Part shown: one piece after another, positions 1 to 64,000 of the stretch
How the letters are laid out: each line of letters opens with the position of its first letter
How positions within the stretch are numbered: position 1 is the first letter of the stretch
From: Halieaceae bacterium
Lineage (GTDB): Bacteria > Pseudomonadota > Gammaproteobacteria > Pseudomonadales > Halieaceae
Reading direction: 5' to 3'
Assembly: GCA_036351375.1 (NCBI GenBank)
Contig: JAZBOY010000293.1
Location: forward strand, 214 to 64,213
DNA length: 64,000 bases
Program-made: the position numbers and the translations under genes
The notes under the pieces: generated by a model
Database searches by the model: none
Told to the model about the DNA's origin: nothing
The model's input: only the letters and a program-made list of their open reading frames with translations

Positions 1-729
1 GTCATCGCCGAGACGCCGGTGGCGCTGGTGTACAACGGCGTTTCTCACGTGGTCACCATGGCCACCGCCTCCCACCTGGAGGAACTGGGCCTGGGCTTCA
101 GCCTGTCGGAGGGGATTCTCTCCTCCGCCGGCCAGCTGCTGGACTGGGAGCTGATTGATCGGGAGCAGGGCGTGGAGCTGGCCATGACCATCACCAATGA
201 AGCCTTCGCCAAACTCAAGGAGCGGCGCCGCAACCTGACCGGGCGCAGCGGCTGCGGGCTCTGCGGCCTGGAATCACTCGAGCAGGCGATACCGCCGCTC
301 AATCCGGTACCTGCGAATTTGCAGGTGCAGCATGCGGCGCTGCAGAACGCCCTGGCCGGCCTTGAAGCCGCCCAGGCCCTGAAGCGCGAGATCGGCGGAG
401 TGCACGGCGCGGCCTGGTGCAACGTCGACGGCGAAGTGGAGCTGGTGCGGGAAGACGTGGGCCGACACAACGCCCTCGACAAACTGCTGGGCGCGCTGCA
501 GCGGCAGTCACACAGTGCCGAGGGATTCGTCATCGTCAGCAGCCGCGCCAGCTACGAGGTGGTGGCCAAGGTGGCGGCGCTGGGCATTCCATTACTGGCG
601 GCGGTATCCGCGCCGACCTCGCTGGCAATCGAGCTGGCCGACCAGTACGGTGTAACGCTTGCTGCGTACGTGCAGCCGGGCCGCCATCTCATCTATACCC
701 ATGCTGACCGCATGGGCGGAGGTGCATGA
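1..729 (+). CDS. fdhD: Formate dehydrogenase accessory sulfurtransferase FdhD (N-terminus off-window)
   Basis: The frame is open from base 1. GRSGCGLCG cysteine loop and DVGRHNALDKL motif are typical of FdhD. ATGA overlap with the next ORF. Confidence 0.85.
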   Translation, partial: VIAETPVALVYNGVSHVVTMATASHLEELGLGFSLSEGILSSAGQLLDWELIDREQGVELAMTITNEAFAKLKERRRNLTGRSGCGLCGLESLEQAIPPLNPVPANLQVQHAALQNALAGLEAAQALKREIGGVHGAAWCNVDGEVELVREDVGRHNALDKLLGALQRQSHSAEGFVIVSSRASYEVVAKVAALGIPLLAAVSAPTSLAIELADQYGVTLAAYVQPGRHLIYTHADRMGGGA

Positions 730-953
730 TCATGACCGATACCCAGGTCCAACACCTTGTAAAAATGGCGCAACAGATTGCCCTCAACATGGCGGCGGAG
801 GGTGACGGGCAGGTCGACAAGACCGCGGCGCATATCCGCAAGTTCTGGACGCCGGCCATGCGGGAAGAACTGGTTGAACACGCCCGGGCCCACCGGGGCG
901 AACTGTCGGCAGAGTTGCAGCAGGTGGTAGAGGCCCTCGGCGAAAGCGACTGA
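726..953 (+). CDS. fdsD: Formate dehydrogenase delta-subunit-like protein (FdsD family)
   Basis: 75-aa ORF translationally coupled to fdhD by ATGA. The AAHIRKFWTPAMR segment resembles FdsD of NAD-linked formate dehydrogenases. Confidence 0.65.
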   Translation: MIMTDTQVQHLVKMAQQIALNMAAEGDGQVDKTAAHIRKFWTPAMREELVEHARAHRGELSAELQQVVEALGESD

Positions 954-1050
954 CGTATTCCCCATCTTGCGGTCCCTCCGCCAGCCGATTGGCAAGTACA
1001 GGCCGGGAGTCTAAGCTGATAGGCCCACAGCTGTTAACGAGCCTCTTGCC

Positions 1051-3765
1051 ATGAGCACGCAGTACCAGAAGCCCACGGCGCTCGCCGCCAACGAACAGAC
1101 CTACACGATCTATCCCTTCAGCCACCTGGCCGATCGCTTTGACACGGCGAGGCTGCCCTTCTCCCTGAAAATTCTGCTGGAGAACCTGCTGCGCAACGGC
1201 GGCGAGAGCTTCGTGACCGATGATGACGTGGAAGCACTGGCGGGTTGGGACCCTGACGCGACGCCCTCCCAGGAAATCGCCTTTGTACCGGCACGCGTTC
1301 TGCTGCAGGACTTCACCGGCGTTCCGGCAATTGTCGACCTCGCCACCATGCGTGATGCAGTGGTGGAGCTGGGCGGCGAAGCGGGGCAAATAAATCCACT
1401 CAACCCGGTGGAGCTGGTGATCGATCACTCGGTCATGGTGGACAAGTTCGGCAATGAGCAGGCCCTGGAAGACAACACGCGGATTGAGATCGAGCGCAAC
1501 CTGGAACGCTACAAGTTCCTGCGTTGGGGTCAGGAGGCCTTCCAGAACTTCAAGGTGGTGCCGCCGGGCACCGGCATCGTGCACCAGGTCAACCTGGAGT
1601 ACCTGGCGCGGGGCATTTTCACCACTGAGAGCGGCGGCGAGCGCCTCGCCTATCCCGACACGCTGGTGGGCACCGACTCCCACACCACCATGATCAATGG
1701 CCTGGGCGTACTGGGCTGGGGTGTGGGCGGCATCGAGGCGGAAGCGGCAATGCTCGGCCAGCCCATCACCATGCTGATTCCGCAGGTGGTCGGCTTCAAG
1801 TTCACTGGCGAGCTTGCCGAGGGTTCCACTGCCACCGATCTCGTGCTGACCGTTACGCAAGTGCTGCGAGCCCATGGCGTGGTTGGAAAGTTTGTCGAGT
1901 TCTACGGCCCGGGCCTCAAGCACCTGACGCTGGCCGATCGCGCCACCATCGCGAACATGGCCCCCGAGTACGGCGCTACCTGCGGCATCTTCCCGGTCGA
2001 CCGCGAGACCATCAGTTACCTGAAGCTGACCGGCCGCCAGGCCGAGACCCTGGAGCTGGTCGAGGCGTACATGAAGCAGATGGACATGTGGCACGACGAC
2101 GCGGCGCCGGAGGCCCGCTACAGCTCGACACTGGAGCTGGACCTCGCGAGTGTGGTGCCCTCCATTGCAGGCCCCAAGCGCCCCCAGGATCGAATTGCCC
2201 TGACCGATGCCGCGGGCCAGTTCCAACACGCCCTCCATGAATTCCAGGAACTTCAGCTGCTGCCTGCTGCTGACAGCGGTTTTGAAGCAGAGGGTGGTGC
2301 CACCGGTGCCGAGCCGGTAGGCGCTGTCGAGACCGAGTTCCAGGGCGAGACATTCACCCTGCAGCACGGCGCGGTGGTGATCGCCGCCATCACCAGTTGT
2401 ACCAATACCTCAAACCCCGCCGTACTGGTGGCGGCAGGGTTGCTGGCACGCAACGCGCGTCGCAGGGGATTGAAGACCAAACCCTGGGTAAAAACATCTC
2501 TGGCACCGGGCTCCAAGGTGGTGACCGATTACCTGGAGAAAACCGGCCTGATGGACGACCTCGAGGCGCTGGGCTTTTACCTGGTGGGCTATGGCTGTAC
2601 CACCTGCATCGGCAATTCCGGCCCGCTGCCTGACGAGATCGAGGCGTCCATTCGCAAGGGCAACCTGCTGGCCACCTCGGTGCTGTCGGGCAACCGCAAT
2701 TTCGAGGGGCGCATTCACCAGAGCGTGCGAGCCAACTACCTCGCATCCCCACCCCTGGTGGTCGCTTACGCCCTGGCAGGCAACATGAATGTCGATCTCT
2801 ACCATGACCCCATCGGCGAGGATGAGGCCGGCAACCCGGTCAGCCTCAAGGACATCTGGCCGGACAGCGGCCAGGTGCAGCAGCTGGTAACGGAGACCAT
2901 CGACTCGGAGATGTTCACCTCCAAGTACGCCGACGTTTACAGCGGCAACGACATCTGGAACCAGCTGCCGGTGGACAAGAGCGAGCGCTACGCCTGGCCT
3001 GACTCGACCTATGTTCGCAGGCCGCCCTTTTTCGATGGCATGCCGGCGCAAGCCCCCGGCAACGCTGCCATCGACAGCGCGCGCTGCCTGGTCAAGGTGG
3101 GCGACAGCGTGACGACCGACCATATTTCACCCGCCGGCGCGATTGCGGTGGAGAGCCCTGCCGGCAGCTACCTGCAGGAAAACGATGTTGCTCCGGGGGA
3201 CTTCAATTCCTACGGCTCACGCCGGGGCAACCACGAGGTGATGATGCGCGGCACCTTTGCCTCCGTGCGACTGAAGAACCAGCTGGCACCCGGCACCGAA
3301 GGCAGCTGGACGCACCACTTCCCCTCCGGGGAGACCACGTCGATTTTTGATGCCTCGGAACAATACCGCCAGGAGGGCACGCCGCTGATTGTGCTGGCCG
3401 GCAAGGAATACGGCACCGGCTCATCCCGCGACTGGGCTGCCAAGGGCCCCGCGTTACTGGGCGTGAAAGCAGTGATCGCGGAAAGCTATGAACGTATTCA
3501 TCGCTCCAACCTGGTGGGCATGGGCATCCTGCCGCTGCAGTTTGGCGACGGGGACAGCGCAGAGAGCCTTGATCTGGACGGTTCCGAGCTGTTCTCCATT
3601 CCCGCCATCTCTGAGGACCAAAAAACGGTGACCGTCACCGCCAGGCGCGAATCAGGAGAGTCAGTGGAGTTCGAGACCGCCATCCGCATCGATACCCCCA
3701 ACGAGTTCGCCTACTACCAACACGGGGGCATCCTGCACTTTGTGTTGCGCAAGCTGGCGGGGTAG
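1051..3765 (+). CDS. acnA: Aconitate hydratase A
   Basis: 904 aa. Fe-S ligand motifs [23 protein letters not shown] and [10 protein letters not shown] are present, with full-length resemblance to AcnA. Confidence 0.95.
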
Positions 3766-3771
3766 CGCGGG

Positions 3772-4866
3772 TCAGCGGCCTTTTTCGTTCGCCAGCGCAC
3801 TGGCCCAGGCCGCATCCAGCCAGGCCTGGGTCTTTTCACTGGCTCTCATCCACTGCTCGCGCTGGCCGGCATCCCGGGCGGCGTGACCCAGGTCTTCAAA
3901 CATCAGCGCAGCCCCCGGTTTGTTGGAGGGGATAGTGATGGTCTCCCGCGTGGCGCTGGGGCCCCAGCCGCCGCCCTTATAGAGAAACGACGCGGAGCCG
4001 TCGGCATCCTGTGACAGGAAGTTGTCGATCGTGATGACGCCCCTGGGCCCGGCAATTCGCAGGTCCATGACCACGGCACCGGAATCGAAACCGCAGTTCC
4101 ACGTAGAGCTGGCGCCGTTGGAAAACTGCAGCACGCCGCTCCCGCTGATGGCCGCGCCGGTCTGGGGGTCCCTGCGCAGATAGGCGCTGACCTGGACCAG
4201 CTCTGCCTCCGGCGGCAGGTACTCTACCGCGGCGCGCATGTTGTACCAGCCTGCATCGCCGATCGCCCCCATGGGCTCCAGCTCTGTGTTAAAGCGGATA
4301 TTGCCCCGATCCTTGAGGTTGAACTGGAACGCCGAGGCCACTGACCAGGGGTCGCCAAGCCGCTCGTCGCGGCGGGCCTTGATATCCAGGGTGCGGGGGT
4401 GGTGCACAAAGTGTGTGCCGTCCATGAAGGCCACGTCGTGCTGACGGCAGGCAGCGATAATGCGCTTTGTCGACGCCTGGCTGGCGAGCGGCTTTTCACA
4501 CAGAACGTGCTTGCCGTTGCTGGCGGCGGCGATGCAGATCTCTTCCTTGACGCTGGTGGGTGTGGCGACGTAAATGGCATCGACCTTGTCAGAGGCCGAC
4601 ATGTCGGCCCAGGAATCAAAGCTGGCGGCTACGCCGTGCCGCCGGGCGTATTCCTGCGCCGTTTCCATACGGCGGCTGGATACAGCCGCCAGCTCGGCGC
4701 CCTCGGCCAGCTTGATCATGCCCGCCATGGCATTGGCAATGCCACCGGTGCCGACCACGCCCCAGCGTAGCGGGGCAGCGGCATGTGCGGTCCTGGCTCC
4801 CAGCAGGCCAAGCGCTGCGGCCCCGGCGCCGGCTTTGAGGATGGTCCGTCGGGTGGGTCTGGTCAT
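3772..4866 (-). CDS. Gfo/Idh/MocA-family oxidoreductase, Tat-exported
   Basis: Twin-arginine signal MTRPTRRTILKAGAGAAALGLL..AHA, Rossmann motif GVVGTGGIA and LCEKPLA motif. Confidence 0.85.
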   Translation of the reverse strand: MTRPTRRTILKAGAGAAALGLLGARTAHAAAPLRWGVVGTGGIANAMAGMIKLAEGAELAAVSSRRMETAQEYARRHGVAASFDSWADMSASDKVDAIYVATPTSVKEEICIAAASNGKHVLCEKPLASQASTKRIIAACRQHDVAFMDGTHFVHHPRTLDIKARRDERLGDPWSVASAFQFNLKDRGNIRFNTELEPMGAIGDAGWYNMRAAVEYLPPEAELVQVSAYLRRDPQTGAAISGSGVLQFSNGASSTWNCGFDSGAVVMDLRIAGPRGVITIDNFLSQDADGSASFLYKGGGWGPSATRETITIPSNKPGAALMFEDLGHAARDAGQREQWMRASEKTQAWLDAAWASALANEKGR

Positions 4867-5326
4867 GGCGCTCTCTCCTCATCGCATGCTGCGCGCTTTT
4901 CCCCCGAGTATAGATGGCTCTCGGTACCCCCGCCCCGACGGCGCGCGGTCGGCTGCGGCCGCGATTGTCAGGTTCTGTTCAGGTTTCTTTGCGTATATCC
5001 CGGCAATCGTGGCTTGCAATGGTCGTTGCATGGGCTACCTTCAACCATTGCAGGTTAAATATGTAAGCGGTCCTGCCAGACACCACCGATTCCTTGAAAG
5101 GGAATGTAAAAGAGAGCTTCCGGACGCCGACAGGGTTGGTGCTACCGGATTGAGACGTTTTTGGACGTCATCGATGCCGACGGTGGGGTGTGTCAGGGGT
5201 AGACGGAGAACATGCCAGTGATCCCTCTACTTTCACGAAGGCAAGAGTCGATTTGCTGGCTACGTGCGCTGCCCCGAGTGAGCCTGCCTACTCGCCTGTA
5301 GTTTGTTCAATTCAGGGGAGCACAAC

Positions 5327-8300
5327 ATGAATTCGTATTTTGCACGACCGCGATCGTGGCTATCCGCCCTCGCGAGTGGCGCGTTGGCTTGCGCAGTATT
5401 CAGCGCAGCCGCCTCAGACCGCCTGGACCAGCGCACGCTTTACCAGCCAGCGCTGGGCAATCTTGCCAACCTCAAACTCGAGTCACCGATGCAGCGCGAC
5501 CAGGTCTTCCGGCCAGGCGACCTGTCGGCGCTCGATGTTTCACTGATCGGCGCGACTGGACGCCAGCGGGTTATCGTTCGCCTGCAGACACCCGCTACAG
5601 GGTCTCTCGGCGACGTGGACGGCTTCTCGCGGAAAGACCGCAGAAACCAGATTGAGTTCGAGCAGTACGATTTCCTTTACCGACTGAAGGCTGAGCATGG
5701 CTCGGTACGCGAGCTGGGCCGCGTGCAGCACGTATTGAATGCAGTGTTCCTCGACGTGCCGGCAGACGCCCTTAATGGCATTGCCAGCGACCCCATGGTT
5801 GAGCGCGTTGCGCCGGTCGGCCATTACAAGTTGAACCTTGAAGAAACGGTACCTTACGTCGGCGCCGCCGCCGTACAGGCCAGCGGCTTTGACGGCAGCG
5901 GCGTGAGCGTGGCGGTGCTGGACAGCGGCGTGGACTACACCCACGCTGACCTGGGTGGCTCCGGCGACCCAGCTGACTACGCGGCCAACGATGGCACCAT
6001 CATCGAGCCGGGCACTTTCCCGACCGCCAAGGTGGTCGGCGGCTTCGACTTCCTGGGTAATGAGTGGCCCACCGGCCCCGGTGGCTTTGCTGACCCACCC
6101 ATGCCCGACCCAGACCCGCTGGATGACCTTGCCCTGGTGCCGGGTGCCTTCGCCGGGCACGGTACCCACGTGGCAGACATTATTGGTGGTGTTAACGGTG
6201 TCGCACCCGGTGCCGACATCTACGCCGTCAAGGTGTGTGCTTCCCTGACCCCCAGCTGTAACGGCATTTCGCTGATCCTGGGTATGGAATTCTCCGTTGA
6301 CCCCAACGGCGACGGCGACACCAGTGACCGGGTCGATATCATCAATATGTCGCTGGGCGCCGACTACGGCCAGCCCTTCGATGACGACCTGTCGACTGCG
6401 GTGGACAACGCCACCGCGCTGGGCACCCTGACCGTATCGTCCGCAGGCAACTGCGGCGACAACCCCTACTGCACGGGTACCCCGTCCTCGGCGCCCACGG
6501 CGCTGTCAGTGGCACAGACCAACGTACCCTCCGCCACGGCCTTTGCCATGAACGTGGTTGAGCCGGCGGCTGATGCCGGCCTGTATCAGGCGGTCAAGTA
6601 CGCGTGGACCCCGGACCCTGTCGAAACGATTTCCGGGCTGGTCCAGTATGGTGATACCGACGGTGACAACTTGCTGGGCTGTGACCCCTTCGATGGCGAC
6701 CTGACCGACATGATCGTGGCGGTCGATCGCGGGGCCTGTAATTTCAGCCTGAAGATGCAAAACATCGAGGCCGCGGGCGGCAAGCTCGGCATTATCATGT
6801 TGGTAGCTCCCGGTGCACCCTTCTCCGGCGCCTTTGGCGGCGGACCTGCAGTCAACATTCCTGGCTTCAATATCAGCCAGGTGGATGGCGACATTCTCCG
6901 TAGCGGCGCCGCAGTGGTTGAGTTCGGCCCCGAGTTCAGTGAACCACTGGTAGGCAGCACGGTCAGTTCCACGGCCCGCGGCCCGGACCTCTCCTTCAAT
7001 GCCATCAAGCCCGAAATCGGTGCACCCGGTGCGTCGGTATCAGCCGAAGTCGCCACTGGTACGGAGCGGACGCCGTTTGGCGGCACCTCAGGCGCCGGAC
7101 CCATGGTGGCCGGTGGTGCAGCCCTGCTGCAGGAAGCCTGCCGGGCAGACGACGGCAAGAGCAAGAAGAGTAAAAAGAGTAAGAAGAGCAAGAAGAGTAA
7201 AAAGAGCAAGAAGAGCGACAAGAGCCGTAAGGGCAAACAGTCCAAAGGTTGCTCGCCGCTCGAGCTGAAGGCGGCGTTGATGAACAATGCCTTCCGTGAT
7301 GTCATCAGCGACACTACCGGCGCGCTGGCGGAGATTACCCGCATCGGCGGTGGTGAGCTGCGCGTGGATGCCGCTGCTGAGGCGACCTTCATCGCCTGGT
7401 CGCCGGATGACGGCCAGCCGTCCCTGAGCCTTGGCTTTGCAGACGTCGATGCGCCTGTGAAGATCAAGCGCAAGGTTCGCATCAAGAACCTGTCGAAGCG
7501 GGCGCAGAAGTTCACCTTCGAACCGACCTTCCGCTACATGGACGACGCTATGACAGGCGCGGTACAGGTGGAGGTCAAGTCGCGCCGCCTGAACGTGCCG
7601 CCCGGCAAGAGCCGTTCGGTACGGGTAGAGTTCACCATCGACCCGTCCTTGCTCTCCGGCAACCCGATGAGTTCCGGACCGGAAGGTGGTAACCCGGCGT
7701 CGCTGACTGCAGCGGAGTACGACGGCTACCTGCTGATTCGCGGCTCGCGCGGCGACGAGGCGGCACTGCCCTGGCATATCATGCCGCGCCAGGCGGCCGC
7801 TGTAGCGCCAGACCGCCAGACTATTGACCCGCTGCCCGGCGATCCCGGGGACATCGTCGATAGCATTGGCTTGGTGAACAACGGTGCCGGTGTGGCCCAT
7901 AACGACGCCTACACGCTGGTGGGTCTCAGTGATGAGATGCCGCGTGGTGAGCGTGGTGCGCAGATGCCGATGCCCGACCTCCGTTCGGTGGGTGTGGCTA
8001 CTTTCCCGGTACCCGCAGGATTTTGTTCGGCAGAACCGTCCTTCCTCTGGGCGTTTGCGGTGAACACCTGGGATCGGCAGAGTCATCTGCTTCCCGTTAG
8101 CCATCAGATCGATCTCGATACTGATCGCGACGGTTCGGCGGACTTCACGGTCCTGAACGCACCGTTCTCGTTCCTGCTAGGCGACGGTGGCCTGGGTGAT
8201 GCCCGTGAGGTGACCGGCGTTATCGACAACGCCACTGGCGGCGTCTCGGTGTTCTTCTTCACCGAGCATGCCACCAACACCAACAACACGGTGTTGTTGA

Positions 8301-8740
8301 TCTGTGGCGAGCAGGTCGGTCTCAATGCGGCCGACTTCGGACGGCCGGTTGATGTCACCGTCAATGCCGTTGATTTCTACAACGGCGGCCCGGGCGATGT
8401 TATCGACGGTATCACCATCGCACCGCTGGGCGAGCAGTACTTCGGCACGCCGAGTGGCGATCTGCCCTCCGGTGGCTTCGGTGCACTCGATGTCCAGGAC
8501 TTCGGTGCCCTGGAGGAACTGACGCCTGAACTCGGCATCCTGCTGTTCACCAACGGGTCCCGCGGCGCGGGCGCCTACGGTGGTGCAACAGAGGAGACCG
8601 AGGCGCTGCTGTTCCTGCTGCCCGGTGTTGAACCGCCGACCCCGCTGAGTGCGGATGAGAAAGAGAAGAAAAAGAAGAAAAAGCGCCGTGGCGATGACGA
8701 CGATGACGATGATGAAGACGACGACGATGACGACGATTGA
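5327..8740 (+). CDS. Secreted subtilisin-like serine protease (peptidase S8) with PA domain, Lys-rich insert and charged C-terminal tail
   Basis: Catalytic triad contexts VAVLDSGVDYTH, GHGTHVADIIGG and GGTSGAGPMVAGGAALL. PA-domain-like insert (DRGACNFSLKMQNIEAAGG). Signal peptide after the ATG at 5327, which follows an AGGGGAG RBS; the track start at 5303 is a TTG. Confidence 0.9.
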   Translation: MNSYFARPRSWLSALASGALACAVFSAAASDRLDQRTLYQPALGNLANLKLESPMQRDQVFRPGDLSALDVSLIGATGRQRVIVRLQTPATGSLGDVDGFSRKDRRNQIEFEQYDFLYRLKAEHGSVRELGRVQHVLNAVFLDVPADALNGIASDPMVERVAPVGHYKLNLEETVPYVGAAAVQASGFDGSGVSVAVLDSGVDYTHADLGGSGDPADYAANDGTIIEPGTFPTAKVVGGFDFLGNEWPTGPGGFADPPMPDPDPLDDLALVPGAFAGHGTHVADIIGGVNGVAPGADIYAVKVCASLTPSCNGISLILGMEFSVDPNGDGDTSDRVDIINMSLGADYGQPFDDDLSTAVDNATALGTLTVSSAGNCGDNPYCTGTPSSAPTALSVAQTNVPSATAFAMNVVEPAADAGLYQAVKYAWTPDPVETISGLVQYGDTDGDNLLGCDPFDGDLTDMIVAVDRGACNFSLKMQNIEAAGGKLGIIMLVAPGAPFSGAFGGGPAVNIPGFNISQVDGDILRSGAAVVEFGPEFSEPLVGSTVSSTARGPDLSFNAIKPEIGAPGASVSAEVATGTERTPFGGTSGAGPMVAGGAALLQEACRADDGKSKKSKKSKKSKKSKKSKKSDKSRKGKQSKGCSPLELKAALMNNAFRDVISDTTGALAEITRIGGGELRVDAAAEATFIAWSPDDGQPSLSLGFADVDAPVKIKRKVRIKNLSKRAQKFTFEPTFRYMDDAMTGAVQVEVKSRRLNVPPGKSRSVRVEFTIDPSLLSGNPMSSGPEGGNPASLTAAEYDGYLLIRGSRGDEAALPWHIMPRQAAAVAPDRQTIDPLPGDPGDIVDSIGLVNNGAGVAHNDAYTLVGLSDEMPRGERGAQMPMPDLRSVGVATFPVPAGFCSAEPSFLWAFAVNTWDRQSHLLPVSHQIDLDTDRDGSADFTVLNAPFSFLLGDGGLGDAREVTGVIDNATGGVSVFFFTEHATNTNNTVLLICGEQVGLNAADFGRPVDVTVNAVDFYNGGPGDVIDGITIAPLGEQYFGTPSGDLPSGGFGALDVQDFGALEELTPELGILLFTNGSRGAGAYGGATEETEALLFLLPGVEPPTPLSADEKEKKKKKKRRGDDDDDDDEDDDDDDD
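7157..7246 (+). repeat. In-frame 9-bp periodic purine-rich tract encoding (KSK)n inside the S8 protease
   Basis: aagagcaag/aagagtaaa/aagagtaag... encodes KSKKSKKSKKSKKSKKSKKSDKSRKGKQSK. It is flanked by Cys codons (EACRADDG...SKGCSP). Confidence 0.9.
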
Positions 8741-8763
8741 TCTGTAGTCACATGAGTACTTCT

Positions 8764-8787
8764 ACGGGGCCTGCGGGCCCCGTTTTT
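8764..8787. terminator. Rho-independent terminator between convergent genes
   Basis: Hairpin acggggcc-tgc-gggccccgt followed by a T-run. Confidence 0.6.
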
Positions 8788-9247
8788 ATTTGGCGGGAGG
8801 GGTGCCAGGTTGTTGCAGGGGCATGTTGCGCTCGCAGAGCATGAATCCGCCGTTCTGGCTGACCCGGTAGTCCCAACGGTCGCCTTCCTGTTCGAATACC
8901 ACCCGGTAGCCCTCGATCAGGGCCTGGGTATACATGCGGCCCGGTTCCGGGCAGCCCATGGCGCCGTTCGGCCAGACAGTGGCCTCGGCATGCACCAGTT
9001 CGGCGCCGTCTGCGCCACGGGCAGCCAGGTCTTCTCGCAGGCTAGCTAAGATCGCCTCCGGCACCTCGCCGGTAACGTGCGCATCCGGGGTCATGTCTAC
9101 TTGTTGTATGCCCTTCCGCTCCAGCATCTCCTGTCGCGCCTGTAGTGCTTCCGGTGATTCCCGAACGGTTCGGGCCTCGTCTTCGGCGCAGGCGCTGATG
9201 CTGATAGCCGCCAGGCAGGATGCCAGTAATGAGGTGCCAGGTTTCAT
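8786..9247 (-). CDS. Hypothetical lipoprotein
   Basis: Signal peptide with lipobox (AISISAC). 153 aa, with no family recognised. Confidence 0.55.
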   Translation of the reverse strand: MKPGTSLLASCLAAISISACAEDEARTVRESPEALQARQEMLERKGIQQVDMTPDAHVTGEVPEAILASLREDLAARGADGAELVHAEATVWPNGAMGCPEPGRMYTQALIEGYRVVFEQEGDRWDYRVSQNGGFMLCERNMPLQQPGTPPAK

Positions 9248-9508
9248 TGTGTTTCTCCCATCGTGTTGCGCTACCAGAGGCCCATGACCTTAGCCCCACT
9301 CACAACCGGCGTCCAGCCGCGGTGTCAGGCAATGGGTGTGCGTGGCCAAAACAGCACAGGGTCCTTTGACGTGCGGGGGGCGCAATCGGTTGACTCACGA
9401 GCAGCCCTCCTGGGGTCGCCCGATTTGTGATTCACGTAGGGCTAGCCGGACGCAAAGCTGGCCTCTTCCAGTGATGCTGGCTAGTATTTCGTACACATTG
9501 GATTACAG

Positions 9509-9910
9509 GTGAACGAAGCTATGCTTGTCAGACTGCGCAGCAGCGTTATTCGTCGGCTGGTACTACCGCTCGTAGCGACTTTATTTTCGCTGGGAACCCT
9601 GGGTGCCCAGGCCGGAATTATCACGCCGGGGCAGGCGGCCAGCGCCGAGGCCCAGGTTCGTCACCTGGATAATGTGCAAACATTTCTCGCCCGCGAGGAC
9701 GTGCGCCAGAACCTCGAGGCGCTGGGCGTAGACCCGAACTCGGCTGCTAAGCGCGCGGCTCAGCTCAGCCCGGCGGAACTGGCCCAGCTGTCCGGCGACA
9801 TCGAGAACTTGCCCGCGGCGGGCGGTGTGCTGGAGGTGCTCGGCATCCTGCTGGTGGTGCTGCTGGTGCTTGAGCTGGTGGGTGTCACCGATATCTTCAA
9901 CAACCTGTAG
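9509..9910 (+). CDS. PA2779-family small exported protein with C-terminal transmembrane helix
   Basis: Signal peptide, then ...DVRQNLEALGVDP..LSPAELAQLSGDIENLPAAGG, then the hydrophobic tail VLEVLGILLVVLLVLELVG. It sits next to a PA2778-like peptidase. The start is GTG 9509 or ATG 9521. Confidence 0.7.
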   Translation: MNEAMLVRLRSSVIRRLVLPLVATLFSLGTLGAQAGIITPGQAASAEAQVRHLDNVQTFLAREDVRQNLEALGVDPNSAAKRAAQLSPAELAQLSGDIENLPAAGGVLEVLGILLVVLLVLELVGVTDIFNNL

Positions 9911-10850
9911 GTTTGCCCTTCTGATCGTTGCTGCAGGCCTGGTGGCCTGCAGCTCCGCTCCCACCCTCGACTCCAGGGCCTACACTGACGCACCGGTCCG
10001 TGTGGAGCTCACCGAGGTTCCGTACTTCCCCGACGACCCCTACCAGTGCGGTCCGCAGAGCCTCGCCATGCTGCTGACGGCATCCGGAATCGCCACGCAG
10101 CCAGACGCCCTGGTGGATGACGTTTACGTGCCCGGACGTCGCGGCAGCTTCGCAGCGGAGTTGCGCGCCGCGTCTCGCAGCCTTGGGCGCATTCCGTACC
10201 AGTTGGACCCTTCCCTGCCCGCGCTGGTCGCCGCACTGGCAGACGGTTACCCGGTATTGATCCTCCAGAACCTTGGCCTCGGTTTTGCGCCCACCTGGCA
10301 CTACGCCCTGGTGATCGGCTACGACCGACAGGAGGACGCGTTCCTGCTACGCAGTGGACCGCACGAGCGCCTGGTGATGAGCACCCGACACTTCGAACGC
10401 CGTTGGCGGCTGGGCGACTACTGGGCAATCGTGGCGCTGGCTCCCGGCGAGATGCCTGGCTGGGTTCAGAAGGAGCAATACGAAGAACAGTTGGCCTACC
10501 TGGAAACAGCGTGGAGCGCCTCGGTGGAGTCCGTTTATCAGCAGATGCTATCGCGCTGGCCTGACTCCACCAGCGCGAACCTTGGACTGGGAAATATCGC
10601 CTTCGGGCGAGGGCAGCTCGATGCGGCCCAAATACACTATCAGCAAGTGCTCGCCAGTGATGGCGAGAACATAGCTGCCCTGAATAACCTTGCCGAGGTA
10701 TACGGGCGCATGAACCGGGTGGAGGACGCCTTCGAAGTAGCTTGCCGCGCCAGGGCGCTCGCGGTCGACCACCCGCTTGAGTCTGCCGTTGCGGCGACAT
10801 TGCGTGGGCTGCAATCTCACTACCCCGGACATCGCTGCGCCGCGCTGTAA
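9882..10850 (+). CDS. PA2778-family (C39-like) cysteine peptidase lipoprotein with C-terminal TPR repeats
   Basis: YQCGPQSLAMLL catalytic-Cys context, WHYALVIGYD His context and a TPR-like C-terminus. Lipobox LVAC. The start is uncertain: GTG 9882 is preferred, and the track ATG is at 9825. Confidence 0.7.
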   Translation: MSPISSTTCRFALLIVAAGLVACSSAPTLDSRAYTDAPVRVELTEVPYFPDDPYQCGPQSLAMLLTASGIATQPDALVDDVYVPGRRGSFAAELRAASRSLGRIPYQLDPSLPALVAALADGYPVLILQNLGLGFAPTWHYALVIGYDRQEDAFLLRSGPHERLVMSTRHFERRWRLGDYWAIVALAPGEMPGWVQKEQYEEQLAYLETAWSASVESVYQQMLSRWPDSTSANLGLGNIAFGRGQLDAAQIHYQQVLASDGENIAALNNLAEVYGRMNRVEDAFEVACRARALAVDHPLESAVAATLRGLQSHYPGHRCAAL

Positions 10851-10932
10851 GAATTCTGACCGGTTTTGCTACAGTGACCTATGTTCTCGGAATAATCTGT
10901 TACCTATGCGATCGGAACAGACCGTCTTGATA

Positions 10933-11009
<77 letters not shown>

Positions 11010-11068
11010 TTTGCAAGGGTCAGCGATGATACAGCCAGCGTTGGGTGCAGTCCAGACGATCCGGCGGC

Positions 11069-12634
11069 TCAGGCCAGGGCGTCGTCCGCGACGAAGTACT
11101 GCGGGTCTTCGATGACGTTCACCTCCACCAGGCTGCCGGCCTTGCGTAGCAGGTGGCGGCAATCTGCGCTGAGGTGCACCAGGTGCAGGGCCTTGCCGCT
11201 GTTCAGGTAGCGCTCTGCGAGCGTGTCGATGGCTTCCAGCGCGGAGTGATCGCAGACCCGCGCACGGGCAAAGTCGATTACCACATCATCATTGGCGTCG
11301 GCAGGGTCAAACTGCTCAAGGAACGATGTAATCGAGCCGAAAAACAGTGGCCCGAACACGGCGTAGACGGTGGACCCCTTGTGGTCCTCGCGGGTTTCTA
11401 CCCGCACCTGCTTGGCGTGCTCCCAGGCAAACACCAACGCAGAGACTATCACTCCTACAATCACCGCCACTGCCAGGTCGGTGGCCACGGTCACGGCAGA
11501 CACCAGCACCAGCACCAGGGCGTCGCTGCGGGGCACCTTGCGGATGACCCTGAAGCTGCTCCATTCGAAGGTGCCGATCACCACAATAAACATGACTCCG
11601 ATCAGGGCAGCCATGGGAATCTGTTCGATCAGTGGTGAGGCCACCAGTATGAACAGCAGCAGGAAGAGGGCTGCGGATATGCCGGACAGGCGGCCGCGGC
11701 CCCCAGAGTTGACGTTGATCATGCTCTGGCCGATCATCGCGCAGCCGCCCATGCCGCCGAACAGTCCGGTGACGGTGTTGGCGACCCCCTGGCCAATGCA
11801 TTCCTTGTTGCCGCGACCGCGGGTTTCGGTGATCTCGTCCACCAACCGCAGGGTCAACAGGGATTCGATCAGGCCGATGGAGGCGAGAATGGCCGAGTAC
11901 GGGAAAATGATGGTCAGCGTTTCCCAGTTGAGGGGCACGCTGGGAATATGAAAGCCGGGCAGGCCGCCCTTGATGGAGGCGATATCCCCCACTACCCGGG
12001 TATCCAGCCCCAGGCCGAACACCAGCAGGCTCACGGCCACAATGGCCACCAGCGAAGACGGCACCAGGGTAGTGATGCGGGGCAGCAGGTGGATGATCGC
12101 CATGGTCAGCAGCACCAGGCCGATCAGCAGGGTGAGCTCGGCGCCTTCAAGCCACGCCACATCGATGATGCTGCCCTGCAGCGCGGTGCCCTGCAGCCAG
12201 CCGGGCTCGCCGGCCACCCCGAACTGGCTTAGCTGGGCCAGGAAGATCACGATGGCGAGGCCGTTTACAAAGCCCAGCATTACCGGGTGCGGCACCATGC
12301 GGATAAACTTTCCGAGTTTGAGTGCCCCCGCCAGGATTTGCAGCATGCCCATCAACACCACGGCGGCGAACAGGTATTCGACACCGTGGTCTGCCACCAG
12401 CGCCACCATCACCACGGCCAGCGCGCCGGTGGCGCCGGAAATCATGCCGGGGCGACCGCCGATGCAAGCGGTGATCAGCCCCACCATGAAAGCGGCGTAA
12501 AGGCCCACCAGGGGCTCGACGCCGGCAACAAACGCAAAGGCCACCGCCTCCGGCACCAGCGCCAGGGCAACGGTCAGTCCCGACAGGATGTCGCTGCGGA
12601 TTGTTGCGACCTTGTTGGGGTGAATCTCAAACAT
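11069..12634 (-). CDS. SulP-family anion (sulfate/bicarbonate) transporter with C-terminal STAS domain
   Basis: About 520 aa, polytopic. [18 protein letters not shown]-terminal motif and a STAS-like C-terminus. The track start at 12643 is GTG; the ATG is at 12634. Confidence 0.9.
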
Positions 12635-12932
12635 GCAAAACACTCATCACTTTAAAATGGCAATAGCCGGGCGCCAGCGCATTGCGGGCGCTGGTGTCCT
12701 GGGCGGTGGTACCGATCGACGGGAATGGTTGTTATACGGCGAGGCGGGCGCGCATGTTACAGGGAATGGGCCTGGAATGCAGCCGGGGGATGTGCGCTGT
12801 GTAATGCGTCCAGTCGCAATAGGCAGCGGGCAATGCGGCGAAGCGATGTCATCGCAGGACGAGGCGTATAGCGCGGAAATCGGGCGGCGCGCAGACTGGT
12901 GTTGTCAGGGGGACTGATAACAGGACAACACC

Positions 12933-14396
12933 ATGAAAACGATAATTCGCGGCGCAATGATGGCGCTGCTGTTGGTAACCGGGGCTGCGCAGGCCCAGGA
13001 TGACGAGTTCGATGTGGGTGCATTGATCGACCGGGTGGTGGCCGCCTATGGCGGTGATGCCCTCACCGGGATGCGCAACTACGAGATTGTCGAGGCCTAC
13101 ATCGGCCCCAACCTGGGGCAGAGCTGGGCGCCGGAGCTTTCCGACCTCAACAAGAACAATCTGCGCTTTGTGCACGATATTGAGAACGGCCGGGCCTATT
13201 TCGAGAGCTACTTCAAAGCGCGGGGCGGCATCTTCCCGAACCTGATCATCGTCAACGGCGAAGACGCCTTGACGGTGAACCTGATGATCAACCGCCACGG
13301 CGAGGCCAACTCGGCTGACCCCTATACCTTTGGCGGCGGCACCATGCGTACCACGGATACGCTGCTGGCGCGGCAGCTGCATGCCGCCCGCGATGAGGCC
13401 GAGTACCTTGGCCCCACCCGCTGGCTGAACCGGCCCCACGAGCAGGTGAAGATGCCGTTTCCGCTGAGCCCCGACCTTGTTCTCTTCATCGATGCCGAGA
13501 CCCACATGGTCACCCGTATGACCCGCGAGAACCCGCAGCTTGGCGCGCTGGACTACGTGTTTGATGACCACGTCGAAGTTGACGGCATCATGGCGGCCAA
13601 ACGGGTGTTCTTCTCGGTGGCGGGCGACCCGAACCTGATCAGCACTGGGCGCACGGTGCGCTTCAACCGCGATCTCGACGACGGCCTGTTTGAACGACCG
13701 GCGAAGACCGAGCCCGAGGGCGAACGCATCGACACCAGTGAAATGGTCGTCAACCGGCTGGCCAACAACGTCTACCACATCGGCCAGAACGGGGGTTATT
13801 CCATCTTTGTCGATACCGGCACGGAAGTGGTCGGCTGCGGCGGTTACCCGGGGCTGCGCGATCGACTGGCGAAATTCCAGGAGGCCATCGGTGCCCACAA
13901 GCGCCTCGCCTACCAGGTGGTAACGCACCACCACAACGACCACCTCGGTGGCATTGATGAGGCTTTGTCGCTGGGCGCCACCCTGGTCACCGTGGACGAC
14001 ACCGTGGAGGTGATACGCGATCTCAGCCAGCTGGCGCCGGAAAGCGGGCGGTTCCTCACCGTCAACGGCCGCATGACTCTGGGTGATGGCAAGGACCGGG
14101 TCGAGATCTACGATGTCTCGACCGTGCACTCTCGCAGCAACCTGCTGTTCTACGTGCCCGCCACTCGCACCGTGTTCATGGCCGATCATTTCGGCTCGCC
14201 CTACGCTGAAGGCGTGCCGGCGGCCACTCGCAATACCGTGAGCATGGCTGAGGCCCTTGAGCCCCTGGAACTGAATTACAACCGCATCGTCACGGCCCAC
14301 AACGCGAGGGTCTATACGGCCCGCGATTTTGAACGCTCGGTGCAGAGCTTCCGTGACTTCGACTGCCCGGACGACAGGCCGCTGTGTTCGCGCTGA
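12933..14396 (+). CDS. Secreted MBL-fold metallo-hydrolase with about 270-aa N-terminal extra domain
   Basis: Signal peptide. The HHHNDH (HxHxDH) zinc motif lies late in the protein (about aa 330). Confidence 0.8.
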   Translation: MKTIIRGAMMALLLVTGAAQAQDDEFDVGALIDRVVAAYGGDALTGMRNYEIVEAYIGPNLGQSWAPELSDLNKNNLRFVHDIENGRAYFESYFKARGGIFPNLIIVNGEDALTVNLMINRHGEANSADPYTFGGGTMRTTDTLLARQLHAARDEAEYLGPTRWLNRPHEQVKMPFPLSPDLVLFIDAETHMVTRMTRENPQLGALDYVFDDHVEVDGIMAAKRVFFSVAGDPNLISTGRTVRFNRDLDDGLFERPAKTEPEGERIDTSEMVVNRLANNVYHIGQNGGYSIFVDTGTEVVGCGGYPGLRDRLAKFQEAIGAHKRLAYQVVTHHHNDHLGGIDEALSLGATLVTVDDTVEVIRDLSQLAPESGRFLTVNGRMTLGDGKDRVEIYDVSTVHSRSNLLFYVPATRTVFMADHFGSPYAEGVPAATRNTVSMAEALEPLELNYNRIVTAHNARVYTARDFERSVQSFRDFDCPDDRPLCSR

Positions 14397-14731
14397 TGCG
14401 TCCGGAGAAGAACTTGCCGGGTAGCTGATTGCCCGCAGGTCGGCACCGTGCCCCCATAGCTCAGGTGTCGGCCTTTTCCGCCCGGTCGGGTCCTCCCTGG
14501 GGCCCGTGCCGGGCTTTCTTATTGGCAGTATGTGTGCTCAGCCGGGCGCCAGCCTGCGCTAGACCTGTTTGACGCCCCTCCCGCCTTAGCCTCCTCCAGC
14601 TGTTGCATTCGCGACCATCACCAACCGCTGCAATCACAGCGCAACAGGATTGTCATCTTCTGCTGCTATGTTGCGTTGCTCTCCCGTTAACTCATCCGTC
14701 GGTTTACCCGGCCCAAAAAAAGGAAAATATC

Positions 14732-16459
14732 ATGGGTTACTGCTTTGAGCGTGTGAGTCAAATTACCCTCGCGAGCGTGATGGCCGCGTCTGCCCTGACT
14801 GCCCAGGCGGGCATCGAGCTGGAACTCCTCGGCACCTACGGCCAACCGGACCCGGCCGCCGCCTTTGATGAGAGCGCCGCCGAAATCGTTGCCTTCGACA
14901 AAAGAAGCCAGCGGCTTTTCGTCACCAACGGCAACGAAAAGGTGCTGGACATCATCAGCATCAGCGACCCCGCTTCACCGTCACTGGTGGGTTCGATCAA
15001 TGTGACGGACAACCCCGATTTCGGTGCCTTTGTGGGCGGTGGCGCCAATAGTGTGGCCGTATACAAGGGCCTTGTGGCAGCAGCCATCGAGGCTGATACC
15101 GTTACCGATGACGGTGCGGTGGCCTTCTTTGACACAGACGGCAACTTCCTCAGCCTTGCAATCGTTTGTGCCCTCCCAGATATGCTCACCTTTACGCCCG
15201 ACGGCTCCAAAGTGCTCGCGGCCTGCGAAGGAGAGCCGGATGAAGGCGTGGACCCGGAAGGCGGTGTCGCGATCATCGACGTAAAGCGGGATGGCGACAT
15301 CAGGCGCATCCGTATTGCCGATTTCAATGACTTTGATGACGACGTCGATACGCTCCGCGCCGCGGGCGTTCGCCTGTTCCCGGAAGTGGGAACGCCGCCG
15401 TTGGCTGAAGGAGAAATCAGCGTCAGCCAGGACGTCGAGCCCGAGTACATTGGTGTCGACAAGAAAGGCAAGACGGCCTACGTAACCCTACAGGAGGCCA
15501 ATGCCCTGGCTGTGGTCAATATTCGTCGCGGCGTGATCACTGATATTCTCCCGCTCGGCACCAAAGACCACAGTCTTGCAGGCAACGGCCTGGACCCCTC
15601 TGATCGCGACGGCGGCATTGCCATCGGCACCTGGCCGGTTCGAGGCCTGTACATGCCCGATGCTATTGACTGCTATACGCCAAAGGGCCGGGGCAAGGGT
15701 CGGGGCAAGAAGACCTTCTGTATTACCGCCAACGAGGGCGACGACCGCGGTGACGCCGACGAAGATGCACGCGGCGACGCCATTCGTTTCAAGGATATTG
15801 AAGACGTGGTGTCCTTTGGCCGTACTGGTCTCAATGCCAGCGCAGCGCTGGACGCCATGGATTTGGGCGCTGATGAAGCGCTGGGTCGGCTCAATATCTC
15901 CAGCATCGATGGCATCGATGAAAACGGCGACCTCGACCAGCTCTTTGCCTACGGCGCCCGATCCTTCTCTATCTGGGACGAACACGGCAACCTGGTCTTC
16001 GATAGCGGCGACATGCTGGAACAGATCACGTCTCTGGCATTCCCCGAATACTTCAACGCATCCAATGATGCCAATGAAGACGACGGCGCGCCCGCCATCG
16101 ACGATCGCAGCGACAATAAAGGCCCTGAGCCTGAGGCCGTTACCATTGCGAAAATCAGGGGCCAACACTACGCCTTCATCGGCCTGGAGCGCATTGGCGG
16201 CGTCGCGGTCTTTGACGTAAGCGACCCGAAAGATCCCGAGTTCGTGCTGTACGAAAACAACCGGGATTTCCTCGCCGACAACGAGGCTGTCGAAATGGGC
16301 CTTGCGGGCGACTTCGGGCCCGAGAGTATCCTGATCATCGAAAAGAAAGACAGCCCCCTCAGGGGAACAGCACTGATGGTTGTGGCCAACGAGGTCAGTG
16401 GCACCACCACTGTCTATGCGATCCACGAAGTCAGGGGCAGAGGCCGGGGCAAGAAGTAA
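14732..16459 (+). CDS. Choice-of-anchor-I-like secreted beta-propeller protein (phosphatase/phytase-like family)
   Basis: ATG 14732 follows AAAGGAAA and gives the signal peptide MGYCFERVSQITLASVMAASALTAQA. The repeated SAAEIVAFD..RLFVTNG / PEYIGVD..AYVTLQEANALAVV pattern is typical of this family. The upstream ORF extension to 14603 is rejected. Confidence 0.7.
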   Translation: MGYCFERVSQITLASVMAASALTAQAGIELELLGTYGQPDPAAAFDESAAEIVAFDKRSQRLFVTNGNEKVLDIISISDPASPSLVGSINVTDNPDFGAFVGGGANSVAVYKGLVAAAIEADTVTDDGAVAFFDTDGNFLSLAIVCALPDMLTFTPDGSKVLAACEGEPDEGVDPEGGVAIIDVKRDGDIRRIRIADFNDFDDDVDTLRAAGVRLFPEVGTPPLAEGEISVSQDVEPEYIGVDKKGKTAYVTLQEANALAVVNIRRGVITDILPLGTKDHSLAGNGLDPSDRDGGIAIGTWPVRGLYMPDAIDCYTPKGRGKGRGKKTFCITANEGDDRGDADEDARGDAIRFKDIEDVVSFGRTGLNASAALDAMDLGADEALGRLNISSIDGIDENGDLDQLFAYGARSFSIWDEHGNLVFDSGDMLEQITSLAFPEYFNASNDANEDDGAPAIDDRSDNKGPEPEAVTIAKIRGQHYAFIGLERIGGVAVFDVSDPKDPEFVLYENNRDFLADNEAVEMGLAGDFGPESILIIEKKDSPLRGTALMVVANEVSGTTTVYAIHEVRGRGRGKK

Positions 16460-16531
16460 GTCCTGGTCCACCCGTCACTGGGAGCCACGCCCGTACTTGA
16501 TACGGCAGGCTCCCGGTGGCGCCAGCCTGGT

Positions 16532-16573
16532 GCGGCCGGCTAGGCGCGGCCGGCGAGGCGCGGCCGGCGAGGC
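16532..16573. repeat. Intergenic 14-bp tandem repeat x3
   Basis: gcggccggctaggc gcggccggcgaggc gcggccggcgaggc. Confidence 0.85.
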
Positions 16574-16671
16574 GCTCTCCCTGGTCCCACCTCCGGGTTA
16601 GCGCCTGAATCTGGCCGGTCTCCGACCGAGCCTTGTTGTTGGTATGATGCGTCCAGACCGGACGCACACCC

Positions 16672-17697
16672 ATGCCAGACCTGCTTATCGCCGCCATCAG
16701 TTTCAGCCTCGCCCAGGTGGGCCTGGGGCTGGCACTGTTGCTGCGTCAGCCCGGCTGGGGCATTCGTGAGCGGCTGTACGCGCTGTTGATGGTGGCGATC
16801 ACCGCCTACCTGTGTATGCCGCTGGTGCCCGGCACCCCGTTCGAGATTCCCGCCGCCACCCTGCAAACCGCTGTCCCCGGGGCCTTCTACCTGTTCAGCG
16901 CGAGCGTGTTTGACGACGACTTCCGGTTGCGCCCCTGGCAGTTGGGGCTGGTGGGTTTCACGGTGTTGATGCCGCTGGTGGGTATGCTCGTGCCAGGGGC
17001 ACCGCGCTGGCTGTTTTTCACGCTGCCCCAGGCAGCGGAGTTTGTCCTGCTGGGGCTTACCCTGTGGGTGGTGTCGCGGCACTGGCGCACCGACCTGGTG
17101 GAGGCCCGCCGTCGACTGCGGCTGGGCTATGTCGGGATCAACGGCGCCTACCTGCTGTTGCTGGTGATGTCGCGGGAAATTCTGTTCCCTGGCGCCGCAT
17201 GGCTGGCTACCTGGGAATACCTGCCGCCGGCGCTGCTGCTGTTTGTTATCAACCTGTTCCTGCTCGAGTACCGCAGCGGTCTGCTGTTCCTGCCGGCAGA
17301 AAAGCCGCCCGTCGCAGAGGCGCCACCAGTGGCGGTGGCCCCTGAACTGCTCACCCGCCTCGAGCAACACATGCAGGCCGAGACCGCCTGGCGCCAGATG
17401 GGCCTGACCCTGGGTGAGCTGGCGGCCCAAATTGAGGTGCCCCAGTACCGCCTGCGGCAGGCCATCAACGGCGGCCTGGGGTATCGAAATTTCAGTGATT
17501 TCCTCAACAGCTACCGGGTGAAAGAGGCGGCCGAGCGCCTGGCCAGCCCGGCGGATGCCCAGCTGCCGGTGCTCACCATTGCCATGGATGCCGGTTTTCG
17601 GTCGTTGAGTTCCTTCAACAAGGCCTTCAAGGAGGTCCATCAGCAAACTCCCACTGCCTGGCGGCGGGCTCATCTCGGCAGCGTTGACGCAGCCTGA
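16672..17697 (+). CDS. AraC/XylS-family transcriptional regulator with polytopic membrane N-terminal domain
   Basis: About 200 aa of hydrophobic helices, then a C-terminal AraC HTH (LTLGELAAQIEVPQYRLRQAIN...GFRSLSSFNKAFKEVHQQTP). Confidence 0.85.
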   Translation: MPDLLIAAISFSLAQVGLGLALLLRQPGWGIRERLYALLMVAITAYLCMPLVPGTPFEIPAATLQTAVPGAFYLFSASVFDDDFRLRPWQLGLVGFTVLMPLVGMLVPGAPRWLFFTLPQAAEFVLLGLTLWVVSRHWRTDLVEARRRLRLGYVGINGAYLLLLVMSREILFPGAAWLATWEYLPPALLLFVINLFLLEYRSGLLFLPAEKPPVAEAPPVAVAPELLTRLEQHMQAETAWRQMGLTLGELAAQIEVPQYRLRQAINGGLGYRNFSDFLNSYRVKEAAERLASPADAQLPVLTIAMDAGFRSLSSFNKAFKEVHQQTPTAWRRAHLGSVDAA

Positions 17698-17831
17698 ATG
17701 GTCTGATCAGGCCAATATTGCGCTCCTTTAACGAGAAAATGCTGACGGATTCTTAAAATTCGGCAGATTTCGGCGTCCAGAAGGCCATAATCTGCGGAAT
17801 TCGCTCGGGGGAGCACGTTCGGGAACGTCAC

Positions 17832-18464
17832 ATGAAAAGCATCAAAACCGCCATCGCCGGCCTGGCTATCGCCCTGGCAGCGACCATGGCAACCGTCGCC
17901 CACGGGGCAGACCTGGAGGCCGGTAAGGCCAGCTACGGTACCTGCGCTGCCTGCCACGGCAGTGATGCGGCGGGCAATCCCGCGCTCAACGCGCCGGCAT
18001 TGGCCGGCCAGTCCGCCGACTACCTGGCGCGCCAGATCACCCACTACCAGGCCGGCATTCGCGGTGCCGACGCCCGCGACACCCTTGGCCGCCAGATGCA
18101 GGGCATGGCCGCCACCCTGACAAGCCCGGAGGCGGTTGCCAATGTGGCGGCTTATATTGCCAGCCTGCCCGCTGGTGACGGCGGCGAGGCGGGTGAGCAT
18201 GACAAGCGCAACGGCGAGGTGCAGTACAACGCCAACTGCGGCGCCTGCCACGGCGCCAATGCCCAGGGCAATCCCGCGTTGAACGCCCCCAATCTTGCCA
18301 CCCTGGATGAGGCCTACCTGCGCCGCCAGTACCAGAATTTCCAACAGGGCATCCGCGGCAGCCATCCGGAAGACAAGTACGGCCGCCAGATGCAAATGAT
18401 GTCCAGCATGCTGGGCTCAGATAAAGACCTCGACGACGTCATCGGCTTTATCCTCGCGCAATGA
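17832..18464 (+). CDS. Di-haem cytochrome c4-like protein
   Basis: Signal peptide. Two CxxCH motifs (CAACHG, CGACHG) sit in duplicated modules, each with a downstream GRQMQ-M Met-ligand context. Confidence 0.85.
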   Translation: MKSIKTAIAGLAIALAATMATVAHGADLEAGKASYGTCAACHGSDAAGNPALNAPALAGQSADYLARQITHYQAGIRGADARDTLGRQMQGMAATLTSPEAVANVAAYIASLPAGDGGEAGEHDKRNGEVQYNANCGACHGANAQGNPALNAPNLATLDEAYLRRQYQNFQQGIRGSHPEDKYGRQMQMMSSMLGSDKDLDDVIGFILAQ

Positions 18465-19762
18465 TCTCCCGTGGCAGCACAGTATTCCTGGCCGCAGCCT
18501 TCGCTCTCTGGGCGGGGCTGGCGGCGCTGGTGGCCTCTGCCTGGGAAGCGACCTCAGCCACCACGCCGCTGGCATCTGAGCCACGGGAGATGGCGAGCTG
18601 GGCGCCGGAAGATATCGTGCTGTCCAGCCACTGCCCGCCGGGCTTTGAGGACACCGGCGCCGAGGGCTGCAAGCTGCGCAACCTGTACCAGTTCTATGAC
18701 TCGCTGCAGGACCGCGGCGTCGGTGGCACCCAGACAGCTCTGCCGGCCCACCGCGACGGCTTCAGCCCGGAAGAAATCGACCTGGGCCGTTACCTGTTTT
18801 TTGATCCGGCCCTGTCCGGCGACGGCAGCCATTCCTGCGCCAGCTGTCATCACCCCGATATGGGCTTCAGCGACGGCCGCGGCCGCGCCATCGGCGTGGC
18901 GGGCCACCCGGTAAAGCGCTCTTCGCCGACACTGTGGAACGTGGCTTTCCTCGACCAGCTATTCTGGGACGTACGCGCCAGTTCGCTGGAAGAGCAGGCC
19001 CAGGGGCCACTCTACTCGCCGGAGGAGATGGGCAACACGCCGCAGCAGCTGCTGGCCACCCTCAACGGCAATGAGACATACCGACGCCTGTTCCGCCAGG
19101 CCTACCCTGAGGCTGAGCTCGACGAAATCAGCCTGGGCCAGGTGTACCGCGCGCTGGCGGCCTTCCAGACCTCGCTGATTTCCCTGAACAGCCGCTACGA
19201 CCGCTACGCCCACGGCTACCACGCCGCGCTCAACGAGCGCGAAGTCGCGGGCATGAACGTGTTCCGCTCGTTTGTGGCGCGCTGCGCTGAGTGCCACACG
19301 CCGCCGCTGTTTACCAACCAGCAGGTGGCGGTCATCGGTGCGCCCGAGCCTGAAGGCCTGCCGCTGGATGTCGGCGCCGAGGCGACCTGGGGTGCGGCCA
19401 AGATGAAGGGCGGCTTCAAGGTGCCGACCCTGCGCAATATCGAGAAAACCGCTCCCTACATGCACTCCGGCCGCTTTGCCACCCTGCGCGAGACGGTGGA
19501 GTTCTACACCAAGGGCCGCGGCCATGCGGTGCCCGAGGGTGTCGATATGCACATCCATTGGCATATCTGGGATCCGAAACTGACCGACGAGGAGCTCGAC
19601 CTGGTAGTGGATTTCCTCAAGACCCTTACAGACGAAACGTTTTCACCGCCTATCCCCGGGGTTGTTCCCTCGGGCCTGGCGCCGATCGGGGTATCACCAC
19701 TTGATAACAAGCCGCCGGCAACTGCAGACCGCGCGAGCACACACAAAGGAGCAGCATCATGA
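18461..19762 (+). CDS. Di-haem cytochrome c peroxidase family protein (CCP/MauG-like)
   Basis: CASCHHP and CAECHTPPLFTN haem motifs; GRYLFFDPALSGDGSHSCASCH is typical of the CCP/MauG family. ATGA overlaps with both neighbours. Confidence 0.88.
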   Translation: MISRGSTVFLAAAFALWAGLAALVASAWEATSATTPLASEPREMASWAPEDIVLSSHCPPGFEDTGAEGCKLRNLYQFYDSLQDRGVGGTQTALPAHRDGFSPEEIDLGRYLFFDPALSGDGSHSCASCHHPDMGFSDGRGRAIGVAGHPVKRSSPTLWNVAFLDQLFWDVRASSLEEQAQGPLYSPEEMGNTPQQLLATLNGNETYRRLFRQAYPEAELDEISLGQVYRALAAFQTSLISLNSRYDRYAHGYHAALNEREVAGMNVFRSFVARCAECHTPPLFTNQQVAVIGAPEPEGLPLDVGAEATWGAAKMKGGFKVPTLRNIEKTAPYMHSGRFATLRETVEFYTKGRGHAVPEGVDMHIHWHIWDPKLTDEELDLVVDFLKTLTDETFSPPIPGVVPSGLAPIGVSPLDNKPPATADRASTHKGAAS

Positions 19763-21312
19763 AAATGGGCAAACTGGTAGCCGTGGTACTGGTGCTGGTC
19801 GCATTCGCGGCCGGCATGCAGTTCGGCAAGAAGACCGGCGGTTCCGCGCCGGTGGTCACCAGCACCAGCGGGGGCGCGGCCTACAGCGGCAGCACGGCCG
19901 CTAAGGCCACGGATGAAGAGGTAGCGGCGGCCAAGGAGATGATGCTCTCTGGCAGCAGCAAGTTTGTAGCCGGCCCGCCTATGAGTGACGTGGTGGTGAC
20001 CGTCGAGGATGGCGAGTCCATCCAGGCCGCAGTACAGGCTGCCGAGCCGGGCACCACGATTCACGTGATGCCGGGCACCTACAGCGAAACTGTCTACATC
20101 GACAAGGACGGCATTCGCCTGATCGGCATTGTGGAAGGTTCCGAGCGCGCCACCATGGACGGCGGCGGCACCCTCAACGACGCCATCCTGTTCTCCGGCA
20201 ACAACATCGTGGTGGAGGGATTCCTGATCACGAAGTACAAGGGGAACGCCATCATGAGCCAGGCCGGCAACAACTACGAGATTCGCGACAACATCATCGT
20301 GGACACCGGCGTGTACGGCATCTTCCCGCAGCTCGGCAAGAACGGCGTGGTAGAGCATAACGTCATCTCCGGTATCGAAGACGCCGCCATCTACGTGGGC
20401 ATGAGCGACAACGTGCACGTGGCCTTCAACGAAGTGTTCGACAGCGTTGCCGGTATCGAAATCGAAAACAGCCGCCACGCCATCGTCGAGAGCAACTTCG
20501 TCTACAACAACACCGGCGGCGTGCTGGCGTTCATCACCCCGGGCCTGCCGATCAAGACCACCTACGACGTCATCATCCGCAACAACTGGATCTCCAATAA
20601 CAACACGCCCAACTTCGGCGCGCCAGGCTCCACCGTCGGCGGTATTCCGGCCGGTACCGGCATCATGGTGATGGCGGCGGACGACGTGGTAGTGGAAGGC
20701 AACATCATTACCAACAACAAGACCGTGGGCATCATGTCTGTGGATCACAACACCGCGGCGCAGCTCACCAATGTGACCGTGGACCCGGAGGCCGACCCCA
20801 ACTCCGACGGCCTCAAGATCCTCAACAACACCATGCACAACAACGGTTACGACACTATCGACGAGATCAAGGCATTGATGCTGGCCGACTTCAAGACCGG
20901 CAACCCGGACATTTTCGTGATTGGCCCCACCACCGATAGCTGCATCATCAACCGGCACCGCTACGTGCATTCCGGGGTGGATGAGTGGGCGGAGTGTGGC
21001 TTCACGAATACCTCGACCATCGCCAACTACCTGCTGCCGCCGGTGCCGCCCCGCGTCATCGAGCCGGGTGAGCGCGGCAAGATCGCCTACCTGGGCGTAT
21101 GCGCCGGTTGCCACACCTATGAAGGGCGAATGATCGGCCCGCCGGTGAAGATCATCCAGGCCCTGTACATGGACAACCCCCACGGCCTGGCCGAGTACAT
21201 CGCCGCACCGGTCAAGAAGCGCGAGGACTACCCGGAAATGCCGCCCCAGGATTACCTCGACGAGGACACCCGCCTGGCGGTCGCCGAGTACATGCTCTCC
21301 GTCAAGCGGTAG
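19759..21312 (+). CDS. Right-handed parallel beta-helix repeat protein fused to a C-terminal mono-haem cytochrome c domain
   Basis: N-terminal anchor or signal. Repeated NNxI..N / G-I-x-x turns (NNIVVEGFLIT, RDNIIVDTG, EHNVISG, ESNFVYNN, RNNWISNN, EGNIITNN). C-terminal CAGCH...RMIGPP. AAGGAG RBS. Confidence 0.75.
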   Translation: MKMGKLVAVVLVLVAFAAGMQFGKKTGGSAPVVTSTSGGAAYSGSTAAKATDEEVAAAKEMMLSGSSKFVAGPPMSDVVVTVEDGESIQAAVQAAEPGTTIHVMPGTYSETVYIDKDGIRLIGIVEGSERATMDGGGTLNDAILFSGNNIVVEGFLITKYKGNAIMSQAGNNYEIRDNIIVDTGVYGIFPQLGKNGVVEHNVISGIEDAAIYVGMSDNVHVAFNEVFDSVAGIEIENSRHAIVESNFVYNNTGGVLAFITPGLPIKTTYDVIIRNNWISNNNTPNFGAPGSTVGGIPAGTGIMVMAADDVVVEGNIITNNKTVGIMSVDHNTAAQLTNVTVDPEADPNSDGLKILNNTMHNNGYDTIDEIKALMLADFKTGNPDIFVIGPTTDSCIINRHRYVHSGVDEWAECGFTNTSTIANYLLPPVPPRVIEPGERGKIAYLGVCAGCHTYEGRMIGPPVKIIQALYMDNPHGLAEYIAAPVKKREDYPEMPPQDYLDEDTRLAVAEYMLSVKR

Positions 21313-21330
21313 TCCATCCCCACCCTGATT

Positions 21331-21366
21331 CGCGACGCGGCCCGGTTCTGCCTGGTCGCGTTTTTT
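21331..21366 (+). terminator. Possible terminator of the cytochrome operon
   Basis: cgcgac...gtcgcg stem followed by TTTTTT; the loop is long, so this is weak. Confidence 0.4.
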
Positions 21367-21541
21367 CTGTGGGTTCGAGGGGCGCCGCAATGTGAAGGGG
21401 CTTTCCCAGACACGCCGTGTCCGGCAAACCCACCGTACGTTGCGCTCTCGGGCTGAGAGCTGATCGAGGAAACTCTGGCGAGATAGTGCAGTCGATGTAG
21501 GCTGTTTGGCCTGTCGCTATTTTCAAAGCTAGTGCAGTATT

Positions 21542-23755
21542 ATGGCGTTGCGAACAGGACAGACACTGGGCTACAGAGCAATGAAACGAGCTATCCGCGA
21601 ACTGCGGCGGCGCGGGGTTATCCGCGCGGCGGGCTTGTACATTGCCCTCACGTGGCTGCTGCTGCAGATTGCCGACGTCGTATTTCCCGCCTTCGACCTC
21701 CCTGACAGTGCGCTGCGCTATATCCTGTTCGGTGCCGTGGTCGGCTTCCCGCTGGCGATGGTGTTCTCCTGGTTCTACGACATCTCCAGCGAGGGTATCC
21801 GTTCCGAGGAGGAGCTGCGCGAGGCCGGTGAAAGCGGCAAGGGCAGCTACCTGTCGGGGGCGACCATCGTTCTGCTGGTGGTGGCGTTGGGCGTTTCCCT
21901 GTACGCCAACTATGAGCAGGCCAGCGAGGATATTCCTGCCACGGAACACGAGATTATTTCGATCCTGGTTTCTGACTTTGTGAATGAAACCGGCGACCCG
22001 ATTTTTACCGGCTCGCTGGAGCCCGCCCTGGCCATCGGCATTGAGGCGGCCCCCTTCATAAGCTCCTACGCCAGGCATCAAGCCGCAATCATCGCCGGCC
22101 AGATTGCAGGCAGGGAAGAACTGAATGAAGAAACGGCGCGGCTGGTGTCCGTGCGAGAAGGCATTCGACTGGTACTTAGCGGTGTTATTCGACCCGACGG
22201 CGAGGGTTACTACTTCAGCCTGCGCGCGGTGGACCCCCGCGAGGGCGAAGTGATTGCGAATGCCAGCGCCAGCGCCGGTTCGAAAGTTGATGTACTGCCC
22301 GCCGTCGGCAAGCTCGCCATTCAGATTCGTGAAGAGCTGGGAGACGCCAGCCTGTCGGAAGACCCCGAAGCGAACGAAACCTTTACGGCGGCCTCGCTGG
22401 AGGCAGCCCAGTACTACACGATTGCCCAGAACTATAACCGCACGGAGCAGAATGAACTCGCCTCGGAGTACTACCAGAAAGCGATCGCGGAAGACCCGAA
22501 CTTTGGGCGCGCCTATTCCGGTTGGGCGCTCAGTGAGAGAAGGCTGGGTCGCAGCGAGCACGCGAAAGAGCTCTGGGAAAAAACCCTCACGCTGCTGGAT
22601 ACGATGACCGAGCGCGAACGGTACCGGACCCAGGGGGCATACTACCTGGCTGTCACCGGCAATTTCCGCAAAGCCATTGAGGCCTATGAGGAATTGATCA
22701 CGCGCTATCCCGCTGACAATGTCGGTCGCAACAACCTGGCGCTGGCCTACTTCTGGGATCGTCAGTTCGACCAGGCCCTGACGATTGGTGGTGAGCTGGT
22801 AGAGCTGTATCCCAATACGCCGGTCTACCGAAGCAACTACGCCCTCTACGCTATGTATGCGAGCGACTTCGACCTCGCTCGCAGCCAGGCCACTGCCCTG
22901 TTGGAGGCGGCGCCCGAGTTTTTCCTGGGCTACTTGCCCCTGGCCATCGCGGAACTCGCGCAGGGGAAGTACAAGGCGGCCGAGGAGGTCTACTCGCGCA
23001 TGGCGAAGCAGGGCAGCGAGGCAGAATCCGCCGCCCGCAGAGGGCTGGCAGACGTCGCCCTGTATCGAGGCGACTGGCCGCTGGCGCAGGCGCTATTGGA
23101 GGAGGGTATCCGCTTTGATGAGGGCATTGGCAATAACGCTTCTGCGCGGCGCAAACAGGTGGATCTGGCCTTGGCACTGTTCGAACAGGGGCGAGTGGAT
23201 GATGCAAGGGTGCAGCTCGAAGCTGCGATCGCCGGAAGCAGCGACCTGCGCCGCCTGTTGCCGGCGGCTCGCCTGTTTGTCCGCCTCGGTGACACAGAGC
23301 GCGCCGATGAACTGCGCGCCCTGCTGGATAGCGAACTGAGGGCCGGCAGCCGGGCCGCTGCAGATATCATTGCCGCTTACCTGGCGGAGGCTGACGGTGA
23401 TACGGCAACAGCAGTAGATCACCTCAACGCCTCGCTGGAGCATGTCGATACCTGGCTGGCGCGCTTCGAGTTGGGGCGCGTGTACGCCAATGCAGGTTAT
23501 TTTGTTGAGGCCCTCAGCGAACTTGAACGGGCTGAGGGCCGTCTCGGGGAGGCGGCTGCCCTGTTCCTGGATGAAGTTCCCACCTTTCACTACAGCGCAA
23601 CGCTGGACTATTGGCTCGGCTTGACCCGCCAGGAACTGGGGTTGGGCGAGACGGGTAAACGGGATCTGGAGGCGTTTTTGGCGTTGCGCGGTGCCAATGC
23701 CGGCAGCGCTGTGGTTGCAGATGCGCGCTCCCGGCTTGAAGTGAGTGGTAAGTAA
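21542..23755 (+). CDS. Membrane-anchored TPR-repeat protein
   Basis: N-terminus IRELRRRGVIRAAGLYIALTWLLLQIADVVFPAF plus a second TM helix, then many TPR-like repeats. An alternative start is ATG 21581. Confidence 0.75.
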   Translation: MALRTGQTLGYRAMKRAIRELRRRGVIRAAGLYIALTWLLLQIADVVFPAFDLPDSALRYILFGAVVGFPLAMVFSWFYDISSEGIRSEEELREAGESGKGSYLSGATIVLLVVALGVSLYANYEQASEDIPATEHEIISILVSDFVNETGDPIFTGSLEPALAIGIEAAPFISSYARHQAAIIAGQIAGREELNEETARLVSVREGIRLVLSGVIRPDGEGYYFSLRAVDPREGEVIANASASAGSKVDVLPAVGKLAIQIREELGDASLSEDPEANETFTAASLEAAQYYTIAQNYNRTEQNELASEYYQKAIAEDPNFGRAYSGWALSERRLGRSEHAKELWEKTLTLLDTMTERERYRTQGAYYLAVTGNFRKAIEAYEELITRYPADNVGRNNLALAYFWDRQFDQALTIGGELVELYPNTPVYRSNYALYAMYASDFDLARSQATALLEAAPEFFLGYLPLAIAELAQGKYKAAEEVYSRMAKQGSEAESAARRGLADVALYRGDWPLAQALLEEGIRFDEGIGNNASARRKQVDLALALFEQGRVDDARVQLEAAIAGSSDLRRLLPAARLFVRLGDTERADELRALLDSELRAGSRAAADIIAAYLAEADGDTATAVDHLNASLEHVDTWLARFELGRVYANAGYFVEALSELERAEGRLGEAAALFLDEVPTFHYSATLDYWLGLTRQELGLGETGKRDLEAFLALRGANAGSAVVADARSRLEVSGK

Positions 23756-23875
23756 CCTTTTCGCCTTTTAGCCACGCGTGTCAGCCACCGCTGGGGCCCG
23801 TTGCAAACTCTTGTTTAGTTTCTGGACCGGTTTAGTTCCGCAGCTGATTTGCGCTAGTCCCCGCACTGGACTATA

Positions 23876-23891
23876 TGTGACATAGGTCACA
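23876..23891. promoter_or_regulatory. Perfect CRP/Vfr-type palindrome TGTGA-N6-TCACA upstream of the giant exoprotein gene
   Basis: The sequence tgtgacataggtcaca ends 28 nt before ATG 23919. Confidence 0.45.
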
Positions 23892-23918
23892 AAAATAACT
23901 CTCAGGGAAGGGGCGCCC

Positions 23919-26900
23919 ATGTATCTCGTTCGAGTTGTGCCGCTGCTGGTGGGCGCGTTAATCCTGCTCGCATCCAATTCACCGGTCAGCCTGGCGCAGG
24001 ATGCGCCACTCTCCATCGGCCCGAATATCAATATGGTGTCGGGTACCCAATGGCCGGAGGGCGATCCCTTCCTGCGGCAACAGAACGAACCCTCCCTGGC
24101 GTTTTCCAGCCGCAACAAGCTGCACATGCTGGCCGGCGCCAATGACTACCGTACGGTGGATGTGCCCGGCGACTTCGAAGCCGGCGCCACCGGCGATTCC
24201 TGGCTCAGCTATTTCTGGTCTACCAACGGTGGCGGCACCTGGAAGTCCACGCTGATTCCCTGCTACCCCCAGGACACCACCTCGGATTGTTCGACCAACC
24301 CCCTGAGGGGTTTTGCTGCCGGTGCCGACCCGGTAGTGCGCGCCGGTGCCAATGGCATGTTCTATTACGCGGGCATCGCCTTCGAGCGCAGCGAGAATCC
24401 GAGGAGCCAGATATTCGTCTCGCGCTTTATCGACCTCAACAATGACGAGGGCGGCGACCCGATCCGCTACATCGATACTGTGCAGGTCGATCTCGACGAA
24501 ACCGGTGATCGCTTCCTCGACAAGGTCTGGGTTGCCGTCGATATCCCTCGAGGCAGTGCGACCGAGACTTTCAGCGTTACCCAGAGCAATGGCGAGACGG
24601 TCAGCCAGACAGTCAGCTGCGGCAATATTTACGTGGCCTATGCCGCGCTGACCGGAGACGGTGCCACCCTGCGCTCGGAAATCATGCTCAGCACTTCTGC
24701 GGACTGCGGCAGCACCTGGTCTACGCCCCAACCGATCAGTGAGCCGGACACGCTCAACCAGGGCGCAAACATTGCCATCAACCCGAGCTCTGGCCCGGGT
24801 GGTGGCGGCGTGCATGTTGGTTGGCGGCGATTCGACACCGTGGAAGCCTTCCTGGGCACCCCGGCGGTGTCCTGCGCCAAGCCGCTGAAGGATTGGCGAC
24901 GCAAAAAGAAGTCGCAGGTGGCGGTGGAGTGGCCGGTAGATACGGTGGATATCGGCGACCTGCGACTGACCCGGGATGAGGCCCTGGACCTGTTGGCGCA
25001 GAGGCCCGGGGACAACGATCAGCCCGAGTCCAACAAGTCGGTCAGGCTGGCGCAATACCTGGTGGCGTCCAAGCTGAATCTCATCTCCGGCGGTGGCCAG
25101 GCGTCTGATACTTTCGACCCGGCTGAATGGACGCGCACACTGGTCGGGCTGGTGGATGAAGTGGATGACTTCTTCCGGGAGAATCCGCTGCTCATTGTTG
25201 AACCAGCCAAAAAGAGCAGGAAAAGCAAGAAGAGCCGGAAGAGTAAAAAGAGCAAGAAGGACGACTGGGACTACGGGGACAAGTGGGACGAGTTCTACGG
25301 CCAGGCAGTTTATGTCGGCAGCGACCTCGACCGTGATGAGCGTCGGCAGGCCAATGCCCTGCGCCGCGATCTCCGGCGGAACTACCTCGGTTCGGAAGAC
25401 TGTGTCGCCACTGCCGGCACCGATCCCATCACCACCGGCTCCACCAACGCCATGGTGGCGACAAGCTCCGGCGATGGCGGGGCGAGCTGGGCAGCACCGG
25501 TAACGGTGGCCGAAATTCGCACCTTCGACCAGGGCGGTACCAACTTCTCTTTCCGTACCACGGCCTATCCCACGCTGGCTGTAGATAAGACCGGCCGGGT
25601 CTACATGGCCTACGCGGCTCGCGGGTTTGCTACCCAGCGCCCGGATGAGGAATCCGGTGATGCGCGCATCGTTTTGTCGGTCTCCAGCGATGGTGGTTCC
25701 ACCTGGCAGGCGCCTTACCCGATTGATGACGACCCCGAGATGCCGGGCCACCAGTTCAAGCCTTCGCTACTCTTTGCGGGCGGCCGGCTGGTCGTAGTGT
25801 TCTACGACCTGCGCGCCGACGTGTCGGGCCTTTTCGAACGCTTCGTGTACGACGTGCCCGAACCCGATCGACTGCGCCACACCTTGGATGTGCGAGCAGC
25901 CACTGCCAACGTGCTGGCGGCGCCGCTGATGCCGCAGTTCACGGTTTACGATGTCACTGACCGCAGGGACTCCCAGCAGACTTCTCGCTATGCCTTCATC
26001 ACCACGGGCAACGGCATACCGATAGAAACCGTGCAGCTACAGTACATGGTGCCCAACCTGCCTACCCACTCGGGCGGCACCCAGCCGTTTATCGGCGACT
26101 ATGTGGACGTGGCCACCAAGACCATTCTCAAGGAAGGTGACGGCTGGCGCTTTGCCACCGAGCCTGGCGATGTGGACGTTTACCAGGCGGTGTGGACCGA
26201 CAATCGTGATATATCGCCGCCGCCGGACGGTGACTGGACCCGCTACCAACCGCTCAATCTCGACAGCGGCGGTGGCGGCAGCGTCAGTATATTTGACGGC
26301 TCCCCAATTCCTGCCTGTGAACCCGGCGTCACCAGCCAGTACACGGGCACCCGTAACCAGAATATCTACACCGCCGCGCTCTCTGAAGGGCTGATCGTCG
26401 CGGCACCGGGCGGCAACCGGCCCCTGGGCATTGCACCCGGTGCAACGGAGCCGCTGGAGCGCGCCTACGTGGTATATGTGCAAAATGTCACTGCCGTGGA
26501 GCGCAGCTACCGGCTCACAGTCAGCGAACCGGTGGAGGGGTCGGCGTCCTTCGAGCAGTTTGATTCGCTCACCAGCGTCGATGTCTCGGTGCCGCCATAC
26601 TCGAGTACCGTGGAAACCGTGTTCGCCAGCTCTCCCAACCCTGACGAGCGTATCGTCGTGCAGGTGCAGGAGCTCGACCCGACTGGCAGTGTACTGCCGG
26701 GTGGCCTGTTCTCAACGGTACTGTTGAATGCCGATCCGACGGCACCGCCGCCCAGTAATGCGGACCTACTGACGGCGGAAACGCACAATCCGACGATCCT
26801 GAATCCGACGATCCTGAATCCGACGATACTCAACCCGACGATCCTGAACCCGACGATTCTCAACCCGACGATCCTGAATACCGCGGTGTTCAACCCGACA

Positions 26901-29900
26901 ATCCTGAATCCGACGATCCTGAACACCGCGGTGTTCAACCCGACGATTCTGAACCCGACGATTCTGAATCCGACGATTCTGAATCCGACGATCCTGAACC
27001 CGACCATCCTGAATCCGACGATTCTGAATCCGACCATTCTGAACCCGACGATCCTCAATCAGGCGGTCTACAACCCGACGATTCTCAATCCGACGATCCT
27101 GAATCCGACGATTCTCAATAGCGCCATCACCGACCCCTTGCAGGAATCCGCAGAAATTACCTTCGCGGTGCAGAACGATGGCAGCGCCACCAGTTCCTAC
27201 GACATCAACCTCGCGTCCAGCCAGGGCAGCGATGACGGCTTCACCTACCAGGTGCTGGTCTATCGCCTCAACAAGACCCCGGTGGCCGACGGTTGCAGTC
27301 TCGAGGAAGAGGCCAGCCAGGAGCTGATCGCCAACGTTGTGGATCCAGGCAACCAGCTGGACCCGGCGGGTGGCGACGGCGAGACCTCGTTCTACATTGA
27401 GCCCGGGGAAGAAGTATTCGTCACCATCCGCGTCCTGCCGGATACCACCCAGCCCGACCCCGGCGACCCGGGTGAGCTCGACAACAACACCCTGGATCTC
27501 TCGATCGCGGTGGTGCCGCAGGCCGTTAATTCCGAAGACGCCGAGATGGGAGAAACCGAGCCCACTGGCACTTCGACGACCACACCTCCAGTACCCCCCG
27601 TGCTTATCGACACGATTGAAATCCCCGACGGCGAAGTCGGCCAGCCGTATAGCGTGGCGTTGGCAGCCAGCGGCGGCGTTGCGCCGCTGAACTGGAGCCT
27701 GGCCCTGGGTGCGGAACTGCTGGACGGCCTGAGCCTGTCGCCTGCCGGCGTGCTCAGCGGTACTCCGGCGGAACCCGGCGGCCTGGCAGTGCCGGTGCGC
27801 GTGACGGATGGCATTCAGGTGGCGCAGGCCAGCTTCTTTGCCACCATCGAACCGCCGCCCTTGTTCATCACGACCACCACCTTGCCAGCCGGCCAGGTCG
27901 GTCAGGCCTACCCGGCCACGACGCTGGCTTCCTCTGGCGGCTTTGGTGATATCAGCTGGGGCGTGGTGAGCGGCAGCTTGCCGCCCGGCCTGACCCTTGC
28001 GGTGGACGGCGGTCTGTCCGGCACGCCCTCTGCCGATGGCTCCTTCAACTTTACCGTGGAGGCCACCGATGGCTTCCAGGCGGTGCAACAGAGCCTTGCG
28101 GTGGATATCGCCCCGGAGAACGTGATCGGCGGTGACGGCGGTGGTCCGTTCACCCTGACCTGCCCCGCCGGCACCATCGGCAAGGGGCTACGCGGCCGCG
28201 CGCTCCAGGATATCGACACCATTGAGCTGATCTGTGCCGAGGTGGTCAGCGTGACCAATGGCTTCCCCGAGCTTGGGGCCGAGGTAAGTGCCGGCGATCT
28301 CGGCAACACCGGTGGCCTCGATTTCGGTGAAGATCTTGTGTGTCCGGACTTCACCGTCCTCACGGGCATTCGCGCCAACGAGCGAACCCTGGGCAGCGGT
28401 AACGTCATCATCGACCAGCTGGGCGTGACCTGTATCGACAGCGGTGGTGACCTGGTGTTCTCAACGCTGGTGGCCGACAACGACGTCGGCGGCCCGGTCG
28501 CCTCCGTGGACTGCCCGGTTGACGAGTTTGTCAGCGGTGTCTCCGGGCGCGTGGGTCTGCTGCTGGACGCGATCGGTGTGAGCTGCGCGCCGGTGAGTGG
28601 CGAGTTTGTCGCGGCGGATATCGCTCCCAAGTATTACGGCGTCGCGGTGGCCAACCCTGGCTTCCTGTCTCGTACTGGCCAGGTGCTGGAATTCAGCCAG
28701 GCGCCGCGCACCGGCACTGCGTTTACGTTCTCCGAGTCGGTCGGTGAGCCCACGAACCGACCCTTCACCTGGGATGTTATGGACGGTGAGCTGGTGCTGA
28801 CCTATGGCGTGCTTCCGGGAGTGTCTTTCTTTGATACCCTTGATGCATCCACGGCTACCCCCGACCAGGCTGCGCTCATCGCGGCGCAGCCCGGATTCAT
28901 CGGCCAGATAGAAGGCCGCCAGAGATTCATCGAGACCGTGTATACCCTGGTGTCCGAGACCGACCTGCTCGGTGTGGCCCGTGAGGATACGCAGATCATT
29001 GAGTATCTCCCGATACCGGTGCCGGTCTCTGCCGAGTATCCGGATGGCAGCCTGCAATTGCCTCCACGGTTTGTGACCAGCAATGCCGCCGGCACGCTGC
29101 GCGACGCGGCGACGGCGCCGGTGATCCCGCTGTCGGATACGTGCAATACGGAGCCATGTGTACCCGGCACCTGGGGAGGTACCGCGCGCTATCTGCCGGG
29201 CGTGAGGCAGTTTGATAACCAGCCCTACCCGGTCACCAACTATGGTGAGGTGCTGAACTTCGCCACCGGCGGCCAGCAGACGGTGAGCGGGGATATCTCC
29301 AACCTCGCGGCCACCTGGACAGTCAGTGGCGGTAGCCTGGTTGTTGATTACGGCGACGGCTGGACCCAGACGGTGACGCCCGTCGGTGTGAACGGTCTCG
29401 AATACGGCATGTTCAGTGAATACACCGACGGTGTGGATCGCTACGCCAGTTATGATATCTGGGTGAAGCGTGACCCAGGCTTCAACTTTACGGAGGCCTA
29501 CCTCACCAGTGCCAACGACAGCTACTGGAACGCCGACATAAACACCTGGATACCGGGCAGGCTAAACCCCGACGGATCACGGCCATTTAATGAACGGTTT
29601 GGCTGGGAGCTTGACGGTGGTACCGATCCCAACTCCGGATTCAATCGTTCAGTGATCTTCGCTGGTGCCAACGCAGACCAACTGACGCTGTTCCTGCGAC
29701 CCAATGAATGGACCATCGAGCCCTCCGGCCGCGTCCAGATCGATCGCTTCCTGGATACCCAGTTCAATACCTACGATCGATTCTGGTACCCGATTGCCAA
29801 CACCATCGTGGACGGAGATCGGCAGTTCTACGTGATTGAACTCGAGCGCCGCGACAGCGGGCTGCTGTTCCCGGCGCGCATGAACATCCAGCGGGAGTTG

Positions 29901-30593
29901 TTCGATGACAACAGCGCTTACGATGCCATCCAGGTCCAGACTCCGGTCATCGAAAGTGATGCCCTGATTACCGGCGTTTCACCGGATCCGGCAGCCGCCG
30001 GTTTCGGCCAGTTGCTGGTGGTATCCGGTCAGAACCTGCCACTGGGCAACCAGCCCAACCAGGGGGTACAGGACAACCCGGTGGTTACCGTGACCCAGTT
30101 TGGCGTTGAGTACCCGGGCTTCAGCTTCGTCTTCGACGCCAACAACCAGCTGATACGCTTGCCGGTTGATGGGTTGGTGCCGGGCCCGGCGGAGCTGCAG
30201 CTGTCTGAGCCCGGCGCCGCCGAACGCTCGCCGGCCTTCCCGATAACAATCGCCCCGGTGCCTGCTGCCCCCGACCTGGTCGAGGCCAGGACGGCGCCCT
30301 TCGTGGGGCCTGTTACTACCACGATCATTCCCGGTGCACGGATTACGTTGCTGGCGCGCAATACCGACACAGCAGGCGTCGAGGCGATATTCCGCTGGGG
30401 TGGCAACACGGTGACACAGCCCTTGATATCCACCACGGTGCCCTTCGGCCCCACCGGTGGCCTGCTGCATGAGTTCCTGGTGCCCCCGGGCATTCCGGAG
30501 AGTACCGATGTGTCGGTCACCCTGCGCATCACCGTGAATGGCGAGCAGAGTGCCGAGAGCAACATGCTGATCCTGTCCGTGCCGATTCTCTAA
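23919..30593 (+). CDS. Giant (2224 aa) secreted multidomain protein: BNR/sialidase-like propeller, NPTIL repeat array, Ig-like (He_PIG-type) repeats, jacalin-like modules, C-terminal IPT/TIG-like domains
   Basis: Signal peptide MYLVRVVPLLVGALILLASNSPVSLAQ. Four Asp-box motifs (STNGGGTW, SADCGSTW, SGDGGASW, SSDGGSTW). Two LP.G.VGQ.Y...L.ASGG...W....G.LP.GL.L...G.LSGTP repeats. GGDGGGPF lectin-like start. ITGVSPDP... IPT-like end. Confidence 0.85.
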   Translation: MYLVRVVPLLVGALILLASNSPVSLAQDAPLSIGPNINMVSGTQWPEGDPFLRQQNEPSLAFSSRNKLHMLAGANDYRTVDVPGDFEAGATGDSWLSYFWSTNGGGTWKSTLIPCYPQDTTSDCSTNPLRGFAAGADPVVRAGANGMFYYAGIAFERSENPRSQIFVSRFIDLNNDEGGDPIRYIDTVQVDLDETGDRFLDKVWVAVDIPRGSATETFSVTQSNGETVSQTVSCGNIYVAYAALTGDGATLRSEIMLSTSADCGSTWSTPQPISEPDTLNQGANIAINPSSGPGGGGVHVGWRRFDTVEAFLGTPAVSCAKPLKDWRRKKKSQVAVEWPVDTVDIGDLRLTRDEALDLLAQRPGDNDQPESNKSVRLAQYLVASKLNLISGGGQASDTFDPAEWTRTLVGLVDEVDDFFRENPLLIVEPAKKSRKSKKSRKSKKSKKDDWDYGDKWDEFYGQAVYVGSDLDRDERRQANALRRDLRRNYLGSEDCVATAGTDPITTGSTNAMVATSSGDGGASWAAPVTVAEIRTFDQGGTNFSFRTTAYPTLAVDKTGRVYMAYAARGFATQRPDEESGDARIVLSVSSDGGSTWQAPYPIDDDPEMPGHQFKPSLLFAGGRLVVVFYDLRADVSGLFERFVYDVPEPDRLRHTLDVRAATANVLAAPLMPQFTVYDVTDRRDSQQTSRYAFITTGNGIPIETVQLQYMVPNLPTHSGGTQPFIGDYVDVATKTILKEGDGWRFATEPGDVDVYQAVWTDNRDISPPPDGDWTRYQPLNLDSGGGGSVSIFDGSPIPACEPGVTSQYTGTRNQNIYTAALSEGLIVAAPGGNRPLGIAPGATEPLERAYVVYVQNVTAVERSYRLTVSEPVEGSASFEQFDSLTSVDVSVPPYSSTVETVFASSPNPDERIVVQVQELDPTGSVLPGGLFSTVLLNADPTAPPPSNADLLTAETHNPTILNPTILNPTILNPTILNPTILNPTILNTAVFNPTILNPTILNTAVFNPTILNPTILNPTILNPTILNPTILNPTILNPTILNPTILNQAVYNPTILNPTILNPTILNSAITDPLQESAEITFAVQNDGSATSSYDINLASSQGSDDGFTYQVLVYRLNKTPVADGCSLEEEASQELIANVVDPGNQLDPAGGDGETSFYIEPGEEVFVTIRVLPDTTQPDPGDPGELDNNTLDLSIAVVPQAVNSEDAEMGETEPTGTSTTTPPVPPVLIDTIEIPDGEVGQPYSVALAASGGVAPLNWSLALGAELLDGLSLSPAGVLSGTPAEPGGLAVPVRVTDGIQVAQASFFATIEPPPLFITTTTLPAGQVGQAYPATTLASSGGFGDISWGVVSGSLPPGLTLAVDGGLSGTPSADGSFNFTVEATDGFQAVQQSLAVDIAPENVIGGDGGGPFTLTCPAGTIGKGLRGRALQDIDTIELICAEVVSVTNGFPELGAEVSAGDLGNTGGLDFGEDLVCPDFTVLTGIRANERTLGSGNVIIDQLGVTCIDSGGDLVFSTLVADNDVGGPVASVDCPVDEFVSGVSGRVGLLLDAIGVSCAPVSGEFVAADIAPKYYGVAVANPGFLSRTGQVLEFSQAPRTGTAFTFSESVGEPTNRPFTWDVMDGELVLTYGVLPGVSFFDTLDASTATPDQAALIAAQPGFIGQIEGRQRFIETVYTLVSETDLLGVAREDTQIIEYLPIPVPVSAEYPDGSLQLPPRFVTSNAAGTLRDAATAPVIPLSDTCNTEPCVPGTWGGTARYLPGVRQFDNQPYPVTNYGEVLNFATGGQQTVSGDISNLAATWTVSGGSLVVDYGDGWTQTVTPVGVNGLEYGMFSEYTDGVDRYASYDIWVKRDPGFNFTEAYLTSANDSYWNADINTWIPGRLNPDGSRPFNERFGWELDGGTDPNSGFNRSVIFAGANADQLTLFLRPNEWTIEPSGRVQIDRFLDTQFNTYDRFWYPIANTIVDGDRQFYVIELERRDSGLLFPARMNIQRELFDDNSAYDAIQVQTPVIESDALITGVSPDPAAAGFGQLLVVSGQNLPLGNQPNQGVQDNPVVTVTQFGVEYPGFSFVFDANNQLIRLPVDGLVPGPAELQLSEPGAAERSPAFPITIAPVPAAPDLVEARTAPFVGPVTTTIIPGARITLLARNTDTAGVEAIFRWGGNTVTQPLISTTVPFGPTGGLLHEFLVPPGIPESTDVSVTLRITVNGEQSAESNMLILSVPIL
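26787..27132 (+). repeat. In-frame 15-bp tandem array, 23 units, encoding (NPTIL)n
   Basis: 19 NPTIL units plus NTAVF x2, NQAVY and NSAIT. The units differ only at synonymous third positions. Confidence 0.95.
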
Positions 30594-30621
30594 CAGCGGC
30601 ACGGCAGTGATTGTGCTGCAG

Positions 30622-30652
30622 CCGCACCGGGCCGCCGGCCCGGTGCGGGTTT
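30622..30652. terminator. Terminator hairpin between convergent genes
   Basis: ccgcaccgggc-cgccg-gcccggtgcgg followed by gttt. Confidence 0.6.
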
Positions 30653-30662
30653 CGCCAGCAAG

Positions 30663-31289
30663 CTAGGTTGCGCCCAGCTCCTTCTCGGCGCGCGGGTACC
30701 AGGCCTGCATGTTGCTGCAATCCTCGGGAATCGATTCCTTGATCCAGCCAGCAAACTGCACCAGGCAGAAGAGGTCGATATCGGCGAAGCTGAAGTGGTC
30801 GCCCGCCACCCAGGGATGTTTGCCGAGCTGCTCGTCGATCATCGGCCAGAAAGCCTCAAGGCGAATCTTGCCGCGTTCGCACAGCTCCGGAATCTGCGGC
30901 AACTTCAGTGGGCCGGGCATAGCGCGATCCTTGAAGGCCGGGTGGCCGTTACGAAAGATATCGGCGATGGCCGCCATGCCCTGCAGGAAGATCTTGTGGT
31001 CCCAGCTGATGACTTCTGCTGTTTCCAGTGGCGTTGAGCCCAGCAGCGGCTTGTCCGGATGCAGGCCCTCCAGGTAAACACACTGGCCGATGACTTCGGT
31101 CAACAGCTTGCCGTCGTCCAGTACCAGGGCCGGTACCGTGCGAGCCGGGTTGATGGCGCCGTAGCTATCTTCGTGCTGTTCCAGCTTGCCAAGGTCGACC
31201 TGTTGGGTGTCGAGTTCGATGCCCTTGTACTGCAGAAACAGCTTCAGGCGCATGGGGTTGGGCGCGGGATCGTAGGTATACAGCTTCAT
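30663..31289 (-). CDS. Glutathione S-transferase family protein
   Basis: MKLYTYDPAPNPMRLKLFLQYKGIELD...TVPALVLDDG N-terminal thioredoxin-like GST fold. ATG 31289 follows a GGAG RBS; the longer track ORF is rejected. Confidence 0.85.
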   Translation of the reverse strand: MKLYTYDPAPNPMRLKLFLQYKGIELDTQQVDLGKLEQHEDSYGAINPARTVPALVLDDGKLLTEVIGQCVYLEGLHPDKPLLGSTPLETAEVISWDHKIFLQGMAAIADIFRNGHPAFKDRAMPGPLKLPQIPELCERGKIRLEAFWPMIDEQLGKHPWVAGDHFSFADIDLFCLVQFAGWIKESIPEDCSNMQAWYPRAEKELGAT

Positions 31290-31433
31290 GGAAATCTCCG
31301 TGGTGGGTAGAGGATCATCGGCAGCGTCGCATGGTACGGCAGCCCCGGCGACATTTGGAAGCCTGCCAAGTTTCCGCGGCGCCTCGAAGCCGCTATAATT
31401 CACGCCCGTTGAGACGAACTGTCTGAGGAATTT

Positions 31434-31865
31434 ATGACCAAGTCATTGAAATCTCTTGTTATATTGCTTGCTGCAGCCCTGTCGATCACGGCCTTTGCCA
31501 AGACCGAGGAGCAGCGGGCCGCCATTACCGAGCGCATCAAGCCGCACGGCAGCGTTTGCGTGGCTGGTGATACCAGCTGCGGTGCCATGACTGCGGTGGC
31601 CGCCGGTGGTGACAGCGTTCGGTCCGGTGAAGAGGTTTACAACGCCGCCTGTGTGGCTTGTCACGCCTCGGGCGCGGCGGGCGCTCCCAAGCTCGGCGAT
31701 GTTGCCGCCTGGTCCGACCGAATTTCCAAGGGCCGTGAGGTGCTGCACGACAGCGGCCTGAATGGCGTGGCCGGCACCGGCATGATCGCTCGCGGTGGCT
31801 GCATGAACTGCTCCGATGACGAGATCATCGCCGCGGTCGATTACATGGTGGATAACAGCCAGTAA
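31434..31865 (+). CDS. Cytochrome c5 family protein
   Basis: Signal peptide, CVACHASGAAGAPKLGD haem motif and a C-terminal GGCMNCSDDE disulfide pair typical of c5. Confidence 0.85.
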   Translation: MTKSLKSLVILLAAALSITAFAKTEEQRAAITERIKPHGSVCVAGDTSCGAMTAVAAGGDSVRSGEEVYNAACVACHASGAAGAPKLGDVAAWSDRISKGREVLHDSGLNGVAGTGMIARGGCMNCSDDEIIAAVDYMVDNSQ

Positions 31866-31882
31866 ATCGCAGCCCGAGCGTG

Positions 31883-31915
31883 AAAAAAAGGCCGCCTTCG
31901 GGCGGCCTTTTTTTT
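31883..31915. terminator. Bidirectional rho-independent terminator
   Basis: aaaaaaa-ggccgcc-ttcg-ggcggcc-tttttttt. Confidence 0.8.
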
Positions 31916-32028
31916 GCTGAGGAAACAGGTCCCACACCTCTGCGCTACCCAACAAGGTTTGTTAGAGTTCCTGGATGGAAACAAGGTCTGGCCCCGGTGG
32001 GGCAGAACGCTGGAACCGGGGGAACACT

Positions 32029-33153
32029 GTGAATCGCTACCTGCTTGCCGTTGCCATTGCCGTACTTGCGGCAGCCTGTGCGGAGGAGCTACCGCCCCCG
32101 CCACCTGTCGAAGTGGTTGTCGATGAGGTACTCCTCGACCCCTACCAGCCGCGATCTTCTTTTGTCGGCCGCCTGCAGGCCATCGACGATGTCTCCATCG
32201 AGGCCCAGGTCACCGGCTACCTCAAGGCGCGCGCGTTCAAGGAAGGGGATTTCGTCAAGGCCGGGGACGTGCTTTACGAGATCGACCCCGCCGTTTTCGA
32301 AGCGGAAGTGGCGCGCGCGAAGGCCGACCTGGCGCGATCCCGCGCCACCCAGGCCAACGCCGAGCGCAACTTCCGACGCGGCGAATCGCTGGTGCCGGCA
32401 GGCAATATTTCGGAATCAGAGATGGACCAGCTGCGCGCCGCCAAGCTGGAGGCAGACGCGGGCGTGGCCGCTGCCGAGGCAGCGCTGGTCACGGCCGAGG
32501 TCAATCTTGGCTATACCACGATTCGAGCGCCGATCTCCGGGCGTATTGGCCGCAGCTCGCATACCACCGGCGACCTGGTAGGCCCCAACACAGGAGTTCT
32601 CACCACCCTGGTCAGCGTTGATCCTATCTATGCACTGTTCCAGCTCTCCGAGGCCACCTTTGTGCAGATTCTCGTGCAGCGGCTGGCCCAGCCAGATGCC
32701 AGGAACCTGAACGACATCGACCTCAGCGACCTGGTGGTGCGCCTGGAACTGCGCAACGACGTCTACTACCCCGAGATCGGCCGCATCGACTACTTCTCCA
32801 ACCGCATCTCCGAAGACACGGGCACCCTGGAATCCCGCGCCGTGATTCCCAACAGCTACGGCCTGCTGGTACCGGGCCAGTACGTGCGGGTGGAGATTGT
32901 TCGCGAGGAGCTGGCCGAGGCCCTGTTTGTGCCCCAGGCCGCGGTGCAGGCCGACCAGCAGGGCAGCTTTGTGCTGGTCGTGGAGGGCGGTACCGTCCAG
33001 CGACGCAACGTGGTGCTGGACGAGCGTGTCGAAGACCGCATCGTGGTGCTGCAGGGCGTGGAAGAGGGAGAGCAGGTGATTGTGCGTGGCCTGCAGCAGG
33101 TGCGCCCGGGCCAGCCGGTAACGGTACGCCAGATGCCGCCGGCTGAAGCCTGA
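32029..33153 (+). CDS. RND efflux periplasmic adaptor (membrane fusion) lipoprotein
   Basis: Lipobox LAAAC. Hairpin/lipoyl motifs ([20 protein letters not shown]..., [15 protein letters not shown]). GTG 32029 follows GGGGGA; the track ATG at 31975 is possible. TGATG coupling to the permease. Confidence 0.88.
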
Positions 33154-36100
33154 TGTTCAGCCAGTTCTTTATCGACCGGCCCAAATTCGCCATCGTGGTG
33201 GCGATTGTGATGACCCTGGCCGGGACCATCTCCCTGTACATGCTGCCGGTGGCGGAATACCCCAGTATTGCACCGCCCTCGATCTCGGTTACCGGTGTAT
33301 TCCCGGGCGCCTCCGCCGAAGTGGTGGAGGAAACGGTGGCCACGCCGATTGAGGATGCAATCAACGGCGTGGAAGACATGATCTATATGTCTTCCAAGAG
33401 CGCCAATGATGGCAGCTATTCGTTGACGGTCACCTTCAAGGTGGGCAGCGACGCCGACATGTCACTGGTGCGGGTGCAGAACCGGGTCAAGCTGGCCGAA
33501 CCGCAGCTGCCCGCCGAAGTCCGTGCCCAGGGCCTGACCATCGAGGAGCGCTCGCCGGATATTCTCAAGATTGTCAGCTTCTTCTCCCCGGACGGCACCT
33601 ACGATTACAAGTTCCTGTCGAACTACGTGGCCATCAATGTGCGCAATAGCCTGGCCCGCATCGACGGCATATCAGCCGCCGACATTATCGGTGAAGCGGA
33701 ATACTCCATGCGCCTGTGGCTGGACCCGAACCAGATGGCGCAGCTGGCGATCACCACTGGCGACGTGCTCAACGCCCTGCGTGAACAGAACGTCCAGGTG
33801 GCGGCAGGCAAGGTGGGCGCGCCGCCCTTTGAAGGCAAGTTGCAAACCGAGTACACCCTGCAGACCAAGGGCCGGCTGGAGCAGGCCGAGGAATTCGGCA
33901 GTATCGTGCTGCGTGCCAACCCCGATGGCTCGGCCCTCTACCTGCGCGATATCGCCCGCGTGGAGCTGGGCCAGTCGGACTACGCTTTCTCCGGCACGTT
34001 CAACAACAATGCCGCGGTCAACCTGGCGTTCTACACCCAGCCCGACGCCAATGCGCTGGCGGCGGGTCACGCGGTGGATGCGGAACTGGCGCGCCTGTCG
34101 GAGTTTTTTCCGGAGGGTCTCGAGTACAGCGTCAGCTACGACACCACCCGCTACGTGTCTACCGCTATCCGCCAGGTCACCGAGTCGTTGTTCGAGGCCA
34201 TCGCCCTGGTGATCCTGGTTACCTTTATTTTCCTCGGCAACTGGCGTACGACCCTGGTGCCGGCCATTGCCATTCCGGTGTCACTGGTGGCGACCTTCGC
34301 CGTGATGCAGGTCATGGGCATGTCGGTGAATACCGTCACCCTGTTCGGCCTGATCCTGGCCATCGGCATCGTGGTGGATGACGGTATCCTGGTGGTGGAA
34401 AACTGCGACCGTCACCTGCGGGACAGTCCCGATATGACACCGAGGGAAGCGGCGAGCATCACCATGCGCGAGGTGGGCGGCGCGGTCATCGCCACCACAT
34501 TGGTGCTGCTGGCGGTGTTTGTGCCGGTGGCCATGCTGCCCGGCATCACCGGGGTGATGTACCGGCAATTTGCGGTGACCATCTGCGTGGCGGTGGTGTT
34601 CTCCTCGGTCAACGCGCTGACCCTCAGCCCGGCACTGTGCAGCCTGTTGCTGAAGTCGGGACCGCGAACAGAGGCGCGCTGGTTTGCCGGCTTTACCCGC
34701 GGTTTCGATGGCATTACCCGGCGCTACGACCGCGGGGTGGCCTGGCTGCTACGCAAGCTGGCGGTGGTGGTAGTCGTCTACGGCCTGGTGATTGGCGGGC
34801 TGGCGCTGGGGGTATTGTCCACGCCCACCAGTTTCGTGCCCGACGAAGACAAGGGCGTGATGCTGGTCAGCCTGCAACTGCCCGATGCGGCCTCCTTCAG
34901 TCGCACAGACGCGGCCATGGGCAAGCTCACCGAGCTCTTGAAGGCCGACAGACGCATCGAATCCATCACTGCCATCACCGGCTACTCCATCCTCAACGGC
35001 GCCATGCAGAGCAACGCCGGCACCATGTTCGTAGTGCTGCGGCACTGGGATGACCGCCCCGGCCGGGAAAACCAGATCTTCAGCATTGCCCAGCGCATCA
35101 ACGGGCTGGCCTTCCAGACTATCCCCGAGGCGCAGGTGTTCGCGATAGCACCACCGGCGGTGCCGGGCATGGGCGCGGTAGGCGGGCTGGAATTTGTGCT
35201 GCAGGACTCGGTGGGCCGCTCCGCCGCCGAGCTTAACGAGATGGTCAACATCATGGTGGTGGAGGGTAACCAGCAGCGCAAGCTGAGCGGCGTTTTCAGT
35301 ACCTACCGCGCCAACGTGCCCCAGTACTTCATCGATATCGATCGGGTGAAAGCCAAAAACCTGGGTGTTGGGCTGGACGAAATCTTCAACACCTTGCAGG
35401 CCCAGATGGGCTCGCTATACATCAACGATTTCAACCGCTTCGGGCAGACCTACAAGGTCATCATGCAGGCGGATTCGCAGTATCGTTCCGACCTGGATGA
35501 CCTGGAGCTGTATTACGTGCGCTCCAAGCGTGGCGAGATGGTGCCACTCAGTACCCTGGCCACTACCCGGCCGATTCTCGGGCCGGACGTGGCGGAGCGC
35601 TACAACCTGTTCCGCTCGGCGACTATTCGCGGCGCCCCGGCCCCGGGAGTGAGTTCCGGCGATGCCATCGCCAGCTTCGAAGCGCTGGCGGGGGAGACCC
35701 TGGCCCCGGGCTACCGATACGAGTGGACGGGATCTGCCTACCAGGAGAAACAGTCCTCCGGGCAGGCGCCGGTGGCGTTCGCACTGGCGCTGGTGTTCAT
35801 CTACCTGTTCCTGGTGGCACAGTATGAAAGCTTCTCGATTCCCTTCGCCATTATCCTGGTCGTGCCCATGGCCATGGGCGGTGCAGTGGCAAGCCTCCTG
35901 CTGACCGGTACAGCGTTGAATCTCTACGCGCAGATTGGCCTGGTGTTGTTGATCGGCATGGCCGCCAAGAACGCGATCCTGATCGTCGAATTTGCCCGTC
36001 GGCAGCGCGAACAGGCCGGCCTGGATATCGCCGAGGCGGCCCGCCAGGGGGCGAGCATGCGCTTTCGCGCGGTGTGCATGACGGCGGTCTCTTTCATACT

Positions 36101-36284
36101 CGGTATCCTGCCGCTGGTGGTGGCCTCCGGCGCCGGCATGTACGGGCAGCGTTCGCTGGGCTACACGGTATTCGGCGGCATGTTGGCTGCCCTGCTGGTG
36201 GGCACGCTGTTTATCCCGGCCTTCTACAGCATTGTGCAGGGCATCCGCGAACGCCTGAAACGTCAGGGTGCAGCGAGCCCCTGA
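33153..36284 (+). CDS. RND multidrug efflux permease (HAE1, AcrB/MexB-like)
   Basis: 1043 aa. [24 protein letters not shown] start, 12-TM architecture and conserved [19 protein letters not shown] motif. Confidence 0.95.
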
Positions 36285-36285
36285 A

Positions 36286-37218
36286 GTGCGCCATCTCGCC
36301 TTCAGCCTGATGTGTACGCTGGCAGTCGCGCCGGCCTGGGGGCAGGGCTTCGCCGACGACTTGGCGCGGCGCTTCGCCGAGAGCGAAATCACCTTTCAGC
36401 GCGGTCGCTCTGTCGCGCCCTTCCTGCCGCTGGCCAGCCTGTCGGTGTCTACCTATGCCAACACCGAGGTGGAAACCAACGACGGCCAGAACCTGCAGTA
36501 CGATCTGGATTCGGTCAGTCAGTACGCGGTGCTGCCGATCCTGGCGTCGCCAAAGGATGCGTTCTTCGTGGGCGAATACCTGAGCTACTCCGACTTCGAC
36601 GTGGCCGACGACCTGGTCGAGGATTTCGACGTGACATCCATCGGCCTGCCGCTGGGTTGGCTACGGCAGTCCAGCGAGGACTGGCAGGTGGGTGGCTTCG
36701 TCATGCCGCTGGCCCACAACAGCAGCCTCGACGAGGCCAACTGGAGCGTGCAGTACATGGGCGGCGCCTTCAGTCGCTACGTCGCTTCCGAAGATGTCTG
36801 GTGGTTGTTTGGCCTGTACGTGAACATCGCCCCCGAGGAGGATTACTACATTCCCTATGTGGGTGCGTCCTGGGCCATCGATGAGCACTGGACCCTGAGC
36901 GCAATCATGCCCTGGCCGGCAATACTCTACGCCCCCAACCGCGACTGGTTGTTCAGCCTTGGCGCCTCGCCGTCCGGGGCTTCCTGGAATATCTCATCGG
37001 GACGCGACGACGTGGCCGTCAACTACGACGCCTGGGATATCGACCTGCGCGCCGAGCGCAGGATTCACGGCAACCTCTGGCTGGGCGCCCGCGCCGGTGT
37101 GGGTGGCCTGCGCGGGGTGCGACTTTCCGGCAGCGACTTCGACTGGCCCGACTTCGACGTGGGCTCCAGCGGTTTTTTCGCCGTGGATCTCAACTTCCGG
37201 CCCTCCGCCAGCCAGTAG
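36286..37218 (+). CDS. Hypothetical secreted, beta-rich (possibly outer-membrane) protein encoded where an OMF gene would be expected
   Basis: A GTG sits 1 nt after the permease stop and gives the signal peptide (M)RHLAFSLMCTLAVAPAWG. About 310 aa, aromatic-rich alternating segments, with no TolC/OprM features. Confidence 0.5.
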   Translation: MRHLAFSLMCTLAVAPAWGQGFADDLARRFAESEITFQRGRSVAPFLPLASLSVSTYANTEVETNDGQNLQYDLDSVSQYAVLPILASPKDAFFVGEYLSYSDFDVADDLVEDFDVTSIGLPLGWLRQSSEDWQVGGFVMPLAHNSSLDEANWSVQYMGGAFSRYVASEDVWWLFGLYVNIAPEEDYYIPYVGASWAIDEHWTLSAIMPWPAILYAPNRDWLFSLGASPSGASWNISSGRDDVAVNYDAWDIDLRAERRIHGNLWLGARAGVGGLRGVRLSGSDFDWPDFDVGSSGFFAVDLNFRPSASQ

Positions 37219-37260
37219 GCTAAGCTAGTAGCTGTTTCGGTTCCCAGCGGAGGGAAAACA

Positions 37261-38721
37261 ATGGGCAATGTGCTCAAGGGATTGTGCAGCCTGCTGCTGT
37301 CACTGGCGGTTGCAGCACCAACGACGGCCCAGGGCCTGGCCGATCACCGTGATGTCCAGGCGGGCATCTTCCTGGCCAATGCCTGGCTCGAGAATCGGTT
37401 GAACTATGACCGGGTGCCGGGCGCTTCTATCGCCGTGGTGGCCGACCAGGAGACCGTGTGGGCCGAGGGTTTCGGCTACGCCCGGTTGCGTGGCAAGGTG
37501 CCGGCGACTACCGATACCCGGTACAGCATCTGCTCGGTATCGAAGCTGTTTACCAGCCTCGGTGTGATGCAGCTGCGCGATGCCGGCAAGCTGGACCTGG
37601 ATGCGCCGCTGGACCAGCTGCTGCCCTGGTATGACCTGCCGCCCCACGCGGACGCGGAAGAGCCGGTCACCCTGCGCAACATTCTCTCCCATGTGGCGGG
37701 CCTGCCTAGAGAGGCGGTCACACCCTACTGGGTCGAGGAGGACTTCCCCGCCCGTGGCACCCTGCAGGAAGGCGTCGGTGAACAGGCCGCCCTGTACCGA
37801 CCTTATGAGCGCTTTCAGTATTCAAACCTGGGCATGAGCCTGGCCGGCGAGGCGATTGCCGCAGCCTCCGGCGAGGATTACCACGCCTACGTGCGAGACA
37901 ACATCCTCACTCCCCTCGGTATGGATGCCACCAGCAGTGAACTGCCCGTGGCCGACTACGGCAAGGGCTTTGCTGCGGGCTACCGCCTGCCGGATGATCG
38001 GGGCAAGCGCCCGGAAGTAGGCAAGTACACGCTCAATGGCATTGCGCCCGCGGCAGGCTTCGCCTCCAGCGTCAACGACCTTGCGCGCTTCGCCAAATGG
38101 CAGTTTCGATTGCTCGAGAACGGTGGCGAAGAGGTGGTCAAGGCCACCACCCTGCGGGAGATGCAGCGCCTGCAGTGGGCCGAGCCCGATATGGACGGCG
38201 CCAACTGGGGCCTTGGTTTTTCGCTCAGCAAGGTAGGCGATGAAATCTGGGTGGGCCACGGTGGCTACTGCCCCGGCTATCGCACCAGTTTCCTGCTGCG
38301 CCCGCAGGACAGGGTGGCGGTGGCCATGATGGCGAACGTCAACGATGTCTCGCCGGGCAACCTGGTAAGGCAGGTGGTGGCCCTGATGGGGCCGGGCCTG
38401 GAAGCGGCCGCCGGTGCGGAGGAGGGCGATGACGGTGCAGACGAGGCGCAAGACTTCAGCGCCTACCAGGGTATCTACGGGCGCCGGCTGATGCCGACCA
38501 ACTATGCCCTGGCGGCCACCTCGAAGGGCTTGACCGGTATTTCCCTCTACAGCGACACGCCCGCCGACTACAAGCTGGACCTGCGGCACGAGGAAGGCCA
38601 CGTGTTCCGGGTGTACTCGAAGAAGGATGAGCCCCTGCACACAGTGCGTTTCGAAGTGGACGAGGACGGCCGCGCCACACGCATGTGGTTGCACGGGCAG
38701 TATGCGGACCGGCTCGATTAA
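37261..38721 (+). CDS. Serine hydrolase, beta-lactamase/PBP-fold family
   Basis: Signal peptide, SxxK (CSVSKLFT), YxN (QYSNLG) and HGG (VGHGGY) motifs. Confidence 0.85.
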   Translation: MGNVLKGLCSLLLSLAVAAPTTAQGLADHRDVQAGIFLANAWLENRLNYDRVPGASIAVVADQETVWAEGFGYARLRGKVPATTDTRYSICSVSKLFTSLGVMQLRDAGKLDLDAPLDQLLPWYDLPPHADAEEPVTLRNILSHVAGLPREAVTPYWVEEDFPARGTLQEGVGEQAALYRPYERFQYSNLGMSLAGEAIAAASGEDYHAYVRDNILTPLGMDATSSELPVADYGKGFAAGYRLPDDRGKRPEVGKYTLNGIAPAAGFASSVNDLARFAKWQFRLLENGGEEVVKATTLREMQRLQWAEPDMDGANWGLGFSLSKVGDEIWVGHGGYCPGYRTSFLLRPQDRVAVAMMANVNDVSPGNLVRQVVALMGPGLEAAAGAEEGDDGADEAQDFSAYQGIYGRRLMPTNYALAATSKGLTGISLYSDTPADYKLDLRHEEGHVFRVYSKKDEPLHTVRFEVDEDGRATRMWLHGQYADRLD

Positions 38722-38729
38722 CGGAGCCT

Positions 38730-38829
38730 GTCATTCCAGCTCACGGTGGCGTGCGCGGGAATCCAGTGCGTCAGCTGAGATCGAGTAGCTGGATTCCCCT
38801 ACGCGGGCCGCCGCCTTCGCGGGAATGAC
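38730..38829. repeat. REP/MITE-like nested palindromic intergenic element
   Basis: The outer inverted repeat is gtcattcc...gggaatgac. The inner inverted repeat is gcgggaatccag...ctggattcccc. Confidence 0.5.
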
Positions 38830-38853
38830 GACGATCACCAGAGATGCTGTCCC

Positions 38854-40884
<2,031 letters not shown>

Positions 40885-40943
40885 ATTGTAGCAGCGGCAA
40901 GCCGGTCGATACTATTTGTCAGGCACGCATAACGGGAGTTCGT

Positions 40944-41255
40944 ATGAAAATTACCCTGTCATCCCTCAAGCTCAGGCAGCCCATCCAGCGCCTGGCGATC
41001 CGCTCTACCGAACTATCCCTGTACCTGGCGGAGGTGGAGATCGAAGGCGAACGCCACATCGTCTGCGAGGACGGCGGCAAGCCCCTGCGCACCGTCAACC
41101 TTGTGAATATGCGCGAGAAGTTTGTCGATCTCGACATCAGGGAAATGGTGCTGGTGCAGGAAAGCGCCTACGACGAAATGATCGGCCAGCCGGCCCGTGA
41201 GGGCAGCAATTCGCTGGAGGTGCCGCTGGAGACTTTTCCCTCCTGGCTCAACTAG
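40944..41255 (+). CDS. Small conserved hypothetical protein
   Basis: 103-aa ORF with its own terminator. No family is confidently recognised. Confidence 0.5.
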   Translation: MKITLSSLKLRQPIQRLAIRSTELSLYLAEVEIEGERHIVCEDGGKPLRTVNLVNMREKFVDLDIREMVLVQESAYDEMIGQPAREGSNSLEVPLETFPSWLN

Positions 41256-41270
41256 TAGACCCCAGGAAAT

Positions 41271-41299
41271 AAAAAAGCCCGCCAATTGGCGGGCTTTTC
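41271..41299. terminator. Bidirectional rho-independent terminator
   Basis: aaaaaa-gcccgcc-aatt-ggcgggc-tttt. Confidence 0.8.
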
Positions 41300-41327
41300 T
41301 GTACTTCCCTGTAATTCGATCTGCTGC

Positions 41328-42050
41328 TTACAGGAGGTCGACGTCTACCGAGTAGGAAATAACGAACTTCATCTCGTCATTGTCCAGGCCGCCTTCTGAA
41401 GCGGGGCCGCCGACGTCGGTATCACTGATCATGAAGCCGAATCCGCCCTTGGACAGGGAGATGTTGTAGTCGTAGTAATCGCCGTCGGCGCCGTTGAAGG
41501 CTTCCATGAAGTCGCCGTCATGGTAGCCGCCGTGCAGGCCGATCTCGATGCCGTTGCCGACCTCGAAGGCATAATCGATGGAGATGTAGTAGGCCTCACC
41601 TGCACCGAAGTCCTGGTCGCCCACTTCGTCAGCTTCCGTGTTGGTCAACACATAGGCCGAAGCACTCAGGCCCTTCCAGGCGATCGTGCCGTAGACCTCG
41701 CCAAAATCAAATTCGGCTTCTTCGTCATAGTTGTAGTACAGGTAACCGATATCGAAGCTGATTTCGCCAACATCAAAGGCGAAGCCCGCATACATGTCGT
41801 GTTCGTAAGAATAGACATCGTCGGAGGCATACTGGACATTCGATACCCAGGTACCGACATAGAAGCCAGAGTCATGGCCGTAGTCGATACCGCCCTGCAC
41901 AGCGGGTTCGTTGGTGGTCTGCGTCAGGCCGCGCCAGATGTAGTTGTTGGTGACAGATGCGTTGGCTGATAGCGAATCAGCATAGGTTGGGGCCGCCGTC
42001 AGACCAGCAGCAACTACCGCGGCAGCGGTAAGGCTCTTCTTGAATTGCAT
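41328..42050 (-). CDS. TorF-family (TIGR02001-like) putative outer-membrane porin
   Basis: Signal peptide, then NNYIWRGLTQTTNEPAVQGGIDYGHDSGFYVGTWVSNV, typical of this family. Beta-barrel-like alternation. Confidence 0.75.
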   Translation of the reverse strand: MQFKKSLTAAAVVAAGLTAAPTYADSLSANASVTNNYIWRGLTQTTNEPAVQGGIDYGHDSGFYVGTWVSNVQYASDDVYSYEHDMYAGFAFDVGEISFDIGYLYYNYDEEAEFDFGEVYGTIAWKGLSASAYVLTNTEADEVGDQDFGAGEAYYISIDYAFEVGNGIEIGLHGGYHDGDFMEAFNGADGDYYDYNISLSKGGFGFMISDTDVGGPASEGGLDNDEMKFVISYSVDVDLL

Positions 42051-42345
42051 GGAATGTTCTCACGTTAGTCTGTTCATTGTTTGCGTGCCGCGTCATTGTG
42101 TTTTGTCGGCATCGGGGGGTACGCAGCAAGAAGCAGGCCAACTTGTGAGACGCCAGGGAATAGCGGCCGTATATCACGTCAGGCAGCGGTGCATTCGCGT
42201 TGTCTTGCAGGGAAGAGCCAGGCCTGTGCCGCATATTGGTGCTGCAACCGCACCGCGTTGGTGCTGAAACGCGTGCCTGTGAAAACACTTGCAGGCCGCC
42301 GCCGCACCGCTAGTATGAACAGCTCCCTGCTAATCGGAACCCGTC

Positions 42346-42828
42346 ATGAAGTCAGCCCTGCTCGCCTCTGCATTGCTTTTCGTTACCTTCTCAGCGTCCG
42401 GCGTTGGCGCCGCGGATTGTCGTACCATCGTTGCTAATACCCTGGCCGAGCTTAAGGCCGCATACCCGGATTGGGATGAAGGCATGGATACCCTGGCCCG
42501 CACGGCCGCCGCCAGTGCCTGTGTCAAAGCATCCTCTGCTACAGCGGCAGCTGCATCCCCGGTATTGATGGAAGAACGGGCCGTGCGCGCTGACGAAGCT
42601 GGCAGCACCGCCACCAGCACCGAAACAGCAGTCGCAGCCAGTGCCAGTGCTGCAGAAGCCACGGCGTCCACCGAGGCGGAAACCAGCAGCGCGAAGGAAG
42701 AAGGAGGCAGCTGGAACCCCTTCAAGGACATCAAGTTCAACAAGGTGTCGGCATCACCCAACAAGAAGCCCTACGAGCGGCGTCGCGAGGTGAACAACAC
42801 TGGCGAGTCAGAGGAGTCAGAGGAATAG
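42346..42828 (+). CDS. Hypothetical secreted low-complexity (Ala/Ser/Thr-rich) protein with acidic tail
   Basis: Signal peptide MKSALLASALLFVTFSASGVGA, an A/S/T-rich centre and the end ...GESEESEE. Confidence 0.5.
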   Translation: MKSALLASALLFVTFSASGVGAADCRTIVANTLAELKAAYPDWDEGMDTLARTAAASACVKASSATAAAASPVLMEERAVRADEAGSTATSTETAVAASASAAEATASTEAETSSAKEEGGSWNPFKDIKFNKVSASPNKKPYERRREVNNTGESEESEE

Positions 42829-42843
42829 GCGGCAAACCTCCGC

Positions 42844-44346
42844 TCAGCGCCCGGCCTGGCGATAGGCCAGTGCTTCCACCAGGTGGGGCTTGCAGATCGC
42901 CGGTTCATTACCCAGGTCGGCAATGCTGCGCGCTACCCTGAGAGCGCGCTCACAGCCTCGCAAAGACAGGCCCAGCTTCTCGGCCGCGCTCTCGAAATAG
43001 CGGCGATCACTGTCGGACAAAGCACAATGCTCCCGCAGCTCGCCACCTGTCAGCCGGCTATTGCTGACGCCCTGACGTTCCAGCGCGATCGATCGCGCGG
43101 CAATCACGCGAGCGCGCACCGCCGCAGAGGAATCCTCCCCATCGCTTCCCGTTGCTGCCTCCAGCAGTGAAGAGGGCGGCAGCCTGGGCAATCGCAGCTG
43201 TATATCAATGCGGTCCAACAGCGGGCCTGAGACGCGCTGCCGGTAGCGCTCCACCTGGTCGGGTGTGCAGCGACAGTGGCGCTGCCGATCACCCTCATAG
43301 CCGCAGGGGCAGGGGTTCATGGCGGCTACCAGCTGGAAGTGCGCCGGAAAGGTAAAGCGGTGCAGGGCCCGTGACAGGGTGATCTCGCCGGCTTCCAACG
43401 GTTCGCGCAGGGTTTCCAGCGTCTGGCGCGGGAACTCGGGCAATTCATCGAGGAACAGCACGCCATTGTGGGCCAGCGAGATTTCCCCCGGCCTGGGGCA
43501 ACTGCCACCCCCGACCAGGGCGGGTCCCGAGGCGGAGTGGTGGGGCGAGCGGAACGGCCTGCGATAGTCCCCCGGCTCCGGTTTTGCCGTCGCTGCGCTG
43601 CGCAGCGCCATGATCTCCAGCAGTTCCGCCGCACTCAGTTCGGGCAGGATGCCTGGCAGGCGCGATGCCAGCATGGTTTTCCCGGTGCCCGGTGGGCCGC
43701 ACAGCAACAGGTGATGTTCCCCGGCGGCGGCAACTTCCATGGCGCGCTTGGCAAGCGCGTGCCCGCGCACCTCGCTGAGATCCGGGTACTGCACCGGGGT
43801 GGGCGCGGCGACAGCTTCGATGCGCGTCGGCTTTTCCCGACCCTGCAGCCAGGCGCACAGGCTCAGCAGGCAGCGCGCCGACACCACGTCTGCGCCGGGA
43901 ACCAGCGCGGCGGCTTCCGCATTGGCGGCGGGCACGACCAGGGTGCGTGTGTCATGACGGCAGGCGATGGCGGCGGCCACGCTGCCCGATACCGGGCGCA
44001 GTTCGCCATCCAGTGCCAGTTCACCGACAAACTCCCGCTGCTTCAGGGCGGAGGCGGGAAGCTGGCCGGAGGCGGCGAGTATGCCCAGGGCAATCGGCAG
44101 GTCAAAGCGGCCGCCGTCCTTGGGCAAATCAGCGGGGGCGAGGTTGACCGTCAGCCGACGCGCCGGCCATTCGAAATGGGAATTCAGCAGCGCCGACCGC
44201 ACCCGCTCTTTTGACTCGCGCACTGCAGTGGCGGGTAGCCCCACGATATTGAAGGCGGGCAGCCCGTTAGAGATATGGGTTTCCACCTGAACCCCCGGAG
44301 CTTCCACGCCGCGTTGCGCCCGACTGAGTACAGCAGACAATTCCAT
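42844..44346 (-). CDS. comM: Mg-chelatase-like AAA+ ATPase YifB/ComM
   Basis: MELSAVLSRAQ..GVQVETHISNGLPAFNIVGLP, Walker A GPPGTGKTM, C-terminal zinc-ribbon-like CPCG...C.C. ATG 44346 follows GGGAGGAG; the longer track ORF is rejected. Confidence 0.92.
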   Translation of the reverse strand: MELSAVLSRAQRGVEAPGVQVETHISNGLPAFNIVGLPATAVRESKERVRSALLNSHFEWPARRLTVNLAPADLPKDGGRFDLPIALGILAASGQLPASALKQREFVGELALDGELRPVSGSVAAAIACRHDTRTLVVPAANAEAAALVPGADVVSARCLLSLCAWLQGREKPTRIEAVAAPTPVQYPDLSEVRGHALAKRAMEVAAAGEHHLLLCGPPGTGKTMLASRLPGILPELSAAELLEIMALRSAATAKPEPGDYRRPFRSPHHSASGPALVGGGSCPRPGEISLAHNGVLFLDELPEFPRQTLETLREPLEAGEITLSRALHRFTFPAHFQLVAAMNPCPCGYEGDRQRHCRCTPDQVERYRQRVSGPLLDRIDIQLRLPRLPPSSLLEAATGSDGEDSSAAVRARVIAARSIALERQGVSNSRLTGGELREHCALSDSDRRYFESAAEKLGLSLRGCERALRVARSIADLGNEPAICKPHLVEALAYRQAGR

Positions 44347-44476
44347 GGGCTCCTCCCTGAGCCTTAACCGTTCTTCGCAGTGTAATCGCGGGCGGCAGAC
44401 GAAAACGCCCGCCGGGGGAGGATTGGTCGCTGAGGATGAAAAAGGGGGTGGGGCCTGAGCCCGGGAAGGCGGTGTG

Positions 44477-44725
44477 CTAGCCCTGCTCGAGTTCGGTGCT
44501 GAGGCTTTCCAGCTGCGCTTCCAGTTCCTCAACCCGTGCCCGGGTGCGCGCGAGGATCTCGGCCTGGGCGTCGAATTCCTCGCGGCTGACCATGTCCAGG
44601 CGGCGCAGGGCAGACTGCAGCAGCGCCCGTGCGTTGCGGTCGGCTTCGGTTTTCAGGGGAGAGTCTCCCAGCAGGTCGCTGACCTGGCGGATGACGTCGC
44701 CGATGGGTGGGGGTTTGAGTGCCAT
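44477..44725 (-). CDS. ubiK: Ubiquinone biosynthesis accessory factor UbiK (YqiC family)
   Basis: LRRLDMVSREEFDAQAEILARTRARVEELEAQL matches the YqiC/UbiK coiled-coil core. Confidence 0.8.
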   Translation of the reverse strand: MALKPPPIGDVIRQVSDLLGDSPLKTEADRNARALLQSALRRLDMVSREEFDAQAEILARTRARVEELEAQLESLSTELEQG

Positions 44726-44807
44726 GAGCGCAGTCTACCCGATTGCTCTTCGCGGACTCAATTGCCATGGGGGCGCTGCACTCCGCCGCGCTATCGCAGT
44801 GCGTTTT

Positions 44808-44824
44808 TGCACCACTTGGGTGCG
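44808..44824. promoter_or_regulatory. NtrC-type enhancer site
   Basis: TGCACCACTTGGGTGCG versus the consensus TGCACC-N5-GGTGCA. It lies about 90 bp upstream of the sigma54 promoter. Confidence 0.5.
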
Positions 44825-44900
44825 CGTGCGGCTTGCAAGCCTCCTATTCTCGAAACGCAGGAGCACACAAGTCATTGATAAAAAAAGGTTTCTTGATGGT

Positions 44901-44916
44901 TGGCACACGGGCTGCA
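44901..44916 (+). promoter_or_regulatory. Sigma54 (-24/-12) promoter of glnK-amtB
   Basis: TGGCAC-acggg-CTGCA matches TGGCAC-N5-TTGCA. Confidence 0.65.
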
Positions 44917-44980
44917 GTAACGGGAGGCAATCCGGCCTGACCGCCGGTACGCCGCGTGTGCGGTCGCGGCACTGAAGTGA

Positions 44981-45397
<417 letters not shown>

Positions 45398-45426
45398 CGC
45401 GCCCACCAATAAAGAGAGACTAAAAC

Positions 45427-46701
45427 ATGGAAAACAACATCTATGAATTACAGTACGCCATGGACACGTTCTACTTCCTCGTGTGTGGCGCACTGGTTAT
45501 GTGGATGGCCGCTGGCTTCGCAATGCTGGAAGCCGGCCTGGTGCGTTCAAAGAACACGACCGAGATCCTGACCAAGAACGTTGCACTTTTTGCGGTAGCT
45601 TGCACGATGTACCTCGTCTGCGGTTACCAGTTCATGTACGACGGCGGCTACTTCCTGTCGGGTGTCACCACAGTGGCACAGATGGACGATGCGGCCATTG
45701 CTGCTGTGCTCGCGGATTCCGCAGAGGCGGGCTTCGATGGCGATTCAGTGTACTCCGGCGCCTCCGACTTCTTCTTCCAGGTTGTGTTTGTCGCCACGGC
45801 GATGTCTATCGTGTCTGGTGCGGTGGCGGAGAGGATGAAGCTCTGGGCGTTCCTGCTGTTTGCGGTGGTTATGACCGGTGTCATCTACCCGATCGAGGGC
45901 GGCTGGACCTGGGGTGGTAAGGCGGTTCCGCTGGTAGGCGAACTCAGCTACTCCGACTATGCGGGTTCTGGCATTGTGCACCTGGCAGGCGCTGCTGCGG
46001 CCCTCGCCGGCGTAATTCTGCTCGGCCCGCGTAAAGGCAAGTACGGCCCCGGCGGCCAAGTGAATGCCATTCCCGGAGCGAATCTGCCTCTGGCGACGCT
46101 CGGCACCTTCATCCTGTGGATGGGCTGGTTTGGTTTCAACGGTGGTTCGACTTTGAAGCTCGGCGGCATTGGCGTTGCGAATGAAGTTGCAAACGTCTTC
46201 CTGAACACGAACGCAGCAGCTTCAGGCGGCCTGATCGCAGCGCTGCTCCTGGCGCGCGTCATGTTTGGCAAGGCCGATCTCACCATGGCCCTGAACGGCG
46301 CCCTGGCAGGTCTGGTCGCTATCACTGCAGAGCCCGCTGATCCCTCGCCGCTGCTGGCGACGATAATCGGCGCAGTAGGTGGCGCGATTGTTGTGTTCAG
46401 CATCGTCACCCTGGACAAACTGAAAATTGACGATCCCGTTGGTGCCATCTCCGTGCACGGCGTGGTCGGCATCTGGGGCATCTTTGCGGTCTTGCTGTCA
46501 GATGGTGATGCCACTTTCGGCGGTCAGTTGATAGGTCTGCTGGTGATCTTTGGCTGGGTATTCGTTGCTTCATTGATCACCTGGTTTGTCATCAAGATGA
46601 TCATGGGCCTTCGGGTGTCGGAAGAGGAAGAATACGAAGGTGTCGACCTCTCCGAATGTGGCATGGAAGCCTATCCGGAGTTTGGCCCCGGCGGCAGCTA
46701 A
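45427..46701 (+). CDS. amtB: Ammonium transporter AmtB
   Basis: 424 aa, polytopic. DFAGSGIVH-like (DYAGSGIVHLAG) and ISVHGVVGIWG signature His motifs. Confidence 0.95.
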   Translation: MENNIYELQYAMDTFYFLVCGALVMWMAAGFAMLEAGLVRSKNTTEILTKNVALFAVACTMYLVCGYQFMYDGGYFLSGVTTVAQMDDAAIAAVLADSAEAGFDGDSVYSGASDFFFQVVFVATAMSIVSGAVAERMKLWAFLLFAVVMTGVIYPIEGGWTWGGKAVPLVGELSYSDYAGSGIVHLAGAAAALAGVILLGPRKGKYGPGGQVNAIPGANLPLATLGTFILWMGWFGFNGGSTLKLGGIGVANEVANVFLNTNAAASGGLIAALLLARVMFGKADLTMALNGALAGLVAITAEPADPSPLLATIIGAVGGAIVVFSIVTLDKLKIDDPVGAISVHGVVGIWGIFAVLLSDGDATFGGQLIGLLVIFGWVFVASLITWFVIKMIMGLRVSEEEEYEGVDLSECGMEAYPEFGPGGS

Positions 46702-46731
46702 TAGAATTGCGGGCGCATTAACGTGCGTGTT

Positions 46732-46759
46732 GGGGGGCCTTTTGGCCCCCCTTTTTTTT
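46732..46759 (+). terminator. Rho-independent terminator after amtB
   Basis: ggggggcc-tttt-ggcccccc followed by T8. Confidence 0.85.
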
Positions 46760-46879
46760 AGGACCGCTTGCGGTCCTTGCCTCTAAGGATGCTCCGAGGC
46801 GCTAGCCCACGGCCGCCCTACGGAGCGCAGTCCCGGTGCCATGCCAGACGAGATTGATTGTTCCTGGGGGAAGGCCTAG

Positions 46880-47954
<1,075 letters not shown>

Positions 47955-47956
47955 GG

Positions 47957-48865
47957 TCAGTCCTCTTCGCTGTCGCTTTTGCGGGCCCGCGGGTGGGCCT
48001 GGTCGTAGACCCTGGCCAGGTGCTGGAAGTCCAGGTGCGTGTACACCTGGGTGGTGGAGATATTGGCGTGGCCCAGTAGTTCCTGTACGGCGCGAAGGTC
48101 GCCGCTGGATTCCAGCATGTGGGTGGCAAAGCTGTGCCGGAGCATGTGCGGGTGCACATCCTGGTGCATGCCGGTGGCGCGACCGCGGCGTTTGAGCCGG
48201 TCCTGGATATTGCGCACGCTGATGCGCTTACCGCGGCTACTGATGAACAGGGCGGGCTCCTCCGCGAGCTCGGGCCGCACCCTGAGCCAGGCGGCGACCG
48301 CGTCCAGGGCGACACCGCCTACCGGTACGGTACGGGTCTTGCGGCCCTTGCCAGTGACCGTCACCAGGCCCTGGCGGGCATCGATGTCATCGAGATTCAG
48401 CGAGGCCAGCTCCGACAGGCGCAGGCCCGAAGAGTAGAACAGCTCCGCCATAGCCTGGTCGCGCAGCGCGGTGCTGGAATCGTCGTTGGACTGCAGGAAC
48501 TGTTCCACCTGGTCGGCGTCGAGAGTTTTGGGCAGACGCTTTTGCTGGCGCGGTGCCTGGATGCCGTTGGCGGGGTTGTTCTGGACTGCACCCTGCTTCA
48601 GCAGGAAGCTGTACAGGCTGCGAATCGCCGACAGCGCGCGCTGGATGCTGCGGCCCTGTTTGCCGGCACGGTGCAGGCCCGCCGCGTACTGGCGCACATG
48701 GGCGGCATGGACGGTGCCGGCGTCGGAGAGCTGCTGCGCGTCGCAAAAGACCAGGAACGAGCCCAGGTCGCGGCGGTAACCGTCGAGGGTGTGCGGGGAG
48801 TACTGGCGAACTGTGCCCAGGTAGTCCAGGAAGGCCTCAACCTGCCCGGGCAGGGAGCTATTCAC
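47957..48865 (-). CDS. xerC: Site-specific tyrosine recombinase XerC
   Basis: C-terminal catalytic motifs HMLRHSFATHMLE and LLGHANISTTQVYTH. dapF-yigA-xerC synteny. GTGA overlap with the upstream gene. Confidence 0.92.
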   Translation of the reverse strand: MNSSLPGQVEAFLDYLGTVRQYSPHTLDGYRRDLGSFLVFCDAQQLSDAGTVHAAHVRQYAAGLHRAGKQGRSIQRALSAIRSLYSFLLKQGAVQNNPANGIQAPRQQKRLPKTLDADQVEQFLQSNDDSSTALRDQAMAELFYSSGLRLSELASLNLDDIDARQGLVTVTGKGRKTRTVPVGGVALDAVAAWLRVRPELAEEPALFISSRGKRISVRNIQDRLKRRGRATGMHQDVHPHMLRHSFATHMLESSGDLRAVQELLGHANISTTQVYTHLDFQHLARVYDQAHPRARKSDSEED

Positions 48866-49599
48866 GCGCCGGCCTGGTCTCCGCGCAGCCGTGGCAGCAG
48901 GCGTACCACGACCTCGCCGAGATGGCCGAGGAACAGGGTGCCGGTGCTGGCGCTGTAGTAGTGGGGGTCTTCACTGCCCACCGCAATCACGCCCAGGTCG
49001 CCACCGCGCACCAGCGGTACTACGGCGGCAGAGCCCACCCCGGTGCTGTCGGGGAACAGGTACTGCAGCTCTTCCTCCCGCAGCGTCCCGCAGACGGCGT
49101 TCTGGCCCTTGATAAGGGCGCCGATTTCGATGCGAGCGCGCTCCGCGCTTTCGATGCGGCAATGTTCGGTGCTGTCCCTGGATTCACCGAACAGGATGAA
49201 GCTGACATGGTCGACGCCGAAATCTTCCCGCAGACCGCGGCAGAAGGTTTCACCCAGTTCCTCGAGGCTGCGTGCTTCCAACAGGCTCAGTACAAGCTGG
49301 CGAGTGAGTTCGTAGAGCCGATCGTTCTCGCGGGCATTGCCGGTGAGGCTGTTGAGCCGCTTGCGCATTTCCATGTTGCGCTCACGCAATACGCTGACCT
49401 GCTTTTCCACCAGCGACACGGCGCTGCCTGCCTTGTGGGTGATCTGCAGGTGGTCGAGCATGTCCGGGTGATGGTCGAAGAAGTCGGGGTTGTCCTTGAG
49501 GTAGTCGCGGACGCGGGTGTCGCTGAGGCCCATCTCCGGGCTGTCCGCCCTGTCGTCACTTTCCTGCTTGGTCTTGGCAGAGACAGTCTTGGCAGTCAA
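48862..49599 (-). CDS. DUF484-family protein (YigA-like)
   Basis: [35 protein letters not shown] is collinear with E. coli YigA. The start is uncertain: TTG 49599 overlaps the dapF stop, and ATG 49533 is the alternative. Confidence 0.75.
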
Positions 49600-50426
49600 A
49601 TTCGCACGCTCCCTTCGAACACGGTTGTCGCTGGCCCTGTCATCATAACCGGATGGCCTTCCCCGGCCCAAGCAATTTCAAGGTCGCCACCGGTCAGGTG
49701 CACGGTGACCCGCTCATCCAGCAGGCCGAGCTGACGGCCGGCGACCATGGCCGCGCAGGCGCCGCTGCCGCAGGCCCGGGTTTCGCCCACGCCGCGCTCG
49801 TAGACCCGCAGGCGGATTTCCCTGGCAGACACCACTTCCATGAAACCGGCGTTGACCTGCTCTGGGAAGCGCGAGTGGGCCTCGATCAGCGGGCCCAGGC
49901 GCTCGACCGGCGCGCTGTCCACGTTATCGACGAGCGTCACGGCATGGGGATTGCCCATGGATAAAGCGACAATCTCGACCGGCTCGCCATTCACATCCAG
50001 TGCGTAACGATCAGTGCGTTCTTCGGCCTCAAAGGGAATTTCGGCCGGTGCGAAGCGCGGCGCACCCATGTTCACTTCGACCTGCTTGTCCTTGCGCACC
50101 TTGAGCTGCATGGGCCCGCCCGCGGTCTCCACGTGAATCTTGTGGTGATGGGTGAGGCGCCGGTCGCGCACGAAACGCGCCACGCAGCGGGCGCCGTTGC
50201 CGCATTGCTCCACTTCGCGGCCGTCGGCATTGAAGATGCGGTAGCGGAAATCCGCATCCGGGTCCTGCGGCGGCTCCACGACCAATACCTGGTCACAGCC
50301 GATGCCCAACCGGCGGTCTGCCAGTTTGCGGATATGCGACGGCCGCAGGTTGCAGCGCTGGCTCACCAGGTCCAGCACCACAAAGTCGTTGCCCAGGCCG
50401 TGCATCTTGGTGAACTTGAGTCTCAT
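49596..50426 (-). CDS. dapF: Diaminopimelate epimerase
   Basis: [17 protein letters not shown] start and both catalytic Cys contexts ([20 protein letters not shown]). Confidence 0.95.
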
Positions 50427-51691
50427 GCCGCGTCCGTCCCGGCATCCGGCAGGAGCTGCTCGCCGCGCAGTAAATCGGCTAAGGATTCGCGGGCGCGCAC
50501 CAGGTGGCTCGCCTCGCCGTCCACCATCACTTCCGCTGCCCGCGGCCGCGAGTTGTAGTTGGAGCTCATACTGAAGCCGTAGGCGCCGGCATCCATGACC
50601 GCGAGCAGGTCACCGGGCGCCAGCGCCAGCTCGCGCTGCTTGCCCAGGAAGTCACCGGTCTCACATACCGGCCCCACCACATCGTAGGCCAGCGCCGGCA
50701 CATCCTCGCGGGGGGTTACCGGCAGGATGTCCATCCAGGCGTCGTACAGGGCCGGCCGCGTCAGGTCGTTCATGGCGGCATCTACAATGGCAAAGTGATG
50801 CTCCGCGTTGCTCTTGAGCCGGTTGACGCGGGTCAACAGCAGGCCCGCCTCGGCGCAGATCGAGCGCCCCGGCTCGAACATCAATTTCAGCGGGCGCTCT
50901 CCCAGTCGCTCGCGCACCGCGGCGATATAGTCTGCGGTCGCCGGGGGCTCCTCATCCCGGTAGCGCACGCCGAGCCCGCCACCCAGGTCCAGGTGGTGCA
51001 AGTGGATGCCGGCCGCAGCCAGTTCATCCATCAACTCCAGCAAGCGGTCCAGTGCGTCCAGGAAGGGGCTGATCTCGGTGAGCTGCGAGCCGATATGACA
51101 ATCGACGCCCACCACCTCCAGGCCGGGCAGCTGGGCCGCGCGCTGGTAGCTGGCCAGGGCGCTTTCCCAGGGCACGCCGAACTTGTTCTGCTTGAGGCCG
51201 GTGGAAATATAGGGGTGGGTGCGGGCGTCCACGTCCGGGTTGACGCGCAGGGATACCCGCGCCGTGCTGCCCAGGTCCACGGCAACGCTGGACAGCAGGT
51301 CGAGCTCGCTGTCGGACTCGACGTTGAAACAGAGGATGTCGAGCTCCAGCGCGCGGCGCATTTCCTCCGCCTGCTTGGCCACGCCCGAGAACACCACCTT
51401 GCGCGGGTCGCCGCCCGCTGCCAGTACCCGCTCAAGCTCGCCTACCGAGACGATGTCGAAGCCCGCTCCCAGGCCCGCCAGCAGGTTGAGCACCGCCAGG
51501 TTGGAATTGGCCTTCACCGCGTAGCACACCAGGTGGTCGGTGCCTGCCAGCGCCTGTTCATAGGCCAGGAAGTTACGTGTCAGGGTGGCCCTGGAATACA
51601 CAAAGGTAGGCGTGCCATAGCGCTCAGCGATAGCTGTCAGCGGCTGCGCCTCGGCGAACAGGGCGCCATTGCGGTAGTCAAAGTCACGCAT
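50423..51691 (-). CDS. lysA: Diaminopimelate decarboxylase
   Basis: [36 protein letters not shown]-binding YAVKANSN and the CETGD motif. The track ORF extended to 52162 is rejected. Confidence 0.95.
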
Positions 51692-51699
51692 TGTGTGGT

Positions 51700-51834
51700 T
51701 TATTCCGAGGATTCCTGTTCGGCAGGTTTGGGCGGCGGTGCTTCCTGGGGAATGTACAGGCCGCCTTTCTGCCCGCAGCCCGCAAGCATCAGCGGGACCA
51801 GCAGCAACAGTAAAAAATAAGGCTGTAGGCGCAC
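51700..51834 (-). CDS. lptM: Small LPS-assembly lipoprotein LptM (YifL-like), 44 aa, absent from the ORF track
   Basis: Hand translation gives (M)RLQPYFLLLLLVPLMLAGCGQKGGLYIPQEAPPPKPAEQESSE*. Lipobox LAGC followed by the GQKG.LY.P motif. It lies 8 nt upstream of lysA, as in many gammaproteobacteria. Confidence 0.7.
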   Translation of the reverse strand: MRLQPYFLLLLLVPLMLAGCGQKGGLYIPQEAPPPKPAEQESSE

Positions 51835-51994
51835 TGCACGTTTCCAATCGGTGAAAGTCAGGCATTATAACGGTGCCCCCTGATGCAGGCGATAGCGCAG
51901 GCGACGGTCGCTGCATGGGGGTGGCGGAACCCGACCGATGGCATGCGCTGGAGCGCGTCGCCCGGCTGCGAAGACAATCCAGGGGAGTGACACC

Positions 51995-52987
51995 GTGCGC
52001 CTGACCATTATTCCCGCCTTTTGCCTGGCCCTGTCGGTCGGCCCCGCGCTGGCCGATCCACTCTACGCCAAAAACCTGGCACCGCTTGCGGGCCTGTTTG
52101 GCTTCCCGAATCTGCGCAACGCCCAGACCCTTGGCGCCGGCGAGTTCAGCGGCGCCATCCATGGCAATGTCGCCAACAACTACAGCGTCGACGCCAACGC
52201 CAGTGAATTCGTGAACTTCGACGTCGAGACCCGGCGCTTCGCCCTGCGCGGTGCCGTGGGGCTGGGTTGGGGCATCGACTTTGAAGCGGAGCTACCCTGG
52301 CTGCGCCACGAGGGCGGCGACCTCGACCAGCTGATCGAGAACTGGCACGAGTTCTGGAACCTGCCCGATGGCGATCGTGACGAGGTGCCGCGCGACCTGA
52401 TCGACATCCGCTTCAATACGCCGGACGCTGCCTTTGCACTGCAGGAAGAAGTGGAGGGCTGGGGTGACCTGAACCTCGCGCTCACCAAGCAGCTGTGGAG
52501 TTCGGAAACGGCAGCCTTCAGCCTGCGTGCCGGCGCCAAGCTTGGTACCGGCGATGAGGATGAACTGCTCGGCAGCGGCAGCGAAGACTACTACCTGTCG
52601 TTCAACGCCAGCGGTGAACATCGCGGCGACTGGCCCATTACCTGGCATGGACAGGTGGGCTACCTGCGCGCCGGTGATGCCGATGTGTTAGGGGATATCC
52701 AGGAGCAGGACCTGTGGTTTGCCAGCGGCGGCATGGAGTGGCGCACCTGGCAGAGCGTCCATCTCAAGCTGCAGATCGACAGCCACGCGGAGGTGGCGGA
52801 TTCTTCGCTCACCCAGCTCGGCGATGCCAGTGTGCAGATCACCGCCGGCGCGAACTGGTTGTTTGCACGCGGCTGGGAGGCGGAGTTCAGCTTCAGTGAA
52901 GATATCGCCGTCGATACCTCGCCGGACTTCGTGCTGCAGTTCGGCCTGCGTTACCGGTTGCCTGGCGGCCGGGGAATTCCCGACTAG
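51995..52987 (+). CDS. DUF3187-like secreted/outer-membrane protein
   Basis: GTG 51995 follows AGGGGAG and gives the signal peptide (M)[19 protein letters not shown]. The [12 protein letters not shown]... pattern resembles the DUF3187 family. Confidence 0.6.
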
Positions 52988-54381
52988 CGCGCTGCCAGCT
53001 TCTCTGTGGCGCGGGCCGCGGCGGCGCGTACCTGCCCGGGCGCGGTGCCACCCACGTGATCGCGGGCCGCCACCGAACCCTCCAGGGTCAGCACCTCGAA
53101 CACGTCTGCTTCGATCTGCGCGCTGAAACCCTGCAGCGTCTCCAGGCTCAGCTCGGCGAGGTCGACACCCTCCGCCACACCGAGTGCGACTGCCGAACCG
53201 ACGATCTCGTGCGCATCGCGAAACGGGATGCCCTTGCGCACCAGGTAGTCCGCCAGGTCGGTGGCCGTGGAGAAGCCGCGCCGTGCTGCTTCACGCATGT
53301 TGTCGCGCCGCGGCTGTATGGCCGGCGCCATGTCGGCGAAGGCGCGCAGGCAGTCGAGCAAGGTATCGATAGTGTCGAACAGCGGTTCCTTGTCTTCCTG
53401 GTTGTCCTTGTTGTAGGCCAGCGGCTGGCTCTTCATCAGGCTCAGCAGGGACACCAGGTGGCCGTTCACGCGGCCGGTCTTGCCACGCACCAGTTCCGGC
53501 ACATCCGGGTTTTTCTTCTGCGGCATGATGGAAGAGCCGGTGCAGAAGCGGTCGGGCAATTCCACGAAATCGAACTGCGCCGACGTCCACAGCACCAGCT
53601 CTTCAGACATGCGCGACAGGTGGGTCATCAGCAGCGCACCGGCGCTGACAAACTCGATGGCGAAGTCGCGATCACTGACCGAGTCGAGTGAGTTTTCCGT
53701 CGGGCCGTCAAAGCCCAGCGCGGCCGCTGTCATATCGCGGTCGATGGGGTAGGAGGTGCCGGCCAGCGCCGCGGCACCCAATGGATTACGGTTCAAGCGG
53801 GTGCGACAGTCCACGAGGCGCGCATGGTCGCGCTCCAGCATTTCATTCCAGGCCAACAGGTGGTGGCCGAAGGTCACTGGCTGCGCTGTTTGCAGGTGGG
53901 TGAAGCCGGGCATGATGGTGTCTGCTTCCCTGCCCGCCAGTTCCACCAGGCCCTGCTGGAGCCGGGTCAGCTCTGCGCAGATGCTGTCGATGGCGCCGCG
54001 CAGGTAGAGACGGATATCGGTGGCGACCTGGTCGTTGCGCGAGCGCCCGGTGTGCAGCTTTTTGCCGGCATCACCCACCAGTGCGGTCAGGCGTGCCTCG
54101 ATGTTCATGTGCACGTCCTCAAGCTCGACCGACCAGTCAAACTCGCCGGCCTCGATCTCGGCGGCGACCTGCTCAAGCCCGCCTTCGATGGCGGTGAGCT
54201 CTTCACTGCTCAGCACGCCGACCGAGGCCAGCATGCGGGCATGGGCCAGTGAGCCGGCGATGTCTTCCCGCGCCATGCGCTGGTCGAAGGACACTGACGC
54301 GGTGAAGCGTTGCACAAAGCTGTCGGTGGGTTCGCTGAAGCGCCCGCCCCAGGTCTGGCTGGTGGAATCTTTCTTGCTCAT
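52984..54381 (-). CDS. argH: Argininosuccinate lyase
   Basis: [20 protein letters not shown] start and [12 protein letters not shown] signature. ATG 54381. Confidence 0.95.
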
Positions 54382-54517
54382 GAATGCCTTGATTTGCTGC
54401 TGCACGTCACACTGCAGGCTTGCTGCCCCAGCGCGGGGATGCAAGTATAGCAGCATAAAAACTGCTCACTGCGAGGCGCGTGACGCGCGGCGTATGGCAA
54501 TAACAAACTCCAGGACC

Positions 54518-55573
54518 ATGAACGGAGACAACGGCAACCCGGCGCAGGCGCCGGGCGAATTTTTTATTCCCGATCTCTGCGCCACCCGGCCGGTGCTGCT
54601 CATGTTCATCCTGTCCGAGCTGCTGGTCGTGGTCTACGTGCTGGGAGGCAGCCGCCTGCCGGTGTTTGACTGGGAGGCGCTGGCACTGGCCTCGCTGTTC
54701 GTGCAGTGGATCATGCTGCTGTGTGCCGGGCTGCTGTGCGCGTCCCGGCCGCTGCTGGCGCGCCTGTCTTTGCCGGTCGGCGTCATGTTGAGTTTCCTCA
54801 TCATCCTGCTGGTGGCCGCGCTCAGCAGCATGGTGGCCGCATTCGCCCTGGCCAACACTGCCTTTGGTCCCCTCGATAGCTGGTGGTTGCTGCGCAACCT
54901 GCTGGTGGCGGCGGTGTTTGGCGGCATAGCGCTGCGCTATTTCTACCTGCAGCAGCAGTTGCGCGCGAGAGAACAGGCAGAGCTGACGGCCCGTATCGAA
55001 TCGCTGCGTTCGCGCATTCGCCCGCATTTTCTCTTCAACACCATGAACAGCATTGCCAGCCTGATCAGCACCCGGCCCGAACAGGCGGAGCAGGCCGTGG
55101 AAGATCTTTCCGAGCTGTTTCGGGCCAGCCTTGTGGAGAATGATGACGGCGTCACCCTGGCTGACGAGCTGCACCTGTGTAGGCTCTACCTCGGCATCGA
55201 GCAACTGCGCCTGGGTGATCGCATGCAGGTGGACTGGCAAGTGGACAAGGCCGCGGAAACCTGCGCGCTGCCCTCGCTGCTGCTGCAGCCGCTGGTGGAA
55301 AACGCGGTCTATCACGGGGTGGCGCGGATGCCCGAGGGAGGAACCATCGGCATCCAGGCGCGTCGCGATGACCAGCAGGTGCAGGTGGAGATCAGCAACC
55401 CGGTTCCCGCTGCGCCCGCGGTAGGAGGTAACGGCCACCAGATCGCGCTGGACAATATTCGCCAGCGGCTGGAGGCCATTTACGGCGGTGCTGCCAGCCT
55501 CGAGGCCTATCCTTCCGAGACACAGCACCGCGTGGTACTGAGTGTGCCCTTCTCAAGCGAGGTTGCAGTGTGA
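54518..55573 (+). CDS. algZ: LytS-type sensor histidine kinase AlgZ/FimS
   Basis: FFIPDLC N-terminus, four TM helices, H-box RIRPHFLFNTMNSIASL and N-box LLLQPLVENAVYHG. GTGA overlap with algR. The upstream ORF extension is rejected. Confidence 0.85.
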   Translation: MNGDNGNPAQAPGEFFIPDLCATRPVLLMFILSELLVVVYVLGGSRLPVFDWEALALASLFVQWIMLLCAGLLCASRPLLARLSLPVGVMLSFLIILLVAALSSMVAAFALANTAFGPLDSWWLLRNLLVAAVFGGIALRYFYLQQQLRAREQAELTARIESLRSRIRPHFLFNTMNSIASLISTRPEQAEQAVEDLSELFRASLVENDDGVTLADELHLCRLYLGIEQLRLGDRMQVDWQVDKAAETCALPSLLLQPLVENAVYHGVARMPEGGTIGIQARRDDQQVQVEISNPVPAAPAVGGNGHQIALDNIRQRLEAIYGGAASLEAYPSETQHRVVLSVPFSSEVAV

Positions 55574-56295
55574 AGATCCTGGTGGTCGACGACGAAACGC
55601 TGGCCCGCGAACGCCTGCTGCGCCTGCTGGAAAAGGTGGCGCCCGAGGCGCTCACCGAAGAGGCAGGCAACGGCAGCCAGGCGCTGGAGCTGGTGGCGTC
55701 CTGGCAGCCCGACCTGCTGTTGCTGGACATCAGGATGCCCGGCATGGACGGGATTGCGGTGGCGTCTGCGCTGCAGGCACTCGAGCAACCGCCCGCGGTC
55801 ATCTTCTGCACCGCCTATGACCAGTTTGCGCTGCAGGCGCTGGATAACCAGGCGGTGGCCTACCTGCTGAAGCCGGTTCGCGAGGAAAAGCTGCGCGAGG
55901 CGATGGGCCGTGCCGGCAAGCTCAACCGGCTGCAGCTGTCGGCGCTGCAGGACGGCGCGCCGGCGCGCACCCACCTCGTCAGCGAGAGCCATCGGGGCGT
56001 GGAGATGGCGCCGGTGGACGAGGTGCGCTGCCTGGTCGCCGAGCAGAAATACGTTCGCGCTATCTATCCGGGCGGCAGCCTGCTGCTGACTGAGACCCTC
56101 AAGGAGCTGGAGGAGGAGTTCGCCGGGCGCTTCCTGCGCGTGCACCGCAATGCGCTGGTGTCCCGCAGCCACGTGATGGGGCTGGACCGCGAAGGCGCCG
56201 ATCAATGGTGCGTCAGCCTGGAAGGCGTCGAGGAGAAACCCGCCGTCAGCCGCCGCCACCTGTCTGCCTTGAAGGAGAGCCTTCAGCGTGTCTAA
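55570..56295 (+). CDS. algR: LytTR-family response regulator AlgR
   Basis: Receiver domain KILVVDDE...LLLLDIRMPGMDG and a C-terminal LytTR domain (FLRVHRNALV). Confidence 0.9.
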   Translation: MKILVVDDETLARERLLRLLEKVAPEALTEEAGNGSQALELVASWQPDLLLLDIRMPGMDGIAVASALQALEQPPAVIFCTAYDQFALQALDNQAVAYLLKPVREEKLREAMGRAGKLNRLQLSALQDGAPARTHLVSESHRGVEMAPVDEVRCLVAEQKYVRAIYPGGSLLLTETLKELEEEFAGRFLRVHRNALVSRSHVMGLDREGADQWCVSLEGVEEKPAVSRRHLSALKESLQRV

Positions 56296-56352
56296 TAGAA
56301 AGCCTTCAGCGGGTCTGGTAAAGAGCCTTCAGCGGGTTTGATAGAGAGCCTG
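56278..56352. repeat. 23-bp tandem direct repeat x3.2 spanning the algR stop codon
   Basis: agccttcagcgtgtctaatagaa / agccttcagcgggtctggtaaag / agccttcagcgggtttgatagag / agcctg... Confidence 0.9.
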
Positions 56353-56421
56353 TACGGCTAGGCTAGTCCCGCCGCGTTCCGTATCATGGGGCGCATCCAA
56401 AATGCATAAGACGAACAAACG

Positions 56422-57354
56422 ATGGTGCAGACTCTCAGGATCGCAACCCGAGAAAGCCAGCTTGCCCTCTGGCAGGCCGAGTACGTAAAAGCCGAGCTCG
56501 AACGAATTCACCCCGGCCTCCAGGTAGAACTGGTGCCCATGACATCCCGTGGCGACCAGCTGCTCGACGCACCGCTGGCCAAGGTGGGCGGCAAGGGCCT
56601 GTTCGTAAAGGAACTGGAAGCCGCCCTGCTGGAAGGCCGCGCCGATATCGCCGTGCACTCCATGAAGGACGTGCCAATGGAATTTCCCGAGGGCCTGGGT
56701 CTCGGCGTGATCTGCCCACGAGAGGACCCCCGGGATGCCTTTGTCAGCAATAACTTCAAGAGCCTCGACGAGCTACCCAAAGGCAGCGTGGTCGGCACAT
56801 CCAGCCTGCGCCGCGAGTGCCAGCTGCGCAGCCAGCGCCCCGACCTGACCGTCAACTTCCTGCGCGGCAACGTCAACACGCGCCTGGCCAAGCTCGATGC
56901 CGGCGATTACGACGCCATCATTCTCGCCAGCGCCGGGCTCATCCGCCTGGGTATGGCGGAGCGTATAGCGCAGGCCCTGCCGGTAGAGGATTCACTCCCC
57001 GCCGGCGGCCAGGGCGCAGTGGGCATCGAGTTGCGCAGCGACGATGAGACCACCCTCGAACTGATCAGGCCCCTGCACCATGTTTACACGGCTTTCTGCG
57101 TGGGTGCGGAGCGCGCACTCAACACGCGGCTCGAGGGGGGCTGCCAGGTGCCGATTGCCGCCTACGCGATTGCGCATCCCGACCAGCCGGGCCAGCTGTG
57201 GCTGCGCGGCCTGGTGGGCAGTAACGACGGCAAGACTATCCTGCGCGCCGAGGCATCCGCCGACGAGGCCGACTACGAGGCCCTGGGCACTGCCGTCGCC
57301 GACGACCTGCTGGGGCAGGGTGCTGCGGAGCTGCTTGCGGCGGCGTATGGCTGA
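56422..57354 (+). CDS. hemC: Hydroxymethylbilane synthase (porphobilinogen deaminase)
   Basis: [18 protein letters not shown] start, full-length HemC pattern and cofactor Cys context [11 protein letters not shown]. Confidence 0.95.
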
Positions 57355-58177
57355 GGCCGGTAGACCGGCGGCGGGCGTCCCCGTGGCGGGCATCCCCGTG
57401 GCCGGCATCCCCGTTCTGGTCACGCGGCCCGAGGGCCAAGCGAGGGAACTCGGCGAACGTCTCGCCGCATCAGGTTTCGAGCCCATCTACGCGCCTCTCA
57501 TGGCGATCGAGGCCTTTCCGGAACCCAGCACCGAGCAGCGCCAGCTATTGCTGGACCTGTGCCATTTCGAGCACGTGATTTTTGTCAGCCGCAATGCCAT
57601 TCGGCACGGCATGGCCTGGATCGAGGACTACTGGCCCCAGCTGCCGGTGGGTATTCACTGGTACACCGTGGGCAGCAGCTCCGCGGCGGCGCTGGCAAAG
57701 TACGGTCTTGAGGTGCTGCAACCCACGGGCGATATGACCAGCGAGGGCTTGCTGGCGCTGCCGCAACTGGCAGCGGTCAGCGGCCAGCGGGTGATGATCG
57801 TCAAGGGCGAGGGGGGTCGCCAGCAGCTGCGGGAGACACTGCAGGCCAGGGGCGCGCGGGTCGAGGAGCTCGAAGTCTATCGGCGCGCGCTGCCCGCCTA
57901 TGGCCCCGGGGAGCTGGCCGAGCGAATACGCAGTGGGCAGGTCAGGGTCGTTCTGCTGAGCAGTGGCGAAGCCCTCGACAATATGGTGTCATTGCTCGAT
58001 GCTGCGGGGCAGGCCAGGGCTCGTGAGTGCGTTCTCGTGGCCCCCGGGGCCCGGGTGGCCGCGGCGGCCGCCAGGGCAGGGTTTACGCGGGTGCTTGAGG
58101 CCCGCAATGCCACCGACGATGCCATGCTCGCGGCACTGGCGACGCTGCGCGAAGAGTTGCAACCGGCGCCCGGTTAA
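57347..58177 (+). CDS. hemD: Uroporphyrinogen-III synthase
   Basis: ATGGCTGA overlap with the hemC stop. [10 protein letters not shown]...L core. hemC-hemD-hemX-hemY order. Confidence 0.88.
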
Positions 58178-58194
58178 ACAATACGGATAAAACA

Positions 58195-59592
58195 GTGAGC
58201 GACGCACCCAAAGACCCGCCCAAGAAAAAGCCAGAGTCTCCTGTATCTGCGGATGCAGGTTCAGGCAAGCACGCGGCAGATGCGTCGGCCGCAGACGGCA
58301 AGCCAACTGAAGACAAGTCTCAGTCGGGAGCTGGGAAGCCTGCAGCCTCAGAACCGTCAGCACCTCAACCGGCAGCTCCTCAGCCGGCAGCGCCTGAGCC
58401 GGCCGCACCTCAGCCGGCAGCGCCCAATCAGGAGGCTGCGGGCGAACAGGCTTCTGCTGCCACGCCCTCCTCATCGTCAAAGGCACCCACTCCCCCGGTG
58501 CGCCGTCATGCCGAATCGGATGTGCCTTCGTCGGCGGGCGGGCGCGGCCTGGCCGTGCTCGCCCTGGTGCTGGCCCTGCTGGCGGCCGGTTTTTCCGGCT
58601 GGCTGTACCTGCAGCAGGAGGCCCGCCGGCAGCTGCTGGATGAACGCGAAGCCCGCCTCGATGAAGACGTGGAGCGCATTACGGCTACTGCGGAAGCCGC
58701 ACGCGCCGCGGTAGCCGATGCCATTGCCGCCAGCCAGGGAGCCACCTCCGAGGTGGCGGCAAGGCTGGCAGAAGAGCGCAATCGCAGTGCGGCGGCGCTG
58801 GCGGAACAGCGCAACGCGGTAGAGGCAGTGGAGGCTGCGCTGCGCAGCCAGCGCCAGCAGCTGCTGGAAATCAGCAGTACCGACCGGGTCGACTGGACCC
58901 TGGCGGAAGCGGAATACCTGCTGCGCCTGGCTTACCAGCGCCTGCTGATGGCCAAGGACGTGAACTCTGCCCTGGCCCTGCTGGCCAGCGCCGACGCCAT
59001 TCTCAGGGAGCTGGATGACACCGCCCTCTATCCCGCCCGGGAGGCCATCGCTGCAGACATGGCGGCCCTGCGGGCAGTGCCAAACCTGGATGTGGAAGGC
59101 ACCTGGCTGCGCCTGAAGGCGCTGGCCGGGCGAGTCGACAGCCTGATCCTGTTCGAATTGCCCTCGCTGGAACAGCAGCGCCTGGAAGTGCCGCCCGATG
59201 CCAGCTGGACAGAGCGACTGTCCCTGGGCTTCCAGGCGGCGCTGCAGAAGGTCTCCGACTACATCGTCATTCGCCGTCGCGACGAGCCTTTTGAGGCCCT
59301 GATGGACCCGCAGTGGGAACAGCTGGTGCGGCAGAACCTGCGCATGCAGATCGCCCAGGCCCAGGCCGCGCTGCTGGCCGGCAACCCGACCCTGTACGCC
59401 GCCAGCCTGGAGGCCACCCGCCGCTGGCTGGCAGAGTTCTTTGATTTCAACGCCGCCGATGTCAGCGCCCTGGACGCCGAGCTGGAAGAGCTGGAGCGCG
59501 TGCGCATAAGCGCCGAGTTGCCGGACATCAGCCGGTCCCTGGAAGCGGTCAAGGACGTCATCGACGCGCGCCACGCGGTGAGGCAGGGCTGA
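58195..59592 (+). CDS. hemX: HemX-family membrane protein (uroporphyrinogen-III C-methyltransferase-like annotation family)
   Basis: Pro/Ala-rich N-terminus, a single TM helix (LAVLALVLALLAAGFSGWLYL) and a coiled-coil periplasmic region. Position after hemD. Confidence 0.85.
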   Translation: MSDAPKDPPKKKPESPVSADAGSGKHAADASAADGKPTEDKSQSGAGKPAASEPSAPQPAAPQPAAPEPAAPQPAAPNQEAAGEQASAATPSSSSKAPTPPVRRHAESDVPSSAGGRGLAVLALVLALLAAGFSGWLYLQQEARRQLLDEREARLDEDVERITATAEAARAAVADAIAASQGATSEVAARLAEERNRSAAALAEQRNAVEAVEAALRSQRQQLLEISSTDRVDWTLAEAEYLLRLAYQRLLMAKDVNSALALLASADAILRELDDTALYPAREAIAADMAALRAVPNLDVEGTWLRLKALAGRVDSLILFELPSLEQQRLEVPPDASWTERLSLGFQAALQKVSDYIVIRRRDEPFEALMDPQWEQLVRQNLRMQIAQAQAALLAGNPTLYAASLEATRRWLAEFFDFNAADVSALDAELEELERVRISAELPDISRSLEAVKDVIDARHAVRQG

Positions 59593-60590
59593 TGCGGCGG
59601 TTGCTGCTGGTGATACTGGCGATGCTGCTGTGCGGCGTCGGCGTTATTGCGCTGATCGAAACCGACCCAGGCTATGTGCTGGTTTCCTATGGCAACTACA
59701 CGCTGGAAACCAGCCTCTGGGTCGGCCTGGTAATGCTGCTGGTGTTCTACCTGCTGGTGAGCCTGCTGTGGCGCGTATTTCGACGCTTCCTTTCCACCCG
59801 CGGGCTGGTCGCCGACTGGATGTCGCGGCGCGCCTACAGTCGCATGCTGGCCCGCTGCCAGATGCAGCTCGACGCCCGCAGCTTCCAGCAGGTGATCGAT
59901 ACCCTGGAAGACCTGGGCCGCCTGCACGCCCAGGAGCTCAGGCTGCTGGCGCGAGCCCGGGAGGGCCAGGGCGACTGGCAGGAACTCATCAAGCTAATGC
60001 CACAGCTGCGCAAGCAGCGAGTGTTCGGCGAGCCGGAACTGGACGCCTTCGAGCAGCACGCCTACCTGGGCTTGCTCTCGGAGGCCGAGGATCTGAAAGA
60101 GGCCTGGGCAGGGTTCCCGGCCGACCAGAAAAAGAATCCGCGCCTGGTGGAAGACTACGGTCGCCGCCTGCTGGAATCCGGTGATGACCTGGAGGCGGAG
60201 AAAGTGCTCACCCGCGCCATCAAGCGGGAATGGGACGGCGGCCTGGTGGCCCAGTACGGCCGCATCAGCGGGCGCGACCCGGCCCGGCGGCTGAAACTGG
60301 CGGAGGGCTGGCTCAAGCAGCACCCGGAAGACGCCAGCCTGATGCTGTGCCTGGGCCGCATCAGCCTGCGTAATAACCTGTGGGGCCAGGCCCGCGACTA
60401 CTTCGAGTCCAGCCACCGCCTGTCACCCAACGCCGAGGCCTGCGCTGAACTGGCGCGCCTGTTGTTCAGTCTCGGTGAACGGGAACTCAGCGCCCAGTAC
60501 TACCGCGAGGGCTTGTTGCTGCGCGAGTCAAACCTCCCGGAGCTGCCCCAGCCCAAGCCGGAGCGTATCGGCAACTTGCAGTCGGCCTAG
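59592..60590 (+). CDS. hemY: HemY-family membrane/TPR protein
   Basis: Two N-terminal TM helices and a C-terminal TPR-like region. TGATG coupling to hemX. Confidence 0.85.
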   Translation: MRRLLLVILAMLLCGVGVIALIETDPGYVLVSYGNYTLETSLWVGLVMLLVFYLLVSLLWRVFRRFLSTRGLVADWMSRRAYSRMLARCQMQLDARSFQQVIDTLEDLGRLHAQELRLLARAREGQGDWQELIKLMPQLRKQRVFGEPELDAFEQHAYLGLLSEAEDLKEAWAGFPADQKKNPRLVEDYGRRLLESGDDLEAEKVLTRAIKREWDGGLVAQYGRISGRDPARRLKLAEGWLKQHPEDASLMLCLGRISLRNNLWGQARDYFESSHRLSPNAEACAELARLLFSLGERELSAQYYREGLLLRESNLPELPQPKPERIGNLQSA

Positions 60591-62209
60591 CGCTGGCTCG
60601 CCAGGGTATTCAGCTCGGCCAGCTTTTTGCGCAGGTCGCCCTGCAGCGCCTCCAGGGCGTCGAACTGCTCCCGCGCCGCGGCCAGCTTGGGGCCGACCTC
60701 GTCGCTCATCTTGAGCTGCAGCTCGTTGGTCAGTTCAGTCACGCCCTCGCGGATGGCGCCTTCCAGGGCCTGCTGGAAAATCTGGTCCATGTCAGATGCC
60801 AGGCTGACCTGCGGGTCGGTGAGCGTGCCGCTGAAGCCCATCTGCATCATGAAGTCGTTGCTGGACTCCAGTACCCGCGCCAGCAGTTCGGCGGCGCGCC
60901 CGGCACCGTCGCGCAGCTGGGTGTCAAACTCTGTCTGGGTAAAGCGGTTGGTAAAGCCACCTGCGAGCTGGCCACCGTTCACTCGAAGCTCGCCGCTCAC
61001 GTTGGCCAGGGTCTGCAATAGTGTCACGCCCAGGGTCTGGGTGCCGGACAGGTTCATATCCTTGAGAGGCAGGTCGGCGATATCGATCTTGACGCTGTCG
61101 CTGGGCTCGCCGCGGTGATCGACATTGGCGTCTACCGTCAGGCTGCCGCCGTTGAGGCTCGAGCCCTGCAGCAACAGGGTCGCCACCTGCTCGGCGTTTT
61201 CCAGCGGCCAGGCGAAATCCTTCAGTTCCCCGTTGACGGAGAGACCCGCCGCCGACGGGATCAGGCTGCCGTTGAGGGTGGCGCGGCGCACAAACACCGG
61301 CATGGCGTCTTGCTGGCTGGCGGCCTCGCCACTGGCGTTGAAAGCCAGCGGTGCCAGTACCTGCTCGAGCAGCCCGTCCATGTCCCCGCGCAGCACCTGG
61401 CGACCGAGCTGGGCCATCTGCTCGCTGGTCAGGCCCAGCGAGTCGACCACCCGGTTGGTGTACTTCTCAGGCAGCTTGCCGGCCAGGTCCACCTGTTCAC
61501 GCAGCATCTGCATGTCACCGCGGAAGTCCTGCGACAAATTCTGCAGCCGCTGCAGCTCGTCGTTCACTTCCTGGTAGACCGCTTTCACTTCGGTCGCGGC
61601 GCGAACGGCTTGCAGCGGCTTGTCCACTCCCTTGAGGTTGTTGATGCGCTCCTTCCAGGCGTTGATGTCGTCCTGGTCGGGCACCGAGTCGATGTTCTGC
61701 TGCCATTTGACCTGGGTGTCCTGGAAGCTTTGTTCCAGCGCGGCGACCTCGCCCACCAGGGCGTCCCGCTGTTCATCCAGAAGCCCGTCCACGTCGGGCA
61801 GCTGGAAATCCGGCAGGCCGACACGGGCGATGCCGCTGTCTTCCTCCACCAGTGGCCGAAGAATGTTGGCAGGGGTGGCGCGAGGGCCGAACGCCAGCAG
61901 GCCGTCGACTTCCATCTCCGATACGTCGACCACGTTCTCCGCCAGTTTGATGATGTCAACGTCCACATACACGCGCTCGGCCTGTACCAGGTTGCGCATG
62001 GGGTTGCGGCGGTCAGCCACCTGCAGGTCGTAAAGGGTCGCCTTGCCGCGGAATGGCTTGAGGCTGAGCCGGTCGATACTGACCTCGGCGCCGTACTGTT
62101 CGGTGGCGATGCTCTCGAACACCGGCTTCGCCAGGGTGTCGAGGAACGCCAGGTAGACCACCAGGATCAGGGTCAGGAACAGGGCGATGTAGGTGCTGAT
62201 GCGACGCAT
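60587..62209 (-). CDS. Membrane-anchored periplasmic protein, AsmA/DUF748/TIGR03545-like
   Basis: N-terminal TM helix (ISTYIALFLTLILVVYLAFL), beta-rich ends and a central coiled-coil. The family assignment is from memory only. Confidence 0.55.
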   Translation of the reverse strand: MRRISTYIALFLTLILVVYLAFLDTLAKPVFESIATEQYGAEVSIDRLSLKPFRGKATLYDLQVADRRNPMRNLVQAERVYVDVDIIKLAENVVDVSEMEVDGLLAFGPRATPANILRPLVEEDSGIARVGLPDFQLPDVDGLLDEQRDALVGEVAALEQSFQDTQVKWQQNIDSVPDQDDINAWKERINNLKGVDKPLQAVRAATEVKAVYQEVNDELQRLQNLSQDFRGDMQMLREQVDLAGKLPEKYTNRVVDSLGLTSEQMAQLGRQVLRGDMDGLLEQVLAPLAFNASGEAASQQDAMPVFVRRATLNGSLIPSAAGLSVNGELKDFAWPLENAEQVATLLLQGSSLNGGSLTVDANVDHRGEPSDSVKIDIADLPLKDMNLSGTQTLGVTLLQTLANVSGELRVNGGQLAGGFTNRFTQTEFDTQLRDGAGRAAELLARVLESSNDFMMQMGFSGTLTDPQVSLASDMDQIFQQALEGAIREGVTELTNELQLKMSDEVGPKLAAAREQFDALEALQGDLRKKLAELNTLASQR

Positions 62210-62288
62210 GTATTGGCTCCGGTTGAAACGGCGGCTGTTGCGGCGGCCAGTATAGCCCAGGGGTCAGCGCAAGACCCTTACGCGACCC

Positions 62289-63767
62289 CTACAGGTCGAG
62301 CTCGTCCCAGAGGGCGTCCACCCGCGCCTTGACGTCGGCGTCCATGACGATCGGCCGGCCCCACTCGCGGTCGGTTTCGCCGGGCCACTTGTTGGTGGCG
62401 TCCATGCCCATCTTGGAACCCAGGCCGGACACCGGGGAGGCGAAGTCCAGGTAATCGATGGGGGTGTTGTCGATCATGACCGTGTCGCGTTGGGGGTCCA
62501 TGCGCGTGGTGATAGCCCAGATCACGTCCTGCCAGTTGCGGGCGTCGACATCGTCGTCGGTCACGATAATGAACTTGGTGTACATGAACTGGCGCAGGAA
62601 GCTCCAGGCGCCGAACATTACCCGCTTGGCATGCCCCGGGTATTCCTTGCGCATGGTGATCACTGCCAGCCGGTAGGAGCAACCCTCCGGCGGTAGGTAG
62701 AAGTCCACAATTTCCGGGAACTGCTTCTTGAGCAGCGGGATCAGCACTTCGTTCAGGGCTGCACCCAGCACCGAGGGTTCATCCGGTGGCCGGCCGGTAT
62801 AAGTGCTGTGGTAAATGGGGTTTTCCCGGTGGGTGATGGTGTCCACCGTGAACACCGGGAAAGACTCGACCTCGTTGTAGTAGCCGGTGTGGTCGCCGAA
62901 GGGGCCTTCGTCGGCCATTTCGCCGGGCTCCAGGTAGCCCTCGAAGATGTACTCGGCGGTGGCCGGTACCTGCAGGCCGTGATTTTTGCAGAGCTCGTTG
63001 TAGCAGTTGACCACCTCGGTCTTGCCGCCGCGCAGCAGGCCGGCAAAGGCATACTCCGACAGGCTGTCAGGCACCGGAGTCACGGCGCCCAGCGTGGTTG
63101 CGGGGTCAGCGCCCAGCGCCAGCGCCACCGGGTAGCGTTCGCCGGGGTGCTTCTGCTGCCAGTCACGGTAGTCGAGGGCGCCGCCCCTGTGGCTCAGCCA
63201 GCGCATGATCAGCTTGTTGCGGCCGATCAGCTGCATGCGGTAGATGCCGAGGTTCTGGCGATCCTTGCCAGGGCCGCGAGTGATCACCAGCGGCCAGGTC
63301 ACCAGGGGGCCGGCGTCGCCGGGCCAGCTGGTCTGGATGGGAATGTCGTACAGGTTTACCTCGTCGCCCTGTTTGACGTGGTACTGGCAGGGCGCGTTCT
63401 TCACCACCTTCGGCGCCATGTTGAGCACCTGCTTCAACACCGGCATTTTCTCCCAGGCATCCTTGAGGCCTTTGGGTGGGTCCGGCTGGCGCAGGTAGGC
63501 CAGCAGCTCGCCGACCTCGCGCAGGGCCTCGATGCTGTCCTGGCCCATGCCAAGGGCGACGCGCTCTTCGGTGCCGAACAGATTGCCCAGCACCGGCGTG
63601 TTGAAGCCCTTGGGGTTCTCGAACAGCAGGGCGGGGCCGCGCGAGCGCAGGGTGCGATCGCAGATCTCGGTCATTTCCAGGTTCGGATCGACTTCTACGG
63701 AAATGCGCTTGAGCTCGCCGCGCTTCTCGAGAAAGTCGATAAAGCCGCGCAGGTCGGCGTATTTCAT
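62289..63767 (-). CDS. ubiD: 4-hydroxy-3-polyprenylbenzoate decarboxylase
   Basis: [35 protein letters not shown] is collinear with E. coli UbiD. 492 aa. Confidence 0.95.
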
Positions 63768-63796
63768 TGGGCTTCTCTCACCATTGTGTCGGCTTG

Positions 63797-64000
63797 TTAC
63801 GGCAGCGGCGCCATGATGGCTTCGATGTCCTCCACCGTCACCGGGATTTCGCTGGACAATAGTGTGGCACTGCGGCGCTCGATCAGCACGTCGTCCTCTA
63901 TGCGCACGCCGATGCCGGCAAAGCGGGCCAGCGCCGCGTCCACGCCGGTTTTCTGTTCCTCGTCCAGCGCCCGGTACCAGTCTTCCCTGACCACGTCCTG
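63797..64000 (-). CDS. pepP: Xaa-Pro aminopeptidase PepP, C-terminal fragment (continues off-window)
   Basis: [12 protein letters not shown] metallopeptidase M24 C-terminal motif. The frame is open to the window edge. Confidence 0.75.

Follow-up and report, generated by a model that had tools for sequence, protein, structure and literature searches.

A MauG-like di-haem enzyme paired with a beta-helix protein in a Halieaceae operon: a possible periplasmic redox module

Layout of the locus

The window analysed here, a 64,000-nucleotide stretch of DNA from a Halieaceae bacterium (contig JAZBOY010000293.1), contains four neighbouring ORFs on the same strand, with the following features at the level of the locus:

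16532 to 16575, no strand assigned: tandem repeat of the 14-bp unit GCGGCCGGCGAGGC in 3.1 copies; the AraC start follows about 100 bp downstream
16672 to 17697, + strand: ORF of a membrane AraC regulator, 341 aa
17698 to 17831, + strand: AraC-c4 intergenic region, 134 nt, presumed promoter/operator of a three-gene operon
17832 to 18464, + strand: ORF of a cytochrome c4, 210 aa
17943 to 17957, + strand: c4 haem motif CAACH
18237 to 18251, + strand: c4 haem motif CGACH
18461 to 19762, + strand: ORF of a MauG/MbnH-like di-haem enzyme, 433 aa
19759 to 21312, + strand: ORF of a beta-helix protein with C-terminal cytochrome c, 517 aa

The ATGA start/stop overlaps at 18461 (c4/di-haem enzyme) and 19759 (di-haem enzyme/beta-helix protein) can be read directly in the sequence, and a Shine-Dalgarno AAGGAG lies ahead of the beta-helix start at 19747 to 19752. 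The preliminary description of this DNA had proposed the four gene identities, this geometry of translational coupling and an AraC gene 134 bp upstream on the same strand, all of which are borne out by the ORF positions and domain searches. No sigma-70 consensus was found in the 134 nt between the AraC stop and the c4 start. The regulator carries an HTH_18 domain (4e-14, residues 250-332) preceded by a polytopic N-terminal region of about 210 aa with at least four hydrophobic helices. In flavobacteria a membrane LytTR protein stands in place of the membrane AraC regulator. The c4 protein is periplasmic, with a signal peptide and two Cytochrom_C domains; its best PDB match is cytochrome c4 1ETP (3.7e-19) and its matches include cbb3-c4 complexes.

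The di-haem enzyme and the beta-helix protein

Within the last two ORFs the following features were located:

18632 to 18670, + strand: conserved Cys hairpin C58...C70, part of the di-haem enzyme's N-terminal extension
18836 to 18850, + strand: haem 1 motif CASCH, residue 126, peroxide-binding five-coordinate haem by homology
18965 to 18967, + strand: bridging W169
18995 to 19027, + strand: distal residues Q179, P183 and E189
19283 to 19297, + strand: haem 2 motif CAECH, residue 275, six-coordinate haem
19505 to 19507, + strand: Tyr349, aligned with the MauG axial ligand Tyr294
19993 to 21018, + strand: right-handed beta-helix domain, residues ~79-420, AF2 pLDDT mostly 85-96
20314 to 20466, + strand: polar patch Y186, F/Y189, D208, Y212, E234 and E236 on successive coils
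21064 to 21312, + strand: class-I cytochrome c domain (c551/c552-like)
21100 to 21114, + strand: CAGCH of this domain, residue 448
21238 to 21240, + strand: Met494 of this domain

Residues 1-27 of the di-haem enzyme form a signal peptide or anchor. The enzyme matches CCP_MauG (6.7e-54); its best NCBIfam match is the MbnH model, at 225 bits against a cut-off of 363, and the MauG model gives 197 bits against a cut-off of 444. Among PDB matches its sequence is nearer to ordinary peroxidases (1e-42) than to MauG (1e-24). Nevertheless, where canonical peroxidases have a Met ligand this enzyme has Tyr349, which a residue-by-residue alignment to 3L4M places on MauG Tyr294 and which is kept in 62 of 62 sequences (the window protein and 61 orthologues), as is W169 (100%); Q179, P183 and E189 are also conserved. 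The assignment to the CCP/MauG family holds, and is better put as MauG/MbnH-like than as ordinary peroxidase: as judged by alignment, the enzyme shares with MauG, MbnH and BthA a His/Tyr haem, the bridging Trp and the distal Gln/Pro/Glu. These three enzymes use such residues to react with H2O2 and to hold a bis-Fe(IV) state. The roles of the MauG residues are those given in the titles of references cited in PMC6405878; Y294 is the ligand required for bis-Fe(IV) in MauG, and the equivalent Tyr is required in BthA (PMC6405878). Both Tyr-ligated relatives of known function, MauG and MbnH, modify a partner protein encoded nearby (PMC11951088). The Cys-containing N-terminal extension, also described earlier, is real: its Cys pair follows the consensus CP-x-[SG]-F-x(6-10)-C and reaches a conservation of 95% or more across the 62 aligned sequences. 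The hairpin is missing from fused forms of the enzyme and from the partners of beta-helix proteins that lack a cytochrome c domain.

The beta-helix protein consists of an N-terminal hydrophobic helix, the beta-helix, a flexible linker and the cytochrome c domain. Domain searches matched it to Beta_helix (7e-19) and NosD (3e-12), and it scores 162 bits against TIGR03805, above the cut-off of 141.5. No solved structure is related to it by sequence, and the Foldseek PDB matches of the beta-helix domain are to beta-helix epimerases and lyases only, with weak scores (E 1e-5 to 1e-3, TM 0.35-0.5) that say little beyond the shared fold. Of the likenesses proposed earlier, that to carbohydrate-active enzymes stands at the level of fold, whereas close kinship with NosD does not, as the NosD family model gives 52 bits against a cut-off of 300 and NosD is absent from the top 50 Foldseek PDB matches. 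The overall right-handed beta-helix is shared with AlgE4/AlgG epimerases, PL6 lyases and RbmB, and the acidic residues stacked on successive coils are reminiscent of the Ca2+ site of PL6 lyases, formed there by Asn/Glu/Glu. However, there is no sequence relationship to these enzymes, their catalytic motifs are absent here, and in none of them is the helix joined to a haem or copper domain or accompanied by a haem enzyme.

Conservation in the alignments falls on Tyr, Asp and Glu, besides C395 and C413, whose near invariance (at least 90% in alignment A1) suggests a disulfide; the alignments show neither a known cofactor motif nor any conserved Trp, His or Met. The Tyr/Asp/Glu surface patch, common to the MauG-associated and TIGR03806-associated subfamilies, is a candidate active, metal or cofactor site. 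Across relatives the beta-helix is fused to cytochrome c (most loci), to an amicyanin/plastocyanin-like cupredoxin (P0139, P0141, P0145 and L064) or to neither. Acceptors of the cytochrome c and cupredoxin types also serve TTQ and CTQ dehydrogenases.

Pairing, distribution and gene neighbourhood

A tblastn survey of GTDB species genomes puts a MauG-like gene upstream of the beta-helix gene at 61 of 63 judgeable loci (57 of 63 by ORF clustering), with gaps mostly of -4 to +20 nt and a 4-nt overlap, as here, in 14 loci. The two are also found as natural fusions of a MauG-like domain to TIGR03805 (P0147, P0148, P0150, P0172 and P0222), which have no separate cytochrome c domain; the AF2 model of a natural fusion (pTM 0.55) is too poor to place the patch relative to the haem domain. 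This gene order recurs in Gammaproteobacteria, Bacteroidota and other phyla with unrelated flanks, and the arrangement is thus far beyond chance. The beta-helix protein had been proposed as the dedicated partner of the MauG-like enzyme, and the adjacency and fusions support it. The idea of a trio plus AraC that co-occurs across genomes, put forward for testing, is not borne out as stated: what is conserved is the MauG-like/beta-helix pair, whereas the c4 gene, though frequent, is directly upstream of it in only 33 of 57 loci, and full-length AraC homologues adjoin it occasionally (9 of 63). No published description of the arrangement was found in the literature library searched, in keeping with the earlier remark that the three-gene arrangement was not recognised as a characterised pathway. 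The pair is a further, and widespread, case of a MauG-family enzyme with a dedicated partner. Beta-helix genes without an adjoining MauG-like gene do occur (L027, L067 and P0145, the last downstream of sdhCDAB).

In a sister subfamily (L071-L081) the same patch residues (Y186/Y189/D208/Y212/E234/E236) accompany a TIGR03806 di-haem cytochrome, which by hhalign has only the haem motif in common with the MauG-like enzyme. This pair (SO_2931/SO_2930 type) resembles that of the window in its TIGR03805 beta-helix and in the constant pairing of this with a di-haem c-type protein, to which it is fused in some cases. In the window, however, the partner is upstream and of CCP_MauG fold rather than downstream and of an unrelated di-haem family, and the beta-helix has an extra cytochrome c domain. 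Given that the patch is kept with an unrelated partner, it has no obvious need for a MauG-type maturase; on the view that the pair is a permanent complex, a shared electron-transfer role would be the simplest reading.

TonB-dependent receptors, of the siderophore-receptor type, are the one enriched family among the neighbours: they account for 14 of the 105 nearest genes and occur in 29 of 63 loci. Class-3 aldehyde dehydrogenase genes occur in five loci, which is consistent with an aldehyde product; flavobacterial loci have SusC/SusD and PKD lipoprotein genes directly downstream; and GSDH/AA12-like PQQ sugar dehydrogenase genes adjoin two fusion loci. The neighbour survey of related loci found no CAZyme or sugar-catabolic genes consistently near the pair and no conserved inner-membrane metal transporter or periplasmic binding protein genes; there are no nosFYLZ-type genes nearby, nor mauA/mauB-type genes among the annotated window ORFs or conserved neighbours.

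Maturation, permanent complex or metal handling

It is tentatively suggested that the operon is a self-contained periplasmic redox module whose core is the pair of MauG-type di-haem enzyme and TIGR03805 beta-helix. A plausible reading, although as a whole explanation it falls somewhat short of even chances, is that the former matures the latter into a redox enzyme. Activated by H2O2 (or O2 and electrons), the MauG-like enzyme would dock on the beta-helix protein and oxidise patch residues by long-range hole transfer, the stacked tyrosines Y186/Y189/Y212 being the best candidate targets, and so create in it a redox cofactor or metal ligand derived from its own residues. Once matured, the beta-helix protein would be a dehydrogenase, its substrate in many genomes perhaps entering by the adjoining TonB-dependent receptor, and electrons would pass from its cytochrome c domain to cytochrome c4 and a cbb3 oxidase; the membrane AraC regulator (membrane LytTR in flavobacteria) may turn on expression of the operon when that compound is present. 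Obligate pairing, chemistry of the Tyr-ligated MauG type predicted from sequence and the carrier-fused beta-helix make this plausible. Against it, an enzyme that would act once per substrate molecule is not usually fused to that substrate or tied to it by strict 1:1 coupling, the alignments lack the conserved Trp that is the residue modified by MauG and MbnH, the sister subfamily has the patch with a non-MauG partner, and some beta-helix genes have no MauG-like neighbour.

The fusions, sister subfamily and unpaired beta-helix genes fit a permanent catalytic complex at least as well, and this alternative, rather than a maturase and its product, is a serious if doubtful possibility. Here the beta-helix would bind a substrate, which might be a polymer such as a glycan, a phenolic compound, or a metal ion at the Tyr/Asp/Glu patch. 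At each turnover the electrons of that substrate would reach the MauG-like subunit, which would reduce H2O2 (or O2), by way of the fused cytochrome c or cupredoxin, or would go instead to c4 and an oxidase. The fused carrier would then act as free cytochrome c551, azurin or pseudoazurin do for ordinary di-haem peroxidases, whose donors include c551-type cytochromes and azurin/pseudoazurin-type cupredoxins, and its c551-like and amicyanin/pseudoazurin-like forms match these. Fusions and 1:1 translational coupling suit a stable complex, and fused forms lack the cytochrome c domain as if the di-haem domain had replaced it. Tyr-ligated BthA turns over H2O2 with external donors (PMC6405878). Polysaccharide epimerases and lyases as nearest structural neighbours, together with the SusC/SusD and sugar dehydrogenase contexts, point the same way. 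However, the structural matches are fold-generic and sugar genes inconsistent, and the invariant Tyr ligand is the hallmark of the protein-modifying branch. Moreover, no cofactor that could accept electrons from an organic substrate can be recognised in the beta-helix domain, and a one-electron carrier by itself cannot do so unless the substrate is a metal ion or radical-forming phenol. An MbnH/MbnP-like metal-handling system, in which the beta-helix protein is a periplasmic metal binder whose Tyr/Asp/Glu ligands (perhaps oxidised by the MauG-like enzyme) capture Fe or Cu delivered by the TonB-dependent receptor and cytochromes reduce the metal for uptake, is improbable. In its favour, hard metals are typically ligated by such residues, a TonB-dependent transporter is part of mbn operons too, siderophore receptors are commonly under AraC-type control, receptors of that type are the most enriched neighbours, and the best NCBIfam match is to MbnH, which makes a kynurenine copper ligand in MbnP (PMC11951088); but the score is under the MbnH cut-off, an MbnP-like protein is lacking, as are any conserved Trp, His or Met and any conserved metal transport gene, and the aldehyde dehydrogenase, SusC/SusD and GSDH contexts are left unexplained. 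Far less likely still is the reading that the di-haem enzyme simply detoxifies peroxide as any cytochrome c peroxidase does, with electrons from c4, and that a carbohydrate-active enzyme or NosD-like chaperone lies beside it by chance. Canonical peroxidases are the best PDB sequence matches, some database records name homologues 'cytochrome-c peroxidase' and the Pfam NosD model does match, yet the ligand exchange, low NosD family score and absence of nos genes speak against it, and adjacency across phyla with gene fusions excludes coincidence, so that this reading is largely refuted.

MauG, which acts on pre-methylamine dehydrogenase in TTQ biogenesis, has the same CCP_MauG fold, six-coordinate His/Tyr haem, bridging Trp and distal Gln/Pro/Glu, and is likewise encoded beside a dedicated partner whose electrons go to a cupredoxin (amicyanin) or c-type cytochrome; the window enzyme differs in falling under the MauG cut-off, in its N-terminal Cys hairpin, in a beta-helix partner without conserved Trp and in belonging to a type of pair that can be fused. 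MbnH/MbnP, the closest NCBIfam model, also combines a MauG-like enzyme with an adjacent periplasmic partner, often near a TonB-dependent receptor, but the beta-helix partner is unrelated to MbnP and carries its own haem or copper electron-carrier domain. Canonical bacterial di-haem peroxidases share the fold, haem spacing, Ca/Trp bridge region, periplasmic location and small c-type or cupredoxin partners (c551/c4, azurin/pseudoazurin donors), and differ by the Met ligand; in the window type the link to a beta-helix is obligate and the donor-type domain is fused to it. BthA of Burkholderia (PDB 6NX0), which forms bis-Fe(IV) and also works as a peroxidase, is a Tyr-ligated di-haem enzyme that likewise has a conserved disulfide and a partner gene conserved next to its own; it is a distant match (1e-19), its partner is a purple acid phosphatase rather than a beta-helix, and its disulfide is C-terminal whereas that of the window enzyme is N-terminal.

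Organization of the operon and identity of its products

The four genes of the operon all lie on the forward strand, at the positions that the preliminary description had assigned to them, and are preceded by a short repeat:

16532-16575, intergenic, about 100 bp upstream of the AraC gene: 14-bp repeat unit (GCGGCCGGCGAGGC), 3.1 copies
16672-17697, + strand: AraC-type regulator, ORF of 341 aa
17832-18464, + strand: cytochrome c4, ORF of 210 aa
18461-19762, + strand: MauG/MbnH-like di-haem enzyme, ORF of 433 aa
19759-21312, + strand: beta-helix protein with cytochrome c, ORF of 517 aa

The AraC gene is separated from the c4 gene by the 134 nt claimed previously, the ATGA start/stop overlaps proposed for the c4/di-haem and di-haem/beta-helix junctions are both legible in the sequence, and an AAGGAG ribosome-binding site lies 7 nt ahead of the start of the beta-helix gene. 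Scanning the operon for promoter and terminator consensus sequences gave nothing convincing; the 14-bp repeat ahead of the AraC gene could be an operator-like or a slippage-prone element. Family scans agreed with the initial reading of the products as an AraC regulator, a c4, a CCP_MauG di-haem protein and a beta-helix protein with haem c. The regulator is of the AraC/XylS family (HTH_18, 53 bits against a cut-off of 33.6; HTH_AraC, 32 bits against 26.6) and at least four hydrophobic helices precede HTH_18, the family scan giving no match for this N-terminal membrane domain. The next protein is a cytochrome c4, with two class-I Cytochrom_C stretches in Pfam and with cytochromes c4 as its best solved relatives in a PDB sequence search (1ETP, 3.7e-19; 6Q2U, 8e-17).

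The genes flanking the operon in the window (metallo-beta-lactamase-fold, choice-of-anchor I, TPR and giant BNR/repeat proteins) are not conserved beside it in other genomes and were rejected as functional clues. At 14603-16459 (+) and 12933-14396 (+) are a choice-of-anchor I family protein (517 bits in NCBIfam; Gly/Arg/Lys-rich tracts GRGKGRGKK, internal, and GRGRGKK, at the C-terminus) and a secreted metallo-beta-lactamase-fold protein, the latter just upstream of the AraC gene. A membrane-anchored TPR protein and a C39-like peptidase plus TPR protein are encoded at 21542-23755 (+) and 9825-10850 (+), the membrane-anchored one partially matching TIGR04510 ('putative peptide modification system cyclase') at 124 bits, under the cut-off of 400. 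At 23919-30593 (+) a secreted protein of 2,224 aa is encoded whose BNR/sialidase-like repeats are weak. It contains a Lys/Ser-rich tract (KKSRKSKKSRKSKKSKK; DNA repeat 25208-25259) and the pentapeptide NPTIL, specified by a 15-bp unit that occurs in about 22 tandem copies (26787-27112).

Conserved residues of the di-haem enzyme and the beta-helix protein

The di-haem enzyme falls within the CCP_MauG superfamily (PF03150, 183 bits against a cut-off of 25.6), its haem motifs being CASCH at residue 126 and CAECH at 275. Its nearest solved relatives in a PDB sequence search are canonical bacterial peroxidases (1e-42); more distant matches are 6E1C (7e-39), which we take to be MbnH or an MbnH-like di-haem enzyme, MauG (1e-24) and BthA (6NX0, 1e-19). 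A residue-by-residue alignment places Tyr349 opposite Tyr294 of MauG (3L4M) and the corresponding Tyr of 6E1C, at a position where the Nitrosomonas peroxidase has a Met region. In an alignment of the window protein with orthologues from 61 related loci, this Tyr is found in all 62 sequences, taking the place of Met as ligand of the six-coordinate haem, as is characteristic of the MauG-type branch. Tyr294 is the ligand that allows bis-Fe(IV) in MauG, and the equivalent Tyr has the same role in BthA (PMC6405878). The other features of that branch are also present: the bridging Trp (W169; W93 in MauG) is 100% conserved in the 62 sequences and the distal residues Q179, P183 and E189 (Q103, P107 and E113 in MauG) fall within the conserved block LE.Q..+PL....EM.

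Nevertheless, the enzyme is neither MauG proper nor MbnH. It scored 197 bits against a cut-off of 443.85 for TIGR03791 (MauG, TTQ biogenesis), and no methylamine dehydrogenase genes (mauA/mauB) were found among the annotated ORFs of the window or in related loci. For TIGR04039 (MbnH) it scored 225.5 bits against 362.85, and the adjoining partner is a beta-helix protein and not MbnP. Given that both equivalog cut-offs were missed, the enzyme is, judged from these scores, a distinct subfamily within the Tyr-ligated branch. The Cys-containing N-terminal extension remarked upon in the preliminary description is real, the C58/C70 pair being at least 95% conserved in the 62 sequences. This Cys hairpin is present in the forms that are paired with a beta-helix plus cytochrome c and missing from the fused forms and from two of the loci, L064 and L066; its restriction to unfused partners bearing cytochrome c suggests that it may be a docking element for the unfused complex.

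The beta-helix protein belongs to TIGR03805 (162.3 bits against a cut-off of 141.5, residues 88-377) and ends in a c551/c552-like haem domain with CAGCH at 448 and Met494. Its AF2 model (mean pLDDT 77; mostly 85-96 across residues 70-430) comprises a hydrophobic helix at the N-terminus, a disordered linker, about ten coils of right-handed beta-helix and a small cap bearing a nearly invariant Cys pair, C395/C413, the cytochrome c domain being poorly placed. Foldseek against the PDB matched nothing but generic beta-helix enzymes, and these scored weakly (E 3e-5 to 1e-3, TM 0.35-0.5), namely the mannuronan epimerases AlgE4/AlgE6, RbmB, PL6 alginate lyases and chondroitinase B, and PDB sequence and profile searches gave no solved relative of the helix domain, matching only the cytochrome c or cupredoxin tails. 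The conserved polar residues Y186, F/Y189, D208, Y212, E234 and E236 lie on successive coils of 22-23 residues; the other invariant positions of the domain are Asn and Gly, which we take to be structural, as the Asn ladder and turns typical of the fold. The cap Cys pair apart, the domain holds no conserved Cys, His, Met or Trp, and no dinucleotide, PQQ or Fe-S signature was found in it. Given this want of a cofactor signature and yet the repeated fusion to one-electron carriers, the domain must, on this sequence evidence, take part in electron transfer by means that its sequence does not reveal. Y186, Y189 and Y212 are candidate residues for a quinone cofactor.

Pairing of the two genes across genomes

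A search with the beta-helix protein against 1.84 billion representative proteins gave 4,143 clusters at E<=1e-3, with more than 2,000 related proteins among the 90% clusters. The closest relatives are from Halieaceae (89% identity in Congregibacter variabilis), which places the window in the OM60/NOR5 group of marine Gammaproteobacteria, and the full-length architecture of beta-helix plus cytochrome c extends down to 40% identity. Among other individual family members (P-handles), P0139, P0141 and P0145 carry a C-terminal type-1 copper domain, which matches amicyanin at 1e-9 and is on record as Pfam Copper-bind; P0147, P0148, P0150, P0172 and P0222 have an N-terminal MauG/MbnH-like domain fused to a C-terminal TIGR03805 domain; and one, P0190, is a TIGR03805-TIGR03806 fusion. 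The AF2 model of the natural fusion P0148, made from an 8-sequence alignment, reached a pTM of 0.55 with the haem domain poorly predicted.

Scanning one genome per GTDB species confirmed at least 595 relatives, which come from Gammaproteobacteria, Bacteroidota and further phyla, and the best 80 of these (at least 595) loci, denoted by L-handles, were analysed. With the four window proteins as tblastn queries, all closer loci with sufficient DNA ahead of the beta-helix gene showed a MauG-like gene upstream of it, L027 and L067 excepted; ORF clustering placed the MauG-like gene there in 57 of 63 loci, to which tblastn added L025, L028, L062 and L065. The gap between the two genes is mostly -4 to +20 nt, with the 4-nt overlap of the window recurring at 14 loci, and the flanking genes vary from genome to genome. 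The two proteins clearly work together and probably form a physical complex, and the proposal that the beta-helix protein is the partner of the di-haem enzyme is borne out by adjacency across loci and by the natural fusions. Conservation of the trio together with the AraC gene holds only in part: the MauG-like/beta-helix pair is conserved, but a c4 gene lies directly upstream of the MauG-like gene in only 33 of 57 loci (the flavobacterial loci L041, L043-L048, L051 and L059 lack it) and the membrane AraC gene occurs in 9. In a Planctomycetaceae locus (L066, 7926-10282) the MauG-like gene is followed by two tandem beta-helix genes, both without an electron-carrier domain.

The curators of TIGR03805 describe it as one half of a two-gene pair, or fusion, of unassigned function with the SO2930-type di-haem protein TIGR03806; in the present module the other half is of a different fold, no TIGR03806 match being found in the window operon, where the partner is CCP_MauG-like. 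Pairing with TIGR03806 was seen only in fusion P0190 and in the more distant loci L071-L081 (32-38% identity), which keep the Y/Y/D/Y/E/E patch, have neither a fused carrier nor a MauG-like gene and encode a TIGR03806 di-haem cytochrome next after the beta-helix gene. Homology between the two kinds of partner was rejected and they are treated as unrelated, hhalign aligning only 23 columns around the haem motif at 47% probability. The gene for P0145 (beta-helix plus cupredoxin) follows sdhCDAB and has no MauG-like neighbour; at L064, which has the same architecture, a MauG-like gene adjoins, with an overlapping start.

In an unbiased Pfam scan, the most frequent families among the 105 nearest flanking ORFs were TonB-dependent receptors (14), AraC regulators (8), short-chain dehydrogenases (5) and LytTR regulators (3). 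A TonB-dependent receptor is present anywhere in the locus in 29 of 63 loci, and none lies near the operon in the window. At L041, L051 and L059 the receptor is part of a SusC/SusD pair directly downstream, L041 adding a PKD lipoprotein, and at L044 a SusC-type receptor is followed by an unclustered ORF of about 511 aa in the SusD position. In these Flavobacteriia (L041, 5761-15193; L051; L059; L044) the pair thus sits within a PUL-like locus with a membrane-anchored LytTR regulator, and in some such loci an aldehyde dehydrogenase gene follows. Membrane-anchored LytTR regulators replace AraC in four Bacteroidota loci; homology of the membrane domains was rejected, as BLASTP detected no similarity between those of the AraC regulator and the flavobacterial LytTR regulators, and the architectures are analogous only. 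Class-3 (benzaldehyde/fatty-aldehyde type) aldehyde dehydrogenase genes occur at 5 loci. Both fusion genes with readable context adjoin genes for GSDH/AA12-like PQQ sugar dehydrogenases, in two different contexts (L082, 3266-9283, with L083; and L084, 350-4084), SWIM-domain and ParA-like genes also lying between the two genes in L082/L083.

Possible function and relation to known systems

The best single account, to which we give somewhat under an even chance, is that the di-haem enzyme is the maturase of a beta-helix dehydrogenase. Activated by H2O2 or O2, it would oxidise its partner at the tyrosine-rich patch, making a cofactor or ligand by which the partner would become a dehydrogenase, connected to an oxidase by way of its own haem domain and c4. 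This would explain the MauG signature and the lack of any other cofactor motif, the carrier fusions, which mirror the acceptors of TTQ/CTQ enzymes, and the aldehyde dehydrogenase genes nearby. Its main rival has the two proteins form a permanent redox complex, the fused carrier feeding the di-haem subunit at every turnover. This is possible though doubtful: it accounts better than a maturase for the gene fusions, for their having lost the carrier domain and for the sister subfamily with its unrelated di-haem partner, but leaves unexplained how the beta-helix site would take electrons from a substrate. A metal-handling role like that of MbnPH is improbable, given that the MbnH-like score and the siderophore-type receptors which favour it come without any transporter context.

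Two further readings can effectively be excluded. Chance adjacency of a detoxifying peroxidase is ruled out by the co-occurrence and fusion data. A NosD-like chaperone was rejected because the protein scored 52.4 bits against a cut-off of 300 for TIGR04247 (NosD), neither the annotated ORFs of the window nor the conserved neighbours included nos genes (nosFY/nosZ context), and NosD was outside the top 50 Foldseek PDB matches. It is conceivable, if on the whole unlikely, that the TIGR03805 proteins represent a new class of oxidoreductase in the periplasm. The MauG-type enzyme would install or drive their active site, which would be either a protein-built cofactor derived from tyrosine or a redox metal with Tyr/Asp/Glu as its ligands. 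The SusC/SusD, TonB-receptor and GSDH/AA12 contexts suggest as a possibility that an imported polymer, such as a glycan, would be oxidised with haem as the source of power. Furthermore, given the TonB-receptor link in abundant marine heterotrophs (Halieaceae, Alteromonadales, Flavobacteriia), a role in the use of a common environmental substrate is suggested.

Few catalysts are known to oxidise another protein at long range through bis-Fe(IV); enzymes of the MauG family belong to them, and to our knowledge only two of their client systems are understood, TTQ of methylamine dehydrogenase and kynurenine of MbnP. A 2025 review of protein-derived cofactors likewise gives only MauG and MbnH as di-haem maturases (PMC11951088). 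In a full-text literature search that included TIGR03805/03806, SO_2930/2931 and MbnH/MauG neighbourhood surveys, no study of the MauG-like/beta-helix arrangement was found, and SO_2931 appeared only where genes for outer-membrane multihaem cytochromes are listed, with no functional study. The earlier view that the arrangement lies outside characterised pathways is thus upheld, and that it is a conserved, widespread and uncharacterised module is well supported. Were the oxidoreductase reading true, a beta-helix scaffold would for the first time be found to carry a protein-derived cofactor, and MauG-like enzymes would gain a third known client class. The family found here, a third one much larger than the two understood, has a clear, experimentally tractable partner and natural fusion proteins. 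Working out what the beta-helix partner does would lead either to another protein-derived cofactor or to a haem-driven oxidase of a new kind in the periplasm, and with it to a function for the long-unassigned TIGR03805 family. For haem enzymology and for marine microbiology alike, the module is a good target that can be tested, and it does not overturn expectations.

The module resembles systems that consist of a MauG-family enzyme and a dedicated partner, namely MauG/preMADH, MbnH/MbnP and possibly BthA/PhosA, and is unlike MauG, MbnH and NosD themselves, falling short of the membership scores of all three. In Spongiibacter marinus (L038, 11805-13328), a purple-acid-phosphatase-like metallophosphoesterase gene follows the TonB-dependent receptor gene downstream of the operon, a single case that recalls the BthA-PhosA pairing of Burkholderia.

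What the first reader, a model, noticed from the sequence alone, without database searches (positions are those of the whole stretch)
26787..27132. 23-unit NPTIL array: a conserved, non-canonical five-residue repeat inside a giant exoprotein
This is an in-frame 15-bp tandem array covering aa 957-1071. It has 19 exact NPTIL units interrupted by NTAVF (x2) and NQAVY, and it ends with NSAIT. Every difference among the 19 NPTIL units is a synonymous third-position change (aat/aac, acg/aca/acc, atc/att/ata, ctg/ctc). The peptide is therefore under purifying selection and the array is not a fresh slippage expansion. The unit has Pro in every repeat and does not fit the classical pentapeptide-repeat consensus A(D/N)LXX. 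A distinct solenoid or rigid stalk between the N-terminal propeller and the Ig-like modules is plausible.
Basis: seen in the sequence. Interest (0 to 1): 0.7.

Follow-up and report, generated by a model that had tools for sequence, protein, structure and literature searches.

The report
Conserved Asn-Pro five-residue repeat module
A run of 23 five-residue units (mostly Asn-Pro-Thr-Ile-Leu) in a 2,224-residue exported bacterial protein is this gene's copy of an undescribed repeat found in every member of a large, uncharacterised protein family, kept uniform by selection, but its fold and function remain unknown.

Summary
Window 26787-27131 (+) encodes 23 in-frame pentapeptides (19 NPTIL, 2 NTAVF, NQAVY, NSAIT), aa 957-1071 of ORF 23919-30593.

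It is not a private oddity. All 143 family members in which both flanking Ig-like domains were detected have an N-P-x-[I/V]-x array at this position. The family has 485 loci in species-representative genomes, mostly Acidobacteriota, Halieaceae and Woeseiaceae.

Units are near-identical within a protein but differ between proteins (33 dominant unit types). Synonymous sites between units are near saturation (median pS 0.70, pN 0.12), so the peptide is under purifying selection.

The window's array is one of the most recently homogenised. An NPTIL variant that is rare in the closest relative has replaced ancestral NPTV[L/F] units.

It is not a canonical pentapeptide-repeat protein: no PF00805 or PF13599 match, and Pro in every unit. 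Two AlphaFold2 runs fold both flanks well but leave the array at pLDDT 26-39. The pTM values suggest the flanks pack together, so "solenoid or rigid stalk" is unsupported.

My best reading (confidence 0.4) is a periodic chain of Asn-Pro turns that loops out and orders only on packing or binding. An adjacent membrane TPR protein, a Ser/Thr kinase in most lineages, is a conserved partner. This is a new variant of a known kind.

The parts
26787..27131 (+). NPx[I/V]x pentapeptide array, 23 units (19 NPTIL; Pro-less units NTAVF at units 7 and 10, NQAVY at 19, terminal cap NSAIT at 23), aa 957-1071
   Evidence: Homologous arrays are present in all 143 family members where both flanking domains were detected.
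23919..30593 (+). ORF of 2224 aa that carries the array. It is a family member with a conserved N-terminal region plus array module and a lineage-variable C-terminal part.
23919..23996 (+). Sec-type signal peptide (MYLVRVVPLLVGALILLASNSPVSLA|QD), aa 1-26
   Evidence: Read directly from the translation. No signal-peptide predictor was run.
24000..26435 (+). Conserved N-terminal region, about 810 aa, with Asp-box-like motifs (e.g. STNGGGTW) and sub-threshold BNR_2/BNR_3 similarity. It is highly conserved across the family.
   Evidence: BNR_2 scores 27.1 bits against a cut-off of 31.4; many invariant columns. BNR_2 matches in 5 of 19 members.
26436..26768 (+). Ig-like beta-sandwich domain A immediately upstream of the array (aa 840-950)
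   Evidence: AlphaFold2 pLDDT 83-95, all beta. Present in 119 of the 120 best homologues. Fold search finds only generic Ig-like matches.
27132..27563 (+). Beta-sandwich domain B immediately downstream (aa 1072-1215), beginning with the CARDB-like strand motif EITFAVQNDGSAT. In many homologues one of its loops carries a second short array of the same unit type; the window's copy does not.
21542..23755 (+). Conserved neighbour: a 737-aa protein with three N-terminal hydrophobic helices and a TPR region that is probably periplasmic
   Evidence: Pfam TPR hits; sequence. A homologue lies next to the giant gene in 50 of 79 loci. In 37 of those 50 the partner ORF has a Ser/Thr kinase catalytic-loop motif; one locus shows Pkinase plus TPR by Pfam.

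Best explanation
The array is this gene's copy of a family-defining module: beta-sandwich A, then 10-30 N-P-x-[I/V]-x units, then beta-sandwich B. The module occurs in Sec-exported multidomain proteins with a conserved N-terminal Asp-box/BNR-like region and lineage-variable C-terminal binding domains.

Shown:
- The module is universal in the family.
- Asn1, Pro2 and Ile/Val4 are conserved.
- Positions 3 and 5 are uniform within a protein but differ between proteins.
- This uniformity is kept by purifying selection on the peptide, not by ongoing DNA homogenisation.
- The module is not a canonical pentapeptide-repeat protein.
- AlphaFold2 does not fold it as a monomer.

Inferred:
- Each unit forms an Asn-Pro (Asx-Pro) type-I beta-turn, as in NPNA repeats, followed by a hydrophobic anchor residue.
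- The two flanking domains pack against each other, so the array is a long periodic excursion pinned at both ends rather than a spacer.
- The array becomes ordered only by packing against itself, against the matching mini-array in the domain-B loop, or against a partner.
- It then presents a regular, lineage-specific surface made of positions 3 and 5, which serves as a multivalent interaction element.

In the window's lineage one NPTIL variant recently replaced most ancestral NPTV[L/F] units. Three older Pro-less Val+aromatic units survive at positions where relatives also have an aromatic residue.
For: Universality:
- 119 of the 120 best homologues have both flanks with an array between them.
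- The inter-domain segment is 69-226 aa in all 143 members; none lacks the array.
- There are 485 loci in GTDB species representatives.

Composition over 115 proteins: Asn1 is fixed by the array detector (units were defined as period-5 Asn), Pro2 89%, Ile/Val/Leu4 97%. Position 3 is A/D/N/T/G/S and position 5 is variable. There are 33 dominant unit types, and a median of 76% of units equal the dominant one.

Selection:
- Within-array median pS is 0.70 and pN 0.12.
- Several arrays have pN = 0 with pS 0.6-0.78.

Units are not interchangeable:
- The position-5 L/F/M pattern (...MLLFFLLM...) is conserved in register among proteins P0004-P0025.
- An aromatic residue five units from the end of the array is conserved in the window's closest relatives.

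Mini-array:
- A mini-array in a domain-B loop matches the main array's unit type across at least 11 unit types.
- Its DNA is no closer to the main units than those units are to each other.

Local conformation precedent: N-P-N-A forms type-I turns stabilised by the Asn side chain, in equilibrium with disorder (PMC5715787).

AlphaFold2:
- Array pLDDT is 26-39 in the window's module and 28-35 in an NPDIS-type homologue, with flanks at 75-95.
- pTM is 0.57 in both runs. I estimate about 0.35-0.37 if the flanks were placed independently and about 0.54-0.57 if placed as one body.

Window history.
Against: - No structure is available. Low pLDDT is equally compatible with plain disorder.
- The A-B packing is inferred from pTM alone. 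No coordinates or PAE could be inspected.
- Arrays of the NPAIL/NPAIF type are very hydrophobic, which would fit a buried solenoid core.
- Unit number varies by 1-2 between close relatives, which a precisely packed structure might not tolerate.
- No interaction partner has been demonstrated. Nothing ties the TPR neighbour to the array rather than to another part of the protein.
- The matching unit type of the main array and mini-array could come from old gene conversion rather than from a functional requirement.
Confidence: 0.4

Rival explanations
1. The array is an autonomous beta-solenoid, a Pro-containing variant of the pentapeptide-repeat quadrilateral beta-helix. Ile/Val4 and Pro2 fill the core in place of Leu/Phe and Ala. 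Asn1 sits in the turn. Positions 3 and 5 lie on the faces. The solenoid acts as a short rigid block about 28 Å (2.8 nm) long.
For: - The period is 5, with one conserved hydrophobic residue per unit and a conserved Pro-less cap unit.
- A family profile weakly matches the pentapeptide-repeat protein Np275/Np276 (2j8k, E = 5.9e-4, 20.7 bits).
- The NPAVF-type array scores 23 bits against a cut-off of 27 on Pentapeptide_3.
- JGI names some members 'YjbI with pentapeptide repeats'.
- The unit-specific L/F/M pattern is conserved.
- Acidobacterial units read as P-[D/N]-I-[S/T]-N fit 3 of the 5 positions of the published consensus (PMC8145042), with Ile a conservative stand-in for Leu/Phe at a fourth.
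- Hydrophobic NPAIL/NPAIF arrays are hard to imagine exposed to solvent.
- From textbook residue volumes, Ile/Val plus Pro roughly equals Leu/Phe plus Ala.
Against: - AlphaFold2 failed twice on two different unit types (pLDDT 26-39, no strands), although the flanks folded. Failure on a canonical pentapeptide repeat would be unexpected.
- No PF00805 or PF13599 hit for any of 8 array types at E <= 10.
- Pro at i-2 would remove the amide donor of the canonical turn hydrogen bond (established knowledge of the fold).
- Unit variation shows no lag-3 or lag-4 periodicity, only a weak lag-7 signal.
- The register that matches 2j8k puts Ser/Thr/Glu at the core position in most of the family.
- Unit number varies by single units between relatives.
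Confidence: 0.25
2. The array is a passive, flexible or semi-rigid linker, like the NANP region of circumsporozoite protein or the Pro-rich linkers of glycoside hydrolases. It only separates the N-terminal region from the C-terminal modules.
For: - AlphaFold2 gives low pLDDT and no secondary structure.
- The Asn-Pro turn motif resembles NPNA, whose repeat region is described as disordered (PMC5715787, PMC6179375).
- Unit number varies between 8 and 30.
- The C-terminal modules are variable.
Against: - Linkers are not normally conserved motif-for-motif across phyla, and do not keep unit-specific residue patterns in register.
- Fixed spacing of irregular units ([n] NAEVY [6] NVxVL [7] cap) is kept among divergent proteins.
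- NPAIL/NPAIF arrays are too hydrophobic for an exposed linker.
- A mini-array of the same unit type inside a loop of domain B has no linker role.
- pTM suggests the flanking domains touch each other (my inference).
Confidence: 0.25
3. The array is a functionless low-complexity product of recent replication slippage in this one gene.
For: The window's array is comparatively homogeneous at the DNA level (pS 0.476; CCG in 19 of 19 units).
Against: - The array is present at the same site in every family member, across several phyla.
- Only synonymous differences occur between NPTIL units.
- Synonymous sites are saturated with pN close to 0 in many relatives.
Confidence: 0.03

Closest known systems
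Pentapeptide repeat proteins (Pfam PF00805 and relatives; Rfr fold, e.g. Np275/Np276, MfpA, Qnr)
   Same: Tandem five-residue period with far more than 8 contiguous units and one hydrophobic residue per unit. There is a weak profile match to 2j8k (E = 5.9e-4). Some database annotations call family members YjbI-like.
   Different: Pro occurs in every unit, but at no position of the published consensus (PMC8145042). The family-conserved residues are Asn, Pro and Ile/Val, not Ala, Asp/Asn and Leu/Phe. No Pfam pentapeptide model matches. AlphaFold2 does not produce a beta-helix.
NANP/NPNA repeats of Plasmodium falciparum circumsporozoite protein
   Same: Asn-Pro recurs at a fixed short period. NPNA forms Asn-stabilised type-I beta-turns in equilibrium with disorder (PMC5715787). 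In that protein the repeat number also differs between strains, and minor variant units (NVDP) are interspersed. Some family units are literally NPN[I/V]x.
   Different: The period is 4, not 5. CSP units have no conserved hydrophobic residue. CSP is a eukaryotic surface antigen with no flanking Ig-like domains. No homology is implied.
Pentapeptide_2 (PF01469, mycobacterial PPE-MPTR xNxGx repeats)
   Same: Period 5 with an invariant Asn. The NPGIY-type arrays of some family members score 66 bits, above the 26.4 cut-off.
   Different: The window's NPTIL array and most other unit types do not match. There is no PPE domain. The match depends on Gly at position 3.
Nematode MLT-10-like (Moulting_cycle, PF04870) proline-rich pentapeptide repeats, [S/N]-P-x-[V/I]-L
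   Same: Nearly the same unit pattern (Pro at 2, Val/Ile at 4, Leu at 5). These proteins dominate the non-family hits when the array is searched against 1.84 billion representatives.
   Different: Position 1 is mostly Ser, not Asn. The units are heterogeneous. The proteins are eukaryotic cuticle or moulting proteins with a different flanking domain. This is convergent similarity, not homology.
Extensin_1 (PF02095), plant proline-rich cell-wall repeats
   Same: This is the only Pfam model that touches the array. It is listed in the precomputed Pfam annotations for most homologues and matched all 19 members scanned.
   Different: The score is 32-54 bits against a curated cut-off of 105. It is a periodicity and composition match only.

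Membership tests
Pentapeptide repeat proteins (PF00805 / Rfr fold) | At least eight contiguous five-residue repeats | tested here: met
   23 contiguous units in the window; 8-30 units in homologues.
Pentapeptide repeat proteins (PF00805 / Rfr fold) | Units fit the consensus A(D/N)LXX, updated to (A/C/S/V/T/L/I)(D/N/S/K/E/I/R)(L/F)(S/T/R/E/Q/K/V/D)(G/D/E/N/R/Q/K) | tested here: not met
   Consensus taken from PMC8145042. The best register for the window, T-I-L-N-P, fits 3 of 5 positions. Pro is allowed at no position. In that register most of the family has Ser, Thr, Ala or Glu at the Leu/Phe core position.
Pentapeptide repeat proteins (PF00805 / Rfr fold) | Match to the Pfam models Pentapeptide, Pentapeptide_3 or Pentapeptide_4 above the curated cut-off | tested here: not met
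   No such hit for the whole protein or the array at E <= 1, or for 8 array types at E <= 10. The only hit is Pentapeptide_3 at 23 bits (cut-off 27) for one NPAVF-type homologue.
Pentapeptide repeat proteins (PF00805 / Rfr fold) | [quoted passage not shown] | tested here: inconclusive
   AlphaFold2 gives pLDDT 26-39 and no strands in two runs. Unit variation shows no lag-4 periodicity. There is a weak profile hit to 2j8k. No experimental structure exists.
Pentapeptide_2 (PF01469, MPTR-type xNxGx) | Match to PF01469 above the cut-off | tested here: not met
   No hit for the window's array. Only the NPGIY-type homologue matches, at 66 bits.
Extensin_1 (PF02095) | Match above the curated cut-off of 105 bits | tested here: not met
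   32-38 bits for the window; 23-54 bits for homologues.
Asx-Pro turn repeats of the NPNA (circumsporozoite) kind | Asn-Pro at turn positions i and i+1, with a small or polar residue at i+2 | tested here: met
   Pro2 is 89% over arrays detected as period-5 Asn runs, so Asn1 is fixed by construction. Position 3 is A/D/N/T/G/S in 97% of units. The window has N-P-T.
Asx-Pro turn repeats of the NPNA (circumsporozoite) kind | Four-residue period; the type-I turn actually populated | not testable with these tools
   The period here is 5, so that part is not met. The turn conformation needs NMR or crystallography. The AlphaFold2 model is not confident there.
The family itself: BNR-like N-terminal region, sandwich A, NPx[I/V]x array, sandwich B | All four parts present, in this order | tested here: met
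   The window's ORF aligns over aa 1-1215 with homologues at 38-63% identity. The flanks are detected in 119 of 120 homologues. The syntenic orthologue L001 is 70% identical over aa 1-2224.

The most novel reading that the evidence does not exclude
The uniform NPx[I/V]x array, together with the matching mini-array in domain B, is the multivalent ligand read by the periplasmic TPR domain of the conserved adjacent membrane protein, which is a Hanks-type Ser/Thr kinase in most lineages. Positions 3 and 5 would be a per-lineage recognition code, which would explain selection for identical units. Binding would order the array and cluster or gate the kinase. This would be a previously undescribed kind of extracytoplasmic signalling pair built on a new repeat fold.
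Probability: 0.12. Interest if true: 0.8.

Novelty: new variant of a known kind. Interest (0 to 1): 0.55.

Why it matters
- **Undescribed repeat class.** It has no Pfam or NCBIfam model of its own. Pfam lists it only as a sub-threshold 'Extensin_1' match, and some JGI records call the proteins YjbI-like pentapeptide proteins. No paper in the searchable library contains any of six of its unit strings.
- **Widespread family.** It marks a large family of giant exported proteins in Acidobacteriota and in marine and sediment Gammaproteobacteria. No member has a known function.
- **Unusual evolution.** Up to 16 identical peptide units are kept with saturated synonymous sites. Different proteins use different units, and a second array in the next domain uses the same unit. 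This points to a requirement for unit uniformity, which ordinary solenoids and linkers do not show.
- **Fold still open.** The fold is unresolved after two AlphaFold2 attempts, so the module is a good target for structure determination.
- **Annotation.** A dedicated model for the module would correct many database labels.
- **Testable lead.** The conserved TPR or TPR-kinase neighbour gives a concrete route to function.

Tried and rejected
- **Pfam and NCBIfam scans.** The protein, the array and 8 homologous array types were scanned. No pentapeptide-family membership was found; Extensin_1 is sub-threshold; NCBIfam gave nothing.
- **PDB by sequence and by profile.** Only a weak hit to 2j8k.
- **AlphaFold2, twice.** One run on the window's module with 25 sequences and one on an NPDIS-type homologue with 11 sequences. 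The array was not folded either time. Both prediction jobs are now spent, so the N-terminal region was not modelled.
- **Foldseek of the model against PDB.** Only generic Ig-like sandwiches for the flanks.
- **Search for 3- or 4-unit super-periodicity.** This would indicate a triangular or quadrilateral solenoid. None was found; there is a weak lag-7 signal that is phylogenetically non-independent.
- **N-glycosylation idea.** N-[I/V]-[S/T] sequons occur in NPN[I/V][S/T] units but are absent from most unit types, including the window's. Rejected as a family-wide explanation.
- **Ca-binding (RTX-like) idea.** Rejected because many arrays, including NPTIL and NPAIL, have no acidic residue.
- **Membrane-spanning hydrophobic helix idea.** Rejected because most of the family has hydrophilic or acidic units.
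- **Literature searches.** Searches for the unit strings and for 'NPxIx' found nothing.
- **Exact look-up.** Neither the window's giant protein nor its TPR neighbour is in the 15-billion-protein collection.
- **First genome scan.** The scan with alignment A1 failed for lack of a conserved stretch. It was repeated successfully with A2.
- **Array-only search of 1.84 billion representatives.** Outside the family it mostly returned convergent eukaryotic period-5 Pro repeats.
- **MauG and NosD neighbours.** They are syntenic only in close relatives and are not part of the system.

Full report
**1. The observation**

Window 26787-27131 on the + strand consists of 23 head-to-tail 15-nt units. They are in frame in ORF 23919-30593 (2224 aa) and encode aa 957-1071. 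The order is NPTIL x6, NTAVF, NPTIL x2, NTAVF, NPTIL x8, NQAVY, NPTIL x3, NSAIT. Tandem Repeats Finder independently reports a period-15 array with 21.7 copies.

The 19 NPTIL units fall into 11 DNA variants, and every difference is a synonymous third-position change. At least six independent mutations are needed. The chance that all six are synonymous is about 6e-4. The only correction is that the stated end coordinate is one base too far.

**2. The array is a family hallmark**

The ORF has more than 1,166 homologues at E <= 1e-5. A scan of one genome per species found 485 related loci. Most are in Acidobacteriota (Terriglobia, Aminicenantes, Thermoanaerobaculia, Vicinamibacterales). Others are in Halieaceae/Cellvibrionales, Woeseiaceae and Pseudohongiella, with a few in Verrucomicrobia, Phycisphaerae and Alphaproteobacteria. 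Nearly all of the 79 loci kept are metagenome-assembled genomes. The closest is a syntenic orthologue in a Cellvibrionales genome (L001, 70% identity over aa 1-2224).

The array's position is constant:
- In 119 of the 120 best homologues the same two beta-sandwich domains flank a period-5 Asn array.
- In all 143 members where both flanks were detected, the segment between them is 69-226 aa. None lacks the array.

Composition over 115 proteins. Arrays were detected as runs of Asn at period 5, so Asn at position 1 is fixed by construction.

| Position | Residues |
|---|---|
| 1 | Asn (by the detector's definition) |
| 2 | Pro 89% |
| 3 | A/D/N/T/G/S |
| 4 | Ile 68%, Val 26%, Leu 3% |
| 5 | variable |

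Unit number per protein ranges from 8 to 30, with a median of 18.

The last unit always lacks Pro. It leads straight into the first strand of the downstream domain, a CARDB-like '...TFxVxNxGNxT' motif.

The N-terminal 840 aa are highly conserved and have Asp-box-like motifs, but only sub-threshold BNR_2/BNR_3 similarity. The C-terminal parts vary by lineage: He_PIG, Kelch, beta-helix, LamG, cadherin and others. The protein starts with a Sec-type signal peptide, read.

**3. Evolutionary regime**

Within a protein the units are nearly identical. A median of 76% of units equal the dominant unit. Between proteins the dominant unit differs, with 33 types seen, including NPAIL, NPAVL, NPDIS, NPAIF, NPNIV, NPGIY and NPDIL.

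DNA from 71 arrays shows this uniformity is not recent homogenisation:
- Between units of one array, median pS is 0.70, which is near saturation, and median pN is 0.12.
- Several arrays have pN = 0 at pS 0.6-0.78.

Units are also not interchangeable. In proteins P0004-P0025 the position-5 pattern ...MLLFFLLM... is kept in register. In the window's own subgroup an aromatic residue sits five units from the end of the array in all five sequences. In NPDIS-type proteins the Pro-less units keep a fixed spacing: [n] NAEVY [6] NVxVL [7] cap.

About half of the arrays have a second mini-array of 2-4 units, 71-86 residues into domain B. It uses the same unit as the main array across at least 11 unit types. 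Its DNA is no closer to the main units than those units are to each other. The window's protein lacks this mini-array.

**4. The window's array in particular**

It is one of the youngest in the family.
- Its pS of 0.476 is the third lowest of 71.
- Mean pairwise difference between NPTIL units is 1.80 nt, against 2.84 expected at the gene's codon usage.
- Pro is CCG in 19 of 19 units (P = 3e-6). Thr is ACG in 16 of 19 units although ACC is the gene's preferred codon (P = 2e-7).

The orthologue L001 has 24 NPTV[L/F] units whose Val codons are mostly GTG or GTA. It has a single NPTIL unit, and that unit's DNA (AAC CCG ACG ATC CTG) equals a window haplotype. GTG cannot become an Ile codon in one step, since the intermediate ATG encodes Met. 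Amplification of a pre-existing NPTIL unit is therefore the parsimonious history.

The three internal odd units keep Val (GTG or GTC) and an aromatic residue. They lie where relatives have NPTVF. Their first nine bases (AAT/AAC ACC GCG) equal those of L001's terminal cap unit.

So 'purifying selection' is right, and 'not a fresh expansion' is only relatively right.

**5. What it is not**

- No Pfam pentapeptide model matches the protein or the array at E <= 1, nor eight array types at E <= 10. The exceptions are a sub-threshold Pentapeptide_3 hit for an NPAVF type and a Pentapeptide_2 (xNxGx) hit for the NPGIY type.
- NCBIfam finds nothing.
- Extensin_1 is far below its cut-off.
- The published pentapeptide consensus allows Pro at no position (PMC8145042).
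- A family profile hits one solved pentapeptide protein, Np275/Np276, at E = 5.9e-4. That register (A-[I/V]-[L/F]-N-P) works only for the gammaproteobacterial units.
- Searching the array alone against 1.84 billion representatives gives 2,447 hits. Outside the family these are mainly nematode MLT-10-like proteins with [S/N]Px[V/I]L repeats and other eukaryotic period-5 repeats. This is convergent similarity.

**6. Structure**

AlphaFold2 was run on aa 840-1215 with 25 aligned homologues. Both flanks fold as beta-sandwiches (pLDDT 83-95), but the array scores 26-39 with no secondary structure. A second run on an NPDIS-type homologue gave the same picture: flanks 75-88, array 28-35.

Both runs give pTM 0.57. 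From the pTM formula I estimate about 0.35-0.37 if the flanks were placed independently and 0.54-0.57 if placed as one body. The model therefore seems to pack A against B, which would pin both ends of the array close together. This is an inference, because no coordinates or PAE were available.

Fold search of the flanks gives only generic Ig-like matches. Unit variation shows no 3- or 4-unit periodicity.

The sequence N-P-[small or polar]-[I/V] fits the classic Asx-Pro type-I turn. The same local motif in NPNA repeats forms Asn-stabilised turns in equilibrium with disorder (PMC5715787).

**7. Context**

The gene immediately upstream (21542-23755) encodes a protein with three N-terminal hydrophobic helices and a long TPR region. 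A homologue lies next to the giant gene in 50 of 79 loci, in several orientations. In 37 of those 50 the partner ORF also carries a Ser/Thr kinase catalytic-loop motif. One locus was confirmed as Pkinase plus TPR by Pfam. The MauG-like and NosD-like genes further upstream are syntenic only in close relatives.

**8. Interpretation**

The best-supported reading is a selection-maintained periodic element in which each unit forms an Asn-Pro turn plus a hydrophobic anchor. It projects as an excursion from a packed pair of Ig-like domains. It becomes ordered by packing against itself, the mini-array or a partner, and displays a lineage-specific surface made of positions 3 and 5 (confidence 0.4).

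Rivals:
- An autonomous Pro-containing beta-helix (0.25).
- A passive linker (0.25).
- Functionless slippage (0.03).

The most novel reading not excluded is that the array is the multivalent ligand of the neighbouring TPR or TPR-kinase protein (probability about 0.12).

**9. Verdict**

This is a real, conserved and undescribed repeat module. It is a new variant of the pentapeptide/turn-repeat kind and not a member of PF00805. Its selection argument is supported, and its structural guess is unsupported. Interest: 0.55.

Noticed in passing
window 21542-23755 (+); partner ORFs in L008-L079 and L080 16312-19278: The TPR neighbour of the giant gene is conserved in 50 of 79 loci. In 37 of those it is fused to an N-terminal Hanks-type Ser/Thr kinase. 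The gammaproteobacterial copies, including the window's, have only transmembrane helices at the N-terminus. This suggests the giant protein is coupled to transmembrane signalling.
   Followed up: partly
homologues, 71-86 aa after the main array (e.g. L018, L027, L059); absent in window 27132-27563: A loop of the downstream beta-sandwich carries a mini-array of 2-4 units. It always uses the same unit type as the main array (NPNIV, NPDIL, NPDLE, NPELE, NPGIT, NPSIQ, NPDIA, NPAIE and others), with synonymous divergence as high as within the main array.
   Followed up: yes
window 26877-26891, 26922-26936; L001 13289-13303: The window's internal Pro-less units NTAVF begin with AAT/AAC ACC GCG. These are the same nine bases as the terminal cap unit (NTALD) of the orthologue. 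They may be chimeras of a cap unit and an ancestral NPTVF unit.
   Followed up: partly
window about 25208-25291 (aa about 430-458): A Lys-rich low-complexity insert (KKSRKSKKSRKSKKSKKDDWD) lies inside the conserved N-terminal region. Tandem Repeats Finder detects it as period-9 and period-18 repeats. Whether relatives have it was not examined.
   Followed up: no
window 18461-19762 and 19759-21312 (+): A MauG-like di-haem cytochrome c peroxidase gene overlaps by 4 nt with a gene for a NosD-like beta-helix protein that has a C-terminal cytochrome c domain. Both are 90-97% identical in L001 and L003 and are not conserved next to the giant gene elsewhere.
   Followed up: partly
window 23919-30593 versus neighbours; L001: The giant protein (70% identity) and the TPR partner (79%) have diverged much more from the L001 orthologues than the flanking genes have (MauG 90%, NosD-cytochrome c 95%, AcrB 90%). 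The pair is evolving faster than its surroundings.
   Followed up: no
L019 9065-15379 and 16011-23183; L080 3830-9808 and 10001-15784; contigs CAZPBY01 (L027, L029, L044, L045): Many Acidobacteriota genomes carry several paralogues, often in tandem. Each has its own array, and the arrays within one genome are of the same or very similar unit type.
   Followed up: partly
P0126, P0127, P0133, P0141, P0145, P0148, P0163: Nematode Moulting_cycle (MLT-10-like) proteins contain long [S/N]-P-x-[V/I]-L pentapeptide arrays that cross-match the bacterial array at E down to about 1e-53. This is a convergent eukaryotic counterpart. I found no structural information on it.
   Followed up: partly
window 14603-16459 (+): An ORF with a full-length 'choice-of-anchor I' domain (354 bits). 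It is unrelated to the finding.
   Followed up: no
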